Assembly: GCA_965204085.1 (NCBI GenBank) | Contig: CBDBEE010000003.1 | Span: forward strand, 1,068,173-1,132,172 | Source: Candidatus Poribacteria bacterium | GTDB taxonomy: Bacteria; Poribacteria; WGA-4E; JAJDTR01 | Direction: 5' to 3' | Length of the DNA stretch: 64,000 nucleotides | Shown: positions 1-64,000 of the stretch, piece by piece | Layout of the letters: the number at the start of each line of letters is the position of its first letter | Position numbering within the stretch: position 1 is the first letter of the stretch | The notes under the pieces: generated by a model | What the model was told of the DNA's origin: nothing | Database searches by the model: none | What the model saw: only the letters and a program-made list of their open reading frames with translations | Translations under genes and position numbers: made by a program

Positions 1-1481
1 AAATTCGTCATTTCCTAGCTTGGGTAAAGCCAACATTCTGGTGGTGCATCTTTACCTTTGTCTTGCTGTTTGTCATGCAGTGCATCAACGTGATAATTCG
101 TAAACGCTGGGTTGAACAGGAACGACTGGTGTATCCTATTGTTGAACTTCCTTACCAGATCGCCTGCAAAACCAATTCCTTCTTGCGCAACAAACCGATG
201 TGGTGGGGTTTTGCAATTGCGGCGTCCATCAGTCTCATCAACGGATTAAGTGTGTTATTTCCATCTATTCCATCCATTCCAAATAAGTCCATTCCGTTAC
301 AATCCCTGTTTTCTGAAAAACCGTGGACCGCCTTCTTGGCAGGAGGCAGTTCAATTATCATATATCCCTTTGCTGTCGGTCTCAGCTTTCTGATGCCACT
401 CGACCTGTTGGGATCGTGCCTCCTCTTTTTTCTTCTCTATAAGATACAAATTTTCATCGGGATTATGGCGGGGCTGGAGAAAATGCCCGGTTATCCTTTT
501 CCCTACGAGCAGAATATCGGTGCATATACAGGTATTTCCGTGATCGTACTTTGGAGCGCGCGCCGGCAGATTTGGCGGGCATTTCAACAAGCTATCAAAC
601 GTAAACCAACAGAAGATGCGTCTGAACCGATGCAGTATCGGACTGCGTTCTTGGGAATCCTGCTCGGAGGAATTTTTCTTGTCGGGTTCGGGATGAGAGG
701 GGGCATGGCACTGTGGATTGCCGTTCTGTTCTTCGCTGCCCATTTCCTGACAATTGCTATCGCCCTCACACGTATTCGCGCACAGATTGGTCTTTCAATC
801 CATAATACTACTTCCATTGGACCGCACCACAGTTTGGTCAGTCTGATTGGTACCCGCCGATTAGGTGCACAGAATCTCACATGGTTCTCCCTTTTCTTTT
901 GGTTTAACCGAGACAATCGTAGCCACCCGATGCCCCATCAACTGGAAGCGTTCAAGCTCGCCGAGCGTAGCAAACTCGATTCGAAGGGGTTATCCCGCTG
1001 GATGCTTGGCTTGATGGTCATCGCAATGCCGCTATGTATTGTGATGCTATTGGATACGTTTTATAAACTTGGCGTGGACTCGGGAAGGATAGGTGCACAA
1101 ATTAATAGTTTTGGAAGTCGTGCCTACCGCTTACTCCACCGTTCTTTCATCATGCCGCAAGACTCGCAGCCTGCACATGTCGCCGGCATGGTAATTGGGT
1201 TCGGTTTCACACTCCTATTGGCGGCCATTCGCAGCCGTCTGTTTTGGTGGCCGATTCACCCACTGGGTTATGGAGTTGCTTTCCATATTCACATGTTTTG
1301 GGCAGCTTTTACTATCGGTGCTATCACCAAGTGGTCACTACTAAAGTACGGAGGAATTGGACTCTATCGCAAAGCGGTCCCATTATTCATTGGGCTAGTG
1401 TTGGGAGACTTCACGGTTGGGAGCATTTGGAGCATCTTGGGAATTGCCTTAAACACACGCACGTACACGTTTTATTATTGA
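1..1481 (+). CDS. Polytopic integral membrane protein of unknown function, 5'-truncated by the window edge; paralog of 62690..64000
   Basis: The frame of the 63..1481 ORF stays open back to nt 3 (IRHFLAWVKPTFWWCIFTFVLLFVMQCINVIIRKRW). This aligns with LVEWGIPVLAWTAFIFALVSVMLCINIILRKQW in the ORF at the far end of the window. Many hydrophobic segments. Confidence 0.75.
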   Translation, partial: IRHFLAWVKPTFWWCIFTFVLLFVMQCINVIIRKRWVEQERLVYPIVELPYQIACKTNSFLRNKPMWWGFAIAASISLINGLSVLFPSIPSIPNKSIPLQSLFSEKPWTAFLAGGSSIIIYPFAVGLSFLMPLDLLGSCLLFFLLYKIQIFIGIMAGLEKMPGYPFPYEQNIGAYTGISVIVLWSARRQIWRAFQQAIKRKPTEDASEPMQYRTAFLGILLGGIFLVGFGMRGGMALWIAVLFFAAHFLTIAIALTRIRAQIGLSIHNTTSIGPHHSLVSLIGTRRLGAQNLTWFSLFFWFNRDNRSHPMPHQLEAFKLAERSKLDSKGLSRWMLGLMVIAMPLCIVMLLDTFYKLGVDSGRIGAQINSFGSRAYRLLHRSFIMPQDSQPAHVAGMVIGFGFTLLLAAIRSRLFWWPIHPLGYGVAFHIHMFWAAFTIGAITKWSLLKYGGIGLYRKAVPLFIGLVLGDFTVGSIWSILGIALNTRTYTFYY

Positions 1482-1597
1482 TAGGACTTGCGAGTTGGGC
1501 GTCTGAGATTGGTCGTAGAAAAATCTATTGCCCGTTTCTTCACAAAACAGCATCGACGTACAGGGACGTTAACGACTAGCCAAACGCACAATGAAGA

Positions 1598-1634
1598 GAG
1601 ATCTCTATCGCACCCACTATTCGTTCGCTTGATT
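1598..1634. repeat. Family-D short dispersed repeat unit (GCGATAGAGATC-type), inverted orientation
   Basis: gagatctctatcgcacccactattcgttcgcttgatt is the reverse complement of the unit seen at 27293, 45092, 57743 and 62289. Confidence 0.6.
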
Positions 1635-1943
1635 GCTACTACAAGCCGAACTGCGTAAATCCAAAATTACACAACTACCATCAATCCTCTGCGCAGTCGA
1701 GCTTGTCAAAGCCAAGCATCCTCGTTACGGTTTAAACTCTCTACCTACCCAAACGTCTATGTCGATAACCGCTGTAAACGTATCAGATTAGCAAATCGTT
1801 CCGATGAACACGTGGTTTTCGACAAGCACCCCGCCCGAACGTTTAAATCCGAAAATTTGCATTTTTCTAAATTCGCGGCAGAATCCTCGTTCTAAACTTG
1901 GCACAGCTAACCAAAGTACAAAAAACATAATGAGGAATATAAA

Positions 1944-4900
1944 ATGACAGGACTGAATTCGCTGATAACATTGATTCTGTTCGGCGGCATCGCCTTTGCA
2001 CAAACGCCGCAGCCTATCGACCCGATGGAACAGGAGGTTACCCAAGGCGCGCTGCGCGTCAAAACCGAAGATGAGATTGTCGAATGTCCGTTGAAGCACA
2101 CTGATGTCAAGGCGATTATCTCCGGCTTCATCGCGCGCGTGACCGTGACTCAAACGTTCGACAATCCCTTTGACGACAAAATTGAGGCGGTTTACGTCTT
2201 CCCGCTGCCGCATACCGCCGTCGTGGACGACATGACAATGGTTATGGGCGAGCGACGGATCATCGGATTGATAAAGCGTCGGGATGAGGCGCGTGCCGTC
2301 TATGAGCGAGCAATCGAACAAGGAACAACGGCAAGCCTGCTTGAGCAGGAGCGACCGAATATCTTCACCCAATCGGTGGGCAACATCAAACCGGGGGAGG
2401 AAATCCGCATCGAAATCTCCTACGTCGATGTTCTCAACTACGACATGGGCAGCTACGAGTTTCATTTCCCGATGGTGGTCGGCCCCCGCTATATCCCAGG
2501 GATTCCGACTTCCAAAAAGCCCGATCTTCCAAAAGAATTAAAGGGGAAAGTTGGCGAATTAGAGGAGCCAGGAGTAGAAGGACCAGTGGAAGGGACTGTC
2601 CCATCGGGCACAGGCTGGTCGCCCGACACGACGCGCGTGCTGGACGCCTCGCGAATCACACCTCCAGTGCTCAAACCGGGCTATCGCACAGGGCACGACA
2701 TCAGTCTTTCGGTATCGCTCGAAGCGGGCGTGCCGGTCAAGGGTATCAATATTGTTAATCACAAAGCGATGCTCAAGCGGATTGGAGCGTCCGGTGCCGT
2801 CGCGGAAATCTCGCCCGAGGATTCAATTCCAAACAAGGATTTTGTGATGAAATACGCCATCGTCGGCGAAAAACCGGAGATGGCGGTTTTGGCGCATTCC
2901 AAGGGACCTGACCAAGGCTATTTCATGCTCATGATTCAGCCGAAACTTGATGCTGAACTTGCCGAAGCCCCTCCGCGCGAGATTGTTTTTCTCGTTGATG
3001 TTTCCGGTTCGATGGGAGGTGCACCGACGGAGAAGGTGAAAGAGGCGATGCGCCACTTTTTCCGTCTCAGCAAGCCAGACGACACCGTGCAGGTCATTAC
3101 CTTTGCCGGCAGCGCGAACAAACTGTTTGAAAGACCGGTCCCAGCGACAGAGGAGAATGTCAATCGCGCCCTAAACTTCACGCAGCAGATTCGCGCCGGT
3201 GGTGGAACGGAGATGCTCAAAGGAATTAAAGTGGTGCTCAACGAGCCGGTAGACCCAGAACGGGTGCGTATTGTCGTGATGCTCACGGATGGCTATATCG
3301 GCAACGAGGCGGAGATTATTGAAGAGGTCGGAAAACGCGCCGGTGACCAAATTCGATTTTGGGCAATCGGCATCGGTTCATCGCCCAACCGCTTCCTGAC
3401 TGACGGCGTAGCAAAACAGAGCGGCGGGATGTCCGGGGTGCTTGAGCTTGATACCGACCCAAAGGAGTTGGTGACGCAGATTGTCAAGCGGATTCACAGG
3501 GCGCAACTTGCCAAGATCCAGATTGACTGGAATGAACTGCCCGTCTACGAGATCTTTCCGCGTCGGATCCCAGAACTGTGGGCGGGCCGCCCGGTCATCC
3601 TGTTTGGACGCTATGCGGATGGAGGACAAACACAGATTAAATTGTCAGGTGTCGCAGAGGGGAAACCGCTCTCATATGCACTGGACGTAGCCCTTCCGCG
3701 TGCGCAACCGGAACATGGCGTTCTCTCCAAGACGTGGGCACGAAAGAAAATTGAGGACATCTCGGCGCAGATGTTCTATGCCGATACCCCTGAAGTGATA
3801 GAGGAAATCACGCAGGTAGCACTCACCTATCGGCTGATGAGCCAATACACCAGTTTCGTCGCCGTGGATGAGAGCGAAGTGCAACTCGCGAGTCAGGTGG
3901 CGAAACCGCCTCGTCGGGTGCCGGTGCCATTACCGGCTGGAGTTGAGTTCGATGGCATCTTTGGGGGACATGTCGCTGTCGAAGAGTACGCAAGCCGTCC
4001 GTTAATGCGATCGTCTCGAGCAGGGAGCCTTACCCTTTCATATTCACCTACTTCAGCACAGGCTCCGAGTGGCGTCAGAGCGTCGCGCGTGAATGTTTCC
4101 GCACGGTATGGTCAGCAAACAGTGACGAGGCCAAGGGCTGCACGGGGGCTAATGTCATCTTCTGCTTCCTTTACACCCACAAGAGAGGCATCATCAAGAA
4201 TTGTTAAGGAATTCCCTTCAACCATTAGCCAAACGAGCGCGCCTGGGGAAATTACTCGAGTCCCGCGGGATGGCGCCAGGGCTGGGTTGTCACTCGACAT
4301 GGTAGAACATCAAGATTTGGGACACACCCTATTCGATCAGTGGTCGATAAAAAGGCGCGAAGATGCACAAAAAGCATTGGCGGAGGCAAAAGAGTTGCAG
4401 AAACAGGGTGAGTTCGAAGCGGCAGGACTTCGGTATCAGCACGTGCTGGCACTACAAGCTGACATGCTAGGTAGCAATGACACGGTGATAGAGGCAATTT
4501 TGACCACAACGGAGGAGATTGGAAAACGACGCGCCCAAACTCACCCGCGCTTGAACCGAAAACTTGACCTCATTCTTCGGAATCAACCGCTTGACGATGC
4601 GATTCGTACCGTCGTCGAAGCGGGCGAACTCCAACTTGAACTCGTTAATGGTAGTCTTCAAGATGTCGCCGAGTTACTAAATCTGCCAAAACTCCGGGTG
4701 ACATATCTTGACTTGCGCCATGCCACGATGATCCAAGCGCTGGACTGGCTGCTTGCGCCGTATCATCTAACTTGGCAAATGAAAGACGCAGACAGAATTA
4801 TAGTGGGCGCATCAAGGCGTCTACCGGCGTCATCCGCGTGGGGATACGCCGTCGCCGACCTTGCAATTCCCTCAGAGGATGAGATTGACAACATGGCTTC

Positions 4901-5888
4901 AGGGACAGACGTCGAAGAAGCACTGACAGACTTTCTTAACGGGATCAGAATTATCATTGGCCAGAAGGAAGATTCTGGGTTCATGCCCGGTTCGGCGGTG
5001 TTGATAGATGCGGGACGGTTGCTCGTCTACGGCGAGCCGCATACCCACGCATCAGTGAAGGCGTTTCTTGATGCATTGCGCGACGATCAACTTGATATCG
5101 TGAAAGTTTCCGGGCGTGATCTTTCAAGCGAAGAGCGTACATCTCTGAAAGCCTTGCAGCAGCTAACGGCGCAACGATGGCGGGCGCGTGCTGAAGCTCG
5201 CGAGAAGTGGACTGCCAATCAGGTGCGTCGCCGCATCGCGGCTGATTCGGACAAAGCATCTTGGCAGTTACTGGCAGATGCGGTTCGGGGCAGTGTTAAC
5301 CTTGAAGCCCTCACTACACTTCAAACCGCTTGGGACAACCCGCAGATTAAAGGGGTGGCTCCGCTGCTTGTGACGCGCGCCGCTTGGTGTATCGGCATGG
5401 CAGCGCGAGCTATTCCCAACGACCCGGAACTTACTACTCTTGCCGAGAAATCCCTCTCATCGGTGAAAGCGATGAAGGTGCTGAAGCCGGAAGACGACAA
5501 TTCCTCCGGCTATCTCGCCACTTTATACGCGGTGTTGCTGCTGGAAGATGGAAATGCTCGTGAAAGTCAGATCGACGATGCCGTCAAGTCGCTGATGAAG
5601 ATGCCCGAAAACTCCCCGCATTGGACCACACGCCTCATCACGCAAGGATGGTTTTCACCCTCTGTAGAGAACGATCTTTCCTTAATGGAGGCAATCTCGG
5701 CGCATCGGATTGGTGGAGATGACGGCGTTCTGCTGACCAGCCTGCTCGCCAAACGCCGCGGCGGTCAGTTGTGGCAAGCCTTCCGAGAGGAGATGCCATC
5801 TCTCATTAAAGTACGGCCGTTGAACGGTCATGTCGTGGTTCTCGTCAATCGGCTGGAGGGGTCGCCCTTGGCGTTTGGGTCGAAATAA
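1944..5888 (+). CDS. Secreted VIT domain + von Willebrand factor A (vWA) domain protein with a ~650-aa C-terminal extension
   Basis: N-terminal signal peptide. VIT-like block (KHTDVKAIISGFIARVTVTQTFDNPFDDKIEAVYVFPLP...LLEQERPNIFTQSVGNIKPGEEI). vWA MIDAS motif (VFLVDVSGSMGG) and LTDGYIGNE. The C-terminal half has coiled-coil/TPR-like text and an STN-like stretch (LDLRHATMIQALDWLLAPYHLTWQMKD). Confidence 0.8.
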   Translation: MTGLNSLITLILFGGIAFAQTPQPIDPMEQEVTQGALRVKTEDEIVECPLKHTDVKAIISGFIARVTVTQTFDNPFDDKIEAVYVFPLPHTAVVDDMTMVMGERRIIGLIKRRDEARAVYERAIEQGTTASLLEQERPNIFTQSVGNIKPGEEIRIEISYVDVLNYDMGSYEFHFPMVVGPRYIPGIPTSKKPDLPKELKGKVGELEEPGVEGPVEGTVPSGTGWSPDTTRVLDASRITPPVLKPGYRTGHDISLSVSLEAGVPVKGINIVNHKAMLKRIGASGAVAEISPEDSIPNKDFVMKYAIVGEKPEMAVLAHSKGPDQGYFMLMIQPKLDAELAEAPPREIVFLVDVSGSMGGAPTEKVKEAMRHFFRLSKPDDTVQVITFAGSANKLFERPVPATEENVNRALNFTQQIRAGGGTEMLKGIKVVLNEPVDPERVRIVVMLTDGYIGNEAEIIEEVGKRAGDQIRFWAIGIGSSPNRFLTDGVAKQSGGMSGVLELDTDPKELVTQIVKRIHRAQLAKIQIDWNELPVYEIFPRRIPELWAGRPVILFGRYADGGQTQIKLSGVAEGKPLSYALDVALPRAQPEHGVLSKTWARKKIEDISAQMFYADTPEVIEEITQVALTYRLMSQYTSFVAVDESEVQLASQVAKPPRRVPVPLPAGVEFDGIFGGHVAVEEYASRPLMRSSRAGSLTLSYSPTSAQAPSGVRASRVNVSARYGQQTVTRPRAARGLMSSSASFTPTREASSRIVKEFPSTISQTSAPGEITRVPRDGARAGLSLDMVEHQDLGHTLFDQWSIKRREDAQKALAEAKELQKQGEFEAAGLRYQHVLALQADMLGSNDTVIEAILTTTEEIGKRRAQTHPRLNRKLDLILRNQPLDDAIRTVVEAGELQLELVNGSLQDVAELLNLPKLRVTYLDLRHATMIQALDWLLAPYHLTWQMKDADRIIVGASRRLPASSAWGYAVADLAIPSEDEIDNMASGTDVEEALTDFLNGIRIIIGQKEDSGFMPGSAVLIDAGRLLVYGEPHTHASVKAFLDALRDDQLDIVKVSGRDLSSEERTSLKALQQLTAQRWRARAEAREKWTANQVRRRIAADSDKASWQLLADAVRGSVNLEALTTLQTAWDNPQIKGVAPLLVTRAAWCIGMAARAIPNDPELTTLAEKSLSSVKAMKVLKPEDDNSSGYLATLYAVLLLEDGNARESQIDDAVKSLMKMPENSPHWTTRLITQGWFSPSVENDLSLMEAISAHRIGGDDGVLLTSLLAKRRGGQLWQAFREEMPSLIKVRPLNGHVVVLVNRLEGSPLAFGSK

Positions 5889-5962
5889 CCGGTGACTCGT
5901 CGGTCAAGAGTGCTTTCGCCCGGACTGGGGCGTGCCGCCGCGAGGCTTGGAACCGTGTAATT

Positions 5963-6144
5963 ATACCATTTCGCTTGAATAATAGTGCATATGATGTCTG
6001 AATTATATCGTTCACTTTCTCCGTAGGCGGGGCATCTTGCCCCGCCGTCTTTGCGCGGAGACGAGGATTCTTACTCCGCTCCACGCAAGTTTATTTTCTT
6101 GATCCACGTAATCAATGCACTGGCATTTTAGAGAAATGGTATTA
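5963..6144. repeat. Family-B MITE-like element, copy 1 (imperfect terminal inverted repeats, central GC hairpin)
   Basis: The ends ataccatttcgcttgaat ... tagagaaatggtat form an imperfect inverted repeat (~10-nt core ataccatttc / gaaatggtat). Central hairpin is ggcggggcatcttgccccgcc. Second copy at 57674..57844. Confidence 0.7.
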
Positions 6145-6411
6145 CCCCTATAAACTAGACCGTTGAATGAGAGAATCACCGACTGGCAAAACGGTCATCA
6201 TCTAGGTCCAACCATGGCTCAGAAACGCCGAGAAAAACAATGAAATTTATATGCCACGACACGGGAAAAACAGTACGATGGACGATTCACGACGCAGATA
6301 GCTTCTGTTTTCCAGTACCACCTATACAAAAATACAGTCCTGTTTCCATGTTGGCAAGGATAACTCCTCCATGCAACTCTGTGTAGGACACAGAGGGATT
6401 AACCTAAATTT

Positions 6412-8160
6412 TCAAATACTCTCACCGCACCTTTCATTTCTACTAAACTGTCTCTGAAACAGGTCGTAATATATACCTCTTCCTCCAATCAACTCTTCAT
6501 GGTCACCCCATTCCACGATTCGTCCATCTTTGAGAACAAGAATTTTATCCGCATTTAGTATCGTTGAAAGGCGATGCGCAATCACAAAACTCGTACGCCC
6601 TTCCATCAATTTGATAAGCGCTTGCTGCACTAAATACTCTGATTTAGCATCCAAGGCTGAGGTTGCCTCATCTAGAATTAGGATTTTCGGATTTCTTATC
6701 AATACACGTGCTATGGCAATCCGTTGACGTTGTCCACCGGACAGTTGAATACCACGCTCTCCGACTGTGGTGTGGTACTGATCTGGGAGTCCCATAATGA
6801 ATTCATAAATGTTCGCGAGTTTCGCAGCTTCAACAACTTGCTCATGAGATATAGTTTCCGGCTCATGAGCCCCCAAGCGAATGTTATATTCAATAGTATT
6901 AGCAAATAAGTAGGGATCTTGAAAAACAATACCTATATGAGATCGAAGCGATTGAATGTTGATTGCATTGATACTCATGTTATCTACCAATATCTCTCCC
7001 CGTTGGTGTGTATAGAATCTTGGAATTAGATTAACGAGAGTGCTCTTCCCCGCGCCGCTAGGGCCCACTAGAGCAATAATCTCGCCTGGCGAAGCTTCAA
7101 AACTGATATCTTTCAAAACCGTGTTGTTCTTTGTATCATAGCCAAAAGAGACATTTGAAAATTGGACTCTCCCCTCTATCTGTTTTACAACTATTCCATC
7201 AAAGGACTCTTCTTTATAAGAGTCTAAAAAACTAAAAACGCGCTTGGCGGCAACCAATATTAATGGGAATTGATTCTGGAGACTTATGAGCACATTTACA
7301 GGACGATAAACATGGTTAAAATACCTTGTTATAGCGAAGATTTCGCCTATGGTTAGCACACCATTTAATACATATCTTCCGCCAACCAGAAATATCAGAG
7401 CTGTCGCTATCCAGAATAAGACAATCGTGACATTCCCTGCCTGCCGGATAATTGCTTGTTTGAGGCTGACAGCTAAGATTCGGCTGAGAGATTTCTGAAT
7501 TTTTGTCAAATCATAGAATTCCTTGCCTAGTCCTTTGAGTTCGCGTGAACCTGCAATGCTCTCCTGCAAGTTGCTGGAGAGTTGCGCTTTCTCTTCTTGA
7601 AACTCCTGCGCAATTCTTTTCAGCGGCTTATCCAAGATGACAGGAATCACACTAGTCACAGCAACAAGCAACAATGCGAATAAACACAACTGTAAATTAA
7701 TCGAAAAAAGAATGAACAGTGTGACAGTAAGTGTGACAATGTTCAGGATATAGTCTCCCGCTAACACTCGAATGCCTTCCACCGTTCTTGGGATATCCGA
7801 TGTAAATATAGACATCACCCTACCCGTCTTCTGTGAGTCGTAAAATTGAAAGCCCAACCTGCGCAAATGGTGATAAGCAGCCATTTGCATATCTCTTGCG
7901 CTATTTTCAGTGGTTTTTGTAGAAAAGTAGACAATTCCGAATGTAAAGAGATACATGCATGCAGCGGTCAAAATATACAGACCACAAATGGGTAGAAGCA
8001 TTTTGGGATTTCTTGTGCCAAAAACATTGTCAATCAGGATTTTCTCAAGCCAAGGGAGGGCCAAATGACTGATGGAATACAACAGTGAACACAGAACATA
8101 AAGGAGGTGAAAAAACCAATATGGTTTAAGATACGACAAAAGTCGGAGGCTTATTCGCAT
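6412..8160 (-). CDS. ABC exporter, fused permease/ATPase (MsbA-like type I exporter)
   Basis: N-terminal 6-TM domain. Walker A GPSGAGKST, signature LSGGQRQR, Walker B ILILDEATSALD, H-loop IAHRLST. Confidence 0.9.
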   Translation of the reverse strand: MRISLRLLSYLKPYWFFHLLYVLCSLLYSISHLALPWLEKILIDNVFGTRNPKMLLPICGLYILTAACMYLFTFGIVYFSTKTTENSARDMQMAAYHHLRRLGFQFYDSQKTGRVMSIFTSDIPRTVEGIRVLAGDYILNIVTLTVTLFILFSINLQLCLFALLLVAVTSVIPVILDKPLKRIAQEFQEEKAQLSSNLQESIAGSRELKGLGKEFYDLTKIQKSLSRILAVSLKQAIIRQAGNVTIVLFWIATALIFLVGGRYVLNGVLTIGEIFAITRYFNHVYRPVNVLISLQNQFPLILVAAKRVFSFLDSYKEESFDGIVVKQIEGRVQFSNVSFGYDTKNNTVLKDISFEASPGEIIALVGPSGAGKSTLVNLIPRFYTHQRGEILVDNMSINAINIQSLRSHIGIVFQDPYLFANTIEYNIRLGAHEPETISHEQVVEAAKLANIYEFIMGLPDQYHTTVGERGIQLSGGQRQRIAIARVLIRNPKILILDEATSALDAKSEYLVQQALIKLMEGRTSFVIAHRLSTILNADKILVLKDGRIVEWGDHEELIGGRGIYYDLFQRQFSRNERCGESI

Positions 8161-8231
8161 GATTTATAGGGATTACGCAGTTGAGTGAAAATGGGTTATA
8201 ATTGGAGCATGAATCCACCGAAATGTAGTCA

Positions 8232-8408
8232 CATTGACTATACTAACGCAAGTTGCTACCTATGACAAAGAAACCGAGTTTTTGGTTCACGTTTGCTAAA
8301 TTATAAGCAAATTGGGCTGACTTTAGTCAATTTCGTGTTTCCACGTTGGAAAAAACTCGGTTTCTGCGCTTCGTCGGACAAAGGTGGCAACTTGGGTATA
8401 CTAATTTC
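8232..8408. repeat. Family-A long-hairpin MITE-like element, copy 1
   Basis: caagttgctacc...agaaaccgagtttttggttcacgt pairs with acgttggaaaaaactcggtttct...ggtggcaacttg. About 85% identical to 13563..13730. Confidence 0.75.
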
Positions 8409-8429
8409 TCGATTGTTACTCAGAAAAAT

Positions 8430-8564
8430 TACAGTTGTCTTGAAGTGGAAAAAGTCCAATCCGAAGCTGATGACTCACCCGCTCATGATTCGTTTACAAG
8501 GCTCCTGTATCAAGATGAACCAAACGCCGCCAAATTATGGCACGAATCGAGAAATTTGGTTTGA
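8430..8564 (+). pseudogene. Probable remnant of an IS4/IS701-like transposase N-terminus
   Basis: The translation CLEVEKVQSEADDSPAHDSFTRLLYQDEPNAAKLWHESRNLV resembles the SHDSxxRxL...LW N-terminal signature of IS4/IS701-type transposases as I recall it. It stops after ~45 codons and abuts a MITE. Confidence 0.4.
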
Positions 8565-8632
8565 GGCAAAACTCTCAGCGTTTATCTGGTCGCCCCGTTG
8601 CCGCTGATGCCTCGGTGAAAGCATCAGATACG

Positions 8633-8914
8633 TTAACCTTGAAGCAACGGAGACATGATTGATTCGACGGGAGGTGCCGGCACATCAAAGTCTGGGAACA
8701 GCCAGAGTTGGTCTGCTACACCTGCGGTGTCCTCAACGGATGGTTCATTGAACGGAATCGCCGGGTCAGCCCAGAGTTCCATCCCTTGTACGATCGGATT
8801 AGAGGTGACGCGAGCAAGGATTCGGGTGCGACGTTCGGGGTCGAGCGTTTCTCCGGTGAAGACCTCGCGCATCAGTTGTATGAGTGTGTCGGTAGATAGG
8901 TCGGCTTTCATCAT
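8633..8914 (-). CDS. 93-aa soluble protein: Cys-less anti-sigma-like N-terminus plus a QLWLF clamp-binding-type motif
   Basis: ATGA start/stop overlap with the upstream clamp-like gene. The N-terminus (LIQLMREVFTGETLDPERRTRILARV) follows the xGELxxxERxxxxxHL pattern of anti-sigma domains but lacks the His/Cys zinc ligands. The C-terminal part contains DQLWLFPDF. Confidence 0.6.
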   Translation of the reverse strand: MMKADLSTDTLIQLMREVFTGETLDPERRTRILARVTSNPIVQGMELWADPAIPFNEPSVEDTAGVADQLWLFPDFDVPAPPVESIMSPLLQG

Positions 8915-10032
8915 CTCATGGGCATAACAACATATTGAAAGTTTTGCGCCAATTCAAGGCGCATTGAATCAGTCGGCTCCGGGCGCATCCAGAATGTGAC
9001 TTCGGTTGTATCTGCCCGCAGGAGCGCTTCTTCAATGAATCTGGCATCGAACGCCGCCGCTGTATCCGTCCCTTCATATTGAATCGGTACGCAAGCTTTC
9101 GAATTTCCCCAGCGCGTACTGTTTTCAACAGTCAGTTGTTCACCACTTACGCGAAACTCCGTGCGGTTGTACGGGTCGTCGTTTCCCAAGCGGATGGCTC
9201 TGAGCGCCCACAGTAGTTCTTCGCGGTTCACCTTGACACACAGATTAGCGCTAGTCGCTTTTTCAAGCACCCACTTATAATCCGGGAAATCCCCTTCCGG
9301 CAAGAGGCAGCTTAACGAAACCCCTTCAACCTCAAAACCCATGGCGTTCTCAGTGAAGCGGAGACGGCAGATTTTCGGATTCAGGGATCCTATCAAATCA
9401 ATCATCTTCATGCAAGCGGCATAAGGCATTGCCCGCATCGGCATCGGGGGCTCTGTGTCGACTGGCTTAGCTGTTGATGGCAAAGTGACCATCGCCATCC
9501 GTCTGCCATTGGTGGTTACGATTCGATCTTCGCCGTCCTGTCGATGAAAAAGCACTCCCGTAAGGAAGGGACGTTGTTTTGCTTCGTCCGCGTCTGATAG
9601 CTGCACCGAGGCGAACAGAACAGATTTCAGAGCCGCTCCGAACTGCGACGCTTGGATCTCACCTCCGGGCGCGTTGACCAACTCCGCAAGTGCGGGATCT
9701 CTCCATTTCTCCGCGTGCGTTCGCACCGTATGTCGATGCTGATCACCTTCGACATCCAAACACCGATGCCATTGGTGGTGACTGAATCGCAGTGTGTCAC
9801 CGACCGCGTGATTGCAAATACGCGACAGCGTATCCGGAGGAAGGGTTGCCTTACCGGGGGATTCGACATCGACTGGAATTACATGGTCGATACTGAACTT
9901 ACCATCGTCGGTGTAGCATTGAGACCGTAACTGCGCATCTCCCGCAGTCATCGACAGATGCGTTCCCGGTTCATCAATCTTCAAAAGCGTCAAGGCACGT
10001 TTTAGAGTAGCCACGTTACAGGTAAATATCAT
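8911..10032 (-). CDS. Highly divergent DNA polymerase III beta sliding-clamp (DnaN-like) paralog
   Basis: Collinear with E. coli DnaN by eye: MIFTCNVATLKRAL (MKFTVEREHLLKPL), FLTGVLFHRQDGEDRIVTTNGRRMA (YLNGMLFETEGEELRTVATDGHRLA), LPEGDFPDYKWVL (LVDGRFPDYRRVL), C-terminal YVVMPMR (YVVMPMRL). GGAGGAA RBS upstream. No dnaA/recF/gyrB nearby. Confidence 0.75.
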   Translation of the reverse strand: MIFTCNVATLKRALTLLKIDEPGTHLSMTAGDAQLRSQCYTDDGKFSIDHVIPVDVESPGKATLPPDTLSRICNHAVGDTLRFSHHQWHRCLDVEGDQHRHTVRTHAEKWRDPALAELVNAPGGEIQASQFGAALKSVLFASVQLSDADEAKQRPFLTGVLFHRQDGEDRIVTTNGRRMAMVTLPSTAKPVDTEPPMPMRAMPYAACMKMIDLIGSLNPKICRLRFTENAMGFEVEGVSLSCLLPEGDFPDYKWVLEKATSANLCVKVNREELLWALRAIRLGNDDPYNRTEFRVSGEQLTVENSTRWGNSKACVPIQYEGTDTAAAFDARFIEEALLRADTTEVTFWMRPEPTDSMRLELAQNFQYVVMPMR

Positions 10033-10116
10033 CGTTTCCTCCCCACCCGCAGAGTAAGCCTTCAGAAGTGTCGTTTCAGATGGATGCCTCCTTGGGTGTG
10101 TTTTTTCGGTCCGAGA

Positions 10117-10707
10117 TTAGAACAGGTCTTCGATTGATATGCCCCTCTGTTTGAGTAGTCGCAACACTTCATTGTGTAAAGCATTTCGCGCGCGCTGCCG
10201 AAGCGATTTGACGGCGATTTCACTCCGTTGGATAATTTGTGCAATTTCCCTGTTCGGTATATTTTCCAACTCGCCCAACACGAGCACTGTGCGGTCGATT
10301 GGTCGTAACCCAAGTAGGGCTGCCTGCAAGAACTCCCTGCTTTCAGCGCGTATTAATGGCTTGAGCGGAGAATCTGTTGAAACCAACGGAATAGCCAACA
10401 CCTGCTCCATATCTTCCGAAGTCTTCTTATCGAACGATATCGTTGGGTGTTGTTGGCGCCGGCGTAACAGGTCGATACACCCATTGTAGGCGATGCGAAA
10501 CAGCCATGAACGTACCGCTGCCGTGTCGAGCAACTCGGACCAACCCTGGTACGCTCGGAGAAACGTCTCGGCGGTCATGTCCTCTGCGTCTGTCGGGTTT
10601 CCCAACAGTCGGAGAACAAACCGATAAATGGCGTCAACATTCGACTCATACACTTCAATGAATGATTCATCCACAGATGAAGCACCTCGTTGGCTTCGCA
10701 CTCTCAA
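10117..10707 (-). CDS. ECF-type (group 4) RNA polymerase sigma-70 factor
   Basis: Region 2 (AEDMTAETFLRAYQGW...VRSWLFRIAYNGCIDLLRRR) and region 4 HTH (NREIAQIIQRSEIAVKSLRQRARNAL). Confidence 0.9.
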   Translation of the reverse strand: MRVRSQRGASSVDESFIEVYESNVDAIYRFVLRLLGNPTDAEDMTAETFLRAYQGWSELLDTAAVRSWLFRIAYNGCIDLLRRRQQHPTISFDKKTSEDMEQVLAIPLVSTDSPLKPLIRAESREFLQAALLGLRPIDRTVLVLGELENIPNREIAQIIQRSEIAVKSLRQRARNALHNEVLRLLKQRGISIEDLF

Positions 10708-10750
10708 GGTTATATGACGAAATAATCGGGTGAAGGCATCGGGAAATCGG

Positions 10751-10779
10751 TTGATTGACTCATGTAGTTGCGATATACT
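10751..10779 (+). promoter_or_regulatory. Candidate sigma-70-type promoter for the 10824 gene
   Basis: TTGATT (10751-56), 17-nt spacer, TATACT (10774-79), about 45 nt upstream of the ATG. Lies in the divergent region shared with the ECF sigma gene. Confidence 0.35.
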
Positions 10780-10823
10780 GTTTGTACGCAGTTTCTAATG
10801 AAGATTAGAGGTGATGTGTTATC

Positions 10824-11633
10824 ATGATAAAATTGGGTACGATGTCATTGAATCTCAGGAATATTGTTGCTACTGAATTTGCGCGGATTGTTTATGAACT
10901 CGGCTTTGATGTCATCGAATTGCATACCAGTGCTTTTGAATCGACAGATATCGGGTATCTTCGTGAACTGAAGATGGAGTTGACGAAAAAAGGTCTGCCG
11001 CTCGGCTATATCGGCATTAGCAACAATTTTGGCCGTCCGGTTGATGAACATCCGGAGCAGATTGCGTTAATCAAAAAGTGGATCGATGTAGCGGATTTCA
11101 TGTGTTGCCCGCTCGTGAGAGTCTTCGGAGCTTATATACCTGAAGACTGCGAAGATGAAGAGGCACTCTGGTCACCGATGATTGCCGGATTCCAAGAGGT
11201 CGCCGATTATGGCTACGAAAAGGGCATCTTAGTCGGGTTACAGAACCACAACCACAACAACGTCACACGCACCGGTGAAGATTTGCTGCGCGCCCTTCGG
11301 GAAACCGATCGTCCCTATTTTACACACATCCTAGACACGGGGCAATATGCGGGGTCGCCCGGTGCCAGCGGTCATCGGGGCTCGTCCCATCCCGACTACG
11401 ATTGCTATGATAGTATTGCGAAAACGGCGCCCTACGCCGTGTATGTGCGCACGAAGTTTTATCGCATCGACAGCGGTGTCGAAGAGTGGCTCGATTATCC
11501 GCGGATTCTTGACATTCTGGTTGAGGTCGGTTACAATGGTTGCCTCTCCATCGTGTACGAAGGGGAGTCGAATGCGATTGACTCTATGGAAAAAGCGGCG
11601 AAGTATTTGCGGACCATCATTAATGCTTTATAG
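10824..11633 (+). CDS. Sugar phosphate isomerase/epimerase (xylose isomerase-like TIM barrel)
   Basis: Length and motif pattern typical of the AP_endonuc_2/xylose-isomerase-like family (FDVIELH..., VRVFGAY, GLQNHNH, LSIVYEG). Confidence 0.7.
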   Translation: MIKLGTMSLNLRNIVATEFARIVYELGFDVIELHTSAFESTDIGYLRELKMELTKKGLPLGYIGISNNFGRPVDEHPEQIALIKKWIDVADFMCCPLVRVFGAYIPEDCEDEEALWSPMIAGFQEVADYGYEKGILVGLQNHNHNNVTRTGEDLLRALRETDRPYFTHILDTGQYAGSPGASGHRGSSHPDYDCYDSIAKTAPYAVYVRTKFYRIDSGVEEWLDYPRILDILVEVGYNGCLSIVYEGESNAIDSMEKAAKYLRTIINAL

Positions 11634-11709
11634 CCGAATAACCGACATTTCAGCAGATTTGCGCAGGAACATCGTACATGGTTCGGACGGGGAAAAATGA
11701 GAAAGTCGA

Positions 11710-12360
11710 GTGGATAGAGGCGCGTTAACCGTGCGGGATAAAACGTGGTTTACCATTGACGGCACAATAGAGCCGATTGACTTCTCCGGTCCGAGTTTTT
11801 TCCGATTCCCACTAGAACTGGCAGAGTTTGTTATGAATCGATTTTCCAATCCCGGAGACTGGGTTCTCGACCCGTTCTGTGGATTTGGGACGACGATGGT
11901 AGCGGCGCAGAATTTAGGATGTCAAGCGATCGGATTTGAGAAAAATCATCAACGAGCTGATTTTGCTGCCAATCGGGTGCTACCTCCAAGTCGTGTACTT
12001 ACCGAAGACAGTCGGTATATCCTAGAATACGAGCTGCCGTCTTTCGATCTTCTTTTCACAAGTCCGCCCTATTTGAGTCTTCGCGATGAAAAAACCGAGC
12101 AACCCGTGCAGGAGTACGTGATCGACCTTGTCAAGACCTTTGAAGCAATTCGCGGTTGCATGAAACCCCGAAGTAAGGTCGTGATTGAACTATCCAATGT
12201 TAGCAAGGCGGACGGCATCCGACCAACACTGTGGGAAGCGGGGCGGGCACTTTCGGAACTCTTTTGCCTTGAAGATGAACTGGTGCGGTGCAATACAGGA
12301 ATAGAGTTGGCGGGTCCAGGCTACAATCATTCGACATTGCTCGTCTTTCGGGTTGACTGA
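11710..12360 (+). CDS. Small SAM-dependent methyltransferase with N4/N6 DNA-MTase-type motifs (orphan)
   Basis: RFPLELAEFVMNRFSNPGDWVLDPFCGFGTTMVAAQNLGCQAIGFEKN (motif I region, as in the N6_N4_Mtase family), followed ~45 aa later by LLFTSPPYLSL (motif IV). GTG start. Confidence 0.65.
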   Translation: MDRGALTVRDKTWFTIDGTIEPIDFSGPSFFRFPLELAEFVMNRFSNPGDWVLDPFCGFGTTMVAAQNLGCQAIGFEKNHQRADFAANRVLPPSRVLTEDSRYILEYELPSFDLLFTSPPYLSLRDEKTEQPVQEYVIDLVKTFEAIRGCMKPRSKVVIELSNVSKADGIRPTLWEAGRALSELFCLEDELVRCNTGIELAGPGYNHSTLLVFRVD

Positions 12361-12543
12361 TGGGGTTCGTTTTCGTGGACGGACGTGCCTAACCAAGATG
12401 TCCAGATAGTGCCTAATAGATGCATTAGCATTGAAAACGGTTGTGCCAAACGTCGGAGTTTTTCGTCTAAATGAACGAGCTATATTCGAAAAAGGGAGAA
12501 ACGCGGCTGGGTACCCAAGTCTGAATCTTGAGGTTGTGGCTGT

Positions 12544-13503
12544 GTGAACTATATGAAGCTACTTATTATTGGATCATGGGACCAAGATCGCCTCGCCGAG
12601 GTTAGGAAAATGTTCCCTCAGGTTGAATTTACTGCTGCGAGTGACCAGGATAAAATTCTGCGCGAGATTCCTGATGCCGAAGTTGTTTACGGAGGCATCA
12701 CACGGGAGGCATTCCTAGCAGCGAAAAAGCTAAAGTGGATTCAAAATACGGGTGCCGGTGTGGAAAAACTGGCGCGAATTTCCGAAATCGCCGGGAGCGA
12801 TGTGATTGTCACGAATACCCGCGGCGCTCACGCCGCCACAATCGCCGAACACACCTTCGGGTTGCTAATTAGCCTGACCCGCAATTTACGACAGACTTTT
12901 CAGGCGCAGCGGGATCACAACTGGGGTGTTCAATTTGACAATCCCATGGTGGGATTGACCGGTTTAACCCTCGGCATGGTCGGTCTGGGCAACATCGGGC
13001 GTGCTATTGCCAAAAGAGGATACGCGTTTGATATGAACGTCATTGCCATTGACGCGCATGAAGTGGCCAAACCCGACTTTGTGACCGAACTGAGACTATC
13101 GGACGGGCTGGATGACCTGTTGCAGCGATCCGACGTAGTAGCAGTAACAACGCCCCATACGCCAAATACAGCAGGATTGCTCGGCGAACAGCAACTTAGG
13201 CTGATGAAACCGTCAAGCTACCTGCTGGTTGTGTCACGGGGTGGCATCGTAGATGAAGATGCATTGGTTCGGATGCTTAACGAAGGCAAACTTGCCGGTG
13301 CCGGATTGGATGTGACCGCCACAGAGCCGTTGCCGGAAGACAGCCCGCTTTGGGATACGCCGGACTTGCTGATAACCCCGCATTGCTCCGGGCGATCTGC
13401 CTTTACGTCTGCCTCGGCACTGGCTATCTTTCACGAGAATTTGCGTCGCTACCTTGCCGATGAGCCGCTCACGAATTTGGTTGATTTGAAATTGGGGTAT
13501 TAG
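12544..13503 (+). CDS. D-isomer-specific 2-hydroxyacid dehydrogenase family protein
   Basis: NAD-binding GMVGLGNIGRAIAKRG, catalytic region SRGGIVDEDAL...GAGLDV...EPLP...TPH. The true start may be the ATG at 12553 (MKLLIIG). Confidence 0.85.
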   Translation: MNYMKLLIIGSWDQDRLAEVRKMFPQVEFTAASDQDKILREIPDAEVVYGGITREAFLAAKKLKWIQNTGAGVEKLARISEIAGSDVIVTNTRGAHAATIAEHTFGLLISLTRNLRQTFQAQRDHNWGVQFDNPMVGLTGLTLGMVGLGNIGRAIAKRGYAFDMNVIAIDAHEVAKPDFVTELRLSDGLDDLLQRSDVVAVTTPHTPNTAGLLGEQQLRLMKPSSYLLVVSRGGIVDEDALVRMLNEGKLAGAGLDVTATEPLPEDSPLWDTPDLLITPHCSGRSAFTSASALAIFHENLRRYLADEPLTNLVDLKLGY

Positions 13504-13562
13504 GAGCCTAATTAAATCAGAATAGTCAACCCGTTTTTGGGCGTTCGAGTAGCAATTGACGC

Positions 13563-13730
13563 AAGTTGCTACCTTTAACAGAGAAACCGAGTTTTTGGTT
13601 CACGTTCGCTAAATTATAGATAAATTAGTCTGATATTCGTCAATCTCGTGGCTCCACGTTGGAAAAAACTCGGTTTCTGTGCCCCTGTCGAACAAAGGTA
13701 GTAACTTGGGCTAATTACTTTGAAGATTCC
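13563..13730. repeat. Family-A long-hairpin MITE-like element, copy 2
   Basis: Same arms as 8232..8408 (gcaagttgctaccttt...gagaaaccgagtttttggttcacg / cacgttggaaaaaactcggtttctg...aaaggtagtaacttgg). Confidence 0.75.
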
Positions 13731-13779
13731 GTCCGCGATTGCTCTCTATACGAATCGTGTAGGTTCCCGACATGACATA

Positions 13780-13876
13780 GATATACTGCGCGCTGTCAGA
13801 AATTGCGTCTTTTGTAGGAGCGATCTCTAGGTCGCGACCTACCGCCAGACACTTGAAAACACGCAATTTTCAGCAG
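13780..13876. repeat. Family-C MITE-like element (symmetric variant)
   Basis: Ends ctgtcagaaattgcgt / acgcaattttcagcag are inverted repeats around the core gtaggagcgatctctaggtcgcgacctac. The core recurs at 21197, 27287 and 40513. Confidence 0.65.
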
Positions 13877-14087
13877 AATGAAGCATAGTTAGACTGCTAC
13901 CTATCGGCAAATGAATTGTCACCACAAGCATTACATTTCATATTATCTACCGTTGCCCAAGCGGGTTCCTTTGCTTGGGCGGATGCCGTGGCATCACGTG
14001 AGGTGGTGCCAATGTCTTACAACAACAAAGACACTCATATCACTCATTTATTCAAGTGTCTAGGTTTTTGAAATCATAATTGAAAGG

Positions 14088-14441
14088 ATGATTATCGTGT
14101 TAAGAAAATCGATGAAAATCCGCGAAAGCGCCGATATCACCGTTATTGATGTCAACGAAAATCTTGGGAATCAGGTGGCAGGGGAACTCAAGCAAACCCT
14201 TGAGGCTCAAAACACCTTGAAGATTGTCATGAATCTCAGCGAGGTGAAACATATCAGCAGCACGGCAATAGGCGCATTGGTAGGTGTGGCAATGCGACTT
14301 CGCCGGAGGGGCGGCGACCTAAAGGTGTATGGACTTCGAGACAACATAATGCGGGCATTTGATTTGGTGGGCGCATCAGGTATTGTCGAGATTTTTTCGA
14401 CAGAAAGTAGCGCGGCGGCTGCCTTTTTGGCGCCCGCCTAA
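14088..14441 (+). CDS. STAS-domain anti-sigma-factor antagonist (SpoIIAA/RsbV-like)
   Basis: Typical STAS layout: ITVIDVNENL...LKIVMNLSEVKHISSTAIGALVG...GGDLKVYGLRDNIMRAFDLVG. No partner kinase or phosphatase in the window. Confidence 0.8.
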   Translation: MIIVLRKSMKIRESADITVIDVNENLGNQVAGELKQTLEAQNTLKIVMNLSEVKHISSTAIGALVGVAMRLRRRGGDLKVYGLRDNIMRAFDLVGASGIVEIFSTESSAAAAFLAPA

Positions 14442-14547
14442 GAACTGAGCGGATCTCAATTCGGCGGGTTTTAGGTACATGGCAGCAGTTGTATTACCGA
14501 AGTCGGCAGATGTCGCGTGAATTTAGACGAAAGGAGAAGATTAAACA

Positions 14548-15003
14548 TTGGAATCACTACAGAAATCGGTTCAATCTGTCATCAACGACGGACGAATAGG
14601 CAGCCCGGTGTTCGTGCGTTGCCTGTTGCAATCCCCGCACGCGGACGAAGATACCGTTAGAGCAAGCGCTGCACTCGTGAATATTGCGAATGCCTGGATG
14701 CCGTCATCGCCTGAGCAGATCTACGCGCAGCAGAGTCAGGATGGAACTCAGTCCACAACGATGATCAAATACGCAGGTGGACAGACGGCTCTGCTTAGCG
14801 TGAATCGCGTTGCAGCCAATCAGGAGGAATCCATAGATTTGGCTTTAGTCGGAAACAAAGGGGCAGTTTATCACGAAACTCCGCGTGGGCAGTATCGGTT
14901 GATGAGAGCCTCGATCCGACTCGATGATAAGGGCAACCTCTCTGATCTGATTGGTCAGGCAATTGCGTCGGGAGAACCTGTAAACTTGAGGAGTGAGGAG
15001 TAA
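14548..15003 (+). CDS. Hypothetical protein resembling a stand-alone Gfo/Idh/MocA C-terminal domain
   Basis: AAGGAG RBS and TTG start. Its stop lies 1 nt before the ATG of the next oxidoreductase gene. Sequence pattern GRIGSPVFVR...ALLSVN resembles the dimerisation/C-terminal domain of that family. Confidence 0.45.
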   Translation: MESLQKSVQSVINDGRIGSPVFVRCLLQSPHADEDTVRASAALVNIANAWMPSSPEQIYAQQSQDGTQSTTMIKYAGGQTALLSVNRVAANQEESIDLALVGNKGAVYHETPRGQYRLMRASIRLDDKGNLSDLIGQAIASGEPVNLRSEE

Positions 15004-15004
15004 C

Positions 15005-16150
15005 ATGGACAGTCAAGAGAAGTACGGTGTATTGATAATTGGCGGAAATCGATCTCACCAGGAAGGTTATTCGCGTACTTTCGCCGCAGACCCGCGATGC
15101 CGGCTCATCGCGTCGTCCGATGAGCGGGATGCGCCACCCGATCGTGTTGAGCTGAATCGCGCACTTGCCGAAGAATTGGATATTCCTTACATACCGGACT
15201 TGGATGAGGCGTTGGCGCGAGACGACGTGCATATTGTTTGTTCATGTGTGGAGACCGAGCGGCGCGGGCGCGTAGGTGCTCGGTGCGCGGAGGCGGGGAA
15301 GCACGTCTATCTGGACAAACCGCTTGCGTTAAACCCCAACGACGCGGCGAAGATTGTAGCGGCGGTGAAGCGAGCCGGTGTCCGCACCCAGATGTACTCT
15401 AACATTCATGATCCGGCGGCGCAAGCAGCGCGTCAGGCATTGAATCGCGGGGACATCGGCGAACTTCGCGCCATCCACTGTGACGTGGTCTTTGCCAAGG
15501 GTCACCCGGGGTCTGCGCCGGTGGGCAACAGGCGCATAGAAAAACCTAACGTGGAACGATACACCTTTGTCGATGCTAAGCGGGAGATGTTTGATATCGG
15601 CGTCTATGCGGTCGCTATGGTGAATTGGTTGACTCGCAAGAAGGTAAAAACCGTGTACGCGAACACCGGCAATTACTTCTTCAAGGGACACTTCGATCGC
15701 GATGTGGAAGATTTTGGAGCAATGGTATTAACCTTGGAGGACGGTGTCACCGCGACGGTCGCCGGAGGTCGATTTGGATGGCTGAGTCACCCTCAAGGCG
15801 GTATGCGGGGGCTGCACATCGTCGGGACGCGGGATACCTTGACATTTGACCCTTCGAAATCACATTTGGAGGTCTTCGCCGATGAACCCGTTTTTCAGCC
15901 GCCTCCGCCTCATCCCTTGGATCCGACGGGAATGTGGGGAAGTACCCAAACCAAATCCACCGGACCACCGAAACGACAATGGGTTTCCGTCAGTGACGGA
16001 CAGGGCCGGGACGAAATTGCCTCGTTTGTTGACTGTGTCGAAAACGGAGTGGAAAGCGAAATGAACGCCGAAATGGCGGCACCGTCGATCTCGGTGATTA
16101 CGGCGGCGTTTCAGTCGGCGGCAACCGGAAAGGTTGTCCAAATCGACTAA
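15005..16150 (+). CDS. Gfo/Idh/MocA family oxidoreductase
   Basis: N-terminal Rossmann motif (YGVLIIGGNRSH), EKP-like motif (VYLDKPLA), C-terminal alpha/beta domain. Confidence 0.8.
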   Translation: MDSQEKYGVLIIGGNRSHQEGYSRTFAADPRCRLIASSDERDAPPDRVELNRALAEELDIPYIPDLDEALARDDVHIVCSCVETERRGRVGARCAEAGKHVYLDKPLALNPNDAAKIVAAVKRAGVRTQMYSNIHDPAAQAARQALNRGDIGELRAIHCDVVFAKGHPGSAPVGNRRIEKPNVERYTFVDAKREMFDIGVYAVAMVNWLTRKKVKTVYANTGNYFFKGHFDRDVEDFGAMVLTLEDGVTATVAGGRFGWLSHPQGGMRGLHIVGTRDTLTFDPSKSHLEVFADEPVFQPPPPHPLDPTGMWGSTQTKSTGPPKRQWVSVSDGQGRDEIASFVDCVENGVESEMNAEMAAPSISVITAAFQSAATGKVVQID

Positions 16151-16230
16151 CGAAACTCCGAAAACCCGAACGATGCTCGCCTCCGTGCTGTGTAGGGACG
16201 GGGCATGTACCAAGACATTCAGGAGGAGGT

Positions 16231-16855
16231 ATGGCACGTGCTGTATTGGTTACATTCGCGGTGATATTTTTAGCAGCGACCAAAGTTTCTGCGGGACAAA
16301 TGGAAGATGTCGTTTACCTTGAGAATGGAGGAATTGTGCAGGGAACGATCCTTGAGCAGATTCCTGACGAGTCGTTGAAAATAAGGCGGGGAGACGGTAA
16401 AGAGTTAAGTATAGGATGCGCGATATTGTGCGAATTTCAAGAGAGCCCGTCCTTGAATCGCGAACCTTTATCCAGAAGAAAAACCCGATGGTAGCGCTCG
16501 GCTTATCATTTCCAATCGTGGGCTCCGGACAGTTCTACAATGGGGAGTACACGAAGGGAGTCGAGTAGGTCTAGGGCTTGTACTCAGCGCGGGTAGCGAC
16601 AACGTGGACAACCCGGATGGAAATCTCGACGCAGACAATGACGATTGGAGGAGTATCCCCGGTTATGTGCTTTTCCTCGGAGGGGCTGTTTGGGCGCTGA
16701 ATGACACGCCAATGTCAGCCAATAGAATCAATCGGCAAAACCTGTGGGTTTCCCACGGGCATTTAATTGAGCTTGACGGCGGACGAGCGGCACTTGGAAT
16801 CGACCCCGTAACATCGCGCAATAGATTGGGCACCGTGCAAACCCTGCGGATTTAG
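16231..16855 (+). pseudogene. Disrupted gene for a small secreted/membrane protein (two frame changes)
   Basis: The signal peptide plus VVYLENGGIVQGTILEQIPDESLKIRRGDGKELSI continues in another frame (MRDIVRISRE...KKNPMVALGLSFPIVGSGQFYNGEYTKG), then in a third (VGLGLVLSAGS...IPGYVLFLGGAVWALNDTPMSANRIN). Confidence 0.55.
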
Positions 16856-17169
16856 ATGGCGTGTGCATTTTTTGGAGATAGCTTCGAGTAGGACAGCAAC
16901 GCCCTCCTCCTAAAATGACAGTAATTGTTTAGTCCATTGACTCCTTGCGGCGAATACAAGTTGCTCCCTTGATCCCTCCCACATATAATCCAAGAATGCC
17001 CCGCTGCCGATAGTCAGGCGCGATATACTGCCAAACTAATATTGCCACTCGTTTTGGCTGAACCAAACAGTTACAAATGACGATTATGGGCGCTCGCAAA
17101 TAGCGTCAATTGAGTCTTTCCAATGCGAGGAAAGGTCTCTATCGTATTTGCTATTCACTCACTTGATCA

Positions 17170-20109
17170 TCAGTATCCGATTCGATACAGGAACTTGATG
17201 TTGCGCCCCGGTTCCGGCATTACCGCTTTGATTCTTGAAAGGTGTTGTCGATATTCCGTGTCAAGGAGGTTATCGATTGCGAACACCGCTTGATGTTGGA
17301 GTCCCCAAACTGAGAACAGATACTGGCAGCCCATATCATAGGCGACGTATCCGTCGGTGGGCTCCTCAAATTCGCCTAACCGGTTCTGCGAATCCGAGAA
17401 TCGCGCCGTTATGTGAAGGTTCAGCGGCTCTGTCACATACCGGAGTGCTAATTTTCCGTTGAGGGGTGGGATTCGTTCAATGGGCACGTCACTGTCCTTT
17501 AAAGTCCCTCTAACGTAGCTCGTGCGCGCTTGCGCGTACACTCGTGGAACAATCTCGGCGTCAACGCTCAACTCGGCGCCGTCAAGGACGGCATCCAGTC
17601 CCCTGTATTGATAGATCCACAACCACCCCGCGCCGCCGGCGCCCCACTCCTTTTCACCGGTGTTTGCCGGAATCAGATAACCGTAAATCTGGTTGCTAAA
17701 AAGGGCTAGATTCAGTTTTACCCGATTTTGCGAATAGCGCAGAAACACCTCCGTTCCCCAACCGTTCTCGGTGCCGAGATCGGAATTGCCGATTTCGTAG
17801 GAGTGGACCGCCAGGTGAGGGCCATCCGAGAAAAGTTCCTCAATTCCGGGAGCACGGAAGGTTTTCATCATCGTTGCGCCCGCCTTTAAATCGCCTGTCC
17901 AATGGTAGATGCTAGACACGGCGCCTGACACGCCTCCGAAGTTTCGGCGTTGTACCGTTCCCGCCTTGGTCACTCTGCCCGTCTTAAACGGTTCAACTCG
18001 CTTGAAGTCGTAGCGAACTGCACCTTGCAGAGTGAAGTCGCTAACTTTTCTCTGATTAAAGTAGAAGCCCGCGATAGAAATCTCCCGTGTGTGCGGCGTC
18101 CAGAAGAATCCCCCGGTCGAATGATCGCGGTATTCGCTCCATATTCCGGTGATGGCGTCATCAGACAGACGAGCAATCGCGGACACATTGGAGGTCAACG
18201 CAATAAACTCGGTGCCGAGCGTGTTGTTGGATTCAAACTCCCGATGTTGATAGCGCGTGTGAGTTGAGTGAAGTTTCAACTTCTCAAGGAGCGATCCGTT
18301 GATCGAATACTCAAGGTTGCTTTCATACCGCTGGCGTTCGAGCTCAATGTCGACTCCCGAGATGTGTCCTTCCGGTGACCCGGGAATTCCGTAGTCGGAC
18401 GTGTAGCTGCCCCCTGACACACCAACGTGCCCCCAATCCTTGACCATGGAAGCGCCGCTTGAAAAATTGGTAGTTGATAGTGACGTGTTCTCCACGACGC
18501 CAACGGGAGTATGCGTATCATCAGCAGTACGGTGATTCCACGCCAGCCGCCATGCAGTGTCACCGATTGGAACCGTCAATCCTGTTGTCGCGGTAATTCC
18601 CGAATTGACCGACTCACTCTGAAACTTGAGGTCTACGGTAGGGTGATGAGGCAGAGACGGCGCGATGGTTTCGCGTTTGACATCTATGACACCGCCGAGA
18701 GTGTTTGAACCGTAGATAAGCGATGCGGGACCACGGATGACCTTGATGTTTTTGGCTGTGCTGGGATCTATAGTAACCGCATGGTCTGCTGAGGACGCCG
18801 ATTTATCGCCGGTGCGCTCGCCATCCTCAAGAATGAGCAGTCGGTCACCGCCCATACCCCGAATGACTGGACGTGCTACCGCCTGTCCCATCGACCGTTG
18901 CGCAATTCCCACCTCATCGCTGAGTGTATCGGCGATGGTTATTCCCATCTTCTCGTCCACTTGCTCTTCGGAGAGTACGAGGTCGGTTGTTTTCTCAAGC
19001 TGTGCGAGGGCATCATCGTCCGGTGTGACCAAGATCTCTTGAAGTTGCACCACGCCGCCCTCTATCGAAACGGTCAATGCCGGTTCATTCGGCGCAGGTT
19101 TAGCGATAAACCCGTGCCGGCGCCCATCCGCTGAATCATAGTGTCCGACGATAGAGCCGTCCTGATTGATACTCCAGCCCTCGGTGCTAACACTGCCCGG
19201 AATCTTAAATTCCTGTAGCCCGTCCCGGAATGTGCCGACATAGGTGAGCGTGACGCCATCCACCGATTTCGCTCGGGAAACGACATCCATTGACTCGTTG
19301 ATACCGTGCACAAAATAGAATTCCAGTCTCTCGGCACGTGAAAGATCGAGAGATATAAACCTGCCATTCCGGGTACGTATGTATGGATGAAACAAGCCAT
19401 CAGCGTCTACGTAACTGCCCACCATGCCACCGCTTGCATTCACGAATTGGGCGTATGTTTCCGATGCCCCGGGGAACTCAATTATTTCGTCTCCCGAAAA
19501 ACCGCGGCGCACCCCGGAAGCATCTATATAATTTCCCGTCAGTGCCCCGGTCGCATTACTAATACCGTATATCTGCGTTTGGACAGCACCTGGAAAATCG
19601 TATTGCCGCAATTCGCCGTTTTCCAAGATAACACCGTGGTAAAGATCGTCGCTGTCTTGGTAGTAGCCGGCAGCTATCCCTGAATTACCGAGCGCATAGA
19701 AAAAGGTGTTCTGTGAACCGGGGAAATCATACGTCGTAAAAACCCCGTCAATGAGCGTAAATCCGATTGTCTTCTCACCATCGGCGCCCCGAGTGTTGCC
19801 TGCGAAATCCCCAAATTCGTTACTCGCAGTCAACTCTAAAAACGCCACGCCGGGGACATCAATAGTCTCAAAAGTATGGTCGGTAGCACCGGTTTCGGCA
19901 ACGGGTTGATTGGCGACCTGTGCATCAGCGTCCCCCAGGATTAATGTGTTGAGACACACCACTAATATAAACGTGTAAAACGGTGTTAAATTCCGAAGTA
20001 TTGTTTTCGTCATGGGACATTCCCTCTTTTGTTTCATCGTTGTTATTCTCGTATAGTAGCATGGAAAGAGCAAGTACAATACAGGTAGTATGAAAAACTG
20101 CTTAATCAT
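17170..20109 (-). CDS. TonB-dependent outer-membrane receptor with an N-terminal tandem-repeat (propeller-like) domain
   Basis: Plug (VARPVIRGMGGDRLLILEDGERTGD...VIRGPASLIYGSNTLGGVIDV), long beta-barrel, C-terminal aromatic residue (YRIGY). Residues ~60-350 are ~45-aa repeats (G.Y.D..G..HGF ... FPG). ATG 20013 (MTKTILRNL..., with signal peptide) is an alternative start. The first 32 codons derive from a duplicated leader. Confidence 0.85.
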   Translation of the reverse strand: MIKQFFILPVLYLLFPCYYTRITTMKQKRECPMTKTILRNLTPFYTFILVVCLNTLILGDADAQVANQPVAETGATDHTFETIDVPGVAFLELTASNEFGDFAGNTRGADGEKTIGFTLIDGVFTTYDFPGSQNTFFYALGNSGIAAGYYQDSDDLYHGVILENGELRQYDFPGAVQTQIYGISNATGALTGNYIDASGVRRGFSGDEIIEFPGASETYAQFVNASGGMVGSYVDADGLFHPYIRTRNGRFISLDLSRAERLEFYFVHGINESMDVVSRAKSVDGVTLTYVGTFRDGLQEFKIPGSVSTEGWSINQDGSIVGHYDSADGRRHGFIAKPAPNEPALTVSIEGGVVQLQEILVTPDDDALAQLEKTTDLVLSEEQVDEKMGITIADTLSDEVGIAQRSMGQAVARPVIRGMGGDRLLILEDGERTGDKSASSADHAVTIDPSTAKNIKVIRGPASLIYGSNTLGGVIDVKRETIAPSLPHHPTVDLKFQSESVNSGITATTGLTVPIGDTAWRLAWNHRTADDTHTPVGVVENTSLSTTNFSSGASMVKDWGHVGVSGGSYTSDYGIPGSPEGHISGVDIELERQRYESNLEYSINGSLLEKLKLHSTHTRYQHREFESNNTLGTEFIALTSNVSAIARLSDDAITGIWSEYRDHSTGGFFWTPHTREISIAGFYFNQRKVSDFTLQGAVRYDFKRVEPFKTGRVTKAGTVQRRNFGGVSGAVSSIYHWTGDLKAGATMMKTFRAPGIEELFSDGPHLAVHSYEIGNSDLGTENGWGTEVFLRYSQNRVKLNLALFSNQIYGYLIPANTGEKEWGAGGAGWLWIYQYRGLDAVLDGAELSVDAEIVPRVYAQARTSYVRGTLKDSDVPIERIPPLNGKLALRYVTEPLNLHITARFSDSQNRLGEFEEPTDGYVAYDMGCQYLFSVWGLQHQAVFAIDNLLDTEYRQHLSRIKAVMPEPGRNIKFLYRIGY

Positions 20110-20261
20110 ATTGTCCTCCGAATAGAGATAGATTGTACTCCCGGCATAAAGACTAATCGAATAGTAGATACAGTTAGATCGTCATTAAGACGACCTAAAA
20201 TTCACCGGGAAACAGGCAGAAATAACTTGGGGAAAACTAAGGTGCATATAAATCTTGTGGA
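20110..20261 (-). promoter_or_regulatory. Conserved ~150-nt intercistronic leader (copy 1; copy 2 at 26453..26605)
   Basis: About 80% identical to the second copy despite being non-coding. Shared blocks are ccaagttatttct, ccggtgaattttaggt and ctttatgccggga. Outer stem tcccgg/ccggga; an inner hairpin covaries (ctaa..ttag vs ctgac..gtcag). Confidence 0.3.
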
Positions 20262-20570
20262 TTAAGCAGCGTAGGCTGGCGGGGCGCGACTACGGATATT
20301 GTCAAGAGGCGCTGTGAATATGAAAGCTAGGTCGAAAGGGGAATGAACTGAAGTGCAAGAACCAAGATTGGGAAGATTTTCAGCGTGGAGCGCAATACCT
20401 AGGTGGTTCGCAATGAAAAAACAAGTAGAACAATCGTGCGATTCGGAATGGCAGTGTTCGTGCTCGTGTTCGTGTACAATCCCGGCAAGGGCAACCGTTA
20501 TCAGATAATAACAGATACCCATCGCAATCACACAGCCGGTAGATATGGTGCGAATTCGATTGTACCGCAA
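20262..20570 (-). CDS. Cys/His-rich single-pass membrane mini-protein (paralog A), possibly DUF2946-like
   Basis: TM segment GCVIAMGICYYLITVALAGIV, then HEHEHEHCHSESHDCSTCFF. About 70% identical to 26606..26914, with synonymous differences upstream of the internal ATG. TTG start with GGAAGGGG RBS. Confidence 0.65.
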   Translation of the reverse strand: MRYNRIRTISTGCVIAMGICYYLITVALAGIVHEHEHEHCHSESHDCSTCFFIANHLGIALHAENLPNLGSCTSVHSPFDLAFIFTAPLDNIRSRAPPAYAA

Positions 20571-20702
20571 GACCGTCTACCCCTTCCAGATGTGCGATAT
20601 TCAAAGAATAGATTTATATTTGGCTCTGCAGAGTTAAGTGTGGAAAATGAAATTAACTTAGGACTTACGCAGTCGATCACTCAAATCTGCCTAATCCGGC
20701 AG

Positions 20703-20890
20703 TAGGGAATAACGATCAAGCGAGTGGATAGCGATCAACTGAGTGGATAACGAAGGAGCAACTGACCCATATGGAAGGCGGTAGAGATCCCATAGAGATC
20801 TTTCAGTGAGGGATCAAACGAGCGGAAAGCAAGTGCGATAGAGATCCGATAGCAAATCCCGTGCGATAGAGATCCCTCGTTATTCCCTAC
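20703..20890. repeat. Composite family-D element bounded by a perfect 14-bp inverted repeat
   Basis: gtagggaataacga (20703-16) pairs with tcgttattccctac (20877-90). The interior holds several degenerate units (gatcaagcgagtggatagc, gatcaaacgagcggaaagcaagtgcgatagagatcc, gtgcgatagagatccc). Confidence 0.7.
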
Positions 20891-21100
20891 AAAAGCCTTG
20901 TCGCAACATCAAATCATTGCCGAAATCATCAAAAGCGTATAGATTGGGGGGTCTCCCAGAACCATATTGGGAATTATTGCAATCAATTTGAACGCAGAGG
21001 GCAAACGCTCCCTCCTGTGGCAAGTCTGATTCGCACACTTAACTCGGAAGAACCGTTCAGTCGCTCGCTTGATCCTCGCCTCGGAGAAAGTGAACGATAT

Positions 21101-21268
21101 ATACTCTGCGTTGGGCATTATTGCGCTTTCTTTTCCAGTGATAATTGATTCTAATAGGACTTACGTAGCACCAGCAGGTGGGGAATCGGAGTTCCCTCTT
21201 ACAAGGGTCACGACCTGGAGATCGCTCCTACAGAAGACGCAATTTCTGACAACGCGGAGTATAATCAA
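21101..21268. repeat. Family-C long MITE-like element, inverted copy
   Basis: Its reverse complement is ~90% identical to 27253..27452 (attatactccgc..tgtcagaaattgcgtcttctgtaggagcgatctccaggtcg.gacc...ctattagaa.caattatcactggaaaagaaagcgcaataat). Confidence 0.8.
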
Positions 21269-21302
21269 GACATCACAGCACTATTGTTCAATCGAATTAG
21301 TA

Positions 21303-22091
21303 TTAGAATCTACCTAACCTGAATACATCTGCTTCTAAACGGTCGAGATTAAGGTGGTAGATGCCGTTAAGCATGCCGTCCTCAAATTCTGCTCCGACGC
21401 GCAGTGTACCGTAAAGCACTATCGGTTCATCCTGATGACTGCGGATTCTCTTTTTTTTCGGAACCTCGACAAATATCCACTCATTAAGGAGCGGAATGGC
21501 ACCGAAACAGCACGCCAATTGGTTTTCGAGCAATACAAAAGATTGAAGGTTGTCATCCTCACCTTCAAGCGGTAACATGAACCCACCAATTTCAATTTTC
21601 TCCCCGTTCAGCGCTTTGATTTGCGGCGGAATATCCTCGTCAAGATTTAGCGTAGCGATGTATGCCGGGTCCTCCAATTTCTCCCAGTTCGGCTCTCTGA
21701 TAACAAAGCTAGTGAGTGTCTCGAAGGTGAGTGACCGATATTCCCCCGTGTGTTTGCCGCTCTTTTTGCTTCCGACCCTTGGGATAGAGGAGACATATGC
21801 AGGAGGAGACTGCGCATCAGTTTGGTTTTCAATTTTAGGCATCGTCTCGTTTTCTGGGTTGGCATCGCCGGGAATTGCCCCAGCGACCGCTAACGGGGCG
21901 CCCTGCACTTCAACGGGCTTAGAGGCTGAATCTGACCCCCCTCCGAATTTCCTAAGCGCGCGAAGCGGATGTGATTTCGGCAACATTTGAGAAACGCCGA
22001 GCGACAATATGACGAGAACTGCGCCGGAAATTGCAAAGTGCAGCCAAAGACTGCGTCGCTTTTTGGTATTGGGTCGTTTCATCTCAATCAC
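21303..22091 (-). CDS. DUF3299-family periplasmic protein
   Basis: N-terminal TM/signal. The C-terminal domain LNGEKIEIGGFMLPLEGEDDNLQSFVLLENQLACCFGAIPLLNEWIFVEV...IVLYGTLRVG matches the DUF3299 pattern as I recall it. Confidence 0.6.
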   Translation of the reverse strand: MIEMKRPNTKKRRSLWLHFAISGAVLVILSLGVSQMLPKSHPLRALRKFGGGSDSASKPVEVQGAPLAVAGAIPGDANPENETMPKIENQTDAQSPPAYVSSIPRVGSKKSGKHTGEYRSLTFETLTSFVIREPNWEKLEDPAYIATLNLDEDIPPQIKALNGEKIEIGGFMLPLEGEDDNLQSFVLLENQLACCFGAIPLLNEWIFVEVPKKKRIRSHQDEPIVLYGTLRVGAEFEDGMLNGIYHLNLDRLEADVFRLGRF

Positions 22092-22098
22092 CTCCTAA

Positions 22099-22632
22099 CT
22101 AATGTTCGTGATGCTCCTCGTGATGTCCCTCGTTACCTTCGGGAAAATCGAAATCAACGTCGGCGAAGGTCTGACCTTTGACCGCAATCGACACGATTTC
22201 CGCATGAAATTCGGCTGTCCCTATAAGCTCATCCAATTGCCCTGAGAATTGAGACGTGTCGCCTTCGGTTTCTCCTGTCAGGACGTTCGCGACGGCTTTA
22301 AGTTGCAAAGTGAGTGGCTGTTCCGAATTCAACCGATTTATCTTAAGACCGATTGTTTTCTCCGTGAGTCGTATCGGTTTTTCCGCCTCGCCATCAAGGA
22401 TGTAGGCGGTTAGTTTTCCGGTTGTTTCTTCTAGCACGAACTCAGCGTGGGCGAATTCGTCGCCCAACACAACTAGCGTGCCGCCATGCGGCGCCGTGTG
22501 CTCATGATGGACATGCGTTTCGTGTGTCCCTTCCTGTTCGCCGTGATGCGCACCTTTTTTCTCACAACCAAGTTGGGCGAAGACAATTGCCAAGATCGTT
22601 GTCCATATCACAACGGTGTATTGGATTTTCAT
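22099..22632 (-). CDS. His-rich lipoprotein (putative periplasmic metal-binding protein)
   Basis: Lipobox AQLGC. N-terminal HHGEQEGTHETHVHHEHTAPHGG and C-terminal EGNEGHHEEHHEH. 8-nt gap to the DUF3299 gene. Confidence 0.65.
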   Translation of the reverse strand: MKIQYTVVIWTTILAIVFAQLGCEKKGAHHGEQEGTHETHVHHEHTAPHGGTLVVLGDEFAHAEFVLEETTGKLTAYILDGEAEKPIRLTEKTIGLKINRLNSEQPLTLQLKAVANVLTGETEGDTSQFSGQLDELIGTAEFHAEIVSIAVKGQTFADVDFDFPEGNEGHHEEHHEH

Positions 22633-22710
22633 GATGATTCTCCTTGCATCAAATCGAGTTCACGGTAAAAGTCGTACTGTTGGCGATAATTTAGCCATAT
22701 CAACAGGTTT

Positions 22711-23169
22711 GTGCGGTATAATTTGTATATGAAAGTAGAGCAAGTATATACGGTCCCAAAAGTGTACGTTGAATCATCCGTTATTAGTGCTTACTTCGAC
22801 GAAAGGGTTGATGTTGTCTCGGCCTCACAACGCCACTGGTCCCGAGTTTGGTGGGACCAAGTGCGAACAGAATATGATGTAGTGATTGGCGTTGCTGTCA
22901 CAGATGAACTATCCCATCCGAGTTTTCCCCACGCACCTTACACGCTTGCTCTAGTTGCTGACATTCCCCGAGTTAGGTTTGCCAACGAAATCCGTGACAT
23001 CGTGAATGCCTACATCACTAGAAATCTCATGCCACAGAATCCTGTAGGGGATGCTCTTCACTTGACGCTGGCTTCATACCACAAATGTGATTACTTACTG
23101 ACATGGAATTGTAAACACAATCCAATACTTGCTACGCCAAACCAGCTAATAGGTGAATTCAATGATTAA
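22711..23169 (+). CDS. PIN-like (VapC-family) toxin-type protein
   Basis: VYVESSVISAYFDE...DALHLTLASYHKCDYLLTWNCKH matches the vYvDtSV..gyFDeE...DAlHiAiAt...D.lvSWNfKH family. The C-terminus after KH seems ~20 aa shorter than I expect. The likely start is an internal ATG (22729). Confidence 0.6.
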   Translation: MRYNLYMKVEQVYTVPKVYVESSVISAYFDERVDVVSASQRHWSRVWWDQVRTEYDVVIGVAVTDELSHPSFPHAPYTLALVADIPRVRFANEIRDIVNAYITRNLMPQNPVGDALHLTLASYHKCDYLLTWNCKHNPILATPNQLIGEFND

Positions 23170-23356
23170 AGATCCCCCCATAGTCGAAGATATCCGTCGC
23201 ATCAGGTGCGCTCTCTCGGAGCAATTTGGCCATGATGTGGAAAAATATATTGATTATTTGCAGAGAAAATATGAGCCTTCAGGTCAAGTTGATATGGTAG
23301 AACCTCCGCCAGAGTCATCACCCGATACAACGAAGGGTAATCAACGCGAGGATTAG
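23153..23356 (+). CDS. Small partner protein of the PIN-like gene (antitoxin-like)
   Basis: Overlaps the PIN gene by 17 nt. DPPIVEDIRRIRCALSEQFGHDVEKYIDYLQ resembles the small proteins usually encoded next to this PIN subfamily. Confidence 0.5.
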   Translation: MNSMIKDPPIVEDIRRIRCALSEQFGHDVEKYIDYLQRKYEPSGQVDMVEPPPESSPDTTKGNQRED

Positions 23357-24618
23357 CTAATTGGCGCTAAATTCGTCGCAACATCCGTCCGGTACGCTTT
23401 GACGGCAGGGACAATGCCGGCGATTGTTCCCAAGATTATAACACAAACCGGCGCGATTACGAATACGGGATGAAGTTTTAACAGGTCCAGAACGATGCCG
23501 GTTTGCGCACGAACAATCGTGGACGCCCCCGTGAAGATTGCGCCATAAACGATAAATCCTATGATGACGCCCAGCGCGGCGATGGAAACGGCTTCCAGTA
23601 CGATTACAGCAAACACTGTTTTGCGGCGGGCGCCGAGCGCCCGCAAAATGGCGAATTCGCGCCGCCGCTCGTTGATCGAGTTATAGACACTTGCTAGAAT
23701 CGAACCTCCTGCTACGACAATGACAAGATAGGATACCAGCGCCAAAATCTGATTCATCCAACCGATCTTGTCAAACAGTCTCGCCATTACCGCCCCGATG
23801 GGCCATGCCAGTGTCGCCACCTTTCCCTGTTTGTTTATGGTTGCGTCCATAATGAAACCGATCTGCGGATTCCGGAACTTCAGCATAACGGCACTCACCT
23901 CCTTATGCTCGTCGGGTATCTCTTGTCCGGGTTGGGGGACATAGTCCTCTCCGTCTCCGCGCAACACATGCCCCTCCATCCGATAAATCCCCTCTATCGG
24001 AATCCAGATGACGCGGTCGGATGGTGAATTGGTCGGTGCAAGCACCCCGACCACAGTATATTGCTCGTCGTGCCGCATCGACTCGTCAAATACCAATCCG
24101 TGATAGGGGGTGAAGTTGTCGCCTACCCTCAAGCCCAACTTCTGTGCGGCATAGCTTCCTAGGACAGCCTCTTGCCGAGTTGGGTCAAAGAAACGCCCAT
24201 TCTCTTGTGTCTGAAACCGAACACCATCGCGGTACTCAAACTTCGTGAACAACGCTGTCGTTGTGCCAACAATGCGGTAACCGTGATAGTTGTCGCCAAG
24301 CGCGTAAGGAACGGCAAGTTCGACACGGGGATCGTTTTTCATCGTCTGGTACATCGCCCACGGGATATTTCCGGGAGAAGTTTCGAGATGAAAGACCGTG
24401 TTCAGCACCAGTTGTAACTGACTGCCGCGTGCGCCGAGAACTGCATCAAAGCCGATCTGACCGCCGGTGAACGCGGCTACGGACTGGGCTTTGATGCCGA
24501 TAACCGCCATGACAAGCCCGGTGCCGAGCGCTATCGACAGCGTCGTTATGAGTGTCGATAGCGCGTGCTGTCGTAGGCTGCGCCGAACGATGAATAATAG
24601 ACCGATTCGCTTTATCAT
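23353..24618 (-). CDS. MacB/LolCE-type ABC transporter permease (FtsX domain with periplasmic core domain)
   Basis: TM1, a large periplasmic domain, then three C-terminal TMs with the FtsX-like block INERRREFAILRALGARRKTVFAVIVLEA. Confidence 0.85.
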   Translation of the reverse strand: MIKRIGLLFIVRRSLRQHALSTLITTLSIALGTGLVMAVIGIKAQSVAAFTGGQIGFDAVLGARGSQLQLVLNTVFHLETSPGNIPWAMYQTMKNDPRVELAVPYALGDNYHGYRIVGTTTALFTKFEYRDGVRFQTQENGRFFDPTRQEAVLGSYAAQKLGLRVGDNFTPYHGLVFDESMRHDEQYTVVGVLAPTNSPSDRVIWIPIEGIYRMEGHVLRGDGEDYVPQPGQEIPDEHKEVSAVMLKFRNPQIGFIMDATINKQGKVATLAWPIGAVMARLFDKIGWMNQILALVSYLVIVVAGGSILASVYNSINERRREFAILRALGARRKTVFAVIVLEAVSIAALGVIIGFIVYGAIFTGASTIVRAQTGIVLDLLKLHPVFVIAPVCVIILGTIAGIVPAVKAYRTDVATNLAPIS

Positions 24619-24717
24619 TCTTCCGCGTGAATTGGAGATTACGAAATGTACCGTTCCATGTTACATATTCGTACTCAATGCGGGATTCGGTAGAATCTGA
24701 AATCCATGCTCTGCTGC

Positions 24718-25380
24718 TCACGCACGATTCACTTGCGCGAAATCTGTTGCTTCCTCAAACTGCCCCAAGACCTCCGCATCATGGCTAACGGTGAGTAACG
24801 CGGCGTTGTTTTCGTGACAAATCTCGCGGATGAGTGCTATAGCTTCGCTGGCGTGATGATAATCCAGATTGCCCGTTGGTTCATCGGCAAGCACCAGACG
24901 CGGTCGATTGGCGATGGCGCGGGCAACCGCAACACGTTGCTGCTGCCCCACGGATAACTGCGGTGATCGATATCCGAGTCGATCGCCAAGGCCAACCCGC
25001 TCAAGCAGGTGCTGCGCAAACCCCGCATCAATTCCCTTCCCAAACATCATTCCAAGCATGACGTTTTCGAGCGCGGTGTAACCGGGTAGCAGATTGAATG
25101 TTTGGTAAATGTAACCGATATAGCTGGCACGCAACCTGTCGCGCCCGGACTCCGAGAGGGCAACCATCTCCTCGCCGGAAACAACGATGCGTCCGCTATC
25201 GGCCCCCAGAATTCCGGCGATGAGATTGAGAAATGTCGTCTTCCCAACCCCGCTGCCGCCCCTGAGCACAATCTGCGCACCCTCCTCCATCTCGAAATGG
25301 GGAATGTCAATGATGCGGGTTTGTAAACCTTCAGGCGAAACGTATGCCTTTTGGAGGTCAGTGATTGTCAAGAGCGGCAT
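24718..25380 (-). CDS. ABC transporter ATP-binding protein (MacB/LolD-like)
   Basis: Walker A GGSGVGKTT, Q-loop, signature LSVGQQQR, Walker B LVLADEPTGNLD. Confidence 0.9.
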   Translation of the reverse strand: MPLLTITDLQKAYVSPEGLQTRIIDIPHFEMEEGAQIVLRGGSGVGKTTFLNLIAGILGADSGRIVVSGEEMVALSESGRDRLRASYIGYIYQTFNLLPGYTALENVMLGMMFGKGIDAGFAQHLLERVGLGDRLGYRSPQLSVGQQQRVAVARAIANRPRLVLADEPTGNLDYHHASEAIALIREICHENNAALLTVSHDAEVLGQFEEATDFAQVNRA

Positions 25381-25392
25381 AACAACTCGTGG

Positions 25393-25839
25393 TCAGTCGT
25401 CCAAGGTTTCGGAGTGTTGACAGGTACGGCAAAGGTGACGATTAACGAGGTGGGCGCTCATAAGAAGGAGACCACCAATAACCGTGAAGATGACTTCGGC
25501 GTTTTCTGAAACGCCTAATCGTGCAATAATGATTAGCAGCAAGGCGCCGCCTAGTATCAAAAATACGCGTCGTTTTCGATGGTTTCGAAAGCCCCAAGCG
25601 AGACTGCCTACCGCGATTCCGCTGGCTGAAGCAACCATCACCAGTTCGGTGGACTCGGCCAAAATGAATCCAAGTCCAATGAGCGGCAGCACAGTTATTA
25701 ACAACGGGGCAGCCATGCAATGGACGGCACAAGCAAATGAGAGGCATGCACCGACGTTATCTACGGTCGAATGATTCAGATGTCTGTTCATTTTTTCCCC
25801 TGTGTCAGGCAGTCTTGTTGGCTGCGTTGCTTTCGGCAT
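25393..25839 (-). CDS. MerC-family-like inner-membrane metal transporter
   Basis: Four TM segments. The first carries CLSFACAVHCMAAPLL (MerC-like Cys/His motif). C-terminal HLCRTCQH. Its stop is 12 nt upstream of the ABC ATPase start. The start may be the internal ATG (MNRHL). Confidence 0.55.
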   Translation of the reverse strand: MPKATQPTRLPDTGEKMNRHLNHSTVDNVGACLSFACAVHCMAAPLLITVLPLIGLGFILAESTELVMVASASGIAVGSLAWGFRNHRKRRVFLILGGALLLIIIARLGVSENAEVIFTVIGGLLLMSAHLVNRHLCRTCQHSETLDD

Positions 25840-25903
25840 ATAGAATGCGCAAAACGCAATCGATGTACCGCTATCATGTCTTGCGCATTCAGATTGTTGT
25901 TCT

Positions 25904-26452
25904 TTATGGACTCACTGTTACCGGAATCGGCAACGCCGCCGTGAAGTCGGCATGGTCCCCGTGAAACAGTTCGAGTTTGATTCCGGTTTGTCCGGCTCGA
26001 CGTCCAATTACCTCAAAGGCGAATTCGTCATCGTGGTGATCTTCCTCGTCATCGTGATCATCTTCTTCTTCGTGGTCTTCGGGAAGGTGAATTTCAATAA
26101 TCGACGTATCGTACTCGGATAGCACCAAGCCGAATGCCTCTTCCTCATCATGGCCGTGGCCCTCCTCTTCCTCCTCGTCGTGGTGATCCTCCGCAAAGGA
26201 AATTTCTTCGCTGTCGTGATTTATGAACACGACGTGCACATCAAGTTCATCTCCAACCTTTAGGGAGATTCCGCCGGTTTCCGTTCCCTGGAATTGACGG
26301 TAGACCTCTTTCTCGTCAACTTCGAGAATAAAACCATCGGCATCGACGTGCATTTCATCGTCATGTTCGTCATCTTCGCCCTCTCCGCACGCGATTAGTA
26401 GCATGGAAAGAGCAAGAAACAATATTGGTAGTTTGAAATACTGCTTAATCAT
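25904..26452 (-). CDS. Acidic, His-rich lipoprotein (putative metal-binding)
   Basis: MIKQYFKLPILFLALSMLLIACGEG lipobox. Runs of D/E/H (DHHDEEEEEGHGHDEEE, EDHEEEDDHDDEEDHHDDE). GGAGGA RBS before ATG 26452. Confidence 0.65.
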   Translation of the reverse strand: MIKQYFKLPILFLALSMLLIACGEGEDDEHDDEMHVDADGFILEVDEKEVYRQFQGTETGGISLKVGDELDVHVVFINHDSEEISFAEDHHDEEEEEGHGHDEEEAFGLVLSEYDTSIIEIHLPEDHEEEDDHDDEEDHHDDEFAFEVIGRRAGQTGIKLELFHGDHADFTAALPIPVTVSP

Positions 26453-26605
26453 GTTGTCCTCCAAATAGAAATAGATTGTGTTCCCGGCATAAAGACTGAC
26501 GGGTAAGTAGATACAGTCAGACGATCATTAAGGTTACCTAAAATTCACCGGGGAATAGGTAGAAATAACTTGGGAAAAAACCGAATTGTAGATAAAACTG
26601 GCGGA

Positions 26606-26914
26606 TTAAGCGGCGGAGGCTGGTGGGGCACGGCTACGGACATTGCTAACTATAGCCGTGGATATAAAAGTCGGGTCGAAAGGCGAATGAATTGAAGTGC
26701 GAAGACCGTGATTGGAAAGACTTTCAGCGTGGTACGCAATACCGAGGTGGTTCGCAATGAAAAAGCAGGTAGAACAATCGTGCGATGCGGAATGCTCGTG
26801 TTCATCGTCGTGATCGTGTACAATTCCGGCAATGGCAACCGTTATCAGATAATAACAGATACCCATCGCAATCACGCAACCGGTAAGATTGATGTAGTTT
26901 CGATTGATCCGCAA
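26606..26914 (-). CDS. Cys/His-rich single-pass membrane mini-protein (paralog B)
   Basis: GCVIAMGICYYLITVAIAGIVHDHDDEHEHSASHDCSTCFFIANHLGIAYHAE. Paralog of 20262..20570 and first gene of the minus-strand operon. Confidence 0.65.
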   Translation of the reverse strand: MRINRNYINLTGCVIAMGICYYLITVAIAGIVHDHDDEHEHSASHDCSTCFFIANHLGIAYHAESLSNHGLRTSIHSPFDPTFISTAIVSNVRSRAPPASAA

Positions 26915-27252
26915 CGCCGTTTACCCTTTCAGAAGTGCGCTGTTTCAGAATTAAGGATATTATTCTAGCACGAGCAGACAGGCTTTGTCCAATTTATTGG
27001 TTAGGACTTATGCAGCGTGTCCATTAGTCCCCTGATAAGGGGATTTAGAGGTTTAAAAACAAAAATCTAACCTTGTGTGCCAAACTTACGTATGTTATGT
27101 TATAACATAACCAAGTCAAAGTCAAGTCAAATATAGAATCTTCTAGGGTCATTTAATTCTCCCGTATTTCGATTTCCCGGTCAAGGCTACTGCGGGGCAA
27201 GATGCCCCTCCTTCGGATTCGGGTTGTTCCAAAATCAGTCAAAAAACGGAAA

Positions 27253-27452
27253 ATTATACTCCGCACTGTCAGAAATTGCGTCTTCTGTAGGATCAAACGA
27301 GCGGATAGCGAGTGCGATAGAGATCTCGCGATCTCCAGGTCGCGACCTTTGTACGAGGGAACTCCGATTCCTGACCTGATGGCGCTACGTAGGTCCTATT
27401 AGAAACAATTATCACTGGAAAAGAAAGCGCAATAATACCCAACGCAGAGTAT
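27253..27452. repeat. Family-C long MITE-like element, direct copy, carrying a nested 35-nt family-D insertion
   Basis: Collinear with the reverse complement of 21101..21268, except for the extra tcaaacgagcggatagcgagtgcgatagagatctc at 27293-27327, inside the core hairpin. Confidence 0.8.
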
Positions 27453-27753
27453 AAATAGCCCTATGGAATCTTCTAGGTAGGTGGTTGTCTCTTTTCGGAA
27501 AGATTGATGCTTGTCATAACTGCAAAATATGACACATTTTAATTGATTGCGTAAGTTCTATTGGTATCAAAAGTCGGATGATCCAAAGAATGAGATTGCG
27601 GTTTACGAGTAGTGGGGAATACCCATCCGACAACCCTCTCAGGATTAGATGTGATTACCTTTGATGGGAGGTTTGAGTTTCTTGACAATCGGACGGCAAT
27701 GGCTTATGCTACGTATCATAAAATTCTACTTAACGAAAGGACGGTAATGTATT

Positions 27754-28440
27754 GTGTATCACTTTGTTTCTGTTGTAATGTTTGTTTGTATTTTGACAAT
27801 TGCAAGTTTTTCGGTGCTTGAGGACAGCCATGCGGGTGAAGACGCCTCCGAAAAAACTCGCATTCCGAGCTGGTTTCGAGTTGACACCGACGCCTTGGGA
27901 ACGCATTTTCTGATTGGGGCTACCCATTCGATGGGAGGTGTTTCGCTAGAGTCTAATATTTTCATTGACGATACTCTCGGCGAGTTTGACCTCGGCGTCT
28001 CAATCCCCGCTGTCAGCGGGGATAGTTTTAGTCTCACGCTGCTGCCCATGCTCGGACTCGGGTTTGACTATAAAGCGCCGGATGGGCCTTCCGCCATCTT
28101 TCCACATCTGTTTGTGTTTTTACCCGCCGGCAAAATCTTTTTCAAATCGTGGACGATTGGGTCCATCCATTCTGTATTCGACGAGGAAAGGGATAACGAA
28201 GTCTACACGCGCAATTATCTCACTTACTCCCTTAACAGGACTGTTGCGGTTGGCCCGCAGTTCGAAACCGTAGTGGGTTTGGGCGATAAGAGGACGGTTT
28301 TCAGCCAGATTCTCGGTGTACGGATCAATATCGGATACGGCGAGAATAACACGCTCGGCATCCTTGCCGGGTATGATACCAAGAAAACGGAGGAACAATC
28401 GGGCTTAACGGGTAGGTTGAGTTTTACGCGCAGGTGGTAG
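27754..28440 (+). CDS. Hypothetical secreted protein, possibly a small outer-membrane beta-barrel
   Basis: Signal peptide, alternating hydrophobic pattern, C-terminal ...GRLSFTRRW ending in an aromatic residue. Confidence 0.35.
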   Translation: MYHFVSVVMFVCILTIASFSVLEDSHAGEDASEKTRIPSWFRVDTDALGTHFLIGATHSMGGVSLESNIFIDDTLGEFDLGVSIPAVSGDSFSLTLLPMLGLGFDYKAPDGPSAIFPHLFVFLPAGKIFFKSWTIGSIHSVFDEERDNEVYTRNYLTYSLNRTVAVGPQFETVVGLGDKRTVFSQILGVRINIGYGENNTLGILAGYDTKKTEEQSGLTGRLSFTRRW

Positions 28441-28524
28441 TGTTATGTCTTTCTCTTAATTTCTACGAGCGTGCGTACGGGAAGAAGCAGAATTTTGATG
28501 AAGGAACTCGGTATCGCCTTGACA

Positions 28525-30102
28525 CTATTTTACAATCACCATCCGCTTCATCTGATCGAAGGTTGGGGTGGACAAGTGGTAGAAATAGATTCCGTTTGAG
28601 ACCTGCTCGCCACTGTTATTGCGGCCATCCCAATAGGCGGCGCGTTCTCGAGTAGAATACTCTCCCGCGGTTTGTTCGCCCAGATCCAACTGCCGCATCA
28701 ATTGCCCGTGAACATTGTAAATGCGAAGCGTAGCGTCGGCGTCGGCACTCAAACGATACGGGATCCAGGTTTCCGGGTTAAACGGATTGGGGAAGTTTTG
28801 CAGCAGCGCCGTCTGCTTGACCCGAGCCAGCGTCGTGACTTTCAATCCAAACAGATCCACGGCAAACGGAGGCGTTCCAAAATCCTCAATGCTGTTATAG
28901 ATGTATGCGGCGTGCCCGTCGCCATTTGGTTTCCCGTCGTGGTTCAGAAAGGGACCGCTATGGGACGCAATAGCCACGGAGTTCTCGCTCATGGAGATCG
29001 CGGAGCCGAAGTGTATATCTTTGGCGCCATCTTCCGGTACGACAGTAACTTTTTCTGCCCAAACCCCGTCGGTTCGAACGAAGGAATAGGCGGCTCCCGA
29101 ACCTCTTGCCGGGTCGTTATGTCCAGGAGCCCCAACGATAACAATGCTCCCGGTGGTTGCGACGCCAAATCCAAAATTGAAGTTCTTTTTTAATTTACCG
29201 GGCGTGAGTTTGGCTTGAAACTTCCAACTTGCTCCGTCGAGCGCGAAGACGTAGGCGGCTCCCGAATCAGTCCCGCCTTCGGAGTCGCGAAACGGCGCTC
29301 CGACCACAATGGTCTTTCCGCCCATGCTGACCGAACTTCCGAACCGGTCGGCTTTCGCGGCATCGGCAGCCACGAGTTTGGCTTGTTCTGCCCACTGAGC
29401 TCCCCTACGCACGAAAACGTAAGCCGCACCGGTAAACCTCGCGCCGCTATGGGTGTGTCCGTTCGCGCCAACCACGGCGGTGTTGCCATGAAGGAAGACA
29501 GATGCGCCGAAAGCATCTCCGCCCGCCAGATCCGAGCCAACTAGCTTCGCCTGCTTCCTCCACGCTGTACCTTCACGGAAGAATACGTAGGCTGATCCGG
29601 AGTCTCTACCTGCGTCATCGTCCTTTGGGACACCGACAATGGCGGTATTCCTGTCAATCGCTACAGAATATCCGAAATTGTCCGCTTTAGTCGGATCGTC
29701 TGCCCCCAGTTTCGCTCGCTGATCCCAGTTTTTGCCCCTCCGAACATAGACAAAGGCTGAACCTGACGTTTCTGTGCCAGCATCGTCATGAGGAACACCG
29801 ATGATCAGGCTGTCGCTGCTGACGGCGACCGACCATCCGACGCTGCCCCCGCCTCGAGGGATGAGTTCCGCTTGTTTTGCCCAGTTTTTTCCATCGAATG
29901 CAAAGACTGTCGCAACGTTTTGAGAAATTGATCCAACAATCACAGTGTTTCCGCTGATAGCGGCGGACAGTTGAGATCCGATGTCGTTGTCGTCGTCGGC
30001 AACCAACTTGATGCCTTGTTTTAACGCCAAAGCGGTATGTGTGAAGGTTGCCAACGCGAAGCCAAGGATTAGACCAAGCAGAATTGACTTTACGTGTTTC
30101 AC
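28525..30102 (-). CDS. FG-GAP/integrin-alpha-like repeat protein with FlgD/T9SS-like C-terminal sorting domain
   Basis: Seven or more repeats of the type D.FG.SVA..GNTA.VGA..DD.....SGAAYVF.R.G..W..QAKL. C-terminus LLQNFPNPFNPETWIPYRL...NGIYFYHL. Confidence 0.8.
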   Translation of the reverse strand: MKHVKSILLGLILGFALATFTHTALALKQGIKLVADDDNDIGSQLSAAISGNTVIVGSISQNVATVFAFDGKNWAKQAELIPRGGGSVGWSVAVSSDSLIIGVPHDDAGTETSGSAFVYVRRGKNWDQRAKLGADDPTKADNFGYSVAIDRNTAIVGVPKDDDAGRDSGSAYVFFREGTAWRKQAKLVGSDLAGGDAFGASVFLHGNTAVVGANGHTHSGARFTGAAYVFVRRGAQWAEQAKLVAADAAKADRFGSSVSMGGKTIVVGAPFRDSEGGTDSGAAYVFALDGASWKFQAKLTPGKLKKNFNFGFGVATTGSIVIVGAPGHNDPARGSGAAYSFVRTDGVWAEKVTVVPEDGAKDIHFGSAISMSENSVAIASHSGPFLNHDGKPNGDGHAAYIYNSIEDFGTPPFAVDLFGLKVTTLARVKQTALLQNFPNPFNPETWIPYRLSADADATLRIYNVHGQLMRQLDLGEQTAGEYSTRERAAYWDGRNNSGEQVSNGIYFYHLSTPTFDQMKRMVIVK

Positions 30103-30322
30103 TGAAATCTCCTTTTGATGTTGGTCGATGTTAGGACGATTTAGCGGCTGTTTATTTTGACCACGATTTCATGAGTATAGAGTTCGATGGCTGGGCATAT
30201 GGAATTCCGCGAGTGACTCAATAGGATCCTTGCATCTGTCCGTGCGTTGGCGCAACCTCGGAGTCGATTAAAGAATAAATTTTATAACGGCGGACCAAGA
30301 GCACGAGAAACGAGCGCATAAA

Positions 30323-30562
30323 TCAACCGCTTTCTTTTTTCGTTGCTGGCAGTGATGTGATGATAGCTCGCAGCATATGATTAACAGATTCGGCAGATTT
30401 GAATACGGCGGCGACATCAGCATCAAGACAGACCATTAGCCGGTCTTGTCCAAGCTTACCCGCGAAACGGTTAGGCTTTGCTTGATCGTAGTTGAACGAA
30501 TACTCAGCCTGCTTGCCACCTTCTGCGCTAGCATCAAGCTCAACCGATTTGGTATTTTTCAT
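30323..30562 (-). CDS. Small antitoxin-like protein (ribbon-helix-helix/BrnA-like C-terminus)
   Basis: EYSFNYDQAKPNRFAGKL...VCLDADVAAVFKSAESVNHMLRAII matches the eydF..a.pNpya..l...v.LdpDva.vF...e.VN..LR pattern of small antitoxins. Confidence 0.45.
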   Translation of the reverse strand: MKNTKSVELDASAEGGKQAEYSFNYDQAKPNRFAGKLGQDRLMVCLDADVAAVFKSAESVNHMLRAIITSLPATKKESG

Positions 30563-30665
30563 TTTCCTCAGTGTGTTCTATTGTCGGCTTGACACGTCTC
30601 TTGACAGATTGGTCACGGACGCGCTTGAGATCTCTTACAAAACTGCTTCTAAACTCAACTTTCAA
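30540..30665 (-). pseudogene. Truncated RelE/ParE-family toxin remnant
   Basis: A TTG start overlaps the stop of the upstream 69-aa gene (TTGA). The translation LKVEFRSSFVRDLKRVRDQSVKRRVKPTIEHTEENEKYQIG* matches only the first ~40 residues of RelE/ParE toxins. Confidence 0.5.
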
Positions 30666-30871
30666 GATTCACTTTCTACGATTTGGAAGACTTCATCTTT
30701 ACCTACAATCTCTGTGTTTTCGCCTTCTTTGATTGCGTTCGCCAAAGCGATGTCTTCAAGAACCTCGGAAAAAACGTCATACAACAAATCCCTTCGCTCC
30801 TGTAGTAATTCAGCGAACGCTTGTTTAAACACTTCCTTGAGTTGATTCTCGTTCTCAATTATTTGTTGCAT
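30662..30871 (-). CDS. Small antitoxin-like protein
   Basis: 69 aa, with LEDIALANAIKEGENTEIVGKDEVFQIV, as in small antitoxins found upstream of RelE/ParE-type toxins. Confidence 0.45.
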   Translation of the reverse strand: MQQIIENENQLKEVFKQAFAELLQERRDLLYDVFSEVLEDIALANAIKEGENTEIVGKDEVFQIVESES

Positions 30872-30958
30872 AACTCGCTCCTAACCTGCCAAAAAATAAA
30901 GCGTGACAAACCTTGCTTCAGTCTGCCACGCTTTACCCTAATCCAACACCTGACTCTG

Positions 30959-33412
30959 TTATTCGCCCTTGCGAATCACCAGACGGTAATGTTGCCCAAT
31001 CTTCTTCGTGTCCGTAATGTCGTGCCCATCATTCGTCAGGCTCTTCGGCACGTTCTCAATCGGTTCGCCATCGTCAATAGTGATTTCTAGGAGTTGGCCG
31101 ACATCCATCGTCTCCAAACGAATTTTCGCTCGCACGTAATTGAATGGACACGCCACTCCTTTCAGATCAAGGCTGTCCACAATCTTCTCAACAGTTTCCA
31201 CTTTCGGCGGAGCCTCCGGAATACGTGCGGGACTTGCCTCACGCCGTTTGCGTGCGCCTCGACTTTGTTGCCGCTCCTCCTCTTGGCGGATTTGCATCCG
31301 ATTATAGACGTTGTGCGCTTCCTCTACAAAAAGCGTCGCCTCCTCGACCCGCTGATGCGTCAATTCGGCGTTGAGATTGTCCGTGCCCTCTTCGACAGCT
31401 TTGAAGATGTGTGCACCAAAACCGGCAAAGACAATTCCCGGTTCGAAAAACCGGTTCCGAAATTCCGAAACCGTTGATTCGTCATCGACATATTGCAAGC
31501 CCTCTGTCGTTAGCAAGCCATCGGCGGCCCGAATCATGCCTTCAAAGGCACGAGTTGCGGACTCGACAAACTCCTCACGTTCAAGCAGCAGCCCGGCTTC
31601 ATAAAGCAGACGGTCAGCTTCCTCAAGTTTGAATGATACAAGTTCGACTAATTGTCCCGCGCATTCGCCGACGCCGGTCTTGAGCTGAAACTCCTTCGTA
31701 TCGCCGGTGTCAACGTAGTAGCTGGAATCTTCCTCATAGGTCGGGATTTTGTCGTACTTCGAGAGCACCTTCTTGATTTCAACTTTCCCCAACCGCTCAA
31801 TATAGGTGGTGAAAGTTTCGGCTTCATCTCGCTCATCAAGATACCTATCTGTCATCTCCTTGATAAACTCGGGGATATACTTGCCGTGAATCTTGCCGTT
31901 CGGAAGTCCGTAAGAGCCCGCATTATCAACGGCATGTCCCCCTAGTAGCACTTGGTAATACGGAGCAATATGGTCGCCAAGCCGCCGCGATGAGCCAAAG
32001 AAACCGAAATTGGCGATGTGGTGTTGACCGCATGAATTCGGGCAACCGCTAATCTTGATTCGCAAATCCTCCAGTTCGGATTTTACACCGGTCTGGATGA
32101 AATGGTCTCTCAAGTGTGCCGCCAAACCGCGTGAAGACGACACGCCTAATTTACAAGAATCGGTGCCCGGGCATGCTGTAATATCAACGGTTGATTCCGC
32201 ACCGGCATCGCCCAAACCCACAGCTTTCAATTCACGATAGAGTGCCGGAAGGTCGGTCATCGTGACCCAACGCAGCACAAGATTTTGTTCCACGGTTGTG
32301 CGAACCGTCTCCTTGACATATCGGCGAGCAATGTCCGCCAGCACCCGAGTTTGGTCAGCGGTAATGTCTCCCAACGGAAGCGTAATCGTAACAAACGCAT
32401 AACCGGGTTGGCGCTGCGATTGGACATTCGAGGCGTACCACTCCTCGAATCCTTCAGGCTTCGTGACCCCGTTCAGTTGCGTGGGGGGCTTCAACGGTTC
32501 CTCGTCATACGCATTGAGATGTTCAAGATGGCTTGTCCACGCGGGGTCGTGACGCAACTTTTCGCGCTCCTCAAGCACAAGACGTCGGAACTCGTCAATC
32601 CCGAGTTTCCCCACAACGAACTTCATCCGTGCTTTGTTTCGGTTTTTCCGCTCGCCAAGCCGAGCAAATACCTTTGAGATCGCCTGCGAAATCGGGAGCA
32701 GTTCCTCCTCCGGCAAAAACTCATCGAATACCTTTGCTTGATGGGGTACCGCGCCAAGCCCGCCGCCAACGAGAAGTTTGAATCCACGTTTCGGTTTGCC
32801 ATCAACCTCTTTGATAACCGCAACTGCGCCGATGTCGTGCATGTACCCTAAACCGCAGGCATGTTCATGGCAGCCGGAGAACGCAATCTTGAATTTCCGT
32901 CCGAAATCTTGGGCATCAGGGTGTCCCAACAAGAACGCCGAGAGTGCCTTCGAATGCGGCGTGACATCGAACGCTTCGTCATGACATACGCCGGAAAGCG
33001 GGCAAGCCGTAACGTTTCGAACCACATTCCCGCACGCTTCCTTTGTTGTAATGCCGACGGACGCGAGTCGCCGCATCAACTCCGGCGTGTGATTAATGTC
33101 AACGTAGTGATATTGTACATCTTGTCGCGTTGTGATGTGGATAATGTTGTCCGACATCTCTTCGGCGATATCGGCGAGCATCTCGAGTTGTGCCGCGTTC
33201 AAACCGCCGAACGGAATCTTCACACGAATCATTTGTGATTGATTGTCGCGTTGTCCGTATACTCCATGACGCAGTCTGAACTCGGTGAAAACTTCCTCCA
33301 GCACGTCGCCATCTTGGAAGCGATTAAGCTGTGTTTCAAAAATCTCAATCGCGCGGCTATCGTCTTCGGGAATTGCGTCTATGTTATAAGGCATTACCGC
33401 TCCCGTCGCCAT
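30959..33412 (-). CDS. Assimilatory ferredoxin-type sulfite (or nitrite) reductase hemoprotein fused to a helical linker domain and a C-terminal TusA/SirA-like domain
   Basis: Two NIR_SIR repeats. Siroheme/[4Fe-4S] Cys cluster (ACPGTDSCKLG ... SGCPNSCGQHH). C-terminal LKGVACPFNYVRAKIRLETMDVGQLLEITIDDGEPIENVPKSL is TusA-like. AAGGAG RBS before ATG 33412. Confidence 0.8.
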   Translation of the reverse strand: MATGAVMPYNIDAIPEDDSRAIEIFETQLNRFQDGDVLEEVFTEFRLRHGVYGQRDNQSQMIRVKIPFGGLNAAQLEMLADIAEEMSDNIIHITTRQDVQYHYVDINHTPELMRRLASVGITTKEACGNVVRNVTACPLSGVCHDEAFDVTPHSKALSAFLLGHPDAQDFGRKFKIAFSGCHEHACGLGYMHDIGAVAVIKEVDGKPKRGFKLLVGGGLGAVPHQAKVFDEFLPEEELLPISQAISKVFARLGERKNRNKARMKFVVGKLGIDEFRRLVLEEREKLRHDPAWTSHLEHLNAYDEEPLKPPTQLNGVTKPEGFEEWYASNVQSQRQPGYAFVTITLPLGDITADQTRVLADIARRYVKETVRTTVEQNLVLRWVTMTDLPALYRELKAVGLGDAGAESTVDITACPGTDSCKLGVSSSRGLAAHLRDHFIQTGVKSELEDLRIKISGCPNSCGQHHIANFGFFGSSRRLGDHIAPYYQVLLGGHAVDNAGSYGLPNGKIHGKYIPEFIKEMTDRYLDERDEAETFTTYIERLGKVEIKKVLSKYDKIPTYEEDSSYYVDTGDTKEFQLKTGVGECAGQLVELVSFKLEEADRLLYEAGLLLEREEFVESATRAFEGMIRAADGLLTTEGLQYVDDESTVSEFRNRFFEPGIVFAGFGAHIFKAVEEGTDNLNAELTHQRVEEATLFVEEAHNVYNRMQIRQEEERQQSRGARKRREASPARIPEAPPKVETVEKIVDSLDLKGVACPFNYVRAKIRLETMDVGQLLEITIDDGEPIENVPKSLTNDGHDITDTKKIGQHYRLVIRKGE

Positions 33413-33917
33413 TTCTTTCTCCTTAAATAGTAACAATCGTGGCGGTGTTAATGAAAAGTGGGACGACCCTTTGCAGATCTCAAAATCGGATTGTACAAGC
33501 CTGCCGGTAAAAATTGAAGGCGACTAGTTTAGTCGGGTTTACGTATAAAATAGTAGACTAATTTGATTATATTTTGCTCGACTATAGTATAATATAATTG
33601 TGTCCGCAAATCAAACTTTATTTAGTCGGGTGAATACTTTTCACGCAGATATTCGATAGTTTCTCGGCATGAATTTGGGTCGGCGGAAAACCAAAAAATC
33701 GTCTGCAAAGTTTACGCACTGACCGACGTAACGAATGGAAGGATTCGACATGAAGCCGAGGCAGGTGGATTAAAAGCGCGTGAACCCCAACGACGGGCAG
33801 GACAAAACTTGTGGAGCACTAACTATCGGTAATGTTCAGGATTGCTCGCACACGTCGTTTTGCTCTGGAAGGACTGTTCCCATTCTCTATCGACGAACTT
33901 CAACTCGACCCAAATCT

Positions 33918-34679
33918 CTACCACGTTGCGAAGTCCCTGAGAAATGAGACCACCTCGCCGGTAATGGCGTTCAATAAAGATTCACCTTTCTCCGCGGTGG
34001 CGTGTTGAGGTCCACCCATTGCGCCGGTCGGCGTCCAAGTATTCATCCGTTTGGCGACATTGACCCGCCCGCCGTGTTCACTATGAAAAAAAGGCGAATC
34101 CAATAGAGGCGGGCTTGAAGTAACTCGATCCATTCGCATCAGCTCGCCATGCAACCACAACATCATGGAGGTCTCGTACTCGCAAGCGTGGGACAACTGT
34201 TGTGTCTGCATCCCGTGGTTTTCCGCCGCCATGACAGGCGATGCAACGGACCAATAAGACGCTAGCGCCATCCACAGATTGTTGTACTCTTCGGATTCGT
34301 TAGCTAACTCGGTGATTGCTTGTGTGCCTGGAATGACATTGCCGCCGTGACCGTTCAGGAAGAATATTCGTTGAAAACCCGCCCTGCTGATGGAACGCAC
34401 AATATTCTTGATAACTGTTGTATAGACATGGTTGGGCACGCTCGTCGTTCCGGGCAAATCAAGATGGTGATCCGAGGCGCCAAGCCACAACGTCGGTAAA
34501 AAGTACGTCTCTTCACGAAGTTCCCGTTCGACACGCTCGGCGACCTCCGTGACCAAATACGTATCCGTTAAGAGCGGCGAATGATGCCCATGCTGCTCCA
34601 TCGAACCAAGAGGAATCACGACAACCTTATTCTTGTCCGATTGCTCAATATCCACCCAACAACCATCGCCATATTTCAC
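33918..34679 (-). CDS. Creatininase-family amidohydrolase
   Basis: PLGSMEQHGHHSPLLTD and FFLNGHGGN motifs. Confidence 0.8.
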   Translation of the reverse strand: MKYGDGCWVDIEQSDKNKVVVIPLGSMEQHGHHSPLLTDTYLVTEVAERVERELREETYFLPTLWLGASDHHLDLPGTTSVPNHVYTTVIKNIVRSISRAGFQRIFFLNGHGGNVIPGTQAITELANESEEYNNLWMALASYWSVASPVMAAENHGMQTQQLSHACEYETSMMLWLHGELMRMDRVTSSPPLLDSPFFHSEHGGRVNVAKRMNTWTPTGAMGGPQHATAEKGESLLNAITGEVVSFLRDFATW

Positions 34680-34746
34680 AATGTTTTCCCTCCTAAGCCC
34701 GATCCTTGAACGCCGTTAAATCTCATCGCGTGTAGTGACACGTATT

Positions 34747-36552
34747 TCAATCCGTGTCATCTTCACCGTAAATCGCGTTGATTTCATCACTAAAATGATC
34801 GAGAATAACTTGACGCTTCAGTTTGAGAGTCGGCGTCATCTCATCCTCTTCTTGTGTGAATTCTCGATTGAGCACTGCGAACATTCTAGGGCGTTCAAAG
34901 TCCGCGAAGTCCGCCACGAGCCGGTTGATTTCTCCTCGGATCAGCTGTCGAACTTCCTTCGTTTCAACCAGCGTGGCATTATTCTCCGTATCCAAACCTT
35001 GCTCTTTCCCAAATTCTCCGAGCGCATCGAAATTTGGGACTACGAGCGCGCCAACGCTTTTCTGACCATCCCCGATCAACATAACTTGGCTGATATAGTC
35101 GCTCCGAACAAGCTCGCTTTCAATCGGTTGCGGCGCAACATTTTTCCCGTTTGACAACACTAGAATATTCTTCTTTCGGTCTGTAATCTTCAAAAACCCA
35201 TCTCCATCGAACTGGCCAATATCCCCGGTATGGAACCAGCCATCGGAATCAATTGCCTCGGCCGTGTCGTCGGGGCGGTTGTAGTAGCCCTGCATGATGT
35301 GCGGTCCTCTGGATAGGATTTCGCCATCTTCCGCTATTTTGACTTCAACTCCCGGAATGGGTTTGCCAACGGTACCGAATTTCCAAGCATCCGGGCAATT
35401 TACGGAAATCACCGGCGAGGTCTCGGTCAAGCCATACCCTTCGAGAATCAGAATTCCAGCAGCGTGGAAAAACTCCGCGATTGATTGAGGCAGAGCGGCT
35501 CCGCCCGACACAAAAAATTTCAATCGTCCGCCTACTCTGGCAAGAATTTTCCCGAAAACCAATTTGTTTGCAAGTCCCATTTTCAGCTTCAATAGGGAAG
35601 ACGGTTCACTATGCGTCTGAATTGCCTGACTCACCTTTTGACCGGTTTCTACTCCCCAGCCGAATATTTTCTGTTTAATGGGCGATCCCTCTTTCACCGC
35701 ACGAAGAATCCGCTCATGCATCGTTTCATAGAGACGGGGGACACTCGCCATGAGGGTAGGACGCACCTCCCCCAAGTTTTGAGCGACCGTAAACGGGCTT
35801 TCCGCATACGCGATGGTCGAACCGCAAGTGAGCGGCAAATAATGTCCTGCCATTCGCTCAAACACGTGTGATAAAGGCAAGAATGATAGGAGCACATCTT
35901 CGTGGCTAATGGCTACAAGCTCAAGACAGGCGCGGGCATTGAACATGAAGTTGTGGTGGGTCAGCATTGCCCCTTTCGGGTCGCCGGTTGTCCCTGAAGT
36001 ATAAATGATAGTCACAAGGTCATCGGGGTCTGCCGCTCCGCTCGCCCCTTGGAAAATCTGAGTTCCATTCTCGGCGTTCTTTCCGAGTTCGCATACTTCC
36101 CCAAAGCTTAAATCCTGATTATCTGTGTCCGACGCTGTAGCGTCAAAAACAATGACTCGCTCAAGATGTGACACATTCTCTCGGAAGGCCTCAATCTTTT
36201 TTAACTGGTCATCGTTTGACACACATACGATTTTGGCTCCAGAGTCTTTCACTATATACTCTACCTGGGCGGGAGTGAGCGTCGGAAACATCGGCACATT
36301 CACTCCCCCCGCAGCAATGATTGCCAAGTCGGTGATTGCCCACTCGGGACGATTCTCGGACAGTAATACGACACGGTCGCCCCGTTCCACACCAAGTTCG
36401 ATGAGTCCCAATGCGAAGTGTTCCACGCGCTCCCCGAGTTCTGCGTAGGAGGTATCGTGATAACTGCCGTCGATCTTGCTAGAAAGCGCGGCTTTGGATC
36501 CGTACTGACGAATGGAGTTCGCAAGCATTTCATTAATCGTCATTTTTTCCAT
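34747..36552 (-). CDS. Long-chain fatty-acid--CoA ligase (AMP-binding enzyme)
   Basis: YTSGTTGDPKGAMLTHHN, EGYGLTETS, HTGDIG, PTLKLKR. Confidence 0.9.
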   Translation of the reverse strand: MEKMTINEMLANSIRQYGSKAALSSKIDGSYHDTSYAELGERVEHFALGLIELGVERGDRVVLLSENRPEWAITDLAIIAAGGVNVPMFPTLTPAQVEYIVKDSGAKIVCVSNDDQLKKIEAFRENVSHLERVIVFDATASDTDNQDLSFGEVCELGKNAENGTQIFQGASGAADPDDLVTIIYTSGTTGDPKGAMLTHHNFMFNARACLELVAISHEDVLLSFLPLSHVFERMAGHYLPLTCGSTIAYAESPFTVAQNLGEVRPTLMASVPRLYETMHERILRAVKEGSPIKQKIFGWGVETGQKVSQAIQTHSEPSSLLKLKMGLANKLVFGKILARVGGRLKFFVSGGAALPQSIAEFFHAAGILILEGYGLTETSPVISVNCPDAWKFGTVGKPIPGVEVKIAEDGEILSRGPHIMQGYYNRPDDTAEAIDSDGWFHTGDIGQFDGDGFLKITDRKKNILVLSNGKNVAPQPIESELVRSDYISQVMLIGDGQKSVGALVVPNFDALGEFGKEQGLDTENNATLVETKEVRQLIRGEINRLVADFADFERPRMFAVLNREFTQEEDEMTPTLKLKRQVILDHFSDEINAIYGEDDTD

Positions 36553-36728
36553 AGTATTTGTCCTCGTATTCTAGTCTGGCCGTTAGGAATCGGAATCTTC
36601 TACGTGCATTCCGCTGCGTAAAAAAACCACCTAGGTTCGTGTGTAGATATGTGTGTTACAAAGAGCTTATTTCGAAGAAAGGGCTGTGGACGGTGAGCGC
36701 TAATACCGTTAAATCCAAGGGACGACTG

Positions 36729-37559
36729 CTAGCGGCTAGCGCGCTTACGTCTTCCTGAAATAGGTGATGTCGGGATACGCATCTCCTCTATAGGACCGGA
36801 AGACCTCTGCGTAGTTCCGTAGATAACCCAACTACCGACAACCACTAAGGCAATACTGATTAACTGTGCCGTTGTCAATCCGGCGATGACACGCTCGCTC
36901 GTCCGCCAAAATTCGGCTACAAATCGTTCGATTCCCGCCGCAATAAGCCCTGCACCAACCACCCATCCGGCTATTCCCTCTTTCTTTTTGCGGATTGACC
37001 AAAGTAGCGCGAAACCGACGAGCGATAATCCGAATTCATACAGCGGCGTCGGGTGAACGGGGACGGTTGTAGGAACCGTGCCTTTAGGAAATGACATTGC
37101 CCAACGCAAGTCCGATGGCGGACCATAATCCCCATCTCCCGCAAGGAAACAGCCGATTCGTCCAATGCCATATCCAAGCAAGAGTAGCGGAGCAAGGGCG
37201 TCAAGCGTTGGCAAGAGAGGACTGGAAGATCTATGGATGACCCAGATTGCGGCCCCAAGACCTCCGATTAAACCACCATACCACACAAGCCCGCTGTTTG
37301 AGAACAGTTCTCTGAATGAAAGGCTACCGTCTTGCAGGCAGGAATAAAGTTTTGCACCGATGATCCCACCTAGAGCGCCCCATAAAATAATAGAAGAGGC
37401 AAGCCTAGGTTCAAGCCCTTTTCGTTTAAACTCGCGTTGCCCCATATACATACTGATAAGAAAGGCGAGCGCCATCATCAGTCCATAGCTATGTACTGCT
37501 ATGGGTATGTGAATTGGACCAAGGTGGAAAGTCCCTAAGTGAAATATAGTAGGATACAT
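36729..37559 (-). CDS. lgt: Prolipoprotein diacylglyceryl transferase
   Basis: IAVHSYGLMMALAFL, GGLIG, GRIGCFLAGDGDYG, PTPLYE; a ~7-TM protein. Confidence 0.85.
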   Translation of the reverse strand: MYPTIFHLGTFHLGPIHIPIAVHSYGLMMALAFLISMYMGQREFKRKGLEPRLASSIILWGALGGIIGAKLYSCLQDGSLSFRELFSNSGLVWYGGLIGGLGAAIWVIHRSSSPLLPTLDALAPLLLLGYGIGRIGCFLAGDGDYGPPSDLRWAMSFPKGTVPTTVPVHPTPLYEFGLSLVGFALLWSIRKKKEGIAGWVVGAGLIAAGIERFVAEFWRTSERVIAGLTTAQLISIALVVVGSWVIYGTTQRSSGPIEEMRIPTSPISGRRKRASR

Positions 37560-38056
37560 GACTCGACCGTAGTTAAGACCTCATTAACTTATTAAGTAGC
37601 GCAAATTACTTGTGATGGTGATTATTGAGTCTGGGTAGACTACACGAAAGCCATGGCGGCGATCTCGCTCAAAACTATTAATTGGAAGTTGGATTTAATT
37701 TTATGGAATTGACAATAGCGGACGATTGAATCCCTGCCCAACGATAATGTGTTCTGGAAGTGATGAAAACGCTGCGAATTACATTGGTAATTTTGCAGTG
37801 AAACCCATGCCATTACTGCACCATAAGGATATTCGACCCACCAAAAAATGTCAAGCGGAATTTCGACCACAAATTGAAAACGGGTCATTTATTTGCTTTT
37901 CGGTGAAAAAGGCTTTGCAAACTTTTCTGAAATGTGCTATACTTGGCAAATCCAAATTCCGAAGAAGCGCCAGAAGCGCTTTACGACTAGTGTTTTCCTT
38001 TGTTTTGTATTATCATTGAAGCACGGGAGACAGGTGTCGGAAGGGTAGCAACATTA

Positions 38057-38995
38057 ATGAGTTCACGAGAATTCTGGTTGGCGCTTGCATCGATTGAAGG
38101 CATCGGCTCAATTCGGATTAATCGGCTCTTGAATCGCTTCGGAAGCGTGGAAAAGATTTTTAACGCCGAATTATCGGAAATAGCTCGTCTTCCGCGTTTC
38201 ACCCCGGTTTTAGCGTTACGAATTCTGGAAACTGGGAAACGCCTCGGTAAATTTCGACGTCAAATGGAGTGGCTCAAAAGTCGAGGCATTGAGGTTTTAT
38301 GTGTGGAAGACGCAGCTTATCCTAATAAGCTGAGGACCATATCCAACGCTCCGCCAATTGTCTGCAAAAAGGGAAAGTTGGCAAAAATCGGTCCGAAGGC
38401 TGTAGCAATAGTTGGCTCGACGCGGCCGACAGAGTTGGGAATTCTGACAACCATCGAGTTGTCTAAATCTTTCGCTCGTGCGGGTTTCACAGTTGTCAGT
38501 GGCTTTGCCAAGGGAATCGACACCTCTGCACATATTGGCGCGCTTTCGGTGGGTGGAACGACCGTCGGGGTGTTTGGTGGGGATCTCTTTTCGATATACC
38601 CCACGGAGAATCGCCCGCTTGCGGCGCAAGTTTGTAAAAGTGGTACGCTCCTTTCCGAGCACCCGTTTTCTACTCGTCCCACGCCGGCAAACTTGGTTTT
38701 ACGCAACCGAATTATCAGCGGGTTGTCAATAGCGACAATCGTAGTTGAAGCCAGAGAAAACGGCGGTGCCGTGCGTACGGCAGGATATGCTCTCGAACAA
38801 GGTCGCGCAGTGTTTGCTTACGACTGGCAGAAACGTCATCGCTTGAGCGAAGGCCCTCGCCATCTTCTTCAGCGAGGAGCAATCCCAATAACTTTAGGCA
38901 GACTAAAGGAAGTTGAGAGTCATCTATTAAATCCGGAGCTGTTTACGGTGCAACCGAGAAGTTGTTCTTTCGTTGAACAAATAGAACTATTTTAG
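38057..38995 (+). CDS. dprA: DNA-processing protein A (Smf/DprA)
   Basis: LASIEGIGSIRINRLLNRFGS (SAM-like N-terminal domain), VAIVGSTRPTELG, SGFAKGIDTSAHIGAL, VVEARENGGA. Confidence 0.85.
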   Translation: MSSREFWLALASIEGIGSIRINRLLNRFGSVEKIFNAELSEIARLPRFTPVLALRILETGKRLGKFRRQMEWLKSRGIEVLCVEDAAYPNKLRTISNAPPIVCKKGKLAKIGPKAVAIVGSTRPTELGILTTIELSKSFARAGFTVVSGFAKGIDTSAHIGALSVGGTTVGVFGGDLFSIYPTENRPLAAQVCKSGTLLSEHPFSTRPTPANLVLRNRIISGLSIATIVVEARENGGAVRTAGYALEQGRAVFAYDWQKRHRLSEGPRHLLQRGAIPITLGRLKEVESHLLNPELFTVQPRSCSFVEQIELF

Positions 38996-39304
38996 GAGGT
39001 GTTTTTGAAGACTTAAGAACTTGGTTGTTGAAAATTCGGAAAAATGTGTAGGTTTTTCTTTACAACAATTGGAAATTCTGATAGACTATAGTCTATCTTG
39101 AACGAATTAGTCAAAAACATGCGGATGCTTGGTTGATTGAAAGCATTACAACACTTAGCTTGTTCTTGAGGTTTGACATTGGCGTTGTTGCCAACTTGCT
39201 TCAAAACTTCAGGCGCATACGTCAATTATAATTGCGAGGGCTGATTTAGGCTGTCCGGCTAAACCTAGATGTTTTTATACACAAATCAAAAAGGAGTAGA
39301 AATA

Positions 39305-39943
39305 ATGCACAAGCTCTTTCGAACCTTAGCTTTGGTAATGACTGCAATGTTGGTTACCTACCTAGTTGGATGTGGCGGTGGCGAGACGGAACCGGAGGGC
39401 CCGCCGTCAGCTACAACCGTTACCGCTGACCCGCCGAGTGGGTCCACAGTTCCGTCAAATGCTGAAATCTCGCTTACCCTTGATCAGGCAGTTGACGCTG
39501 TGGCAGGTGCCACGGGGTCGGGGAAAAACTGGAAGATTCAGGCACAGGAAAACCTGTCTGTTACTTGGACCAACAAAGATGGAACCGACGGTGGCCCGGT
39601 TACGTTCAACTATACACTCAGGGAGCCTGACACCGTACCGCCGAAAATTACCGGTGGAAACGTAACCAATGGAGCCAAGGATGTCGATCCCGGCCCGCTA
39701 AACGCCGACAAGATTCAGATTACGTTTGATGAAACTGTTACCGGTTCAGCCGAATTGAACTTTGAGGACAATACGTCTGCCGGTTGGCAAGGGACGGTTA
39801 CTGGCCAGAATGCCGAACTTACCCCGGTTGCAGGAAAGGAACTCGCCAACTCTGTGACCTATGTAGTCGTGCTCAACGTTACCGACGCGGCTGGTAATAA
39901 CGCTACGTTCAATGTCGAGTTTACCACCAAAGCAAAAGAATAG
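39305..39943 (+). CDS. Lipoprotein with Ig-like (SbsA_Ig-type) domains
   Basis: Lipobox LVGCGGG. The repeated DPPSGSTVPSN / VPPKITGGNVTNGAKDVDP pattern is typical of Ig-like surface domains. AAGGAG RBS. Confidence 0.6.
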   Translation: MHKLFRTLALVMTAMLVTYLVGCGGGETEPEGPPSATTVTADPPSGSTVPSNAEISLTLDQAVDAVAGATGSGKNWKIQAQENLSVTWTNKDGTDGGPVTFNYTLREPDTVPPKITGGNVTNGAKDVDPGPLNADKIQITFDETVTGSAELNFEDNTSAGWQGTVTGQNAELTPVAGKELANSVTYVVVLNVTDAAGNNATFNVEFTTKAKE

Positions 39944-39981
39944 GTGTAATCCTCGCCACTCGGTTTGAAATGCAGTACTCA

Positions 39982-40016
39982 AGGCAACACGTTCCAGAAC
40001 GTGTTGCCTTTTTTTG
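39982..40016 (+). terminator. Rho-independent terminator
   Basis: Perfect 12-bp stem aggcaacacgtt/aacgtgttgcct, 4-nt loop, followed by ttttttt. Confidence 0.85.
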
Positions 40017-40472
40017 TTGCATTTTCAAGAGCAAGCTTCCGTTCTCAAGTCTCAAGGTTGATTGTAGGGGACGGCCCCTGTGCCGTCCCCTGGGAATCAA
40101 GTTAAGAGAGGTCGCCTAGGTTTTTTTGACGTTGCATCGTCACCAAATTACTGAGGAAGTCATCAATAGGGGCGGTCACATAATCAACCGGGTAAGACAA
40201 CCGATTTTCTGTCAAGTGAGGGTAGGGGAGGGATATCACTCGCACTGACTTTTCTTTCACTTGATCCTCGCTCTAGGTTTGATGCATGGTCTGCGCTCAA
40301 TGAATTTGTACTATACGCTGGCAGTCGTAGGGGTTGGGTCCCACCCCTTTGGGTGCCTCCCTCGATTTATGCGCCCGCCTAACATAAATGTCAACAAAAC
40401 CCGGTGAATTAGGAAGGATTCCTTTGTTCAAATTCACATGGAATCAATAGTTTAAAACTTTAAAACATTGAT

Positions 40473-40621
40473 AACTGTTTAGTTCAGTCCAGAACTTACG
40501 CGCCAACGGGAAATCGCGACCTAGAGATCGCTCCTACATTACACTCATGATGTAGGAACAGGGATTAAACTGCAGCACGGCGAACCAACATTCCCAAAAC
40601 AGATTGATAGACTAAACAGTT
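40473..40621. repeat. MITE-like element with 11-bp TIR containing the family-C core
   Basis: aactgtttagt (40473-83) pairs with actaaacagtt (40611-21). Internal gcgacctagagatcgctcctaca plus hairpin cctacat..atgtagg. Confidence 0.6.
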
Positions 40622-40933
40622 ACAAACATTGAACCGCATGACTTTCGCCCCAAAACGCTTAGCTTGATACTAATGGGGACAGTCCGTCGTCTCATGCTGC
40701 CATGATTGCCCCGGATCGACGGCACGAAACCGTCATAGTCCAATTGGGAGGGTGTCTGTTTCAAAGGGAGAGAATCTAGGAGAGCGTTCTATCTGGGAGG
40801 CAAAGAGAGGAGAGAGAAAATCGGAATTCAATAACTGCAGGTGCTTTCAAGCGTGGGACAGCATTCCCATCGGGACTGGAAAAACCCCACTATTGCCACT
40901 TCCATAACGGTTGGAGCATACATTCAAGCAAAA

Positions 40934-41581
40934 TTAAATCAAACGTAGCCAGTCACTTAATAGAAAATCTACACGCTGAATCAAGAGCGACACACGCCCC
41001 ATTACGGTGTTGCCAAACGCCGATCCGAATCCCACCATCAAAAAGATTATCCCCACCTTTGAAATCCTGCCGACGGTTCCCCGATGTTCAATTGAGAAGA
41101 AGAAGTAGGTCAGCGTACAAATGACGCCGACAACCATCAGGATAGCGCCGAAAATCTTAAATAGTCCCGCATCACCGGCATGAATCTCCGCGAACGGCGC
41201 CAATGTGCCGTGAACCTGCTGAAAGATAAACGCATCCATAACATTGGGAATGGCACGTCCTGCACCGATTCCGATGAGAATCGCAATCGGATAGCGGATT
41301 AACCAACTGTATTTGGGAACAACGCGAGCAAAGAACAGTAGACCGATGGCAATCGGAATGAGTTTGAGGAGTCCCATGAATTCACGTTCCGTGACAGCTT
41401 CCCAGAACGGAACCCATGCTAACGGGATTAATCCTTGATGGATTGAGAACACGATTCCATAGCCTACCGAGAGCCCTACAAAGAGATGTTCGGCGAAACG
41501 GTAAAAGGGATTGTCGCGATAGAGAAAACTATAGATGCACAGGGTGAAGAATGCGGCAACCCAAATTCCAAGCACTTCCAC
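40934..41581 (-). CDS. Integral membrane protein of unknown function (gene 4 of a four-gene membrane cassette)
   Basis: About 6 TM segments. 12-nt gap to the upstream gene. Confidence 0.6.
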   Translation of the reverse strand: MEVLGIWVAAFFTLCIYSFLYRDNPFYRFAEHLFVGLSVGYGIVFSIHQGLIPLAWVPFWEAVTEREFMGLLKLIPIAIGLLFFARVVPKYSWLIRYPIAILIGIGAGRAIPNVMDAFIFQQVHGTLAPFAEIHAGDAGLFKIFGAILMVVGVICTLTYFFFSIEHRGTVGRISKVGIIFLMVGFGSAFGNTVMGRVSLLIQRVDFLLSDWLRLI

Positions 41582-41593
41582 CTTAAAAACCTC

Positions 41594-42409
41594 CTATTGT
41601 GTCCTGCGCCGTTGGATAAAGAAGGCAACATTCCCGATAACGACCAAGACAAAAACCAGCAGATGGACGAACGATTGCACGCTCATGCCCGCCGTTGCTT
41701 TTTCAGGTGTGTCAATTAACGTTTCATATTCGGCTGCTCCCAGTAATCCAGGCATCAACCCGACCAACTGCCCTGATTGTATGAAGGGATACAATTCGGA
41801 AACCATCACCCCTGTTACTCCTGCCGCAACCTGTTGTTTGTATTTGGTGTTTATGTAGGCAATCCATGTGCTCGGCGTCCCCGACGAAGCCAAATCGAGC
41901 ACCAGTGCGATGTGGTCGTAATTCTTTAGGTCCTGCATCATCGGAATCTTGGATAACGGTTTTCCTCGATAATCAGCGTTAAATACGCTGTCAATCGCTG
42001 TCCCCATCCCGAGGATGACTGATATTCCGCCGGGCCGAAAACCGAGAAACACATAATCCTCTCCATCCACCGCTCCCATCTCCGCTGCGGTTTGGCTCAT
42101 CACCCTGTCACCCAACCTGGCGCCAACGTTGAATAATGTCATACCGATCACTCTCACATTTTTACTGAAACAGTGCCGCAAAACCGCAACCGCCATTGGT
42201 TCCAGCTCGGCTAGCGAGGAAGGCCCATAATTGAATGCCATGAGAATCGTGGAGTCCGGCGGAAGTTCATCAACAAAGTCATAAATGCTTCGGGTAGGCT
42301 GTGAGACCGTGATAGGAAAGCGGACGTTCAACAGCGTGGGGATAATCACCGCTATCGCGACGAGAATGAAAACAATGCGCCGGTCGATACTCATCAATTT
42401 TTCCAACAT
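41594..42409 (-). CDS. Bitopic membrane protein (TM - ~230-aa domain - TM), unknown function (gene 3)
   Basis: Start placed at ATG 42409, which has a GGAGGAGGGG RBS inside the end of the upstream gene. TM segments at both ends. Confidence 0.6.
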   Translation of the reverse strand: MLEKLMSIDRRIVFILVAIAVIIPTLLNVRFPITVSQPTRSIYDFVDELPPDSTILMAFNYGPSSLAELEPMAVAVLRHCFSKNVRVIGMTLFNVGARLGDRVMSQTAAEMGAVDGEDYVFLGFRPGGISVILGMGTAIDSVFNADYRGKPLSKIPMMQDLKNYDHIALVLDLASSGTPSTWIAYINTKYKQQVAAGVTGVMVSELYPFIQSGQLVGLMPGLLGAAEYETLIDTPEKATAGMSVQSFVHLLVFVLVVIGNVAFFIQRRRTQ

Positions 42410-42413
42410 CGCA

Positions 42414-43118
42414 TCAATCCCCTCCTCCCAGATAGGAGCGCTCGATTCCAAAGATAATCCGAATGGATTGAGAAATCACGCCCAGGCTGACGCCAAGGAT
42501 GATTCCTCGCCGCGATGAGAGATTCGGATTATCCAAAATCCACTGTCGTGCGGTTGATGGTATGTTTTCCCCCACAGGGCTTAGCTCGTTCCAGAGATAA
42601 TCGCCGATGGGAGCATTTCCGATCATTACGATGAGTGCGGCGGCGAGTAGGAGTGTGGCTTCCAGCGTGCGGGCGCGAAACGCGCGGTACGAGGCGGACG
42701 CAATAAAGAATGCAAGCAGGGAGAACATCGTGGCTTCCATCGGCACTTGAACATTGTCGAAAAACCATACGAATACTTCGTTCTCCATACCTTTAAACCA
42801 TTTAAACCATTCGAGCCACTTGGGTAGTTCGTTTCCTCCGTTCTTCGGGCCCATAGGCAGTCCGAAGGCAACCATCACGATCATGCCTATGAAAACCAAA
42901 TAGCTGTATTGCCAATGCTCAACGCGACGCTTTATGCGTATCCAGTGCGTATGCACAAGCGTAACCACGCCAATGACAAGTGCGAATGGGCCAATAATTA
43001 GGTCCCATTTGATGACTTCGGCTCGCAGCCCTTCGGAAATAGGATGTGGACTAAACTCGACGAGCATCATTACAATGCCGAATAGGAAACACAATATTAG
43101 TGGAACTTGCCGTCTCAT
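42414..43118 (-). CDS. Integral membrane protein of unknown function (gene 2)
   Basis: About 6 TM segments and a Trp/Lys-rich loop (LPKWLEWFKWFKGMENE). Confidence 0.6.
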   Translation of the reverse strand: MRRQVPLILCFLFGIVMMLVEFSPHPISEGLRAEVIKWDLIIGPFALVIGVVTLVHTHWIRIKRRVEHWQYSYLVFIGMIVMVAFGLPMGPKNGGNELPKWLEWFKWFKGMENEVFVWFFDNVQVPMEATMFSLLAFFIASASYRAFRARTLEATLLLAAALIVMIGNAPIGDYLWNELSPVGENIPSTARQWILDNPNLSSRRGIILGVSLGVISQSIRIIFGIERSYLGGGD

Positions 43119-43142
43119 AATTCGTGCTCAGATGTCTAACTA

Positions 43143-44024
43143 CTAGATCTTTTGAAAGAATGTTGATACCCAAGTGATTCCCACCAACTCCAAGATTACG
43201 CCAAGGACAATGCCGGTGAACAGTATAAGTTTCCCATAATCTTGCCCTTTCAGGCTTCCAAGCAACATGGGTTCGCGAGACAAATAGGCACTCGCCGCGT
43301 AAAGCTCTTCGCCAATCAACGTATAGTCGCAAGCCGTGATGAAAAACGGCAACTGTGAATCCGAGTCGCTGCCCGCAATCTGAATCGCCCCCACGGAGTT
43401 CCCTGTTTCGGCAAGAATCAGCGATTCGGCATAGAATGTGCCTTGCAAAAACACGGCGGCTGGCTTCTCGCGCACCATCATTCCGTCCACTGCGGCGGCA
43501 TAAGCGAACTGGCTCTCCGTGACAAAGAAAATGTCATTCTCATTGTACGCATCCGGTCGTCCTTCATCAAGATAGGCAGCCTTGACCATCTCACGCACGA
43601 CATTCAGTACAATCGGATCGTTGCACGGCACGCGAAGCGGCGTCTCGTAATCAGCCGTTTTTCGCGCAACTTGACCGAGGATGTTCATGCTCGCAATGGT
43701 TGCAACATCGCCGACCGTGCCTAGCCCCAAGACGTACAGGATTGGGCGCCCCATTTCCGTAGACCTGCCGATTGCCTCATCCACTGCCTCCAAACCTGCG
43801 ATTCGGCGAATGAAAATGTCCCCACCGCCGCGCGCGTGGTAAATTGAATGGATGATGGCATACGAGAAGAGCACGACCGATACAAAAATCCAAATTTTGC
43901 CGGTATGAAACCATCGTGTGTCCACTTCTGTGGTTGTTTCTTGAGCGAACGCCAAACTATAGCTGCAACTCAACACCACCACGGTTAGAATAACAAAGAA
44001 AAATTTAATTCGTTTTGAAATCAT
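43143..44024 (-). CDS. Membrane protein (signal peptide, TM, ~200-aa domain, C-terminal TM), unknown function (gene 1)
   Basis: Signal peptide ...SLAFAQ, TM IWIFVSVVLFSYAII, C-terminal TM LILFTGIVLGVILELVGI. Confidence 0.6.
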   Translation of the reverse strand: MISKRIKFFFVILTVVVLSCSYSLAFAQETTTEVDTRWFHTGKIWIFVSVVLFSYAIIHSIYHARGGGDIFIRRIAGLEAVDEAIGRSTEMGRPILYVLGLGTVGDVATIASMNILGQVARKTADYETPLRVPCNDPIVLNVVREMVKAAYLDEGRPDAYNENDIFFVTESQFAYAAAVDGMMVREKPAAVFLQGTFYAESLILAETGNSVGAIQIAGSDSDSQLPFFITACDYTLIGEELYAASAYLSREPMLLGSLKGQDYGKLILFTGIVLGVILELVGITWVSTFFQKI

Positions 44025-44147
44025 ACGGATTTGTGCCCTTTCACCTTCTTCAATTCGGGCTTAGCCTATCACACCCTATAACGTAATACAAGAGAAAAAC
44101 CACATGATGAATTTTCGCGGGCATTCTATTGCCATGGGATTTGCGTC

Positions 44148-44765
44148 TCACCAGCGCATGGCAGCCTCACGGTAAAGTAGGATTTGCTGCATATTGCGAG
44201 GAATTGCCAACTGAATCGATTTTCGCTTTCGGTTGACATCCTTCAAGATAACTGGTGTGCGAATCATATTCGTCATAGTGACCAACTTTGATTGGTAGAA
44301 AACCCAGAAACGCTGTTCGGTGTACGGGTTGATGATATACTCCGAATCAGGAAACCGTTCATGTTTTGGATATTCAAGGGGGACTGTCTTATCGTGCCCC
44401 TCCAAAAACAGTTCTGGCGGTGGTTCTTTCGGAGAGTAGCCGCTCAATTTACAGTGTTTTAAGCGAATCGGCATTCCGGATTTGTTGGTCAGATGCAAAG
44501 ATATGACGATCGCCAACCTGTGGTTATCATCGCGATTTATAAACCATGTGTCATCTTCGATGTTCTCGACGGTAAGGCCCGGAATCTGCCGCTTACGATG
44601 ATAGGCTATGGCTAACACAATAAAACTCACAAGCCCGGTCAGTGTCCACATCCCGGCAGAGGTCGAAAGAAATTGCTGCAACTGCTTCAATAGTTCCTGT
44701 AGCACATGCTCTCCTGTGTGTGAAAATCTATGCACAATTATGTCATAGAAGCCATGGCATCGCAA
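44148..44765 (-). CDS. Hypothetical single-pass membrane protein
   Basis: One TM (MWTLTGLVSFIVLAIAY), then a ~140-aa domain. Start uncertain. Confidence 0.4.
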   Translation of the reverse strand: MRCHGFYDIIVHRFSHTGEHVLQELLKQLQQFLSTSAGMWTLTGLVSFIVLAIAYHRKRQIPGLTVENIEDDTWFINRDDNHRLAIVISLHLTNKSGMPIRLKHCKLSGYSPKEPPPELFLEGHDKTVPLEYPKHERFPDSEYIINPYTEQRFWVFYQSKLVTMTNMIRTPVILKDVNRKRKSIQLAIPRNMQQILLYREAAMRW

Positions 44766-45070
44766 GGAAATTCATCTTGCACTAGGCAATCGTATATGAT
44801 ACCATTTTGCGTTCTTGATATTCACCTTGGCCATCGGCCAAATCAGACTCAAACGCGTTTGGGCTGTAGCAGAATTACAACCGAGCGACGTCAAGTGGAT
44901 TGTACAAAATCCTTACTGATAGGGATAATCCAGAAACTGCGCTGCCCGCGCCGAGGCAGTTTGCGGTATTGAAACCAAGAACTTATGCTGTTGAACACTC
45001 AAAACCTTATGATTTGGTGATTCATCGCCGGGAAAGGTAGCTCGGGGGGATTCTCAGAGGAGTTCAATAG

Positions 45071-45151
45071 GATTCCTATCGCAGTCACTACGGAATCTCT
45101 ATCGCACTCGCTGTTCATTCGTCTGAACCCTCGCTATCCGCTCGGTTGATC
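45071..45151. repeat. Family-D dispersed repeat units (inverted orientation)
   Basis: ggaatctctatcgcactcgctgttcattcgtctgaaccctcgctatccgctcggttgatc. Confidence 0.6.
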
Positions 45152-45176
45152 GGTCAATTTTTGACGAAGATTTTCA

Positions 45177-46023
45177 GTGCAGATGCAACCAAAAGATAGC
45201 GGAAAAAAATCACCCGTTCCTCTGGAGATTGTGATGTTGCATCCCACCAAAATCTTTCGGATTCATGTGAGTCGCCAATTTATCAGGGCATTAGTTTTCG
45301 CCTGTCTCGCATTGTGGTGTTTACCACTGGGTGCATCAACACACCTGTCGCTACTCGATGCAAAAGACCTAGAGCCATTTCCCATCAAAGTCGGAGAAGT
45401 CTTGACTTATACGGTCAAGATCGCGGGCATTTCTGCTGGGAAGCAAGTCACAGAAGTAGTTCAACAGACCACAATTGATGGGAATGACGTATATCGTTTA
45501 ACGTCGGAATCACGGACGAACTCCCTGTTTGCGAAGTTTTACCATTTCCAAGATTTAAAAGAAAGTTACATCACGACAGATCAGCTTTATCCGCTACGGT
45601 TTACGAAAAGCCTTGAAGAACCTAGCTACCGAGCACGTGTTGAAGTCAACTTTTACTGTGACAACGGCGCCGCTGAATACTCGAAGAATGAGGCCTGCAA
45701 GAAAATAAAGGTTCCGATTGGCACGCAGGATGAGTTGTCAATGGTCTATTTTGTCCGCTCCAAGGATTTGAAAGTTGGTCGGACATACACGTTTCCCGTA
45801 TTAATAAAAGACGCCGTTGAAGATGTTGTTCTCACTGCCTACCGCCGCGAGGTGGTGAAGACGGAAGCCTTGGGACGGGTAGAAACCATTGCATTACGGA
45901 CATCACATGGTTACTTGATATGGTTGACCAACGATGAGCGTCGTTTTCCCGGTCCGTATCGAGGCGGATACCCGCGTGGGTAAACTGGTTGGAACACTCA
46001 AGAGTGTTAATTTTTCCAAGTAG
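45177..46023 (+). CDS. DUF3108-domain protein; the C-terminus needs a 1-nt frame correction near 45950
   Basis: GEVLTYTVKIAGISAGKQV...YRLTSESRTN...LYPLRF is DUF3108-like. After NDERRFP the annotated frame ends in GPYRGGYPRG*, whereas the +1 frame gives VRIEADTRVGKLVGTLKSVNFSK* (to 46023), which fits the family's C-terminal strand pattern. Confidence 0.6.
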
Positions 46024-46032
46024 GTTGAGGAT

Positions 46033-49000
46033 GTGTTAGATTTCCTGCAACAAACAGATACTTATAAGAATCTCATTGAGATTCTTACGAGTCATCTCAT
46101 GAGTTCCGAGAGCAGTTCAGCGACAAACGAAAAAGAAAATAGGCCCCTGCCTTGGCTAGCAGGTGTGCATGCGCCATCTCTCGCGTACCTGTTGGCAGCG
46201 TTGGCTAAAGACGCTCCCGAGACCCCCTTTCTAATTGTCCTACCATCCCATCGAGAAGCAGAAAAAATTGTTCACGATTTGCCGGCTTACGGCTTTGAAG
46301 ACGCCCATTTATTCCCCGACCTTCAGAATTTTCTTTACGATGGGATTGCTCCGTCAAAGAGAATCATCGCGGAGCGAATGAATTGCCTTCACAGCCTTAT
46401 GAACGAAAAGCGCACGGTTGCTATTACGTCGATTAAGGCATTGATGCACAGAGTCCTTCCTAGGTCTGTTTTGCAGACGGCGTTTCTCGAGGTGAATGTA
46501 GGTGATGAAATTAGTCCTGACAAGATTGTTGGGGTGTTGGCACATGGCGGCTATCAGCGGACTGATTTGGTTGAGGTCAAAGGGGAATTTGCGCGTAGAG
46601 GGGATATTTTGGATGTGTATCCCCTTGTTTCTGATGAACCAATCCGTATCGAATTCTTCGGAGACGATGTCGATGTAATTCGTGTGTTCGATCCAACTTC
46701 GCAACGTTCGGTCGCGGAACTGAAATCCGTTTTGTTAAGCCCGATGCGTGAAATGCTGTTGACTGATGAGGCACTTGAAACTTGGCGCGCGCATGCGGAT
46801 CAGCTAGTAGAAAGTAACACATCGACAAAGTTTCGGAATGAGGTTCAAGAAATCACCGAACGCTTGGAAAGCGGAATAAATCTGGATGGGCTTGAGGCGT
46901 TGCTTCCCGTCCTATATCCGTGCGCAGATGTCATTGTAGATTACTTGTCAAGTCAGGTTGTCACGTTTCTATTTGAACCGACTTGGATGGCGCATGAGGC
47001 AGAGCGGCTTGTTGAGGGAGCAAGCGGATTATACGAAAAGAGAAAAGCCTCGGATCAATTCATGATGTCACCCGATCAGATATTTATTCCGTTTGAGACG
47101 GTAATGTCCGGACTCCGGACTCAACCCACGCTTCAAATATCTTCTTCGCCACTTCCCGAGGCAGGATCCGAGGAGCCTTTAGATTTCGGAATGCAGCCTC
47201 TCGGTCTTTACCGAGACAATTATCAAGTCGTTATTGACCAGATAAAGGAATGGACTGACGCTGGCTACTCTGTCAACATCTATTCCGAAACTCCGAAACA
47301 AGCAACGCGAATGGATGGCATCTTAAGCGATCGTGGTCTTCCCGATACCCAGACCAGTGTGAGGGTTGGAGGTATCAGTGAAGGATTTCTGAATAAAGGT
47401 CTCAAATTCGCCGTATTGTCCGAGGATGAGATATTTGGCCGAGAACGCCGATTGCCTCAGCGTCACTCCACCTTTAAGGAAGGAGCACCAATCCTTAGCT
47501 TAATTGATTTAAAAGAGGGCGATTACATTGTACACGTTTCGCACGGAATTGGGATTTATGAGGAGATACGGCGGCTTGATATTGATGGAAAGCCTCAGGA
47601 TTTTCTGGTACTGAAATATGCGGAAGGCGACATTCTGTACGTGCCAACCTATCAAATTGACTTGGTGCAAAAATACATTGGCGGCGGGGGCGAGGAAAAG
47701 CGCGGTCCCCGACTCGATAAAATGGGTGGTACTTCATGGCATCGTAGAAAGGCACGTGTCAAGGCATCAATTGAGCAAATGGCGGACGAACTTCTTCGCC
47801 TTTACGCCATCCGAGAATCTGGTGAAGGCCATTCATTCTCCGTTGATGTACCGTGGCAAGTCGAGTTTGAAGCCATGTTTCCTTTTGAGGAAACCCCCGA
47901 TCAGTCGAGAGCCATCAACGAAGTTAAAGCCGACATGGAACGTTCGCGCCCGATGGATCGATTAGTGTGTGGTGACGTTGGGTACGGAAAGACGGAGGTA
48001 GCCCTTCGGTCTGCATTCAAGGCTGTGATGGATGGGAAGCAAGTCGCTGTTCTTGTTCCAACGACTATTCTCGCACTGCAACATTATAACACCTTCGTGG
48101 AACGATTTGGTCCGTTTCCTATTCAAGTTGAAATGCTTACGCGTTTTCGTACGGCAAAGGAATTGGCAACCGTCAAGCATGGCTTGGCTGAAGGTACGGT
48201 CGATATCGTGGTTGGGACACATAGTTTACTCTCCGATAGCGTCGAGGTTCACGACCTAGGGTTGTTGGTGGTTGACGAAGAGCATCGCTTCGGGGTTAAA
48301 CACAAAGAAAAGATAAAGCAACTTAAAAAGACTGTGGATGTTCTAACGCTGACGGCAACGCCAATACCACGTACGCTGCATATGTCCCTCGTCGGGATTC
48401 GCGATTTCAGCGTTATCAACACGCCGCCCGAAAATCGCTTGCCCATCAAGACCTACGTGATGGAGTATGATTCTGCCGTGATACAGGACGCAATCTTGCG
48501 CGAGATGGAGCGCGGCGGACAGATATTTTTTGTTCATAACCGAGTTGAGAGTATTGCAAGCGTTGCGAAGTCCATCCGAGACTTAGTTCCGCAAGCACGA
48601 GTCGCCGTTGGGCATGGACAGATGTCTGAGCGACAACTCGAAAAGGTCATGATGGACTTTGTTCAATACAAATATGATGTTTTGGTCTGCACCATGATAG
48701 TTGAGTCGGGCTTGGATATTCCCAATGTCAATACGATTCTAATCAATCGTGCCGATGCTTTGGGACTAGCGCAGCTCTACCAGTTGCGCGGTCGAGTCGG
48801 ACGCGCGCAGCAGCAAGCCTACGGTTACCTTTTCTATCCGCAGGGGCGAGTTATTACTGAAGGAGCGCAGAAACGACTGCGAGTAATCGAGGAGTTCACG
48901 GAGCTTGGTTCCGGGTTCAAAATTGCCCTCCGGGACCTCGACATTCGCGGCACAGGAAATATCCTTGGTTCGGAACAGCACGGTCACATCGCCACGGTTG

Positions 49001-49512
49001 GTTACGAAATGTATTGTAAACTGCTCAGCGAAACGGTGAAATCTTTATCTGGCGAGGAGGTCGAAGAGTCGGTCGAGACACGAATCAACCTACCGGTTGA
49101 GGCGTATTTGCCCGACGAGTATGTACCGGACAGCCGTCAGAAAGTTTCTCTGTATAAGAAAATTGCTGGACTGGAGACGGTGGGTGATCGAGCAGACCTC
49201 GAAGCCGAGATGAGTGACCGATATGGCACAATTCCAGAGCCTGTCGAGATGCTGCTCGAAATTGCTCAGTTAAAGCATCTTAGTAAAGAATTGGGCGTCG
49301 AGTCTATTGCCGCCGGTGACGACCAAATAAAGATTACATTTGACGACGCAAAGTCGCAATTAGATCCGACACGGTTGATCCGGATTATTCGGCAGGATCA
49401 ACGCCTTCGTCTCATGCCTCCTGCACGATTGATGGTGAATATGCAGGGGTTGGCTGGAAGGACGCTAATGCTAGCGGTCAAAGCTATTCTAAAACGTCTA
49501 ATCGAGAAATGA
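46033..49512 (+). CDS. mfd: Transcription-repair coupling factor
   Basis: UvrB-homology N-terminal region, CarD/RID block ([14 protein letters not shown]), helicase motifs [32 protein letters not shown], and TRCF C-terminal domain. Confidence 0.95.
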
Positions 49513-49880
49513 ATCTTGACGGAGTGTCAAAGCTACATAAACGTGATGTACGCCGGGTCTGTTGTTGACGCTATCGACATCCACATTGGAAATGTAGCGC
49601 GACAAGAAATCTCCGTTTGGTATAATGTAAGTTCAGTGATAGCCCGGATGGAAACCTTCAGTGCTTGGAAATCGTACTAATTCATGCCAAGGTTTTTCAA
49701 CCTTAACCTCAACCTGCCAATTGTTGGTTCTTCCCCAATTAGGAGCAGGATACTAAACTATAACGGAGTATTTCAATCATTGTGCGTTAAACTTACCAAC
49801 ATCCTGGTGAATCCTAAAAGATGGGAGTACCTACACTACCCCACACTAAATCTATCCATGAGGAAAGGAGATACATTATT

Positions 49881-50927
49881 ATGAAGAACAAACTCTTGAT
49901 GTCAGTTATGATTTATGCAATTTGCTTCTGTAGTTGGCAAATTGCGTATTCGCACGAAGGTGACTCAGCTCATGAGGCAATGGCTGAAGTAGATGAGAGC
50001 AAAATAATCGTAGATGAGAGCAAAATAATCATTGCCGAATATAGCTGGAATGGTGAACAGTTCTCCGTCTCGTTGGCGGACCTCAATGCAAAGATTGAGG
50101 ATCTCTCGTCGTATCGCCAACGTAAGCTGCGACCTAGGGAAAGCAAAGTAGAATTTCTCACGGAACTCATAGAAGATGAGCTGAAAATCCTTGCCGCGGC
50201 GGATAAAAAGTTTGACGAAGATCCGGAACACCGCAAACAAGCCGAAGACTATAAGCATCAGCTCATGGTCGAGAAAATCTCTGAGGCGGAAGTGGATGAA
50301 AAAATCAGCATTTCTGACGAAGAGCTTATGCAATTCTACGAGGAACACAAAAGTGAATCCGCGTATATTGAAGAGGCGCAGTGCAAGGCTACCTGCATCT
50401 CCGTGACAGAAAAAGAGCTTGCACAAACGACCTTGGATGAAATTAAAGCGGGTAAGGATATTATTGAAGCGGCAAAGGAACTGGCTGAGAAGAATAAACT
50501 CAAGGGGCCCGGTTCTGGAACGAGATCCCCGGGGAACACCGGCAACTTTACCAAAGATATTGCCCCGAGCTGGCAACCCTTCATTGATGCGGTATTCGCG
50601 CAGGAAGTCGGCGAGATGTCAGATACACTCCTTGAAATCGAAGTCGAGGGGACAACCTACTATCTAATCTTCCGAAAAGAGGAATATAAGCCTGAGCGAC
50701 AGAAAGAATTCGACGAAGTTCGAGAAAGGATTAAGCGGATAATTGAGCGAGAGAAAAAGCAGGAGCGAATCAAGATCTGGATTGAGGAAATAACCGCAAA
50801 AGGTAAACTCATGACATTCCCGGAACTTATTCCCGAACCTCCCGCTGAAGAAGAAACCCAACAAGAAGATGACGGCAGCAGTGAAGAAACCTCGGAATCT
50901 ACAGAACCTGCCGAATCAGACCAATAG
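49881..50927 (+). CDS. SurA/PrsA-like periplasmic chaperone with degenerate parvulin domain and acidic tail (paralog 1)
   Basis: Signal peptide. SurA_N-like region (WNGEQFSVSLADLNAKIE...YRQRKL...KHQLMVEKI). Parvulin-like end (TTYYLIFRKEEYKPER). Acidic C-terminus. AGGAAAGGAG RBS. Confidence 0.65.
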   Translation: MKNKLLMSVMIYAICFCSWQIAYSHEGDSAHEAMAEVDESKIIVDESKIIIAEYSWNGEQFSVSLADLNAKIEDLSSYRQRKLRPRESKVEFLTELIEDELKILAAADKKFDEDPEHRKQAEDYKHQLMVEKISEAEVDEKISISDEELMQFYEEHKSESAYIEEAQCKATCISVTEKELAQTTLDEIKAGKDIIEAAKELAEKNKLKGPGSGTRSPGNTGNFTKDIAPSWQPFIDAVFAQEVGEMSDTLLEIEVEGTTYYLIFRKEEYKPERQKEFDEVRERIKRIIEREKKQERIKIWIEEITAKGKLMTFPELIPEPPAEEETQQEDDGSSEETSESTEPAESDQ

Positions 50928-50962
50928 TGATTTTTCCATATTTTAGGAGGGGAATTGTAAAA

Positions 50963-52000
50963 ATGAAGACATCGAAGTTTGCAAACCCAATGATGATTGG
51001 GCTCATTGCTACCTGTTTTGTGTTCAGCGGATGTGGTGGTAGTGCCACCGCCGCTGAGGGTACGGTTATCGCTGAATTCGAGTGGGATGGGAAACAACAT
51101 ATCACCCTCGAAGAAATGATGCAAGAAATTAGTGAATTACCGGAATACAAGCAGAGAAAGTACAAGGATAAGAGTGGACTTGAAGAGTACATGACCCTGA
51201 TGGCGGAAAGTCGCCTAATCCTCTGTCTCGCCAAGGACCGAAAACTCGACGAAGATGAAGAAATCTTGAAGAAAGTCAGAGATCATCTTCACAAATTAAT
51301 GGTCGATAAAATCACCGACACTGAAGTCACGGAAAAACTTGTGTTAACTGAGGAAGATTATCGACGCTACTACGAGGCAAATACAGAGGATTACGTTGAT
51401 ACGGAGAATGTCGAGTTAACGTGTATTGCCCTTGGTGACGAAGAGCGTGCGACGGAAGTATTGGATGAACTCAAGGGTGGTAGAGACATGATTGAACTCG
51501 CCACTGAGTTGTCTGATCACGGTGAGCTGGTAGGTCCCGGATCTGACGCTCAGAATCCCGGCCAAACGGGCAAAATTCGCCGAGGTGCCTTTCCGGAAGG
51601 AACCGAGCCATTCGTGGATGCCGCTTTCGCGGCAGCCGTTGGCGAACTCCATGATAGTGTAATCAAAATAACTGTTCGAGGCAAGAGCTACTTCATCATC
51701 TTCCGCAAAGACGTACATAATGACGAACGGCAAAAGACGTTTGACGAAGAGGATGTGCGTAGAAATGTCGAACGTGCCGCTAAACGACAAAAGCGCAAGG
51801 AACTCATGGCGCAGTGGCTTTCCCAGCTTCGTGAACGGGCACAGGTTCAAATCCACAGCGAACTCATTCCCGACATGCCAGTAGAAGAAGAGGTTGAGGA
51901 AGATGAGGTGAACGAGGAAGACTCGGCTGAGATAGAGGAAGGTCAGCCGGATTCAGACGAAAGCATGACGCCGAACGAGGAAAGCACGTCACCAGAGTAG
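50963..52000 (+). CDS. SurA/PrsA-like lipoprotein chaperone with acidic tail (paralog 2)
   Basis: Lipobox FSGCGGS. Collinear with paralog 1 (WDGKQHITLEEMMQEI...YKQRKY...LHKLMVDKI...KSYFIIFRKDVHNDER). Confidence 0.65.
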   Translation: MKTSKFANPMMIGLIATCFVFSGCGGSATAAEGTVIAEFEWDGKQHITLEEMMQEISELPEYKQRKYKDKSGLEEYMTLMAESRLILCLAKDRKLDEDEEILKKVRDHLHKLMVDKITDTEVTEKLVLTEEDYRRYYEANTEDYVDTENVELTCIALGDEERATEVLDELKGGRDMIELATELSDHGELVGPGSDAQNPGQTGKIRRGAFPEGTEPFVDAAFAAAVGELHDSVIKITVRGKSYFIIFRKDVHNDERQKTFDEEDVRRNVERAAKRQKRKELMAQWLSQLRERAQVQIHSELIPDMPVEEEVEEDEVNEEDSAEIEEGQPDSDESMTPNEESTSPE

Positions 52001-52131
52001 GAATCCCGAATTACACAACTTCCCGGATTACTACTGATGGGAATCCGCAAAGACAGGTTTTGTCGTCCAAGGGTTCTAACGATCTCTTGAGCGGCAAAGC
52101 CTATACCTCGCACAACACTAAGGGACTCAGG

Positions 52132-53433
52132 ATGTTTTCTAAGCAGGTATTTTGTACTGTTTTTGTCTATATACTGATTGTGTGCTCGGTAGATTTGGCA
52201 ACGGCGCGCACGTTCGATCAAATTATCGCCTATGTCAATGATGAAGTCATAACCAACTGGGAACTTGAAAACTTGGTGAGGCAACGCGCCCTCGAACTTA
52301 GCCAAATTCACAATTTCAATAAACGTGAAGCCGCCGAAAAAGCACAACAGGAGCGACATGAACTACTGGATCGTCTGATTCGCCAGATGCTTCTCGTGGA
52401 AACAGCTTTGACGTTGAAGGTTGAAATCACCGACGAAGAGTTAGAGATGCATATCAAAAGCTTCAAACAACGAGCGAATATCGAGACACACGAAGAATTC
52501 GTCAAGCAATTGAAAGCGGAAGGTTTTACCGAGCCTGCTTTCCGCGAGCAATCGAAGCGAAATCTGATGGCAGAGAGACTTCTGGAAAGGAGAATTTTTC
52601 CAAGATTGCAGGTAAGAGATAGTGATGTCTTGGAATTCTTTGAACAGAACCGGGATCGATTTACCACCAAATCAGACAAACTGCTACTGAGGCACATTCT
52701 AATCGCTTTTAAACCTTCCGATGCCGATCGCGAGGAAGCGTTGGAGAAGGCAGAAGCCGCATTTCAGGCAGCCAAGGACGGAGCCGATTTTAAAACACTT
52801 GCGAAACGCTATTCTAAGGGACAGCACAAGAACCTAACGCCCGGGCCCGTTATCAAGCTAACTCCTGATGAGATCGGCAAGCTTCCCAAACCATTTCGTG
52901 AATTGCTCCCTGCGCTAAATGTGTCCGACATTAGTCGGCCGGTTGAAGGGGAGAATGAAATCTATATTTTCAAGCTAGAGCAAAAAACTGCTCAAAAAAT
53001 TGGATTTCGCTATCTTGTCATAAAGTTGAGCGTGGGAGAAGAAGCTATCCAATCGGCACAGGAGCGCGCCGATCTCGTTTATCAAAAGCTGCTGCAAGGC
53101 GAAGATTTCAATACCTTGGCAAGCCACTACTCCGATGATAAGGTGACAAAAGCTAACGGAGGAGACCTCGGCAGTCATTCACTTAATGAGTTGACTCCGG
53201 AAACGCGGAACGCAGTAGAAAAACTCGAAGCCGGGCAATTTCAAGCCCCTGTTAGAATGAAATTTGGTCTCCATATCTTTAAGGTCGATGGCAAAACTCC
53301 GCCAGAATTGAGCGAGGCAGAGAAGAATCAAATCCGCTCAATGCTGCGCCAACAGAAATTTGAGGAAGAATGGAAAACCTACACAGACATGCTGCTTGAG
53401 AATGCCTATGTAAAAATCAAACCCCTTGAATGA
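52132..53433 (+). CDS. surA: SurA-like periplasmic chaperone/peptidyl-prolyl isomerase (two parvulin-type domains)
   Basis: SurA_N (IIAYVNDEVITNWELEN...LIRQMLLVE). Parvulin blocks (LRHILIAF...ADFKTLAKRYS and GEDFNTLASHYSDDKVTKANGGDLGSH...FGLHIFKV). Confidence 0.75.
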   Translation: MFSKQVFCTVFVYILIVCSVDLATARTFDQIIAYVNDEVITNWELENLVRQRALELSQIHNFNKREAAEKAQQERHELLDRLIRQMLLVETALTLKVEITDEELEMHIKSFKQRANIETHEEFVKQLKAEGFTEPAFREQSKRNLMAERLLERRIFPRLQVRDSDVLEFFEQNRDRFTTKSDKLLLRHILIAFKPSDADREEALEKAEAAFQAAKDGADFKTLAKRYSKGQHKNLTPGPVIKLTPDEIGKLPKPFRELLPALNVSDISRPVEGENEIYIFKLEQKTAQKIGFRYLVIKLSVGEEAIQSAQERADLVYQKLLQGEDFNTLASHYSDDKVTKANGGDLGSHSLNELTPETRNAVEKLEAGQFQAPVRMKFGLHIFKVDGKTPPELSEAEKNQIRSMLRQQKFEEEWKTYTDMLLENAYVKIKPLE

Positions 53434-53575
53434 GGCAAGTTGCATACTTGGCTGAAGTAGCAAATTGGAGACCACCTTTTACTGTTGATTGCCACTAGTC
53501 CCGGACTCCGACACGCGGCGGTTTGACCTGTCATACGAGTGCCATGCTGAAGAAAGATAGGTAATCCCATAACGC

Positions 53576-56500
53576 ATGTTAGTGGCAAAAATTAGGCTGG
53601 AAATGAGGATACGGGCAAGCGGGAAGGTTGGGCCGAAAAGCAGCGGAATCAACAGGCAAAGGCAAAGTTGGGGGATGGGGCTCCACGGCTTCGTACTCGC
53701 ATTCTATTTCATACATCGTATCCTACTCAAAGCAGTTCGCTATCCTCCCCGTGTTCCATGTCGCCATCGTGTTGACTCGTGTGCCTTCTCCAAGGATCGG
53801 CACCTGACAGTACAAGCTTTCCTGAAACCGGCCTTCTTGATCGGGTTTGCGTGTCTATTCCTCCCAATTGATGCTGTCCGCGCTCAAGTTCAATCCCCCC
53901 TTCCAAATAACACAAGCGAAGCCTCCACTTCATCTCCGGAAGACCAATCTAAAACAGATGAAGCCGCGAATGCCCCGTTAACAGACGAGAAGAAATCCTC
54001 CACAGCCAGGTTGGATCTCAAACGTGATGTGCCCGAAGAGGGTACAGTCATCGCGGGCGGCGATCAAACCTCCATGTCAGATAACTTCGTGCAGATCCAC
54101 GGCAACGCAGTGATAAAATCCGAAGACGTTATACTGTATGCCGATCACGTCTGGGCGGATTTCAACGACAACATTATGCGCGCGTCGGGAAACGTAAGGC
54201 TCATTGTTGGAACGGAGGAGACTTTTTCCGATGAACTGATTTTTGATTTGGAGACAAAAAAGGGTATCGCACGAGATGGATTCACATTTGACGATCCGTG
54301 GTATTTTGGCGGTTCAGAAATCTTCAAGATTGAAGACGACGAGTCCTACATTCGCGGAGGTAGGCTGACAACCTGTTCCTTGAAACATCCGCATTTCTAT
54401 TTCTCTGCCTCCCAAATCGTCGTTAAAATCAACAAGGAACTAATTGCCAAGAATATTGTGCTGAATGTCGGAGGTGTGCCGCTCTTCTACTTTCCCCTGA
54501 TTCGCCGCGACCTGCGGAAAGAGGACAAGCTCGCTAAAATCATTGTTAAACTTGGCACCCAAAGTTATCAGGGGCCTTACCTTAGTATCATCCTACCGAT
54601 TGTCCGCCGCCACCGCTATTCGGCAGAACTGCTGTTTGATCAGAGCACAAGACGCGGGCGTGGCGGAGGAACGCAAGCCAAATACCGTGTAAACGATGTT
54701 AAGTTTCAAGAACTTTACATCCCGATTCCGCTTGAAGCAACGCCGAGCCAACGTGCGCTGCTTAAGGAAAAAGCGGATGAACTTTCAGATCGCTTGAAGG
54801 GAGAGTATGATAATTTCAAACTACGTGAGGTTTTTTTGAAGTATCGAATCACGGAGGTAGATATCGAACAAGCGCGTGAGGAGGCCGAGAATATCTACGC
54901 CCAACTTCAGGAAGAAAATGCGGACTTCGGCGGGATTGCTCAACAGAACTCGGACCATCAGGAAACCCGCTATCGACAGGGCGATATGGGATTTCTCGTA
55001 CTTGGCGAACGAAATAAAGAAGGTAAACTGCAATTGGATCCCATGCTTGAGGAAGTAGCCTTCCGCCTTCGGCCGGGCGAAATGAGCCCGATACTACGCA
55101 CCGATTTCGCCTTTCACATTCTACGAGTGGACCAAGTGCTTGACATCTACGGGGAACACGAGGTTCGAGTAAGACGTATTGACATTGCCATTAAACCGAG
55201 CAAGGAAACGCGAGACACCATTCGAGCCAATGGAAAAGAGATTCAAGAGCGCGCAACTGCAGGGGAACCAATAGAGGAACTTGTCGCCGAATATGATGGT
55301 GCCGTGATGAATGTTGTAAATAACGGTGAATTGACGCCCTTAAACGAAATGGACCAGCGCTGGCGGCATTCTGTTCGGCGGTTAAAGCAGCCCGGTGAAA
55401 TCACACTGCCGGTCTTTACCGACCGAGGTGTTCATATATTTCAACTGATTGAGAAGGAGTCCACACCCACATTTGAGGAGGTTGCTGCGCAATTTCAAGC
55501 GGAATGGGAAGTATTAAAGCAGGATTTACCCGCACTGAAAACGAAACAGGATCGAGTTGAAGGTGAGTCACCAAGACGTAATGAAGAGTCCTCGAATGTA
55601 GAAAACGATTCGGAGAGCACCAATGTGAGTTCGGAGGATGCAGAAGAGGAAGAGGAGGTACAGGTTTACAAAGATCATGGCTTTCGAGGCAGGTGGGAGG
55701 ATCCGCGGGAAGTCGCTGCGCAAGCACAACGACTCGATAGAGGAGAAACCAGCCGCGTCATTAAGGCAACCGACGGATTTCGTCTGATAAAAGTGGAAAA
55801 AAAACGTGCCTATCGAGGCGATTTTCTCTTCCTATCCCAAGATAAGTACGCAGGAACGCGTCAAGAGCCGATCAAAACGGGGCAACAGTGGACAATGCGA
55901 TGGGGGCACCATCACAAAATCTTCACGCCTTGGGATAATCGAGCGGAGGGTCGAAGTCCATTAAGTTTTAATGGACGTGTTGCATGGTATGCGAGAACCC
56001 TCAAAGAAGGGTTTGGTACGTCCGAGTCCACACTGAATTCCTTTGGAATCTTCACTTGGGGATCTGCCCTGACAGGTGTGGATACTCATGACCTTGACCC
56101 CGATGAAAATCTCAAATTTTCGCGCAAGCGATTTGGGTCTTTCCTTTCTCGCTTGGAGGTTAAACACACATTGGATTTCACGGGGGAAGGCACGACAACC
56201 CTCCAGAAACTACCTCAACTTTCGATGCAATTTTCACAGATGCAATTCGATCAACTTCCGCTGTTCAAAACTGCAAATTCCGGGTTGACCAAGGTTGCGG
56301 AAAAACTGAATACAGATCTACCGATTCTTTCGATGTTTGCTTTTCCCACGCTGGACAACACGCGCTTTGACCTTGATTTTGTATTCGGCAACTTCTTCAA
56401 GCATCGCTTCCGCAGTGAACGAGATGTATTCTTGCAAACACTGGATGTAGGGTTCGACCTTACCAAACAGACCACGCTTCAGATAACGCCGTACCGGGAA

Positions 56501-57445
56501 TTCCGCTTTGATTTGAGTTATGATAGCAACCTCATTTGGCATGCCAAGGATACAGAGGGAAATCGGAACATCCTCCGTGGCGTTTATAGTCTCAGGGCAA
56601 GAGGTAGTAACACCCTATTTAGGATTTACGACATTAGCTTCATTCCGGGGGCGCGACGCATGCGGCATCAAATCCAGTCGAGCCTATCTTTTGATTATCA
56701 ACCTCCTGTCGACAAAAACAACAACCTATATCCATTTGGTCCAAGCACGTATTTCTTTGAAAGAAAAAGACTATCCTATAATTTCCGTTCAAGTTTTGAG
56801 GTGAAAACTCGGCGCAGCAAACGGCCCCTGTCGCTGATTGATTTCGATACAAGGTTACTAGCAGATTTTAGCGGGAATACCGTAAGGAACCGAACGTATG
56901 AACCAATCAGAAGTGATGTGACAGTTACTCCGCTAGCGAGCCGAAACCTAAGGATTACAGTTGACATGACACACGATCCGAATCTTGACTCCGTAAGCGG
57001 TAAGCGTTTCAAAATGACTGAGTTCTCTTCCTACGTCCGTTATGGCCGCAAAATGTGGAACATGAGCCTCGGAAGTGCGTTCAGCAAGCGGCTCACCTCG
57101 ACTCGGGCCTCTAGGAGAATACTTGGAAGTTTGCGATATTCTCCGAGTAGGTTGCTGAGCATCACCGCCAATATCACCTATGACTGGATTGAAAGACAGT
57201 TTTACCGCCAACAGATATCCATTCAACGAAATCTACACGATTGGAATCTGCGTGTTTCGTGGTATCGTATCGGCAAGACGCGCAAAGATTTCACGCTTCA
57301 ACTGAATTTAATCGCGGACCCCACCGCATCGGTCGGATTTGGCTACGACGCCACCACGGAAAGTTGGGGTTTCAGGACTCTGCCCGCCGGTGTCCCGTAC
57401 AACGCCTTCAGCGCCAGAAACGCGCTTAGTAGATCTTACTTCTGA
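53576..57445 (+). CDS. lptD: LPS-assembly protein LptD homolog with inserted tandem parvulin-like domains
   Basis: OstA/LptD N-terminal domain (HGNAVIKSEDVILYADHVWADFNDNIMRASGNV...RLTTCSLKHPHFYFSASQIVV...GGVPLFYFPL). ~350-aa insertion with parvulin signatures (ADFGGIAQQNSDHQETRYRQGDMGF...FAFHILRV; GVHIFQLI; DGFRLIKV). Large C-terminal barrel. Start codon uncertain; the signal-like segment is FLIGFACLFLPIDAVRAQ. Confidence 0.75.
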   Translation: MLVAKIRLEMRIRASGKVGPKSSGINRQRQSWGMGLHGFVLAFYFIHRILLKAVRYPPRVPCRHRVDSCAFSKDRHLTVQAFLKPAFLIGFACLFLPIDAVRAQVQSPLPNNTSEASTSSPEDQSKTDEAANAPLTDEKKSSTARLDLKRDVPEEGTVIAGGDQTSMSDNFVQIHGNAVIKSEDVILYADHVWADFNDNIMRASGNVRLIVGTEETFSDELIFDLETKKGIARDGFTFDDPWYFGGSEIFKIEDDESYIRGGRLTTCSLKHPHFYFSASQIVVKINKELIAKNIVLNVGGVPLFYFPLIRRDLRKEDKLAKIIVKLGTQSYQGPYLSIILPIVRRHRYSAELLFDQSTRRGRGGGTQAKYRVNDVKFQELYIPIPLEATPSQRALLKEKADELSDRLKGEYDNFKLREVFLKYRITEVDIEQAREEAENIYAQLQEENADFGGIAQQNSDHQETRYRQGDMGFLVLGERNKEGKLQLDPMLEEVAFRLRPGEMSPILRTDFAFHILRVDQVLDIYGEHEVRVRRIDIAIKPSKETRDTIRANGKEIQERATAGEPIEELVAEYDGAVMNVVNNGELTPLNEMDQRWRHSVRRLKQPGEITLPVFTDRGVHIFQLIEKESTPTFEEVAAQFQAEWEVLKQDLPALKTKQDRVEGESPRRNEESSNVENDSESTNVSSEDAEEEEEVQVYKDHGFRGRWEDPREVAAQAQRLDRGETSRVIKATDGFRLIKVEKKRAYRGDFLFLSQDKYAGTRQEPIKTGQQWTMRWGHHHKIFTPWDNRAEGRSPLSFNGRVAWYARTLKEGFGTSESTLNSFGIFTWGSALTGVDTHDLDPDENLKFSRKRFGSFLSRLEVKHTLDFTGEGTTTLQKLPQLSMQFSQMQFDQLPLFKTANSGLTKVAEKLNTDLPILSMFAFPTLDNTRFDLDFVFGNFFKHRFRSERDVFLQTLDVGFDLTKQTTLQITPYREFRFDLSYDSNLIWHAKDTEGNRNILRGVYSLRARGSNTLFRIYDISFIPGARRMRHQIQSSLSFDYQPPVDKNNNLYPFGPSTYFFERKRLSYNFRSSFEVKTRRSKRPLSLIDFDTRLLADFSGNTVRNRTYEPIRSDVTVTPLASRNLRITVDMTHDPNLDSVSGKRFKMTEFSSYVRYGRKMWNMSLGSAFSKRLTSTRASRRILGSLRYSPSRLLSITANITYDWIERQFYRQQISIQRNLHDWNLRVSWYRIGKTRKDFTLQLNLIADPTASVGFGYDATTESWGFRTLPAGVPYNAFSARNALSRSYF

Positions 57446-57673
57446 TCCGATTTCTCGGCACGCCAGCGCGCCATGTCAGCAAACCATCACCACTCCACAT
57501 AATCATTTATAGAATTTGTGCAGCCCTCTGTAGGAGAGATTTTCGAATCGCGACATCTCCCGTGTGCTGTAAATTGGGTTGAATGGACTTTCACGATAAA
57601 AACCGAGAATTTGGCCAACATTCGGAGTTTTCGTTTCGCTTCGGCTCTCCGAAATCTGAGTGAAATCCTACTT

Positions 57674-57844
57674 ATATCATTTCTCTTGAATTACAGTGTA
57701 TATGATGTCTGAATTTTATCGATCACTTTCTACGTAGGCGGGAATCAACCGAACGAATAGTGAGGGCGATAGAGATCCCCTTGCCCCGCCTCGGAAGGAC
57801 TTAATTGACGCTACTAATGCACTGCGAATGTAGAGAAATGGTAT
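57674..57844. repeat. Family-B MITE-like element, copy 2, with a nested family-D insertion
   Basis: The ends match copy 1 (atatcatttctcttgaat...tagagaaatggtat). The central hairpin is split by aatcaaccgaacgaatagtgagggcgatagagatcc (57743-57778). Confidence 0.7.
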
Positions 57845-57898
57845 TACTACATAAACAGGTTTCACCGCCCGGTGGCATACCAATCTCGGCTCGACTCC

Positions 57899-58642
57899 TC
57901 AGGTGATGTTTGCCTCGAAAGAGGAGATTATTCCCTCATAGATTGACAGATATTCATCATAGCGATTCGCCGGCGCCCAGTAAAGAAATCGAAAAATCTT
58001 GTCCGGATCTGTTCTAGTCCGCAAGAGTAAGGTATAAACGATTTTGCTGTCATCCGCCTTTACAGTCGCTTTTAGCGATTGCGCTGTTCCAACGCTCGTA
58101 ATGATGCTTTCTTCCGATGTGTCTGTAAGAAACTCCTTTTTCTGTTCGATATACAGTGCAATGAACTCCCGCATCGAACTTCGATCCGGTACGGTTTGAC
58201 CTTCGATCGAGATAGACATAAATGGCGTTTGGTTGTCAAATGCCTTTCGGAAGCTATTCTGATAGTTTTGTTCAGTTGGTTGCATGAGTAGGTAGGTTTC
58301 GCTCGGAGGGGAGTCCGCTTTTATTTGGTGTAGTAAGACAAAAGGTCTGTCCCTCTTGCTGGCCAATGCCTCGTCCCATTCAGCAATCCTTATCAAATCT
58401 TCCGGATCGGATCTAACCAAAATTGTCCAGTCATCTACAGGTAGATTGGAAACTTTGAACACATGCCTCTGGTTCCTATATGTGTCGTCATGAAGCCCCA
58501 GAGGTGATTTAGGTTTGTCCATCCCTAATGGAGTGGAGGAGCCATCTGGTGATTCCGACTCACCGCCGCCACAACCAATTGTCATCGAACTCACCAAACA
58601 CGCAACCCAGACAAAGCGCATCAAACCTTTCACAATAATCAA
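57899..58642 (-). CDS. Hypothetical lipoprotein
   Basis: Lipobox MTIGCGGGES. No recognisable domain. Confidence 0.5.
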   Translation of the reverse strand: MIIVKGLMRFVWVACLVSSMTIGCGGGESESPDGSSTPLGMDKPKSPLGLHDDTYRNQRHVFKVSNLPVDDWTILVRSDPEDLIRIAEWDEALASKRDRPFVLLHQIKADSPPSETYLLMQPTEQNYQNSFRKAFDNQTPFMSISIEGQTVPDRSSMREFIALYIEQKKEFLTDTSEESIITSVGTAQSLKATVKADDSKIVYTLLLRTRTDPDKIFRFLYWAPANRYDEYLSIYEGIISSFEANIT

Positions 58643-59053
58643 GCCTCCAAAAATCTTAGCTAAGTTTCCAATTCATACAGCATTCCAAACCAGAGTTTGA
58701 AGTAGCTCTCCGTCCCAATGCTTTCTCGCATTCTGTCGTTTTCAGAATTCCTTCCAATGGTAACATGGCCCCCTTTCTTTTTCAAAGTTTTCAAGACATC
58801 AATAGTGGGCTGTTCAACATCTTGATGTCGTATAATTCGGGGATTTTAAATCAGATCCTTTTTTGACTGAAGCGGGGTGGCGTACGGACAAAAAAAACGT
58901 CGCCGCTGGATTCCCGGTAACAGTACGAATAAGCGCTTGACAAGCATTCGGAATAGTGCTAGAATCCGTTCTGTTGTTATTAAGTCACCGTGTATTTTGT
59001 CCATTGTCACACTAAAAACTCCACTCTCTGAATCTTCAAGGAGGTTACGGAAA

Positions 59054-60037
59054 ATGTGTATCTCAGTCACAAAATCAAGGATCGCATATGTGGCATTGAT
59101 GATGTTTATCTTCGGTGTTGGCACCATGAGTTACGCCAAGGTTCTGGAAGTCGGTGATTCTGCGGAAACTCACAACAAACTCTTGGAGAATCCGGATACA
59201 TGGGATGACACAATCCCCGTGAAGGGAAAGACCGAACTTGCCCGAGACGTAGGATTTGAGACGGCGAACGATCCGGGCGGTGCGTCGGTCGCTTTTCCCG
59301 GCGCTGGCAATATCGGAAACAACGTTGGTTTCATGGGTGTCGAGTACGGTGATGAGCTCGGTGGTGAACAGTTTGTCCAAATAACCGCTGACCCGGTGGC
59401 AGCACATGAATTTCGGTATATGACCCTCGCTACGAGTCACACCGGCGAAAAAACCAACGCCACTATTGGCATCTACGCCTACCCTGGATTTGGCCACGCA
59501 TCGCCCGGCAACGGAGGCGCGTGGATTGACCTGCACGGGATGAAGTTGTCCGAACTCAACGGTGAGTCGAAACACGCACAAGCCTGTTGGGACAACACAC
59601 TCTCTATCGGAAACCACGAGAATGTCAACTGGTGGAAAAAACCCGGCGCACGTGAAGATGGCGGCGGAAACAGTTTCTTTACCCCAATCAATGTTGACGC
59701 AAATGGTGACACCTTTGGCGATCTGCCCGTGGAATGGCGCTTCTTCGTATTTGATTTGGCTCAAAAGGCTATCAACGAGTGTCATTACAACGACGATTGT
59801 AAAGTGGGGACCTGGGATTGGGAGTCATGGTCCTACGAATCCGACCAAGAAGATGTCGGCGGGTTTGCCTACTTTGACGCCTTCTACTTCACTCAGACTG
59901 CCGATGAAGCCTGTGGAATCGGCGGGCTTGCCACATGTGTTGACTCAATCTCTGGCAACACCGTTGGAAGCGGAACGGGCGTCGAACCTACGGGCAAGGC
60001 GAGTACCTTCTGGGGCAGAATCAAGAGTTCGCGATAA
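59054..60037 (+). CDS. Secreted protein of unknown function ending in a (S/T)xWGxIK motif
   Basis: AAGGAGG RBS before ATG 59054. Signal peptide (IAYVALMMFIFGVGTMSYA). C-terminus TGKASTFWGRIKSSR. Confidence 0.6.
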   Translation: MCISVTKSRIAYVALMMFIFGVGTMSYAKVLEVGDSAETHNKLLENPDTWDDTIPVKGKTELARDVGFETANDPGGASVAFPGAGNIGNNVGFMGVEYGDELGGEQFVQITADPVAAHEFRYMTLATSHTGEKTNATIGIYAYPGFGHASPGNGGAWIDLHGMKLSELNGESKHAQACWDNTLSIGNHENVNWWKKPGAREDGGGNSFFTPINVDANGDTFGDLPVEWRFFVFDLAQKAINECHYNDDCKVGTWDWESWSYESDQEDVGGFAYFDAFYFTQTADEACGIGGLATCVDSISGNTVGSGTGVEPTGKASTFWGRIKSSR

Positions 60038-60463
60038 AGTTCAGTCTAATCTTGAGTGAGGTTTAAATTCGCTTCGCTGCATGTCTGTAGCCCAATTTTC
60101 TTGCTCAACAATGTGGATAATCAGTCCGCATGGTGGCGATGGAAAGTTGGGCTACACCTCCAAACAACTACGGTGCCACAGGAGTCTATGCGTAGCGAGT
60201 TGGCTCCCTTGGAATCGCCGCTACCATCTCTCCTCGGTTGAAAGTCGCAACCGTAACTCCCCACCAGCAATTCGCCTCCTCTCAATCAACCCGGCAACCC
60301 GCCGCACTATCAGATAAGTCTCGAAAAGTGACACCAAGCAAGATGGTCGGGAGGTAAACATCAACCATAGAAAACGATTGATTCCCCCACACAACATCAT
60401 GGTGATGAGAACTTCAACACGCAATGAAGCAATGCATGGCATACGAACGCGATCACGTTCGGT

Positions 60464-61367
60464 ATGTGTAATCTGCTTGGATTTCTCGTTGCTGCCGAAG
60501 TAGGGAGTGTCGGCGAAGTGCTGATGTTAATTGACGATGAAGATAGTATCAAACTCTTATTTGACGATGCCAAATACTGGGACGATTCGAAACGAAAAGA
60601 CACAACCCTCGAACTACTGGCGAATAAGGGTTCATTCCCGACAAAGCTGGACCGAAAAGGCGCGGTGGTCGCATTTCGGGGGCCCGGAAATGCCGGGAAC
60701 GACGTGGGCTATTTGGCTAGATCCGGTTTGCTCAGAGAGGGATTTGCGCTGATTACCAAGAATCCTGTTGAATCAAATGAATTTCGCTACTTCACCACCG
60801 CCTTGAAACACGATGGGAAGAAAAGCTACATGTAAATCGGCATCATCGGATTTCCAGGGTTTTCTCATAACGATGGCGTACACAAGAACGCTTGTTGGGA
60901 CCATAGATTGTCGTTTGGAAATCATAGGAATTGCGCCGATTGGAATGATTTCTCTTTCACGTCGGTAACCGAGGATGCCGCAGGAAACAACCTTGGTGAT
61001 ACTCTCCCTACTGACTAGGCATTCTATATCATTGATTTAGCAGAGTGGGCAGAGAGAGATTGCGTATATAAAACGACTATAAAAAAGGGAATTGGAGGTT
61101 CGAGGCATGGGATTTTGAAGCGGATCATCCCGAAGATGTTGGTGGGGTCGCTTATTTCGACGCTATGTATCCTCACGCAAACCAAAAGGGAAGCTGTAAA
61201 CTTGGGAAGGCTGGGATTCGCTGTTTTACCCGTGGATAAAGTAGCCGCGACTTGGGGGAATATCAGCCCAATATTAATTTCTGTTGACACTTCATCGTTG
61301 CACGAGGGCGTACCCGTCTCTAAGAAAACAAAATCCAGCGATTGGGGACGCATAAAAAACCGTAGGG
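60464..61367 (+). pseudogene. Decayed tandem paralog of 59054..60037
   Basis: Homologous pieces lie in different frames, separated by stops: KYWDDS...AVVAFRGPGNAGNDVGY...ESNEFRYFTTALKHDGKKS; IGIIGFPGFSHNDG...ACWDHRLSFGNHRN; WDFEADHPEDVGGVAYFDAMY; KVAATWGNIS; SSDWGRIKNRR. Confidence 0.65.
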
Positions 61368-61440
61368 GTCATGAGTGGCAACACAGCCTATGAAGTGTCC
61401 ATCCCAAATATGACTGTGATAGCTGAGGAGGGCGTACAGA

Positions 61441-62259
61441 ATGAAAGTAAAATACGGGTTCATCGGTGCTATTTTTCTGTTTATGGTTACCGTATGTGTC
61501 GGTCCGAGCTATTCCGAGATAAACCTTGAGACAGCGGTGCTCGTGGCGCTTTTTGATGACCAAGCGAATCCGGGCTTTGATTCTTCCCCCGCGCAGAACC
61601 ACGCGCTAGAACTCAAGCAAGTCAAATGGGTTGGTAGAAGGCATCGTGGGGTGCGTACCGGCTTCATAATATTTGATGGTGCCGGATATGTTGATTTCGG
61701 GGCGGATGCCAGCTTGGGAGGTTTAGGAAAATTCACAATTACGGCGCTGATTAAGTTTGACAATTTCGGGGGCGTTGAGCCGTTTCAGGTGATTGCGGCT
61801 AAAGGTAGAGAAAACGCCGAATGGCAATTCCTTGTGTCTGATGCAGGCAAACTGGCTTCCAATCTCGGCTTTCGTAACATCGGTCAGGGACGACTTGAAG
61901 GAAAGCAGAAGCTTGATACCGGCGTCTGGCACCACGTCGCCTATACCTATGACGGGGAAAAAAGAAGGTTGTATCTGGATGGCGAAATAGATACCGAGGG
62001 CAAGACCGAGAAAGGGCGAGTACGGGCAGATGCCGATCACGTTCTAGTCGGTTCTTTCGTGCTGTGGCAACTCCAATGGTGGTTGAAAGCTTCATTGGAA
62101 GAGATTGCGATATTCAATGTCGCCCTTGATGCTACAGACATGAAAGCCATTTCGGATAGAGGTCTCGCCGATGTGCTCGGTTTCTTATCAGTTACTCCGA
62201 AAGACCGACTCGCATCAACATGGGCAATGATTAAGACTGATCGCCAAACTGGCAATTGA
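61441..62259 (+). CDS. LamG/concanavalin-A-like lectin domain protein
   Basis: Signal peptide. FDGAGYVDFG...FTITALIKFD...GVWHHVAYTYDGEKRRLYLDGE...LEEIAIFNVALDATDMKAI. C-terminal RLASTWAMIKTD motif. Confidence 0.75.
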   Translation: MKVKYGFIGAIFLFMVTVCVGPSYSEINLETAVLVALFDDQANPGFDSSPAQNHALELKQVKWVGRRHRGVRTGFIIFDGAGYVDFGADASLGGLGKFTITALIKFDNFGGVEPFQVIAAKGRENAEWQFLVSDAGKLASNLGFRNIGQGRLEGKQKLDTGVWHHVAYTYDGEKRRLYLDGEIDTEGKTEKGRVRADADHVLVGSFVLWQLQWWLKASLEEIAIFNVALDATDMKAISDRGLADVLGFLSVTPKDRLASTWAMIKTDRQTGN

Positions 62260-62288
62260 ACACCGACAATCAGGTTAATCCCATTATC

Positions 62289-62342
62289 CATCAAGCGAGT
62301 GAATAGATCGAGTCACCGAATAGAAAACGCGATATAGATTCC
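62289..62342. repeat. Family-D dispersed repeat units
   Basis: atcaagcgagtgaatagatcgagtcaccgaatagaaaacgcgatatagattcc. Confidence 0.5.
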
Positions 62343-62689
62343 ATAAATCGCAGTTTTAGAAAATCACCATCCATTTGAAAAGTTAACCATAAAGCCAATT
62401 CCGAAAATCTCTTCGCGGGCATAGTTGGTCCAACCTTTGCAACTTCACGAAGGTCGGTGTACGTAAACTAATTCTACAAATCTACGGCACTGCATGATAT
62501 GGTAAAGGCCTCTCATATGCCAGTGCCCTACCTACGTTTGTTCACATTCCAGCGCTCTGAGGTATTTTCCTATCCCGGTTCAACCCGCGGCAATCATGCC
62601 AGAAGTGATAGGCAATTCCAATAGAATCCCTTCCCGATAGTTACAACCAATGTTCCCGTTCGGTCAGTTGAATAGCTTCTAACATATTC

Positions 62690-64000
62690 ATGCCAAATGA
62701 TTTCAAATCTCCCCCAGTTGTCACATGGCGTGCCGTGTTGATCGGTCTCTTGCTGATTCCCGTCAACTGTTTTTGGATTATCCAGATGGAAGTGGTGCGC
62801 TATTCTGGAATCCCGACCACAATCTCTCTTCTCTTCAACGCGGTTTTCTGTCTCTTCGTTCTCAGTCTGCTGAATTTGCTTGTCCACAAACTCAAACCCC
62901 GGTTTGCGTTTTCCCAAGCTGAGTTTCTAGCCGTCTACGTCATGATCTGTCTGGCGTCCGCCATCGCTGGACACGGTTTTATGCAGATGCTTGTCCCAAT
63001 CATGGCATACCCCTTCTGGTTTGCCACACCTGAAAACGAGTGGAGAGAGATTTTCTGGCGCTATATCCCGCGGTGGTTAACCATTGATGACATGAAAGCG
63101 CTGGAAGGATACTATGAAGGTGAATCGACCCTCTACACTCAGCTCCACTTGGTAGAATGGGGAATACCTGTCCTCGCTTGGACAGCGTTTATTTTTGCGC
63201 TTGTCTCCGTCATGTTGTGCATCAACATCATACTTCGCAAACAATGGGCGGAAACAGAAAAACTGGCGTATCCCGCCATACAACTTCCGCTAGAAATGAT
63301 GACCCAGCCCCGATCATTTCTAAAAAACAGAATGATGTGGGTGGGGTTTGCCATTGCTGGCGGATTTGATCTAATCAATGGACTTCACTACATCTTTCCT
63401 CAAGTGCCCTACATTCCCATAAAACGGCACAACTTGCACCACCTTTTCACGGAGGCGCCTTGGAATGCAATCTACCTGTTTCGTGTGTCATTTTATCCAT
63501 TTGCTATCGGTCTCAGCTATTTTATGCCGTTGGATGTCTCCTTCTCCTGCTGGTTTTTCTACCTGTTCTTCAAAGGTCAACAGGCGATGGCGAGTGGGTT
63601 GGGCCTCGGCGACGTGTATAGTCCGACAATGGACATGGCGACCGACGAACAATCATGGGGTGGTTATCCGGGAGTGCTTGTCGTCGTCCTGTGGATGGGA
63701 CGTAAACACATTTGGCGTGTTTTCAAAGCGGTTTTTGGCGCTAAGCCAGTGGATGATTCCAAAGAACCGGTGCGCTATAGGACCGCAGTGCTTTGGGGAT
63801 TGGCATCATTCGCTTTTCTGTTATTCTTCTGTCATCAAACCGGAATGGGTGTTTGGATTTGCGTCCTGTTTTTCCTGATTTACTTCGGGTTATCGACAGC
63901 CATTTCGAGAATACGCGCGGAAATCGGATCGCCGGTGCATGACATGCACTGGATGAGTTCGGATGAGATACTTTTTCGCAGTATTGGCACTAGAGCCCTC
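62690..64000 (+). CDS. Polytopic integral membrane protein of unknown function, 3'-truncated by the window edge; paralog of 1..1481
   Basis: I translated from ATG 62690 by eye and found no stop up to nt 64000 (MPNDFKSPPVVTWRAVLIGLLLIPVNCFWIIQMEVV...RIRAEIGSPVHDMHWMSSDEILFRSIGTRAL). It is absent from the ORF track because it has no stop. Collinear with 1..1481. Confidence 0.75.
   Translation, partial: MPNDFKSPPVVTWRAVLIGLLLIPVNCFWIIQMEVVRYSGIPTTISLLFNAVFCLFVLSLLNLLVHKLKPRFAFSQAEFLAVYVMICLASAIAGHGFMQMLVPIMAYPFWFATPENEWREIFWRYIPRWLTIDDMKALEGYYEGESTLYTQLHLVEWGIPVLAWTAFIFALVSVMLCINIILRKQWAETEKLAYPAIQLPLEMMTQPRSFLKNRMMWVGFAIAGGFDLINGLHYIFPQVPYIPIKRHNLHHLFTEAPWNAIYLFRVSFYPFAIGLSYFMPLDVSFSCWFFYLFFKGQQAMASGLGLGDVYSPTMDMATDEQSWGGYPGVLVVVLWMGRKHIWRVFKAVFGAKPVDDSKEPVRYRTAVLWGLASFAFLLFFCHQTGMGVWICVLFFLIYFGLSTAISRIRAEIGSPVHDMHWMSSDEILFRSIGTRAL

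Follow-up and report, generated by a model that had tools for sequence, protein, structure and literature searches.

The stretch of Poribacteria DNA analyzed here (64 kb, referred to as the window; all coordinates are window positions) contains a minus-strand trio of genes that encodes, in this order, an ECF sigma factor, a diverged paralog of the β-sliding clamp and a 93-aa partner protein (Table 1). We propose, with a probability of roughly 0.4, that the trio is a self-activating ECF sigma module in which the dedicated, non-replicative β-clamp paralog serves as the docking hub. This reading is based on the synteny of the trio, the clamp fold and its peptide-binding pocket, a QLxLF motif in the partner, a clamp-epitope-like tail on the sigma factor, the translational link between the clamp gene and the partner gene, the operon promoter, and the architecture of the third protein in one of two remote lineages (lineage C).

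Table 1. Genes, promoter and sequence motifs of the trio in the window.
Feature	Position	Strand	Description
ECF-type operon promoter	10713..10741	-	-35 CGATGCCT (10741-10734), 13-nt spacer, -10 TCGTCATA (10720-10713); predicted
ECF sigma ORF as first listed	10117-10707	-	196 aa from TTG
ECF sigma factor	10117..10674	-	185 aa, GTG start 10674
Sigma C-terminal extension	10120..10164	-	LRLLKQRGISIEDLF; candidate clamp-binding epitope, acidic-hydrophobic tail at its end
Diverged β-sliding-clamp paralog	8911..10032	-	373 aa
93-aa partner protein	8633..8914	-	ATGA overlap with clamp gene; no known family
KADLS	8894..8908	-	Partner residues 3-7; degenerate N-terminal Qx-D-[LF]-F motif
N-terminal helical hairpin	8804..8893	-	Partner residues 8-37, TDTLIQLMREVFTGETLDPERRTRILARVT; candidate sigma-binding (anti-sigma-like) segment
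GMELW	8771..8785	-	Partner residues 44-48; short hydrophobic motif; all orthologs have x[ML][ED][LF]W with an invariant W48
QLWLFPDF	8687..8710	-	Partner residues 69-76; clamp-binding-motif-like peptide
SPLL	8642..8653	-	Near partner C-terminus; CBM-like hydrophobic motif, FSLF/FSLPL in other orthologs, pattern conserved

Organization and Conservation of the Operon

An earlier note on this DNA had listed three co-directional ORFs on the minus strand, and its coordinates and lengths were recovered here, as were the gap of 84 nt between the sigma and clamp genes and the ATGA in which the stop of the clamp gene overlaps with the start of the partner gene, indicating translational coupling of the two. 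The start assigned to the sigma gene (TTG 10707), however, had to be corrected. The true start is almost certainly GTG 10674, since ACGAGGT precedes this GTG in all orthologous loci (with the ribosome-binding site GAGG at 10685-10688 in the window), and since independent gene callers chose the same position; an identical 185-aa product is present in a public collection.

The gene order sigma-clamp-partner is found in all trio loci, and the synteny is kept in every related locus examined, comprising about 20 Poribacteria genomes (lineage A) and two remote lineages (B and C), which were found by exhaustive profile search and whose clamps are 22-29% identical, while the flanking genes differ. All three genes are under purifying selection, with dN/dS values of 0.12-0.19 for sigma, 0.17-0.25 for the clamp and 0.26-0.50 for the partner. 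In the window the trio is surrounded by genes for an ABC transporter, a xylose-isomerase-like TIM barrel, a DNA methyltransferase and a dehydrogenase, and, as the earlier note had observed, not by dnaA, recF or gyrB; dnaA is never adjacent in any trio locus, so that these loci are unlike the canonical dnaA-dnaN locus used for comparison (L027). The suggestion that the locus is accessory is not borne out, as the trio is conserved throughout the clade in an ordinary chromosomal context and was not found in viral contigs or defence models (PADLOC, 0 matches). The MITE reported downstream is real (8246-8396, with terminal inverted repeats and an 85.5% copy at 13559-13710; a second further copy lies in the comparison locus L004), whereas an adjoining IS remnant found no support.

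Upstream of the operon a predicted autoregulatory ECF promoter, consisting of a -35 element and a CGTC-type -10 element, is present in all three lineages. Across 19 loci it is the sole strongly conserved block in upstream DNA that otherwise cannot be aligned, and it takes the form CGATGCTT-N13-TCGTCTTA in lineage B and CGATCCCA-N13-CCGTCTTA in lineage C. The motif occurs once per locus, and once in the 64-kb window compared with 0.06 occurrences expected by chance; a search with it returned no regulon targets besides the operon itself.

The Clamp Paralog

As the earlier note had recognized, the 373-aa protein is a very diverged relative of DnaN. Residues 41-373 match TIGR00663 with 86.4 bits, below the equivalog cutoff of 137.65, and the relatives P0098, P0103 and P0105 reach 92, 133 and 111 bits, compared with 216-286 bits for canonical clamps, to which the paralog is only ~20-27% identical. 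Among the Pfam models, beta_2 (31 bits) and beta_3 (17.8 bits) are matched, but not the N-terminal beta domain model, while the best profile match is full-length to PHROG 947, a processivity-factor family (108 bits). The AF2 model (pLDDT 82.7, pTM 0.81) can be superimposed over its full length on E. coli β with a TM-score of 0.80-0.85 (Foldseek, E ~1e-26), and the modeled protein thus has the three-domain β-clamp fold of a complete ring subunit.

Could this protein simply be the sole housekeeping DnaN, with an incidental linkage to the sigma gene? Such a view is scarcely probable at all: the TIGR00663 scores lie well outside the canonical range, the lineage-B members are named “hypothetical protein” by NCBI, dnaA is never a neighbor and the gene is driven by a predicted autoregulated ECF promoter. 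Moreover, a wide gap separates the clamp family from the DnaN continuum: its members score 546-677 bits, and the next sequences ~130 bits or less.

For the peptide-binding pocket between domains II and III, we assumed the list of E. coli β residues that is generally known from β-peptide structures. The equivalents of R152, T172, G174, R176 and M362 are invariant in the paralogs, those of P242 and P363 are nearly invariant, and L155, H175, L177, V247 and V360 are replaced conservatively; the pocket is also retained in lineages B and C. The inner surface of the ring is poorly kept by comparison with E. coli, with basic residues altered (R73 to D, R80 to N/E, R205 to D) and a roughly estimated net inner-helix charge that ranges from -4 to +3 and is lower in most paralogs than the +3/+4 of canonical clamps, so that it is uncertain whether the paralog encircles DNA. 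Positions that align with the E. coli dimer interface have changed as well (F106 to H, L273 to R/H).

The ECF Sigma Factor and Its C-Terminal Tail

The first protein is an ECF sigma factor, in agreement with the earlier note, and scores 60.2 bits against Pfam Sigma70_r2, 36.9 bits against r4_2 and 82 bits against TIGR02937 (cutoff 42.9). It passes this family model as a two-domain ECF (group IV) sigma factor with regions 2 and 4 only, while no specific equivalog or subfamily cutoff was reached in the profile search. Weak matches to PhyR domains reflect generic sigma similarity only.

The alignment to B. subtilis SigW stops at residue 170 of 185, three residues short of the SigW C-terminus, leaving an extension of ~15 residues past region 4 that closes with SIEDLF. 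The tail has the form [ST][IL]xDL[FL]-COOH in all 22 lineage-A sigma factors, and a φ-x-D-φ-φ pattern with an invariant Asp is common to the sigma factors of the three lineages, which share 41-43% identity. Since the protein ends in a conserved tail that resembles a clamp epitope, although it agrees with only the DLF half of QL[SD]LF, the sequence points to a direct contact between sigma and clamp. The earlier note had overlooked this tail, and the mechanism it proposed is incomplete.

The Partner Protein and Its Motifs

The 93-aa protein has orthologs in 43 clusters only, and no match in Pfam, NCBIfam, PHROG, PADLOC or the PDB. AF2 predicts two N-terminal helices with low confidence (residues 8-19 and 26-37), followed by a disordered, acidic and Pro-rich C-terminal half, where residues 50-93 have no predicted secondary structure and block-mean pLDDT values of 40-55. 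F19, R29, I32 and R35 of the hairpin are invariant. By eye, a segment of similar pattern opens the third protein of lineages B and C, although hhalign assigned the cross-lineage match a non-significant probability of ~1%. In lineage C the protein continues beyond this segment into a TM helix and then a GH123 domain on the extracytoplasmic side.

Within the variable disordered region of the partner, L72, F73 and P74 of the QLWLFPDF peptide are invariant. The earlier note had read DQLWLFPDF as a clamp-binding motif (CBM) in a protein lacking Cys and His, and both the peptide (residues 68-76) and the composition were confirmed. The motif is well conserved, as QLWLF in 38 of the 44 orthologs and as [QP][LPF]WLF in 43, and has counterparts in the remote lineages (B, QLPLF[PL]E; C, QLFLNL). 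It fits the QL[SD]LF / QLxLxL-type CBM pattern, of which QL[SD]LF is the cited consensus (PMC12867686). Like the clamp fold and the synteny of the trio, the conservation of the motif agrees with what the earlier note had required of its reading. In lineage C it lies ~10-15 residues ahead of the TM helix, so that a clamp bound there would be held at the membrane. A second candidate site lies at the N-terminus, where about 24 of the 44 orthologs carry QxD[LF]F, three KADLF and 17 [KR][AT]DLS, with D5 invariant; the QxD[LF]F form agrees with the N-terminal CBM consensus of Mor/MuC, Qx[DE][LM]F.

The description of the partner as anti-sigma-like is favored by architecture, namely the TM helix and GH123 domain of the lineage C protein, but not by any profile or fold match: Pfam and NCBIfam gave no match to the partner at E<=1, all 44 orthologs and the cross-lineage N-terminal segments gave none at E<=10, and PDB profile and Foldseek searches likewise found nothing. 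The HxxxCxxC zinc ligands are absent from the 93 residues.

The retained pocket, which in canonical clamps binds polymerases and repair factors, raises an alternative in which the paralog is a stress-inducible clamp for repair, translesion synthesis or recombination, the partner is a clamp-binding adaptor or inhibitor, and the sigma tail is unrelated. An ECF-type promoter in front of a clamp gene and the match to the processivity-factor family PHROG 947 would suit such a role. Nevertheless, we consider it improbable: polymerase, nuclease or repair genes are not conserved beside the trio in any of the three lineages, the co-conservation of sigma tail and clamp in all three would be a coincidence, and the TM-plus-GH123 form that the third protein takes in lineage C is difficult to reconcile with a DNA-repair accessory.

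Possible Mechanism

In a docking-hub module, the clamp dimer would receive the sigma tail in one pocket and the QLxLF motif of the partner in another, as the “two arms” hold gp45 in phage T4. The third protein would be a negative, anti-sigma-like regulator that grips sigma via the helical hairpin; in one lineage it would be tied to the membrane and equipped with a sensor domain, whereas in the lineage of the window it would be soluble. Upon release or removal of the regulator the clamp may remain on the sigma tail and, if it is loaded by the host clamp loader at nicks or primer-template junctions, could tether or activate the sigma-RNAP complex on DNA. The ECF response would thereby be coupled to DNA or replication state, as with T4 gp45 and with Mu and the host clamp. 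That the trio is indeed a cellular counterpart of phage clamp-activated transcription, with a DNA-loaded clamp paralog, no longer in the service of replication, tethering or activating ECF sigma-RNAP via the sigma tail, and with an anti-sigma that competes for this pocket of the clamp acting as the gate, is a tentative and rather doubtful extension.

Several observations count against the docking hub. The sigma tail fits QL[SD]LF only in its DLF half. Unlike the situation at T4 late promoters, a clear -35 element is present and the sigma factor retains region 4, so that recognizing the promoter does not obviously call for a clamp. The membrane-anchored partner of lineage C suits sequestration better than co-activation. 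The changed inner-ring and dimer-interface residues, the absence of an anti-sigma profile match for the partner and the lack of a regulon target in the promoter motif search also weigh against it.

Some of these points favor a model of pure sequestration or partner switching, close to that of the earlier note, in which the partner is an anti-sigma factor and the clamp serves off DNA as a mere scaffold or decoy for its QLxLF, perhaps also for the sigma tail, and either stabilizes the inhibition or titrates the anti-sigma, with no role at the promoter or on DNA. The third gene occupies the usual position of an ECF anti-sigma gene, the lineage C protein has the architecture of a TM anti-sigma with the motif close to the helix, the full -35/-10 promoter makes an activator unnecessary, the inner-ring basic residues are poorly conserved, and PhyR-NepR-EcfG provides a precedent for partner switching. 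Still, we regard this model as unlikely. It gives no reason for three deeply diverged lineages to keep an entire three-domain clamp, its pocket intact, instead of some small adaptor. With one autoregulated operon and a fixed ratio of the proteins, titration requires an outside input, and none was identified; furthermore, the tail of sigma itself suggests that sigma stays clamp-bound, as a docking hub would have it.

Comparison With Known Systems

Clamp-coupled transcription has been described for phage T4 (gp45/gp55/gp33) and for phage Mu (MuC and host β) (PMC7892883, PMC2988020, PMC12867686). Therefore, the statement of the earlier note that no such system had been described stands only for cells, for which the literature searched revealed neither clamp-coupled transcription nor a comparable dedicated clamp paralog. 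The use of a clamp in transcription is documented only for these two phages, both of which borrow a replicative clamp.

In T4 late transcription, the gp45 clamp is held by the “two arms” of the sigma-family protein gp55 and the co-activator/repressor gp33 (PMC2988020, PMC7892883). The acidic-hydrophobic C-terminal clamp epitope of gp55, which sits on a linker, resembles the putative epitope in the sigma tail described here; gp33, likewise small, bears a separate clamp-binding motif and inhibits when it acts alone, recalling the motif-bearing partner; and a ring clamp is the third component in both cases. By contrast, the T4 clamp is replicative, trimeric and PCNA-like, whereas the trio has a dedicated β-type (DnaN-fold) paralog on a cellular chromosome, and gp55 lacks region 4 and acts at late promoters without a -35 element, whereas here a complete ECF sigma factor is paired with a -35/-10 promoter. 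No sequence homology to gp55 or gp33 was detected, the PHROG matches being to generic sigma and DnaN-type clamp families, and the resemblance to T4 is an analogy, not membership.

MuC carries CBMs at both its N- and C-termini (QHDLF and QPDLF; family consensus Qx[DE][LM]F), and in Mor a bare DLF suffices (PMC12867686). Similarly, many partner orthologs have QxDLF at the start and QLWLF close to the end of the chain, although in the window the N-terminal motif is degenerate (KADLS). MuC, however, binds DNA and activates transcription together with sigma70 and the host clamp, whereas the trio has an ECF sigma factor, a small protein that does not look DNA-binding and a private clamp; Pfam detected no homology of the partner to Mor/MuC.

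With pairs of an ECF sigma factor and a class I anti-sigma factor (SigR-RsrA, RpoE-ChrR, SigW-RsiW, RpoE-RseA) the trio shares a predicted autoregulated operon, in which the regulator gene comes after a leading sigma gene, and a predicted N-terminal helical segment with an ‘xGE.L..E.R..I..R’-like pattern, to which lineage C adds a TM helix and an extracytoplasmic domain. It differs in that a clamp gene lies between the genes for sigma and regulator, both of which carry clamp-binding-like motifs, and in that the partner has no zf-HC2 or RskA profile match, no Cys/His ligands and only two predicted long helices. The similarity to PhyR-NepR-EcfG is conceptual: a short, largely helical and soluble anti-sigma binds either sigma or a third protein, but there a response regulator containing a sigma-like domain takes the place of the clamp, and there is no homology. 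The main text of the ECF re-classification paper does not mention a clamp or DnaN context.

A second DnaN-fold gene away from the dnaA-dnaN locus also occurs in the GriR and mycoplanecin systems, and opens the very improbable alternative that the CBM protein poisons the replicative clamp, as the toxin SocB of Caulobacter is said to do, the paralog being an antidote or a drug-resistant spare clamp of the GriR type known from producers of griselimycin. The known extra copies of DnaN do confer antibiotic self-resistance in the GriR and mycoplanecin clusters (PMC10817943), and small CBM proteins can be toxic through the clamp, as overexpression of MuC is lethal (PMC12867686). Those copies, however, are functional replicative clamps in biosynthetic clusters, whereas the paralog belongs to an ECF operon with no such cluster found near it in the window and no PADLOC match, and its low identity to canonical clamps makes it much too remote to serve as a spare for replication. 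The GriR and mycoplanecin copies are reportedly much closer to canonical DnaN. In addition, the ECF sigma factor, its tail and the TM-GH123 fusion would all be left unexplained.

Implications

Sliding clamps are known as tool-belts of replication and repair. If the trio is indeed a cellular counterpart of phage clamp-activated transcription, its paralog would be the first known case of a sliding clamp devoted to controlling transcription, and clamp-coupled transcription would be more than a phage trick. As a compact system of three proteins, the trio could be reconstituted in vitro, which would give access to the crosstalk between clamp and RNA polymerase and to the role that a clamp paralog takes on once it is freed from replication. 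For genome annotation and marker-gene counts it calls for caution, as the DnaN-fold proteins of the trio are probably not replicative clamps. The largest family of alternative sigma factors would, moreover, gain a new mode of regulation, in which an ECF sigma factor reads the state of the DNA, such as nicks, gaps and forks.

A clamp paralog with an intact peptide pocket

The three minus-strand open reading frames described in the earlier note were all found in the window (Table), and its reading of the second product, a 373-aa protein, as a three-domain DnaN-like clamp was borne out by structure prediction. From 22 family members AlphaFold2 predicts, with confidence, three repeated beta-alpha-beta modules (pLDDT 82.7, pTM 0.81), and in Foldseek the model matches over its full length the beta clamps of E. 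coli, Pseudomonas and Rickettsia (E ~1e-26, TM 0.75-0.85, 17-20% identity). The sequence itself matches PDB beta clamps (E 1e-16 to 1e-8) and the Pfam models beta_2 and beta_3, while the Pfam model of the N-terminal beta-clamp domain gave no match. The protein has the DnaN fold, yet falls outside DnaN both by gene context and by the equivalog model TIGR00663, against which residues 41-373 score only 86.4 bits (cutoff 137.65). That it is the sole housekeeping DnaN is hardly credible. The canonical context is found at P0053, a clamp representative from a dnaA-dnaN-dciA locus; no Poribacteria label occurs among the ten best canonical DnaN representatives.

The E. coli beta sequence to which the family was aligned agrees with the PDB alignment. 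In the peptide-binding pocket, no variation occurs at the equivalents of R152, T172, G174, R176 and M362 and hardly any at those of P242 and P363, and L155, H175, L177, V247 and V360 are replaced conservatively. Several E. coli inner-ring basic residues (R73, R80 and R205) are not conserved in the paralogs, nor are the interface residues F106 and L273, and an inner-helix charge count, a crude proxy for DNA binding, is lower in most of them. A stress-induced repair clamp is an improbable reading of the protein, and a toxin, decoy or self-resistance clamp a very improbable one; self-resistance or a spare clamp was rejected because the family is so diverged and no biosynthetic cluster accompanies it.

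Distribution and synteny of the trio

The clamp family is isolated. A word-indexed search returned only 54 clusters, with identity falling from 45% directly to ~25%, the level of canonical DnaN. In an exhaustive HMM search covering 1.84 billion representatives, full-length family representatives scored 677, 673 and 546 bits, the next two (P0103 and P0105) 132 and 128 bits, and the canonical continuum started below these outliers, at <=118 bits. Against TIGR00663 the two outliers reached a sub-threshold 133 and 111 bits, compared with 216-286 for canonical clamps, and in both and their relatives the clamp gene lies directly behind an ECF sigma gene. NCBI names the proteins of this outlier group “hypothetical protein,” and two of the three named clusters are labelled Candidatus Poribacteria. 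Complete chromosomes with the trio include OZ244829.1, OZ240245.1, OZ246960.1 and OZ240209.1. When each GTDB species was represented by a single genome, a scan yielded 19 loci, 17 with that label, the others being an “uncultured bacterium” contig and one of 1.9 kb that had been binned as Gammaproteobacteria. The latter, L021 (CAZYSR010000083.1, 1893 nt), from an “uncultured Gammaproteobacteria” MAG, carries the promoter, sigma gene and clamp gene of a Poribacteria-type operon, and its label is probably a binning error.

Synteny is kept throughout, both in the family of the window (lineage A) and in two far more diverged lineages (B and C): the sigma gene precedes the clamp gene in every locus of sufficient length, and the flanks vary. 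Among the 19 loci of the genome scan, a small ORF follows the clamp gene directly, usually with a 4-nt overlap (ATGA in the window), in all those judged but L015 and L017 (ORF filter), and at many loci an intrinsic terminator lies immediately 3' of the small gene. Since the gene order is preserved between varying flanks and terminators follow the small gene, the trio is a three-gene operon. Values of dN/dS are 0.12-0.19 (sigma), 0.17-0.25 (clamp) and 0.26-0.50 (small protein), so that purifying selection acts on each of the genes.

In the window the trio lies among ordinary chromosomal genes. No trio was found in the PADLOC defence-system models or in IMG/VR, where only generic phage clamps (21-24% identical) were present; on these results and the chromosomal surroundings a phage or defence origin was rejected. 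The MITE noted earlier downstream of the trio is real, a 152-nt element that is bounded by terminal inverted repeats (CAAGTTGCTACC...GGTAGCAACTTG) and encloses another inverted repeat of 15 nt. The proposed IS remnant has no Pfam support. The methyltransferase upstream also matches type II methyltransferase defence models, and no nuclease partner was found near it; it and the neighboring TIM-barrel gene are also found beside the trio in L002/L012, with a type I restriction-modification system and a Fic gene close to them. The VIT/von Willebrand A and DUF6785/DUF6784 genes are unrelated to the trio.

Features of the window and of related loci
Feature	Position	Strand	Remark
DUF6785/DUF6784 protein	window 63-1481	+	adjoins VIT + von Willebrand A gene
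VIT + von Willebrand A protein, 1314 aa	window 1944-5888	+	
MITE-like element	window 8246-8396, 13559-13710; L004 1299-1449		window copies 85.5% identical; L004 in another Poribacteria genome
Partner protein, 93 aa	window 8633-8914	-	
Clamp paralog, 373 aa	window 8911-10032	-	
Sigma-clamp spacer	window 10033-10116		84 nt
ECF sigma factor	window 10117-10674	-	
Promoter block	window 10713-10741		
Xylose-isomerase-like TIM-barrel gene	window 10824-11633	+	divergent from sigma, adjoins methyltransferase
N6/N4 DNA methyltransferase, 216 aa	window 11710-12360	+	matches only C-terminal part of Pfam model (165-219 of 221)
Spacer with inverted repeat	L001 5916-6000; L016 4916-5000		58%-identity subclade
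TumE pair insertion	L041 9208-9899; L042 2001-2692; L043 1382-2016	opposite	lineage B
Lineage-C third protein, 1063 aa	L038 5707-8898; L044 2022-2153		L044 copy cut

The sigma factor, its C-terminal tail and its promoter

The first gene encodes a bona fide member of the ECF family (Pfam Sigma70_r2 60 bits, r4_2 37 bits; NCBIfam TIGR02937 82 bits, cutoff 42.9). Its frame can be read from the TTG at 10707 that had been proposed as the start, but a GTG (10674 in the window) and the ACGAGGT before it are common to all orthologous sigma loci, so that the protein is assigned 185 aa; an identical 185-aa product is recorded by public gene callers. Aligned with SigW, the 185-aa protein matches as far as residue 170, a point only three residues short of the end of SigW itself, and the last ~15 residues are thus an extension past region 4.2. 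This tail ends in [ST][IL]x-D-L-[FL]-COOH in 22/22 lineage-A sigmas, and reads D[VL]KDFL[SI] in lineage B and NLDDLL(SEL/K) in lineage C. Across the lineages, which share only 41-43% identity in the sigma factor, the Asp of this φ-x-D-φ-φ tail is invariant. In the Mor activator of phage Mu, a bare N-terminal DLF is needed for function (PMC12867686).

The sole alignable block upstream of the sigma genes is TTTCGATGCCT-N13-TCGTCATATA, after which come the RBS and the GTG. It occurs in one copy per locus, the match in the window being the only one in 64 kb (0.06 expected), and its counterparts are CGATGCTT-N13-TCGTCTTATA in lineage B and CGATCCCA-N13-CCGTCTTATA in lineage C. Judged by its sequence, the block bears the hallmarks of an ECF promoter that is autoregulated and has kept its specificity family-wide. 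Further targets were found neither near the loci nor in one metagenome scan, in which the pattern TTYCGATGCCT-N13-TCGTCWTA had eight matches; only L033, the promoter of its own operon, is genuine, and the remaining seven have no downstream gene in common.

In the spacer between sigma and clamp genes, a 58%-identity subclade (L001, L016 and relatives) carries an inverted repeat, GGCATCG...CGATGCC, directly upstream of the clamp RBS, its right arm being identical to the promoter -35 heptamer. The repeat was rejected as a conserved RNA hairpin (RNAalifold -3.6 kcal/mol, with next to no covariation), and the subclade of the window lacks it.

The partner protein

The 93-aa product of the third gene contains neither Cys nor His and carries DQLWLFPDF at residues 68-76. 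The conservation of this motif is confirmed by 44 orthologs, of which 43 have [QP][LPF]WLF and 38 exactly QLWLF; D5, F19, R29, I32, R35, W48, L72, F73 and P74 are invariant. About 24 of the 44 also begin with Qx-D-[LF]-F, a pattern matching the N-terminal clamp-binding motif (CBM) consensus of the Mor/MuC family (PMC12867686); in the subclade of the window this start is degenerate (KADLS). Further conserved hydrophobic motifs are x[ML][ED][LF]W and, close to the C-terminus, SPLL/FSLF. In the AlphaFold2 model (mean pLDDT 56), residues 8-19 and 26-37 form helices and are followed by two short turns, and the C-terminal half is predicted to be disordered; it is acidic and Pro-rich (9 D/E, 0 K/R and 8 P in 53 residues).

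The third protein of lineage B (117-127 aa) reads NILKLMQATLGEVEFTDAIRNRISQRL...SEQLPLF[PL]E...FLWDFPP...LQLPLPGF. In L041-43, of lineage B, a toxin-antitoxin pair of the TumE family is inserted between the clamp and third genes, the third gene being retained intact. The lineage-C third gene overlaps the end of the clamp gene, and its product consists of GIFELLKISLKREKLSEVKKESLYDRILAKI...SEQLFLNLG, a hydrophobic TM segment and GH123 domains. This layout is standard for a transmembrane anti-sigma factor, and suggests that the sigma/clamp module of lineage C could take input from glycan sensing. The N-termini of both lineages resemble the small protein by position, pattern and motif; as the small-protein profile gave no significant hhalign match to the N-terminus from lineage C, homology of these two rests on those features.

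The suggestion that the small protein is an anti-sigma factor by sequence was not upheld by any sequence-based search. The 93-aa protein had no match in Pfam, NCBIfam, PHROGs, PADLOC or PDB, and no anti-sigma match was obtained with all 44 orthologs against Pfam at E<=10, with the cross-lineage N-terminal profile against PDB and Pfam, or with the AlphaFold2 model in Foldseek. Membership in a known anti-sigma family was therefore rejected, every profile and fold search being negative. Its predicted helical hairpin, its operon position and the membrane-anchored form in lineage C make the partner a likely negative regulator.

A model of clamp-coupled sigma activity

The analysis establishes an obligatory three-gene association of an intact-pocket clamp, two partners with conserved clamp-binding-type motifs and a predicted autoregulated promoter. 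Most economically, the pockets of the clamp dimer would receive both the sigma tail and the QLxLF of the partner. Once freed from the regulator, the clamp would stay attached to the sigma tail and, if loaded on DNA, could tether or activate the sigma holoenzyme, as the clamp gp45 does in phage T4. We favor this model, which gives the clamp a role beyond that of a scaffold, with a tentative probability of about 0.4. Its main rival, the earlier idea of pure sequestration or partner switching off the DNA, is less likely. The complete promoter with -35 and -10 elements, a partner anchored in the membrane and inner-ring basic residues that are weakly conserved all favor this rival; the tether/activator model is favored by the sigma factor's own tail and by a clamp that has stayed complete, its pocket intact, through deep divergence.

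In layout the trio resembles T4 gp45/gp55/gp33 (clamp, sigma-family protein and co-factor) and Mu MuC/beta, in which a phage activator uses the host clamp. There is, however, no homology to these systems and the trio is a member of neither: its clamp is of a different type and dedicated to its operon, and a -35 element is present. In the literature searched, no ECF group with a clamp neighbor is described (main text of PMC7826278), no sigma factor with a CBM is described outside T4 and Mu, and DnaN paralogs appear only as resistance or second replicative copies. Confined to an uncultured phylum, the trio may, by its sequence and by analogy, be a cellular counterpart of the clamp-coupled transcription of phages and regulate an ECF sigma in a new way.

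Follow-up and report, generated by a model that had tools for sequence, protein, structure and literature searches.

Duplicated leader cassettes of a sponge-associated Candidatus Poribacteria bacterium as probable CruR/CutF-like arrest leaders of two paralogous metal-uptake operons

We analyzed a 64,000-nt stretch of DNA (the window) from the genome of a sponge-associated Candidatus Poribacteria bacterium, in which one block of sequence occurs twice, both times in minus-strand sense. Each repeat probably forms the 5′ control region of one of a pair of paralogous metal-uptake operons and encodes a leader resembling the ribosome-arresting copper sensors CruR and CutF; by analogy, this leader would respond to metal and attenuate the genes behind it. 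Copy 1, on the side of a TonB-dependent receptor, was designated cassette B, and copy 2, on the side of a lipoprotein gene, cassette A. The features are summarized in Table 1.

The extent of the repeat was determined by pairwise alignment and sliding identity. The blocks 20052 to ~20610 and 26396 to ~26955 are ~82% identical, and their edges are sharp, with identity dropping to random (0.3–0.5) on either side. A repeat search of the window returned direct repeats at 82% (20233–20532 and 26577–26876) and 84% (20076–20236 and 26419–26579), together with an exact 21-mer common to 20054–20074 and 26396–26416; in a whole-genome search the match had an E value of 1.7e-149. The direct repeat of ~80% given in the preliminary description was thus confirmed, as was every part listed there for each copy (RBS, TTG start, 102-aa ORF, ~150-nt spacer, GGAGGA and codons of the next gene). 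Either copy consists of a −10-like element, a TTG-start gene of 102 codons (the mini-gene), a spacer of 152 or 153 nt, GGAGGA and ~19 codons of the next gene, whose ATG follows the spacer at 20109 (copy 1) or 26452 (copy 2). Similarity was found both in the mini ORF (253/309 positions; 74% identity between the two proteins) and outside it, in the spacer (122/154) and the first 60 nt of the next gene (52/61). These data support reading the block as a regulatory leader unit, in which a −10 element and a small, presumably expressed gene are followed by a spacer and by the sequence where translation of the next gene begins. Contig C1 of the same genome carries two further cassettes, one matching copy 1 and the other copy 2, at 96–97% identity. 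A mobile element or MITE was rejected as the nature of the repeat, which is coding, has no terminal repeats and keeps a syntenic position across genera; an assembly artefact was likewise rejected, as the pair recurs in many independent MAGs.

Table 1 Features of the two cassettes and adjoining genes in the window.
Feature	Position	Strand	Remarks
Sigma-70-like promoter, cassette A	26962..26991	-	TGGACA-18-TAGAAT with TG extension; 10/12 matches, top promoter-like site in 16800-27600
Mini-gene A	26606..26914	-	102 aa, TTG; TM helix, HDHDDEHEH cluster, then 4 codons and stop after RAPP
CSTC / RAPP of mini-gene A	26765-26776 / 26621-26632	-	Translation
Spacer A, 153 nt	26453..26605	-	GGAGGA at 26457-26462; 79% identical to spacer B
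Acidic His-rich lipoprotein, first gene of operon A after leader	25904..26452	-	Lipobox LIAC; translation, Pfam
Degenerate -10-like element TATAAA, cassette B	20613..20618	-	At 5′ edge of repeat; aligned with TGnTAGAAT of C1 paralogue and relatives
Mini-gene B	20262..20570	-	102 aa, TTG; TM helix, HEHEHEHCH cluster; AYAA and stop after RAPP
SD of mini-gene B, GGAAGGGG	20580-20587	-	Read from sequence
CSTC / RAPP of mini-gene B	20421-20432 / 20277-20288	-	Translation, alignment
C>G bubble, candidate Rho-utilisation region	20230..20470; copy A counterpart ~26575-26815	-	78-nt sliding composition
Spacer B, 152 nt	20110..20261	-	SD GGAGGA at 20114-20119
Candidate anti-SD GUUUUCCCC in spacer B	20229-20237	-	Fold
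Stem P4 in spacer B	20203-20212 pairs with 20138-20146	-	Fold
P1 5′ strand CUGCUUAAUC	20260..20269	-	Last codons and stop of mini B
P1 3′ strand GAUUAAGCAG	20098-20107	-	G of ATG and codons 2-4 of next ORF; exact complement of CUGCUUAAUC
Lipoprotein relic, 19 codons, MIKQFFILPVLYLLFPCYY	20053..20109	-	In frame with receptor; alignment to copy A
TonB-dependent receptor with own start	17170..20037	-	ATG 20037 or 20013; Pfam Plug and barrel

The TTG codons of mini-genes B and A are preceded by GGAAGGGG and GAAAGGG, respectively. In both window copies the mini-protein contains, in order, a TM helix, a His cluster, CxxC, 44 residues, RAPP, four residues and the stop. Its N-terminus, read by eye, is MRYNRIR followed by ~20 hydrophobic residues (VIAMGICYYLITVALAGIV). 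CSTC is present in both window copies, and C-x-x-C does not vary among 38 aligned cassettes or in distant relatives. RSRAPP is followed by four codons and a stop in both copies, and RAPP is invariant except for RSPP in two B cassettes (G004_B and G008a_B). The gap between CxxC and RAPP is 44 residues in both copies and 44–45 in all cassettes surveyed, which come from four families; in the DUF2946 leader family this spacing is 45 ± 2 residues (PMC9426467). A TM helix, CxxC, the 44-residue gap and RAPP near the stop form the defining layout of that family, and we therefore assign the mini-proteins to the DUF2946 type. The preliminary description did not recognize the CxxC...RAPP arrangement as that of the DUF2946/CruR/CutF leaders.

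Neither window copy reached the gathering threshold of PF11162 (23.7 bits): copy A scored 17.5 bits against DUF2946 (E 0.0075), and copy B gave no match. In a six-frame DUF2946 search, the mini locus was the top-scoring place in the genome (16 bits). DUF2946 was the top Pfam family for 5/15 members and for most distant relatives, with a best score of 22.9 bits against the cut-off of 23.7. A bridging clade, P0025, has one member annotated as PF11162 and was matched by the window profile at E 5.7e-7. Judged from sequence, the mini-proteins are diverged relatives of the CruR/CutF (DUF2946) arrest leaders that share their layout and lie below the Pfam threshold.

Among 61 genomes of one Candidatus Poribacteria order, 37 carry the mini-gene, and the search of related genomes proposed earlier turned up further cassettes heading metal operons in four families. 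The start codon was TTG throughout the cassettes compared, and the mini frames remain open at identities down to about 45% across the order. The dN/dS ratio was 0.52 between copies A and B, indicating purifying selection, and 0.2–0.9 among orthologues. Together with the open frames, these values show that both mini-genes are genuine and agree with the earlier claim that both copies are under selection.

We searched the cassettes for signals acting on the RNA. In the alignment, most of the relatives' cassettes, A and B alike, have a TGnTAGAAT/TATAAT element at the matching position. A promoter scan of 16800–27600 did not call the −10-like TATAAA of cassette B, and a terminator scan found no intrinsic terminator in the spacers. 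In one coral metatranscriptome, relatives are represented by short contigs alone, and neither their ends nor their depth allow transcription starts to be mapped. A region rich in C and poor in G (a C>G bubble; C 0.31–0.40, G 0.12–0.17 in WIN_A, WIN_B, G030_A and G039_B) spans the 3′ half of the mini-gene and the start of the spacer, and it also occurs in a second genus, g6. The genome encodes Rho (Rho_RNA_bind match, 103.8 bits). The degenerate −10 element of window copy B counts against our main explanation, as do the DUF2946 scores of both window copies, which lie below the threshold, and the folding results for spacer A, the SD hairpin and the ribosome footprint given below.

Several spacer blocks are kept across genera: a U run, UUUCCCGG...CCGGGA(A/G), AUCUAUyUnUAU and the SD. 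The fold of 20085–20285 had an MFE of −46.2 kcal/mol (z −2.29), and spacer A was no more stable than its shuffles (z −0.10). Stem P4 is kept in genera g1 and g6 with G-C/G-U/C-G changes. Stem P1 is kept in the consensus fold of genus g1, with a duplex energy of −15.6 kcal/mol and, among the B copies of g1, z values between −2.1 and −3.1; its changes are compensated in G002_A and G006_A and uncompensated in G003_A and G000C1a_A. An Rfam scan of 15000–32000 at E ≤ 1 found no known RNA family. At the orthologous B loci of five genomes, the whole region is 85–100% identical and mosaic, with no above-background leader or spacer signal readable.

Based on these results, we propose the following course of events. 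The ribosome would stall at RAPP, four codons before the stop, with the CxxC/His site just out of the exit tunnel. It would then sit over the last codons and over leader RNA that, towards the 3′ end, is rich in C and poor in G; this would keep Rho off and prevent the leader 3′ end from pairing with the region where the next gene starts. The downstream genes would thereby be expressed, namely the lipoprotein, MerC and MacB-type ABC genes in operon A and the TonB receptor gene in operon B. Metal bound to the nascent peptide would release the stall, so that translation terminates, Rho gains access, the spacer refolds and expression falls. The repeat, the motifs with their spacing, conservation, synteny, the deletion history and the C>G bubble are direct results of the analysis; we infer stalling, metal sensing, the involvement of Rho, the choice of metal and the receptor start in use, the mechanism being modelled on CruR; the output step may be Rho termination or RBS masking. 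As to the sensed metal, zinc is our guess.

A translational switch of the CutF type, in which the stalled ribosome melts a pairing that hides the RBS or start of the next gene and Rho has no role, would account for part of the folding data. An exact duplex of 10–11 bp is predicted in genus g1 between the leader stop region and codons 2–4 of the next gene; in other genera, the predicted partners of the SD and its spacer are the codons just past RAPP, and G023, G053a and G016 differ there in a compensatory manner. A hairpin between the SD and a U-tract was paired in 82% of cells over 48 distinct start regions, compared with 39–65% in slid controls, and it shows C-G/A-U covariation at −4/+12. For all cassettes, the folds predict ~80% pairing of the SD, and CutF provides a precedent (bioRxiv 10.1101/2025.02.05.636593). 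However, the local hairpin at the SD has little predicted stability (−2.6 to −6.7 kcal/mol, z not significant), and imposing a ribosome footprint on the folds did not generally open the SD (n = 41; mean unpaired 0.20 with and without the footprint, p 0.46–0.95); only g1 B copies showed a modest gain over a wider start region (0.25–0.29 to 0.36–0.43). Because footprint-constrained folding had no general effect, this switch was not chosen as the main reading. It also leaves the C>G bubble unexplained, and its sign does not suit uptake genes, since the metal-induced stall of CutF activates a gene for detoxification. We regard a purely translational switch as unlikely. Still lower, at very little probability, we place the view that the mini-protein itself serves the transporters as a small metal-binding membrane subunit or as a chaperone, RAPP being incidental and the spacer ordinary intergenic DNA. 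Its TM helix, His/Cys ligands and constant neighborhood to the His-rich lipoprotein and transporters would fit such a role, but its conservation is limited to motifs and spacing with a rather high dN/dS (0.3–0.9), its start codon is TTG in all cassettes compared, RAPP lies at the same distances from CxxC and stop in every lineage, and CruR, which has an equal layout, was shown to act as a uORF (PMC9426467).

The history of the locus also had to be weighed, since the preliminary description saw a portable leader module copied in front of a second operon; we weighed this as copying, once or repeatedly, before a pre-existing receptor gene. In a tree, the A and B mini copies group by genus and not by type, and an AU test rejected a single B clade; both favor such copying, as does the G005 receptor, which has no cassette. 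Grouping by genus, however, points to gene conversion, and a single ancient cassette pair with gene conversion is the simpler explanation of the synteny shared by g1 and g6. In G005, receptor-locus homology begins exactly at TACGAGAATAACAA, just past the relic, and the junction itself is occupied by an IS630-like transposase, which makes loss of the cassette likely there. Moreover, families f2, f3 and f4, of which f2 and f4 are outgroups, have the order mini-gene, His-rich lipoprotein, TonB receptor, and in G003 and G007 mini B and the receptor are still separated by what is left of a lipoprotein gene, decayed but longer than the relic in the window. The copying of a module before an unrelated operon was therefore not upheld, and we consider it rather improbable. 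Given this gene order and these remnants, copy 1 is best read as heading an ancient paralogous operon in which a deletion cut the lipoprotein gene back to 19 codons that are in frame with the receptor. Operon A continues after its lipoprotein with MerC, an ABC ATPase, an FtsX/MacB permease, a 177-aa protein and DUF3299, down to 21303, and its synteny is kept in two genera.

The receptor ORF (20109–17170, 979 aa) opens with MIKQFFILPVLYLLFPCYY, and further Met codons lie inside it at 20037 and 20013. The earlier claim that the receptor has its own Met and signal peptide was correct: the signal peptide ends in LILGDADA/Q, GAGGGA lies 8 nt before 20013, and the receptor orthologues of G003 and G005 start at MKQKR without a leader. 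The claim that it shares ~20 codons with the lipoprotein leader holds for DNA homology and the in-frame fusion; as protein, only the first 11–12 codons are homologous, since a 1-nt deletion in copy 1 (ATTG-TAC vs ATTGTTTC) causes the identical 21-mer to be read in a frame differing from that of the lipoprotein signal peptide. The two signal-like segments of the ORF are a deletion scar. Operon B once had the order mini-gene, lipoprotein, receptor, and the deletion spared the lipoprotein RBS and 19 codons. Since cleavage of the receptor's own signal peptide would be unaffected, the mature protein would be identical from either start.

These retained codons may have a role, although we hold the following extension to be doubtful. 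Lipoprotein codons 1 to 15–20 would be part of the RNA switch, codons 2–4 pairing with the leader stop region and the U-tract at codons 5–6 with the SD; this would explain why the codons and an intact GGAGGA were kept in frame at the deletion, independently in two genera. The receptor start would then be borrowed and stall-controlled, gene conversion would keep the cassettes matched, and one metal, probably zinc acting through the His cluster, would set both operons.

We compared the cassettes with known systems. CruR (Bp2923, DUF2946/PF11162) lies upstream of the TonB-dependent transporter gene bfrG in Bordetella pertussis (Roy et al. 2022, PMC9426467). The Poribacteria cassettes resemble it in a small exported or membrane leader heading an operon with a TonB receptor, in a long intergenic region (162 bp in B. 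pertussis, 152/153 nt here) and in a C>G bubble that straddles the spacer and the adjoining 3′ portion of the leader gene. They differ in the phylum (Candidatus Poribacteria, not Proteobacteria), in Pfam scores under the cut-off, in a shorter gene (102 vs 145 aa, half to two-thirds), in an extra HxHxHxH cluster between helix and CxxC, and in having two diverged copies heading adjacent operons. CutF of the Rhodobacter capsulatus cutFOG operon belongs to the DUF2946 leaders and combines a Cys motif with a Pro-rich stall site at its C-terminus, where stalling was proposed to melt an RNA stem hiding the RBS of the next gene (PMC9973294; bioRxiv 10.1101/2025.02.05.636593). Here too the leader 3′ end and spacer are predicted to pair with the SD/start region of the next gene, but this pairing is weak and is not opened by the modelled footprint in silico, and the genes after the leader look like uptake genes, whereas CutF switches on a detoxifying oxidase at high copper.

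Arrest at RAPP is an established mechanism (PMC10951233). ApdA and ApdP (PMC7897499, PMC10951233) share with the mini-proteins Arg-Ala-Pro-Pro near the C-terminus and a small leader with an N-terminal membrane or export segment; in contrast, they monitor protein export, control Sec/YidC components, lack a CxxC or His site and have no link to metal operons. Operon A resembles the Zur-regulated PA4063-PA4066 of P. aeruginosa and ZrgABCDE of Vibrio (PMC8561739, PMC11481552) in its His-rich periplasmic protein, split MacB-type ABC transporter (separate ATPase and FtsX-type permease) and small periplasmic protein, and differs in its MerC-like permease and the leader gene at its head. The DUF3299 protein and His-rich lipoprotein gave no sequence match to the solved PA4066/PA4063-type structures, and the likeness to the zinc systems is therefore confined to gene layout.

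The proposed assignment would extend the CruR/CutF class of metal-sensing arrest leaders to an uncultured phylum associated with sponges and corals, with a His-rich variant that escapes Pfam detection. The diverged pair, in which motifs, spacing and spacer elements are kept, offers a natural mutational map for dissecting the leader. The analysis also explains an annotation trap: the 979-aa receptor ORF has a double signal-like start, and annotation will probably overlook the mini-genes or call them hypothetical. Operon heads, furthermore, can evolve in concert and find reuse following gene loss. Against the main explanation, G005 and G009 are without a B copy, and some B copies in other genomes look relaxed, with RSPP replacing RAPP in the two cassettes named above and an insertion in the G006 spacer.

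The duplicated cassette proposed in the preliminary description was borne out by the direct repeats. A repeat search detected two long direct repeats that are in register at a distance of 6343-6344 nt, with 82% and 84% identity, and a perfectly matching 21-mer at the repeat's 3' edge (20054-20074 = 26396-26416). Block edges were set by pairwise alignment with a 30-nt sliding identity. The similar block covers ~20052-20610 (copy 1, cassette B) and ~26396-26955 (copy 2, cassette A) with sharp edges (E=1.7e-149 against the whole genome), and identity on either side is at the random level. The two copies are 82% identical in the mini-gene ORF, 79% in the spacer and 85% in the first 60 nt of the next gene. 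The leader of the next gene was also said to be shared; MIKQ[FY]F.LP[VI]L is indeed common as protein, but the rest is not, because a 1-nt deletion in copy 1 places the identical 21-mer out of the frame of the lipoprotein signal peptide.

Parts of the duplicated cassette in the window
Feature	Location	Strand	Remark
-10-like element	5' part of each copy	-	
Mini-gene Shine-Dalgarno GGAAGGGG / GAAAGGG and TTG start	20570; 26914	-	
Mini-gene ORF, 102 codons	each copy	-	
Spacer, 152 or 153 nt	each copy	-	
GGAGGA, 4 bases, ATG of the next ORF	ATG 20109; 26452	-	
First ~19 codons of the next ORF	3' end of each copy	-	

A second cassette pair was found in the same genome on contig C1 (1398579-1399145, L015; 1351671-1352214, L016). 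These cassettes match copy 1 and copy 2 at 96-97% identity, lie 47 kb apart and are mutually inverted, in a layout like that of the relative G001. The pair reflects either segmental duplication or the presence of a second strain in the assembly.

Both mini-proteins begin with MR.NR and a hydrophobic helix of ~20 residues, followed by an H-x-H cluster (HEHEHEHCHSESH or HDHDDEHEHSASH). Their C-terminal part consists of D-C-S-T-C-F-F-I-A-N-H, 44 residues, R-A-P-P and four residues before the stop. DUF2946 proteins are characterized by CXXC, RAPP, 45 +/- 1-2 residues between the two and an export signal, and their genes head metal operons, often with a TonB receptor (PMC9426467); CruR of Bordetella pertussis (PMC9426467) and CutF of Rhodobacter capsulatus (PMC9973294) are the members that have been studied. 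DUF2946 was the commonest Pfam match of the mini-proteins, each time slightly below threshold (copy A, 17.5 bits; relatives, up to 22.9 bits; cut-off, 23.7). The best DUF2946 places genome-wide in a six-frame search were the two A-type copies, and PF11162 is already annotated on one member of a bridging Poribacteria clade. Based on these hallmarks and sub-threshold matches, we read the mini-genes as putative diverged CruR/CutF-type leader peptides. Every hallmark of the known family is present save the Pfam score; what sets this locus apart is its Poribacteria lineage, its His cluster, the pairing of cassettes that evolve in concert and a deletion scar at the receptor.

The mini-gene is present in 37 of the 61 genomes of the order, mostly as two copies 6-7 kb apart, and its frames are still open at 45-50% identity. 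All 39 named matches were Candidatus Poribacteria MAGs, and DNA runs bearing the locus came from metagenomes of sponge, coral and marine origin. When 1.84 billion representative proteins were searched with a profile, only 16 clusters matched, all identical in layout. CxxC, the following F.AN(H) and (R/Q)SRAPP are the unchanging alignment columns. The mini-genes are under purifying but loose selection (dN/dS 0.52 between copies and 0.2-0.9 among orthologues), which fits a peptide where only motifs and spacing matter. TTG is the leader start in nearly every cassette of two genera, including both window copies, and this weak start codon is maintained by selection. RSPP replaces the arrest motif RAPP in two B copies, G004_B (L036) and G008a_B (L054). 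In G003, G004, G006 and G007, a different sequence with an ATG start takes the place of the mini B 5' UTR and start.

Operon A (26914 to 21303) comprises the mini-gene and genes for an acidic His-rich lipoprotein, a MerC-like permease, an ABC ATPase, an FtsX/MacB-type permease, a 177-aa protein and a DUF3299 protein; operon B consists of the mini-gene and a TonB-dependent receptor. This order is retained in genus g1, which includes the window, and in g6, a genus of another family. In the maximum-likelihood tree, A and B copies clustered by genus (support 100/97 each), with the A/B split inside each genus. Forcing all B copies together, a group named after seeing the tree, was 82 log-likelihood units worse (p-AU 0.0013). 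Both operon types, with their synteny, were in place before the genera diverged. Gene conversion between the two operon heads, confined to the stretch still shared, is the most economical interpretation and would also explain the sharp repeat edges; independent duplications are a less economical possibility.

In families f2, f3 (genera g4 and g11) and f4, the His-rich lipoprotein always directly follows the mini-gene, and in many of these genomes the TonB receptor comes next. In the g1 genomes G003 and G007, a longer lipoprotein-like remnant separates mini B from the receptor; its GGAGGA is mutated to GTAGGA or GTGGGA, codon 3 is TAG, and the receptor starts at its own MKQKR. The G005 receptor has no cassette but an IS630-like transposase upstream, and its homology to the window starts precisely where the repeat has its 20052 edge, at TACGAGAATAACAA. 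Gene order, remnants and junction together indicate that copy 1 is the head of an old operon of mini-gene, lipoprotein and receptor whose lipoprotein gene has since been deleted. In G000 (the window's genome), G001, G002, G004 and G008, 19 codons are left in frame with the receptor (979-aa ORF in each); the g6 counterpart has an in-frame junction after 15 codons, MFTCFFRCTLLLITF|TVKW. A basic stretch, TRITTMKQKRECPMTKTILR, separates the two hydrophobic segments of the receptor ORF, and the receptor has kept its own signal peptide and ADA/Q cleavage site intact. Either start would thus yield the same mature receptor, so the N-terminal extension would be tolerated, and through the scar the receptor has acquired a second start that may be regulated.

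In G012 (L058:947-3541) and G021 (L061:934-3552), too, an upstream gene runs in frame into the receptor: a MerC-like domain and a complete receptor (CarboxypepD_reg, Plug, barrel) share one frame of 864/872 aa. In G053 (L069:3386-5860), the lipoprotein start and the receptor form one 824-aa ORF with Tyr in place of the lipobox Cys (FAAYGEDD). The g1 receptors (window 17170-20013) have a ~300-aa N-terminal domain (residues ~65-340), absent from g6 receptors, which have CarboxypepD_reg there; other large G006 and G007 proteins contain related repeats.

As the metal, we lean towards zinc, or cobalt/nickel, because of the leader's extra His cluster, the His-rich lipoprotein, the split MacB-type ABC system with DUF3299 and a conserved palindrome; copper is possible. 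The layout of operon A resembles the Zur-regulated PA4063-4066/Zrg systems (PMC8561739, PMC11481552); a sequence link between its proteins and the solved Pseudomonas proteins was looked for and none was found. The palindrome, a perfect 18-bp GTTATGTTATAACATAAC at 27094-27111, ~190 nt upstream of mini A, has half-sites similar to Caulobacter Zur boxes, and two TTGACT-N16/17-TAACAT promoter-like sites overlap it. The palindrome is conserved at the corresponding position in six g1 genomes (G000, both loci; G001, G003, G004, G006 and G007), and just 10 instances of its core TGTTATAACA are present across the 6.58-Mb genome.

The family has two known outputs. In CruR-type control, the stalled ribosome shields a C-rich, G-poor stretch from Rho; relief of the stall by metal leads to termination in the spacer (PMC9426467). 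Both window copies and two g6 cassettes contain a C>G bubble (C 0.31-0.40 versus G 0.12-0.17) that begins at ~nt 100 of the mini ORF and reaches 30-60 nt into the spacer, and Rho is encoded in the genome. In CutF-type control, the stall instead melts a stem hiding the next ribosome-binding site (bioRxiv 10.1101/2025.02.05.636593). In g1, the last leader codons and stop (CUGCUUAAUC) exactly complement the G of ATG and codons 2-4 (GAUUAAGCAG); this duplex (-15.6 kcal/mol, z -2.1 to -3.1) is retained in the consensus fold and compensated in G002_A and G006_A (CGUUUAAUC/GAUUAAACG), but uncompensated in G003_A and G000C1a_A. In other genera, predicted pairing joins the codons directly after RAPP to the SD and its spacer, and the differences seen in G023 (GUAUUCUUC/GGAGAAUAC) and G053a (GUGUCCUCC/GGAGGACAU) compensate each other. 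A hairpin between the SD (-14..-4) and U-tract codons 4-7 (+12..+22) was paired in 82% of cells over 48 distinct start regions, versus 39-65% in slid controls, with C-G/A-U covariation at -4/+12; however, it is weak.

Also against RBS masking, spacer A is only as stable as its shuffles (spacer B, z -2.29), and a ribosome footprint imposed at RAPP or the stop codon gave no general SD opening in folding, with a modest gain in g1 B copies only. We therefore rank Rho-type attenuation first, with RBS masking as a possible second layer. By analogy with CruR, the stall would switch expression on and metal would switch it off, which would suit genes of uptake appearance.

Insertions of 100-950 nt were observed in the spacers of G002_A, G008b_A, G006_B, G030_B, G035_A/B, G047_B and G053a/b. 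They are MITE-like, with ends TAGGACTTACGCA... and ...GCGTAAGTCCT, and recurrent, the site always being past the U run. The GCGTAAGTCCTAA motif common to them is also located directly upstream of both window cassettes (~20654-20670 and ~26998-27012).

Follow-up and report, generated by a model that had tools for sequence, protein, structure and literature searches.

The ZrgABCDE system of Vibrio cholerae and V. parahaemolyticus supports growth when zinc is limiting, and the His-rich loop of ZrgA binds zinc (PMC9820375, PMC9817125). PA4063-PA4066 of Pseudomonas aeruginosa, which is Zur-regulated, is of the same type. MacB-type transporters are described as exporters or extractors, and PA4064/65 were argued to export pyochelin-cobalt (PMC11481552). 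CruR (bp2923) of B. pertussis, an upstream ORF that responds to copper, belongs to the DUF2946 family (PMC9426467), and copper acquisition was proposed for cruR-bfrG; CutF of Rhodobacter capsulatus is a DUF2946-like nascent-chain copper sensor (PMC9973294, bioRxiv 10.1101/2025.02.05.636593).

The window analysed here, a stretch of 64,000 nucleotides, comes from a Candidatus Poribacteria genome. Poribacteria are sponge symbionts. We infer, for function and sensed metal alike, that the locus described below is a Poribacteria variant of the Zrg/PA4063-PA4066 zinc-starvation transporter. To our knowledge, the characterised relatives of its leader mini-protein are copper sensors only; a leader type known until now solely as a copper-sensing ribosome-stalling switch would head a zinc-uptake operon and the neighbouring receptor.

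The transporter core and its partner proteins

The genes are arranged as follows:
25904-26452, minus strand: acidic His-rich protein, probably a lipoprotein (182 aa, start codon ATG 26452); an Ig-like beta-sandwich whose acidic/His loops are disordered
25393-25839, minus strand: MerC-family membrane protein with Cys/His motifs (PF03203, 8.3e-23, 81.5 bits, cut-off 27.6)
24718-25380, minus strand: ABC ATPase, PA4064/ZrgC counterpart (ABC_tran, 6.7e-28)
23353-24618, minus strand: MacB-type permease, 421 aa, PA4065/ZrgB counterpart (FtsX 3.8e-16, MacB_PCD 3.2e-15)
22711-23356, plus strand: overlapping gene pair, 152 aa and 67 aa, splitting the operon (ORF list)
22099-22632, minus strand: His-rich probable lipoprotein, 177 aa; beta-sandwich core at residues 48-150
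21303-22091, minus strand: DUF3299 protein, 262 aa, with N-terminal membrane anchor, PA4066/ZrgE counterpart (PF11736, 35.3 bits, cut-off 22)
17170-20109, minus strand: TonB-dependent receptor, 979 aa; plug 378-474, barrel 558-948

All ORFs named in the initial annotation are present where, and on the strand on which, it had placed them. Its assignments of a MacB-type ABC pair, a MerC-like 4-TM protein and a DUF3299 protein agree with the profile matches above, and the last of these proteins also aligns with PA4066. The ATPase is 41% identical to PA4064 (E 1e-46), while the permease matches PA4065, likewise of 421 aa, with 29% identity across 415 of 421 residues (E 2e-53). A reciprocal tblastn search of the genome with PA4065 gave 179 and 176 bits for two operon copies and 45 bits for the next FtsX gene; the operon permease is the only full-length PA4065 counterpart in the genome, and the ABC pair is the specific counterpart of PA4064/PA4065. 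The second copy is a paralogous locus on another contig, C1. In a survey of 80 loci from more than 10 phyla, DUF3299 almost always adjoins this type of permease. Judged by these comparisons, the core is a split MacB-type ABC machine (ATPase and 4-TM permease with a large periplasmic domain) with a DUF3299 protein, and its likeness to Zrg/PA4063-PA4066 is true homology. The label "island" has no support from composition, and the locus is conserved across Poribacteria.

The proposed likeness to Zrg/PA4063-PA4066 does not extend as homology to the His-rich proteins. In both, an invariant Cys comes after a hydrophobic N-terminus, in line with their earlier description as lipoproteins, and both are Ig-like sandwiches, analogues and not homologues of ZrgA/PA4063; no relationship of the acidic one to ZrgA was found. 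Together they stand in for the ZrgA/DUF2796 zinc-binding protein. The acidic lipoprotein, with C22, H35, D37, H164, H167 and D169 invariant, occurs within the 80-locus survey in Poribacteria loci only. The family of the 177-aa lipoprotein, whose N- and C-terminal His-rich tails are disordered, lies between permease and DUF3299 in Hydrogenedentota, Planctomycetota, Sumerlaeota, Verrucomicrobia and others. The mature parts contain 15 His and 55 Asp/Glu in 160 residues (acidic lipoprotein) and 15 His and 30 Asp/Glu in 154, and lack Met and Cys save for one Met in the acidic one. Richness in His, Asp and Glu without Met or Cys is a pattern typical of Zn(II) rather than Cu(I). Because about 300 homologues were found for each, the lipoproteins are conserved families and not chance low-complexity ORFs.

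The MerC match spans positions 1-107 of the 108 in the profile. The gene is missing from every non-Poribacteria operon surveyed and, since it is also missing from the related Poribacteria locus L007, is not essential to the core machine; it is an addition to the Zrg-type core. The opposite-strand gene pair also occurs in Poribacteria locus L011, and in the C1 paralogue the 67-aa gene is kept and the 152-aa gene reduced to 24 codons. It had been taken for a PIN pair, for which (or for VapBC) Pfam, NCBIfam and PDB gave no support. The receptor lies directly downstream of the ABC locus. No family match was found for the ~340 aa ahead of its plug; its best named relative is ZnuD, whose model scores 190 bits where the TonB-copper model gives 69, both scores being far below cut-off (950 bits for ZnuD).

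Zur box, promoters and leader cassettes

The regulatory elements are:
27092-27125, minus strand: distal promoter-like sites TTGACT-N16/17-TAACAT, overlapping the Zur box (promoter motif scan)
27093-27112, no strand assigned: Zur-box-like operator; exact TGTTAT-N3-ATAACA at 27093-27107, overlapping copy with one mismatch at 27098-27112 (motif search)
26962-26991, minus strand: proximal promoter-like site TGGACA-N18-TG-n-TAGAAT (10/12 match, extended -10)
26606-26914, minus strand: leader mini-protein 1, 102 aa, CruR/CutF-like; TM, His/Asp/Glu cluster, C47-S-T-C50, R95-A-P-P98
26453-26605, minus strand: leader-to-operon spacer, 153 nt, ending in a GGAGGA Shine-Dalgarno sequence; C 24%, G 16%
20262-20570, minus strand: leader mini-protein 2, 102 aa, same CSTC-44-RAPP, 74% identical to leader 1
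20110-20261, minus strand: spacer of the second cassette, 152 nt (direct-repeat and spacer comparison)

The exact Zur-box palindrome lies ~180 nt upstream of the ABC operon and occurs four times in the 6.58-Mb genome against 0.39 expected: at this operon, at its C1 paralogue, and twice between a cluster encoding a ZnuA/AztC-like SBP and a ZigA-like COG0523 GTPase and a Zur-like Fur-family gene (121 bits with the Zur model, 39 bits with the next). Directly upstream of the latter is a pair of boxes with one mismatch, and its own promoter, TTGACA-N17-TAACAT, resembles the distal promoter here in architecture. The Zur-box core GTTATAACATAAC is also found ahead of Pseudomonas PA4063 homologues. Among further Poribacteria loci, the box is retained in L011 and L023, and none was found at ≤1 mismatch in L007, L021 and L022. 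A search for operators upstream of 26914, 22632 and 20570 had been suggested; the in-genome motif occurs upstream of the first, whereas no match was found upstream of 22632 (≤2 mismatches) and no Zur box upstream of 20570, the receptor cassette. The initial annotation held that the metal cannot be read from the sequence. The operator upstream of 26914 does point to a metal, which we infer from the in-genome motif to be zinc. The proximal promoter, ~48 nt upstream of the leader start, is the best-scoring site of the region and is kept in L011 and L007. Because the Zur box lies ~110 nt upstream of this stronger and more conserved promoter, Zur may control just one of the two.

The Cys/His mini-protein noted earlier is a real ORF; its match to DUF2946 stays below threshold (17.5 bits, cut-off 23.7), and its nature as a leader had gone unrecognised. 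By its architecture it is a CruR/CutF-type leader and the key component of the locus. Its gene comes first in the unit; 44 residues separate CxxC from RAPP, which is followed by a 4-residue tail. Sub-threshold DUF2946 matches in the family always fall at the C-terminal end of the profile. C47, C50 and RSRAPP are invariant across 17 relatives, of 29 family members 28 have a CxxC-RAPP spacing of 44 and one has 43, and the family is present in 97 of 151 Poribacteria genomes. Third-position changes over the S-R-A-P-P-A codons are synonymous; therefore, selection acts on the peptide. CxxC is a classic Cu(I) site.

The whole cassette is doubled as a direct repeat of ~480 nt, ahead of the ABC operon and of the TonB receptor, the latter copy of the mini-protein having been overlooked in the initial annotation. 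It comprises the leader, the spacer of ~150 nt, the GGAGGA ribosome-binding site and the first ~20 codons of the next gene, a signal peptide starting MIKQ, and the two genes behind the copies are mutually unrelated. Similar CxxC...R(A/S)PP mini-proteins precede Zrg-type operons in several phyla; we found no paper tying the two together. No Rfam family matched the spacer. Metatranscriptomes of relatives weakly indicate that leader, spacer and operon genes are transcribed.

Proposed mechanism and alternative explanations

We consider it probable, from the sequence comparisons above, that the locus serves to acquire zinc during zinc starvation and represents a Poribacteria-specific form of the ZrgABCDE/PA4063-PA4066 type. 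Transcription of the ABC operon would be controlled through the Zur box over the distal promoter, and, going by motif architecture and the published CruR/CutF mechanisms, the leader cassettes would add post-transcriptional control of operon and receptor. The ribosome would arrest at RAPP once the CxxC/His site has just cleared the exit tunnel. With the site metal-free, the arrested ribosome would hold downstream expression on, either by blocking Rho, as in CruR, or, in the manner of CutF/SecM, by keeping the GGAGG ribosome-binding site from base-pairing with the C-rich Ala-Pro-Pro codons; metal on the nascent chain would release the arrest and turn the uptake genes off. Since no covariation support was found for a spacer RNA structure and C exceeds G only mildly, neither the Rho nor the masking mechanism has direct support. 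The sensed metal is most likely zinc, with copper as the alternative. Zinc, as such or as a chelate, may cross the outer membrane through the receptor, the lipoproteins may buffer or shuttle it, and the MacB-type ABC would work by mechanotransmission, acting from the periplasm, instead of forming a channel; the MerC-like protein is a candidate inner-membrane route in the Poribacteria lineage.

An unlikely alternative is a copper system, in which the leaders are true CruR orthologues sensing copper, receptor and ABC operon acquire copper, and the Zur-like box is there by chance or serves a different regulator. CxxC, RAPP and their spacing are as in copper-responsive CruR (PMC9426467), most DUF2946 proteins stand ahead of copper genes (PMC9426467, PMC9973294), the cargo of MerC-family proteins is thiophilic metals, and the 177-aa lipoprotein has weak fold matches to the copper/iron-binding proteins P19/FetP/HftA. 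However, the box is common only to the zur, znuA and zigA loci of the genome and shares its core with the PA4063 homologues, the ABC/DUF3299 core has its orthologues in Zur-regulated zinc systems, the receptor scores better with ZnuD than with the copper model, and the lipoproteins are nearly devoid of Met and Cys in their mature parts; nor did the ORF and domain survey of the locus find CopC, PCuAC, Sco, YcnI or a multicopper oxidase.

Slightly less likely still is export or detoxification, with the MacB-type ABC expelling a metal, metal chelate or metallophore, and a leader of CutF polarity in which metal causes stalling and switches the operon on. Exporters and extractors are known to have the MacB_PCD and FtsX architecture (PMC11481552), CutF-like leaders are found ahead of detoxification genes (PMC9973294), and base-pairing between the Ala-Pro-Pro codons and the GGAGG downstream is possible, fitting a switch that masks the ribosome-binding site. 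Against this, a Zur box implies expression in zinc starvation and not in excess, the leader also heads a TonB-dependent receptor, an importer, so that its polarity must suit an uptake gene, neither RND, CDF or P-type efflux genes nor metallophore biosynthesis genes lie nearby, and the homologous V. cholerae system aids growth at low zinc (PMC9820375). Zincophore export in starvation would still fit zinc acquisition. That the ABC pair is a dedicated LolCDE-type extractor, freeing the two lipoproteins from the inner membrane and sending them to the outer membrane or cell surface to catch zinc for the receptor, we regard as very improbable. The best NCBIfam model for the ATPase is LolD (178 bits), the permease matches LolCE (49.5 bits), and two lipoproteins are encoded in the operon beside the receptor; but every Lol score is far below cut-off, the permease is much closer, over its full length, to PA4065, and ZrgA/PA4063 of Proteobacteria have an ordinary signal peptide and are not lipoproteins (PMC8561739 and sequence).

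Comparison with described systems

With ZrgABCDE and PA4063-PA4066 the locus shares the split MacB-type ABC with adjacent DUF3299 (ZrgE/PA4066), the upstream Zur-box core, a His-rich extracytoplasmic partner and a small single-TM protein beside the first gene (ZrgD in Vibrionaceae). It differs in that a ZrgA/DUF2796 homologue is absent, one Ig-like lipoprotein taking the place of ZrgA and one lying between permease and DUF3299. The MerC-family gene and the operon-splitting pair are added, a ZnuD-like receptor with its own leader follows directly downstream, and the architecture of the small protein is clearly that of a CxxC-44-RAPP arrest peptide.

Like CruR, the leader is the first gene of its unit, with an N-terminal hydrophobic segment, an invariant CxxC and RAPP 3-4 residues from the C-terminus; the CxxC-RAPP spacing is fixed in both (45 in CruR, conserved to 1-2 residues, PMC9426467; 44 here), the spacers are long (162 nt versus 152-153), and a TonB-dependent receptor lies downstream. 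In contrast to CruR, the leader is shorter (102 versus 145 aa), falls below the Pfam DUF2946 threshold, carries a long His/Asp/Glu cluster directly ahead of CxxC and stands in a putative zinc (Zur) regulon and not among copper genes; the genome is not GC-rich, no rut site is evident, and one copy heads an ABC operon, an association absent from the CruR and CutF papers. CutF likewise acts in cis immediately upstream of its target, and in both cases the ribosome-binding site further downstream could be masked. However, CutF has CxxxC, needs a signal peptide, is copper-induced and controls a detoxifying multicopper oxidase; because the targets here would be uptake genes, the opposite polarity is expected.

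The MerC-family protein resembles MerC of Tn21-type mer operons in its full-length profile match and in Cys motifs in the first hydrophobic segment and at the C-terminus, yet merR/T/P/A are absent and the gene sits within a putative zinc-regulon operon in only part of the Poribacteria. ZnuD, the zinc-piracy receptor of Neisseria, is the best-scoring named TBDT model for the receptor, and the zinc context is shared; the receptor differs from ZnuD in its low score, in its N-terminal extension, and in having a leader-peptide cassette in place of its own Zur box.

Gene content and relation to the Zrg and PA4063-66 systems

The most interesting feature of this locus is a leader cassette resembling those of CruR and CutF, the copper-responsive leaders of DUF2946 type, placed inside a predicted zinc regulon. 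Except for one opposite-strand pair, all genes of the locus lie on the minus strand.

Features of the locus in upstream-to-downstream order
26606-26914, minus strand: mini-protein 1 of 102 aa (leader 1), first gene
25904-26452, minus strand: acidic His-rich protein (182 aa)
25393-25839, minus strand: MerC-family protein, covering profile positions 1-107 of 108 of Pfam PF03203 with 81.5 bits
24718-25380, minus strand: ABC ATPase (ABC_tran)
23353-24618, minus strand: permease with MacB_PCD and FtsX domains (Pfam/NCBIfam)
22711-23356, plus strand: gene pair splitting the permease from the 177-aa protein
22099-22632, minus strand: second His-rich protein (177 aa)
21303-22091, minus strand: DUF3299 protein, 35.3 bits against a cut-off of 22
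20262-20570, minus strand: mini-protein 2 (leader 2)
17170-20109, minus strand: TonB-dependent receptor of 979 aa

The gene set of the initial annotation was confirmed, since MerC, ABC_tran, FtsX with MacB_PCD and DUF3299 all match Pfam/NCBIfam models; DUF3299 was absent from 14 control genomes. By their named homologues, the proteins come from a member of Candidatus Poribacteria. Neither merR, merT/P nor merA, the context of a mer operon, was found among the operon genes. The plus-strand pair had been labelled PIN, for which Pfam, NCBIfam and PDB sequence searches gave no PIN/VapBC support: the 152-aa protein had zero Pfam/NCBIfam matches even at E up to 10, the sole match of the 67-aa protein was VapB at E 0.099, and the PDB search returned nothing for the pair. 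The term "island", read as horizontal acquisition, is not sustained either, as the block does not stand out in GC content and the locus has been kept throughout the phylum. Metatranscriptome contigs of coral and marine origin, 88-97% identical to the window, map onto leader 1, the spacer together with the start of the lipoprotein, the junction of lipoprotein and MerC, MerC itself, the end of the permease, DUF3299, leader 2 and the start of the receptor; relatives therefore transcribe the locus, at read depths too low to reveal attenuation. No Rfam family was detected between 16 and 29 kb at E up to 1.

The ABC block lies between two inverted repeat copies of ~170-200 nt (91-95% complementary) that look like MITE copies; the one at 21097-21265 is downstream of DUF3299, the one at 27253-27456 upstream of the Zur box. 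The copy at 27253-27456 carries an extra ~35-nt unit of the GCGATAGAGATC type at 27290-27325. Short GATCAAnCGAGnGGATAGCGA / GCGATAGAGATC units recur at 20703-20890, 17133-17168 and 27290-27325, that is, between the two cassettes, just past the receptor stop codon and inside the MITE. Divergent from leader 1, a plus-strand gene at 27754-28440 encodes a 228-aa protein with an N-terminal signal-like segment. It is kept at the same position in every Poribacteria locus seen (L005 of the same genome; L007 and L011 of others). The protein has no Pfam/NCBIfam family match and no meaningful PDB sequence match; it could be one more part of the system in the outer membrane.

The suspected resemblance to Zrg and PA4063-66 held and could be sharpened by direct comparison with the PA4063-66 operon, taken from a P. 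aeruginosa record in the plasmid collection. Permease, ATPase and DUF3299 protein match PA4065, PA4064 and PA4066, respectively. The permease shares 29% identity with PA4065 over 415 of 421 residues (E 2e-53) at equal length, the ATPase shares 41% identity with PA4064, and the DUF3299 domain can be aligned with PA4066 (E 8e-7), whose structure is PDB entry 4HSP. In the reverse search with PA4065, the two permease copies of the genome scored 179 and 176 bits and its next FtsX gene 45 bits. Given this gap and these identities, the ABC pair is a specific PA4064/65 counterpart and not a generic Lol/MacB relative. The locus further has a separate ATPase and 4-TM permease with MacB_PCD and FtsX domains, a DUF3299 (ZrgE/PA4066) gene adjoining the permease and, in silico, a Zur operator sequence upstream. 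By these sequence features it is a new variant of the Zrg/PA4063-66 system with a predicted role in zinc acquisition.

A scan of one genome per species with the permease alignment gave 80 loci, and in nearly all with enough flank a DUF3299 gene adjoins the permease. The permease tree has two clades. Clade II (Proteobacteria, Bdellovibrionota, Bryobacter and others) has ZrgA/DUF2796; clade I (Poribacteria, FCPU426, Hydrogenedentota, Planctomycetota, Sumerlaeota, Pyrinomonadales and Verrucomicrobia) is without ZrgA, and in many of its members the 177-aa His-rich family stands between permease and DUF3299. Within the 80 loci, the acidic 182-aa lipoprotein and MerC were found in such operons only in Poribacteria, with MerC missing in one Poribacteria lineage (L007/L008). 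L007/L008 have an insertion between ATPase and permease (11796-16669), made up of two ORFs and the gene for an 893-aa N6/N4 DNA methyltransferase. The permease of this distant lineage is called as two ORFs in L007/L008 and as one in L009.

Each of the two His-rich proteins has ~300 homologues, and both families show an invariant Cys after a hydrophobic N-terminus together with invariant His/Asp positions. AlphaFold models from the family alignments have beta-sandwich cores (mean pLDDT 63 and 75, cores about 80-95) surrounded by disordered His/Asp/Glu loops or tails. The model of the acidic protein matches generic Ig-like domains only; that of the 177-aa protein gave no significant fold match, and weak matches to the copper/iron-binding P19/FetP/HftA proteins recurred. 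Homology to ZrgA/PA4063 (DUF2796, ferredoxin-like) was rejected, with an hhalign probability against PA4063 of 1-2%; the ZrgA Pfam family has no match at the locus, and a ZrgA HMM built for the survey found none throughout the Poribacteria/PVC clade. Nor are the two lipoproteins related to one another. In ZrgA, a disordered His-rich loop supplies several zinc sites (PMC9820375). The His-rich lipoproteins are probably functional analogues of ZrgA; they are not homologues of it.

The core of MacB-type ABC and DUF3299 is conserved far outside Proteobacteria, and its metal-binding partner has been exchanged for unrelated His-rich proteins. Such an exchange beside a retained core argues that the partner buffers or hands over metal in a generic way rather than serving as a specific docking fold. 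This bears on a system whose mechanism is still contested, importer versus exporter, and in which ZrgD and ZrgE are without assigned role. As regards the biology of sponge symbionts, it suggests that Poribacteria share zinc scavenging as a conserved trait.

The predicted Zur regulon

Upstream of mini-protein 1, where the initial annotation suggested looking for a Zur operator, the exact box ATGTTAT-AAC-ATAACAT is present at 27093-27107. It is identical to the Zur-box consensus known from Proteobacteria (cf. the Caulobacter boxes, PMC4176598) and overlaps promoter-like sites of the form TTGACT-N16/17-TAACAT. The exact 12-base pattern occurs 4 times in the 6.58-Mb genome, against 0.39 expected. 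One site is that of the window and one lies at the same position before the operon paralogue on contig C1 of the same genome. The other two share one spacer on contig C1. To one side of it lie the genes for a ZnuA/AztC-type binding protein and then a ZigA-like COG0523 GTPase, to the other a Fur-family gene (L016, 8338-8835) with a 1-mismatch box pair directly upstream. The best model for this Fur-family gene is Zur with 121 bits, the next (PerR) reaching 39 bits. The exact box is kept in two other Poribacteria genomes (L011, L023), and Pseudomonas homologues of PA4063 carry the same core, GTTATAACATAAC, about 40 nt before the first gene. We conclude that the ABC operon belongs to a predicted Zur regulon. 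Caution on Zur control is advised by a stronger and more widely conserved promoter-like site (26962-26991) downstream of the box, and in some Poribacteria loci a Zur box was not found. The operators also sought before the receptor cassette (20570) and before 22632 are absent at up to 2 mismatches. Two 2-mismatch matches lie inside the leader ORFs (20496-20510 and 26840-26854), where GTTAT-N6-ATAAC falls in codons for C-Y-Y-L-I-T-V; with half-sites 6 nt apart, not 3, they are probably a by-product of coding.

For the TonB-dependent receptor, ZnuD is the best named model (190 bits versus 69 for TonB-copper), both being far below their cut-offs; for the ZnuD model NF038289 the cut-off is 950. Its ~340-aa N-terminal extension (~19060-19930), for which an HMM search gave no match, contains G-x-x-G-x-Y repeats that by eye resemble those of a 642-aa HAF-repeat protein. 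The latter is encoded beside the ZigA/ZnuA cluster, the core of the predicted Zur regulon, on contig C1 (L016, 2191-4119); it begins with a region containing GDDGHDHE and ends in a sorting domain of T9SS type.

Leader peptides and their duplicated cassette

The leader is the first gene of its unit, in the window as in L005, L006, L007, L011 and L021-23. In 17 relatives, C47-S-T-C50 and R-S-R-A-P-P(95-98) are invariant, RAPP (R95-A-P-P98) being followed mostly by a 4-residue tail before the stop. The CxxC is present in 29/29 family members, and its spacing to RAPP is 44 residues in 28 of them and 43 in one; these 29 include all distant members from a profile search of 1.84 billion proteins, which yielded 15 representatives only. 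Third codon positions vary synonymously across S-R-A-P-P-A, which argues that the peptide itself is under selection. Against Pfam PF11162 (DUF2946) the leader scores 17.5 bits and does not reach the gathering score of 23.7. Sub-threshold DUF2946 matches were obtained for 7/17 family members, with distant members at 14-23 bits, always aligned at the C-terminal end of the profile. The family occurs in 97/151 Poribacteria genomes sampled, often as two copies ~6 kb apart.

Both leaders of the window are part of a ~480-nt direct repeat (20054-20532 versus 26396-26876, 82-84% identity). It spans the leader gene, a spacer of 152/153 nt, a GGAGGA ribosome-binding site and ~20 codons at the start of the gene that follows, which begins with MIKQFFILPVLYLLF in one copy and MIKQYFKLPILFLAL in the other. 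Since the receptor and the lipoprotein are unrelated beyond this cassette-derived start, the regulatory unit has been copied whole, including the signal-peptide start. In a cassette of another Poribacteria genome (L011, about 10590-10600), the MIKQ start of the receptor reads ATG ATT TAG with a stop at codon 3, so that either translation of this receptor has to begin at a later codon or the cassette is in decay.

The whole genome holds 4 leaders. On contig C1, one leader precedes a second ABC operon and another a second receptor; these two units are separated by about 47 kb and share 76-99% protein identity with the window copies. L005 (1345000-1364000) and L006 (1385000-1404000) of contig C1 represent a large segmental duplication: the second ABC operon has its FG-GAP/T9SS-tail neighbour and the 228-aa gene in common with the window, and the second leader and receptor unit has the same upstream dehydrogenase/oxidoreductase genes as the window at 12.5-16.1 kb. 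This duplication could be true paralogy or a co-assembled strain variant.

Single-sequence folds of the spacer gave an unremarkable z of 0.0 for the ABC copy and a moderate z of -2.8 for the receptor copy, and RNAalifold on 11 cassettes gave -4 kcal/mol with no compensatory pairs. Hand counts covered three helices, in which GGAGG pairs with the APP codons, codons 1-4 of the following gene pair with the stop region, and CCCGG pairs with CCGGG; pairing was possible in 89% of cells, without covariation and no better than in shuffles. For the APP-codon/GGAGG helix the figure is 95% of cells, its pairs being invariant and hence uninformative. A small inner spacer hairpin consists of CTGAC...GTCAG before the ABC operon (26480-26510) and of CTAA(C)...(A)TTAG before the receptor (20135-20165); this is one apparent G:C to A:T exchange between the cassettes, seen by eye and not detected by RNAalifold.

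Proposed mode of action and comparison with known systems

We hypothesize that Zur would repress the distal promoter at sufficient zinc. Once the leader is translated, its TM segment would enter the membrane and the ribosome would arrest at RAPP just as the CxxC/His site, lying 44-48 residues earlier in the chain, clears the exit tunnel. The arrested ribosome would hold the downstream genes on, and metal binding would free it and turn the uptake genes off. This polarity, which is that of CruR, is the only one sensible for a receptor gene. The effect of release could be exerted via Rho or, alternatively, via pairing of the C-rich APP codons with GGAGG. As for the sensed metal, the context would speak for zinc and precedent for copper. 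Permeases of MacB type lack a substrate channel, as is established for the family and discussed in PMC11481552; the ABC pair would therefore act on the periplasmic side. The route across the inner membrane, which is missing from the system, could in this lineage be provided by the MerC-family protein of the zinc operon, this being the weakest step of the proposal.

Elsewhere in the 80-locus survey, too, the first operon gene is directly preceded by a small ORF whose C-terminal part fits CxxC-(41..46)-R[AS]PP: besides Poribacteria, such minis were found in a Planctomycetota MAG, FCPU426, Endozoicomonas, a deltaproteobacterium, Oleiphilaceae, Hyphomicrobium and relatives, and Photobacterium (93 aa, CAVC...RSPP). 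Aeromonas caviae likewise has one (104 aa, CTLC-44-RAPP); the pattern gave only 1 spurious match among 6,490 ORFs. In Vibrionaceae, zrgD is the gene at this place. Its product has been described as 101 aa long with a single TM segment, as having no known function and as not needed in growth assays (PMC9820375); its annotation is DUF2607 (PMC9817125). The leader has only a 13-bit match to DUF2607 (E 0.1), and the Photobacterium mini matches neither DUF2607 nor DUF2946. By position, size and motifs, the leader-type minis may correspond to ZrgD; Pfam gives no link between them and DUF2607. Scores below the Pfam threshold may explain why the minis are absent from HMM-based surveys, and a full-text literature search found no paper joining Zrg operons to CruR/CutF-type leaders.

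Head-of-operon minis in Poribacteria, Planctomycetota, FCPU426 and Alpha-, Gamma- and Deltaproteobacteria suggest a concrete function for the ZrgD position and would extend metal sensing by arrest peptides from copper to the zinc regulon. That the CxxC-44-RAPP leader is a zinc-sensing ribosome-arrest peptide and a general, overlooked component of Zrg-type systems across phyla, ZrgD of Vibrionaceae included, is a speculation we put forward with considerable doubt. If true, the leader would be the first nascent-chain sensor for zinc and a second, post-transcriptional lock atop Zur, and the Poribacteria cassette a portable module placing any exported protein under leader control.

In P. aeruginosa (L014), oprG, an outer-membrane protein gene, directly follows PA4066 (5466-6164); there as in Poribacteria, an outer-membrane component is thus encoded after the DUF3299 gene. 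The CruR gene opens its operon and has a long spacer behind it; once copper binds the nascent chain, the arrest is relieved and Rho can terminate transcription ahead of a TonB receptor gene (PMC9426467). The polarity is reversed in CutF of R. capsulatus, where a stem-loop masks the ribosome-binding site (PMC9973294; bioRxiv 10.1101/2025.02.05.636593). With this DUF2946 design the leader shares the CxxC, the C-terminal RAPP, the ~45-residue spacing between them and the first position followed by a long spacer, and a metal-dependent ribosome arrest is predicted for it.
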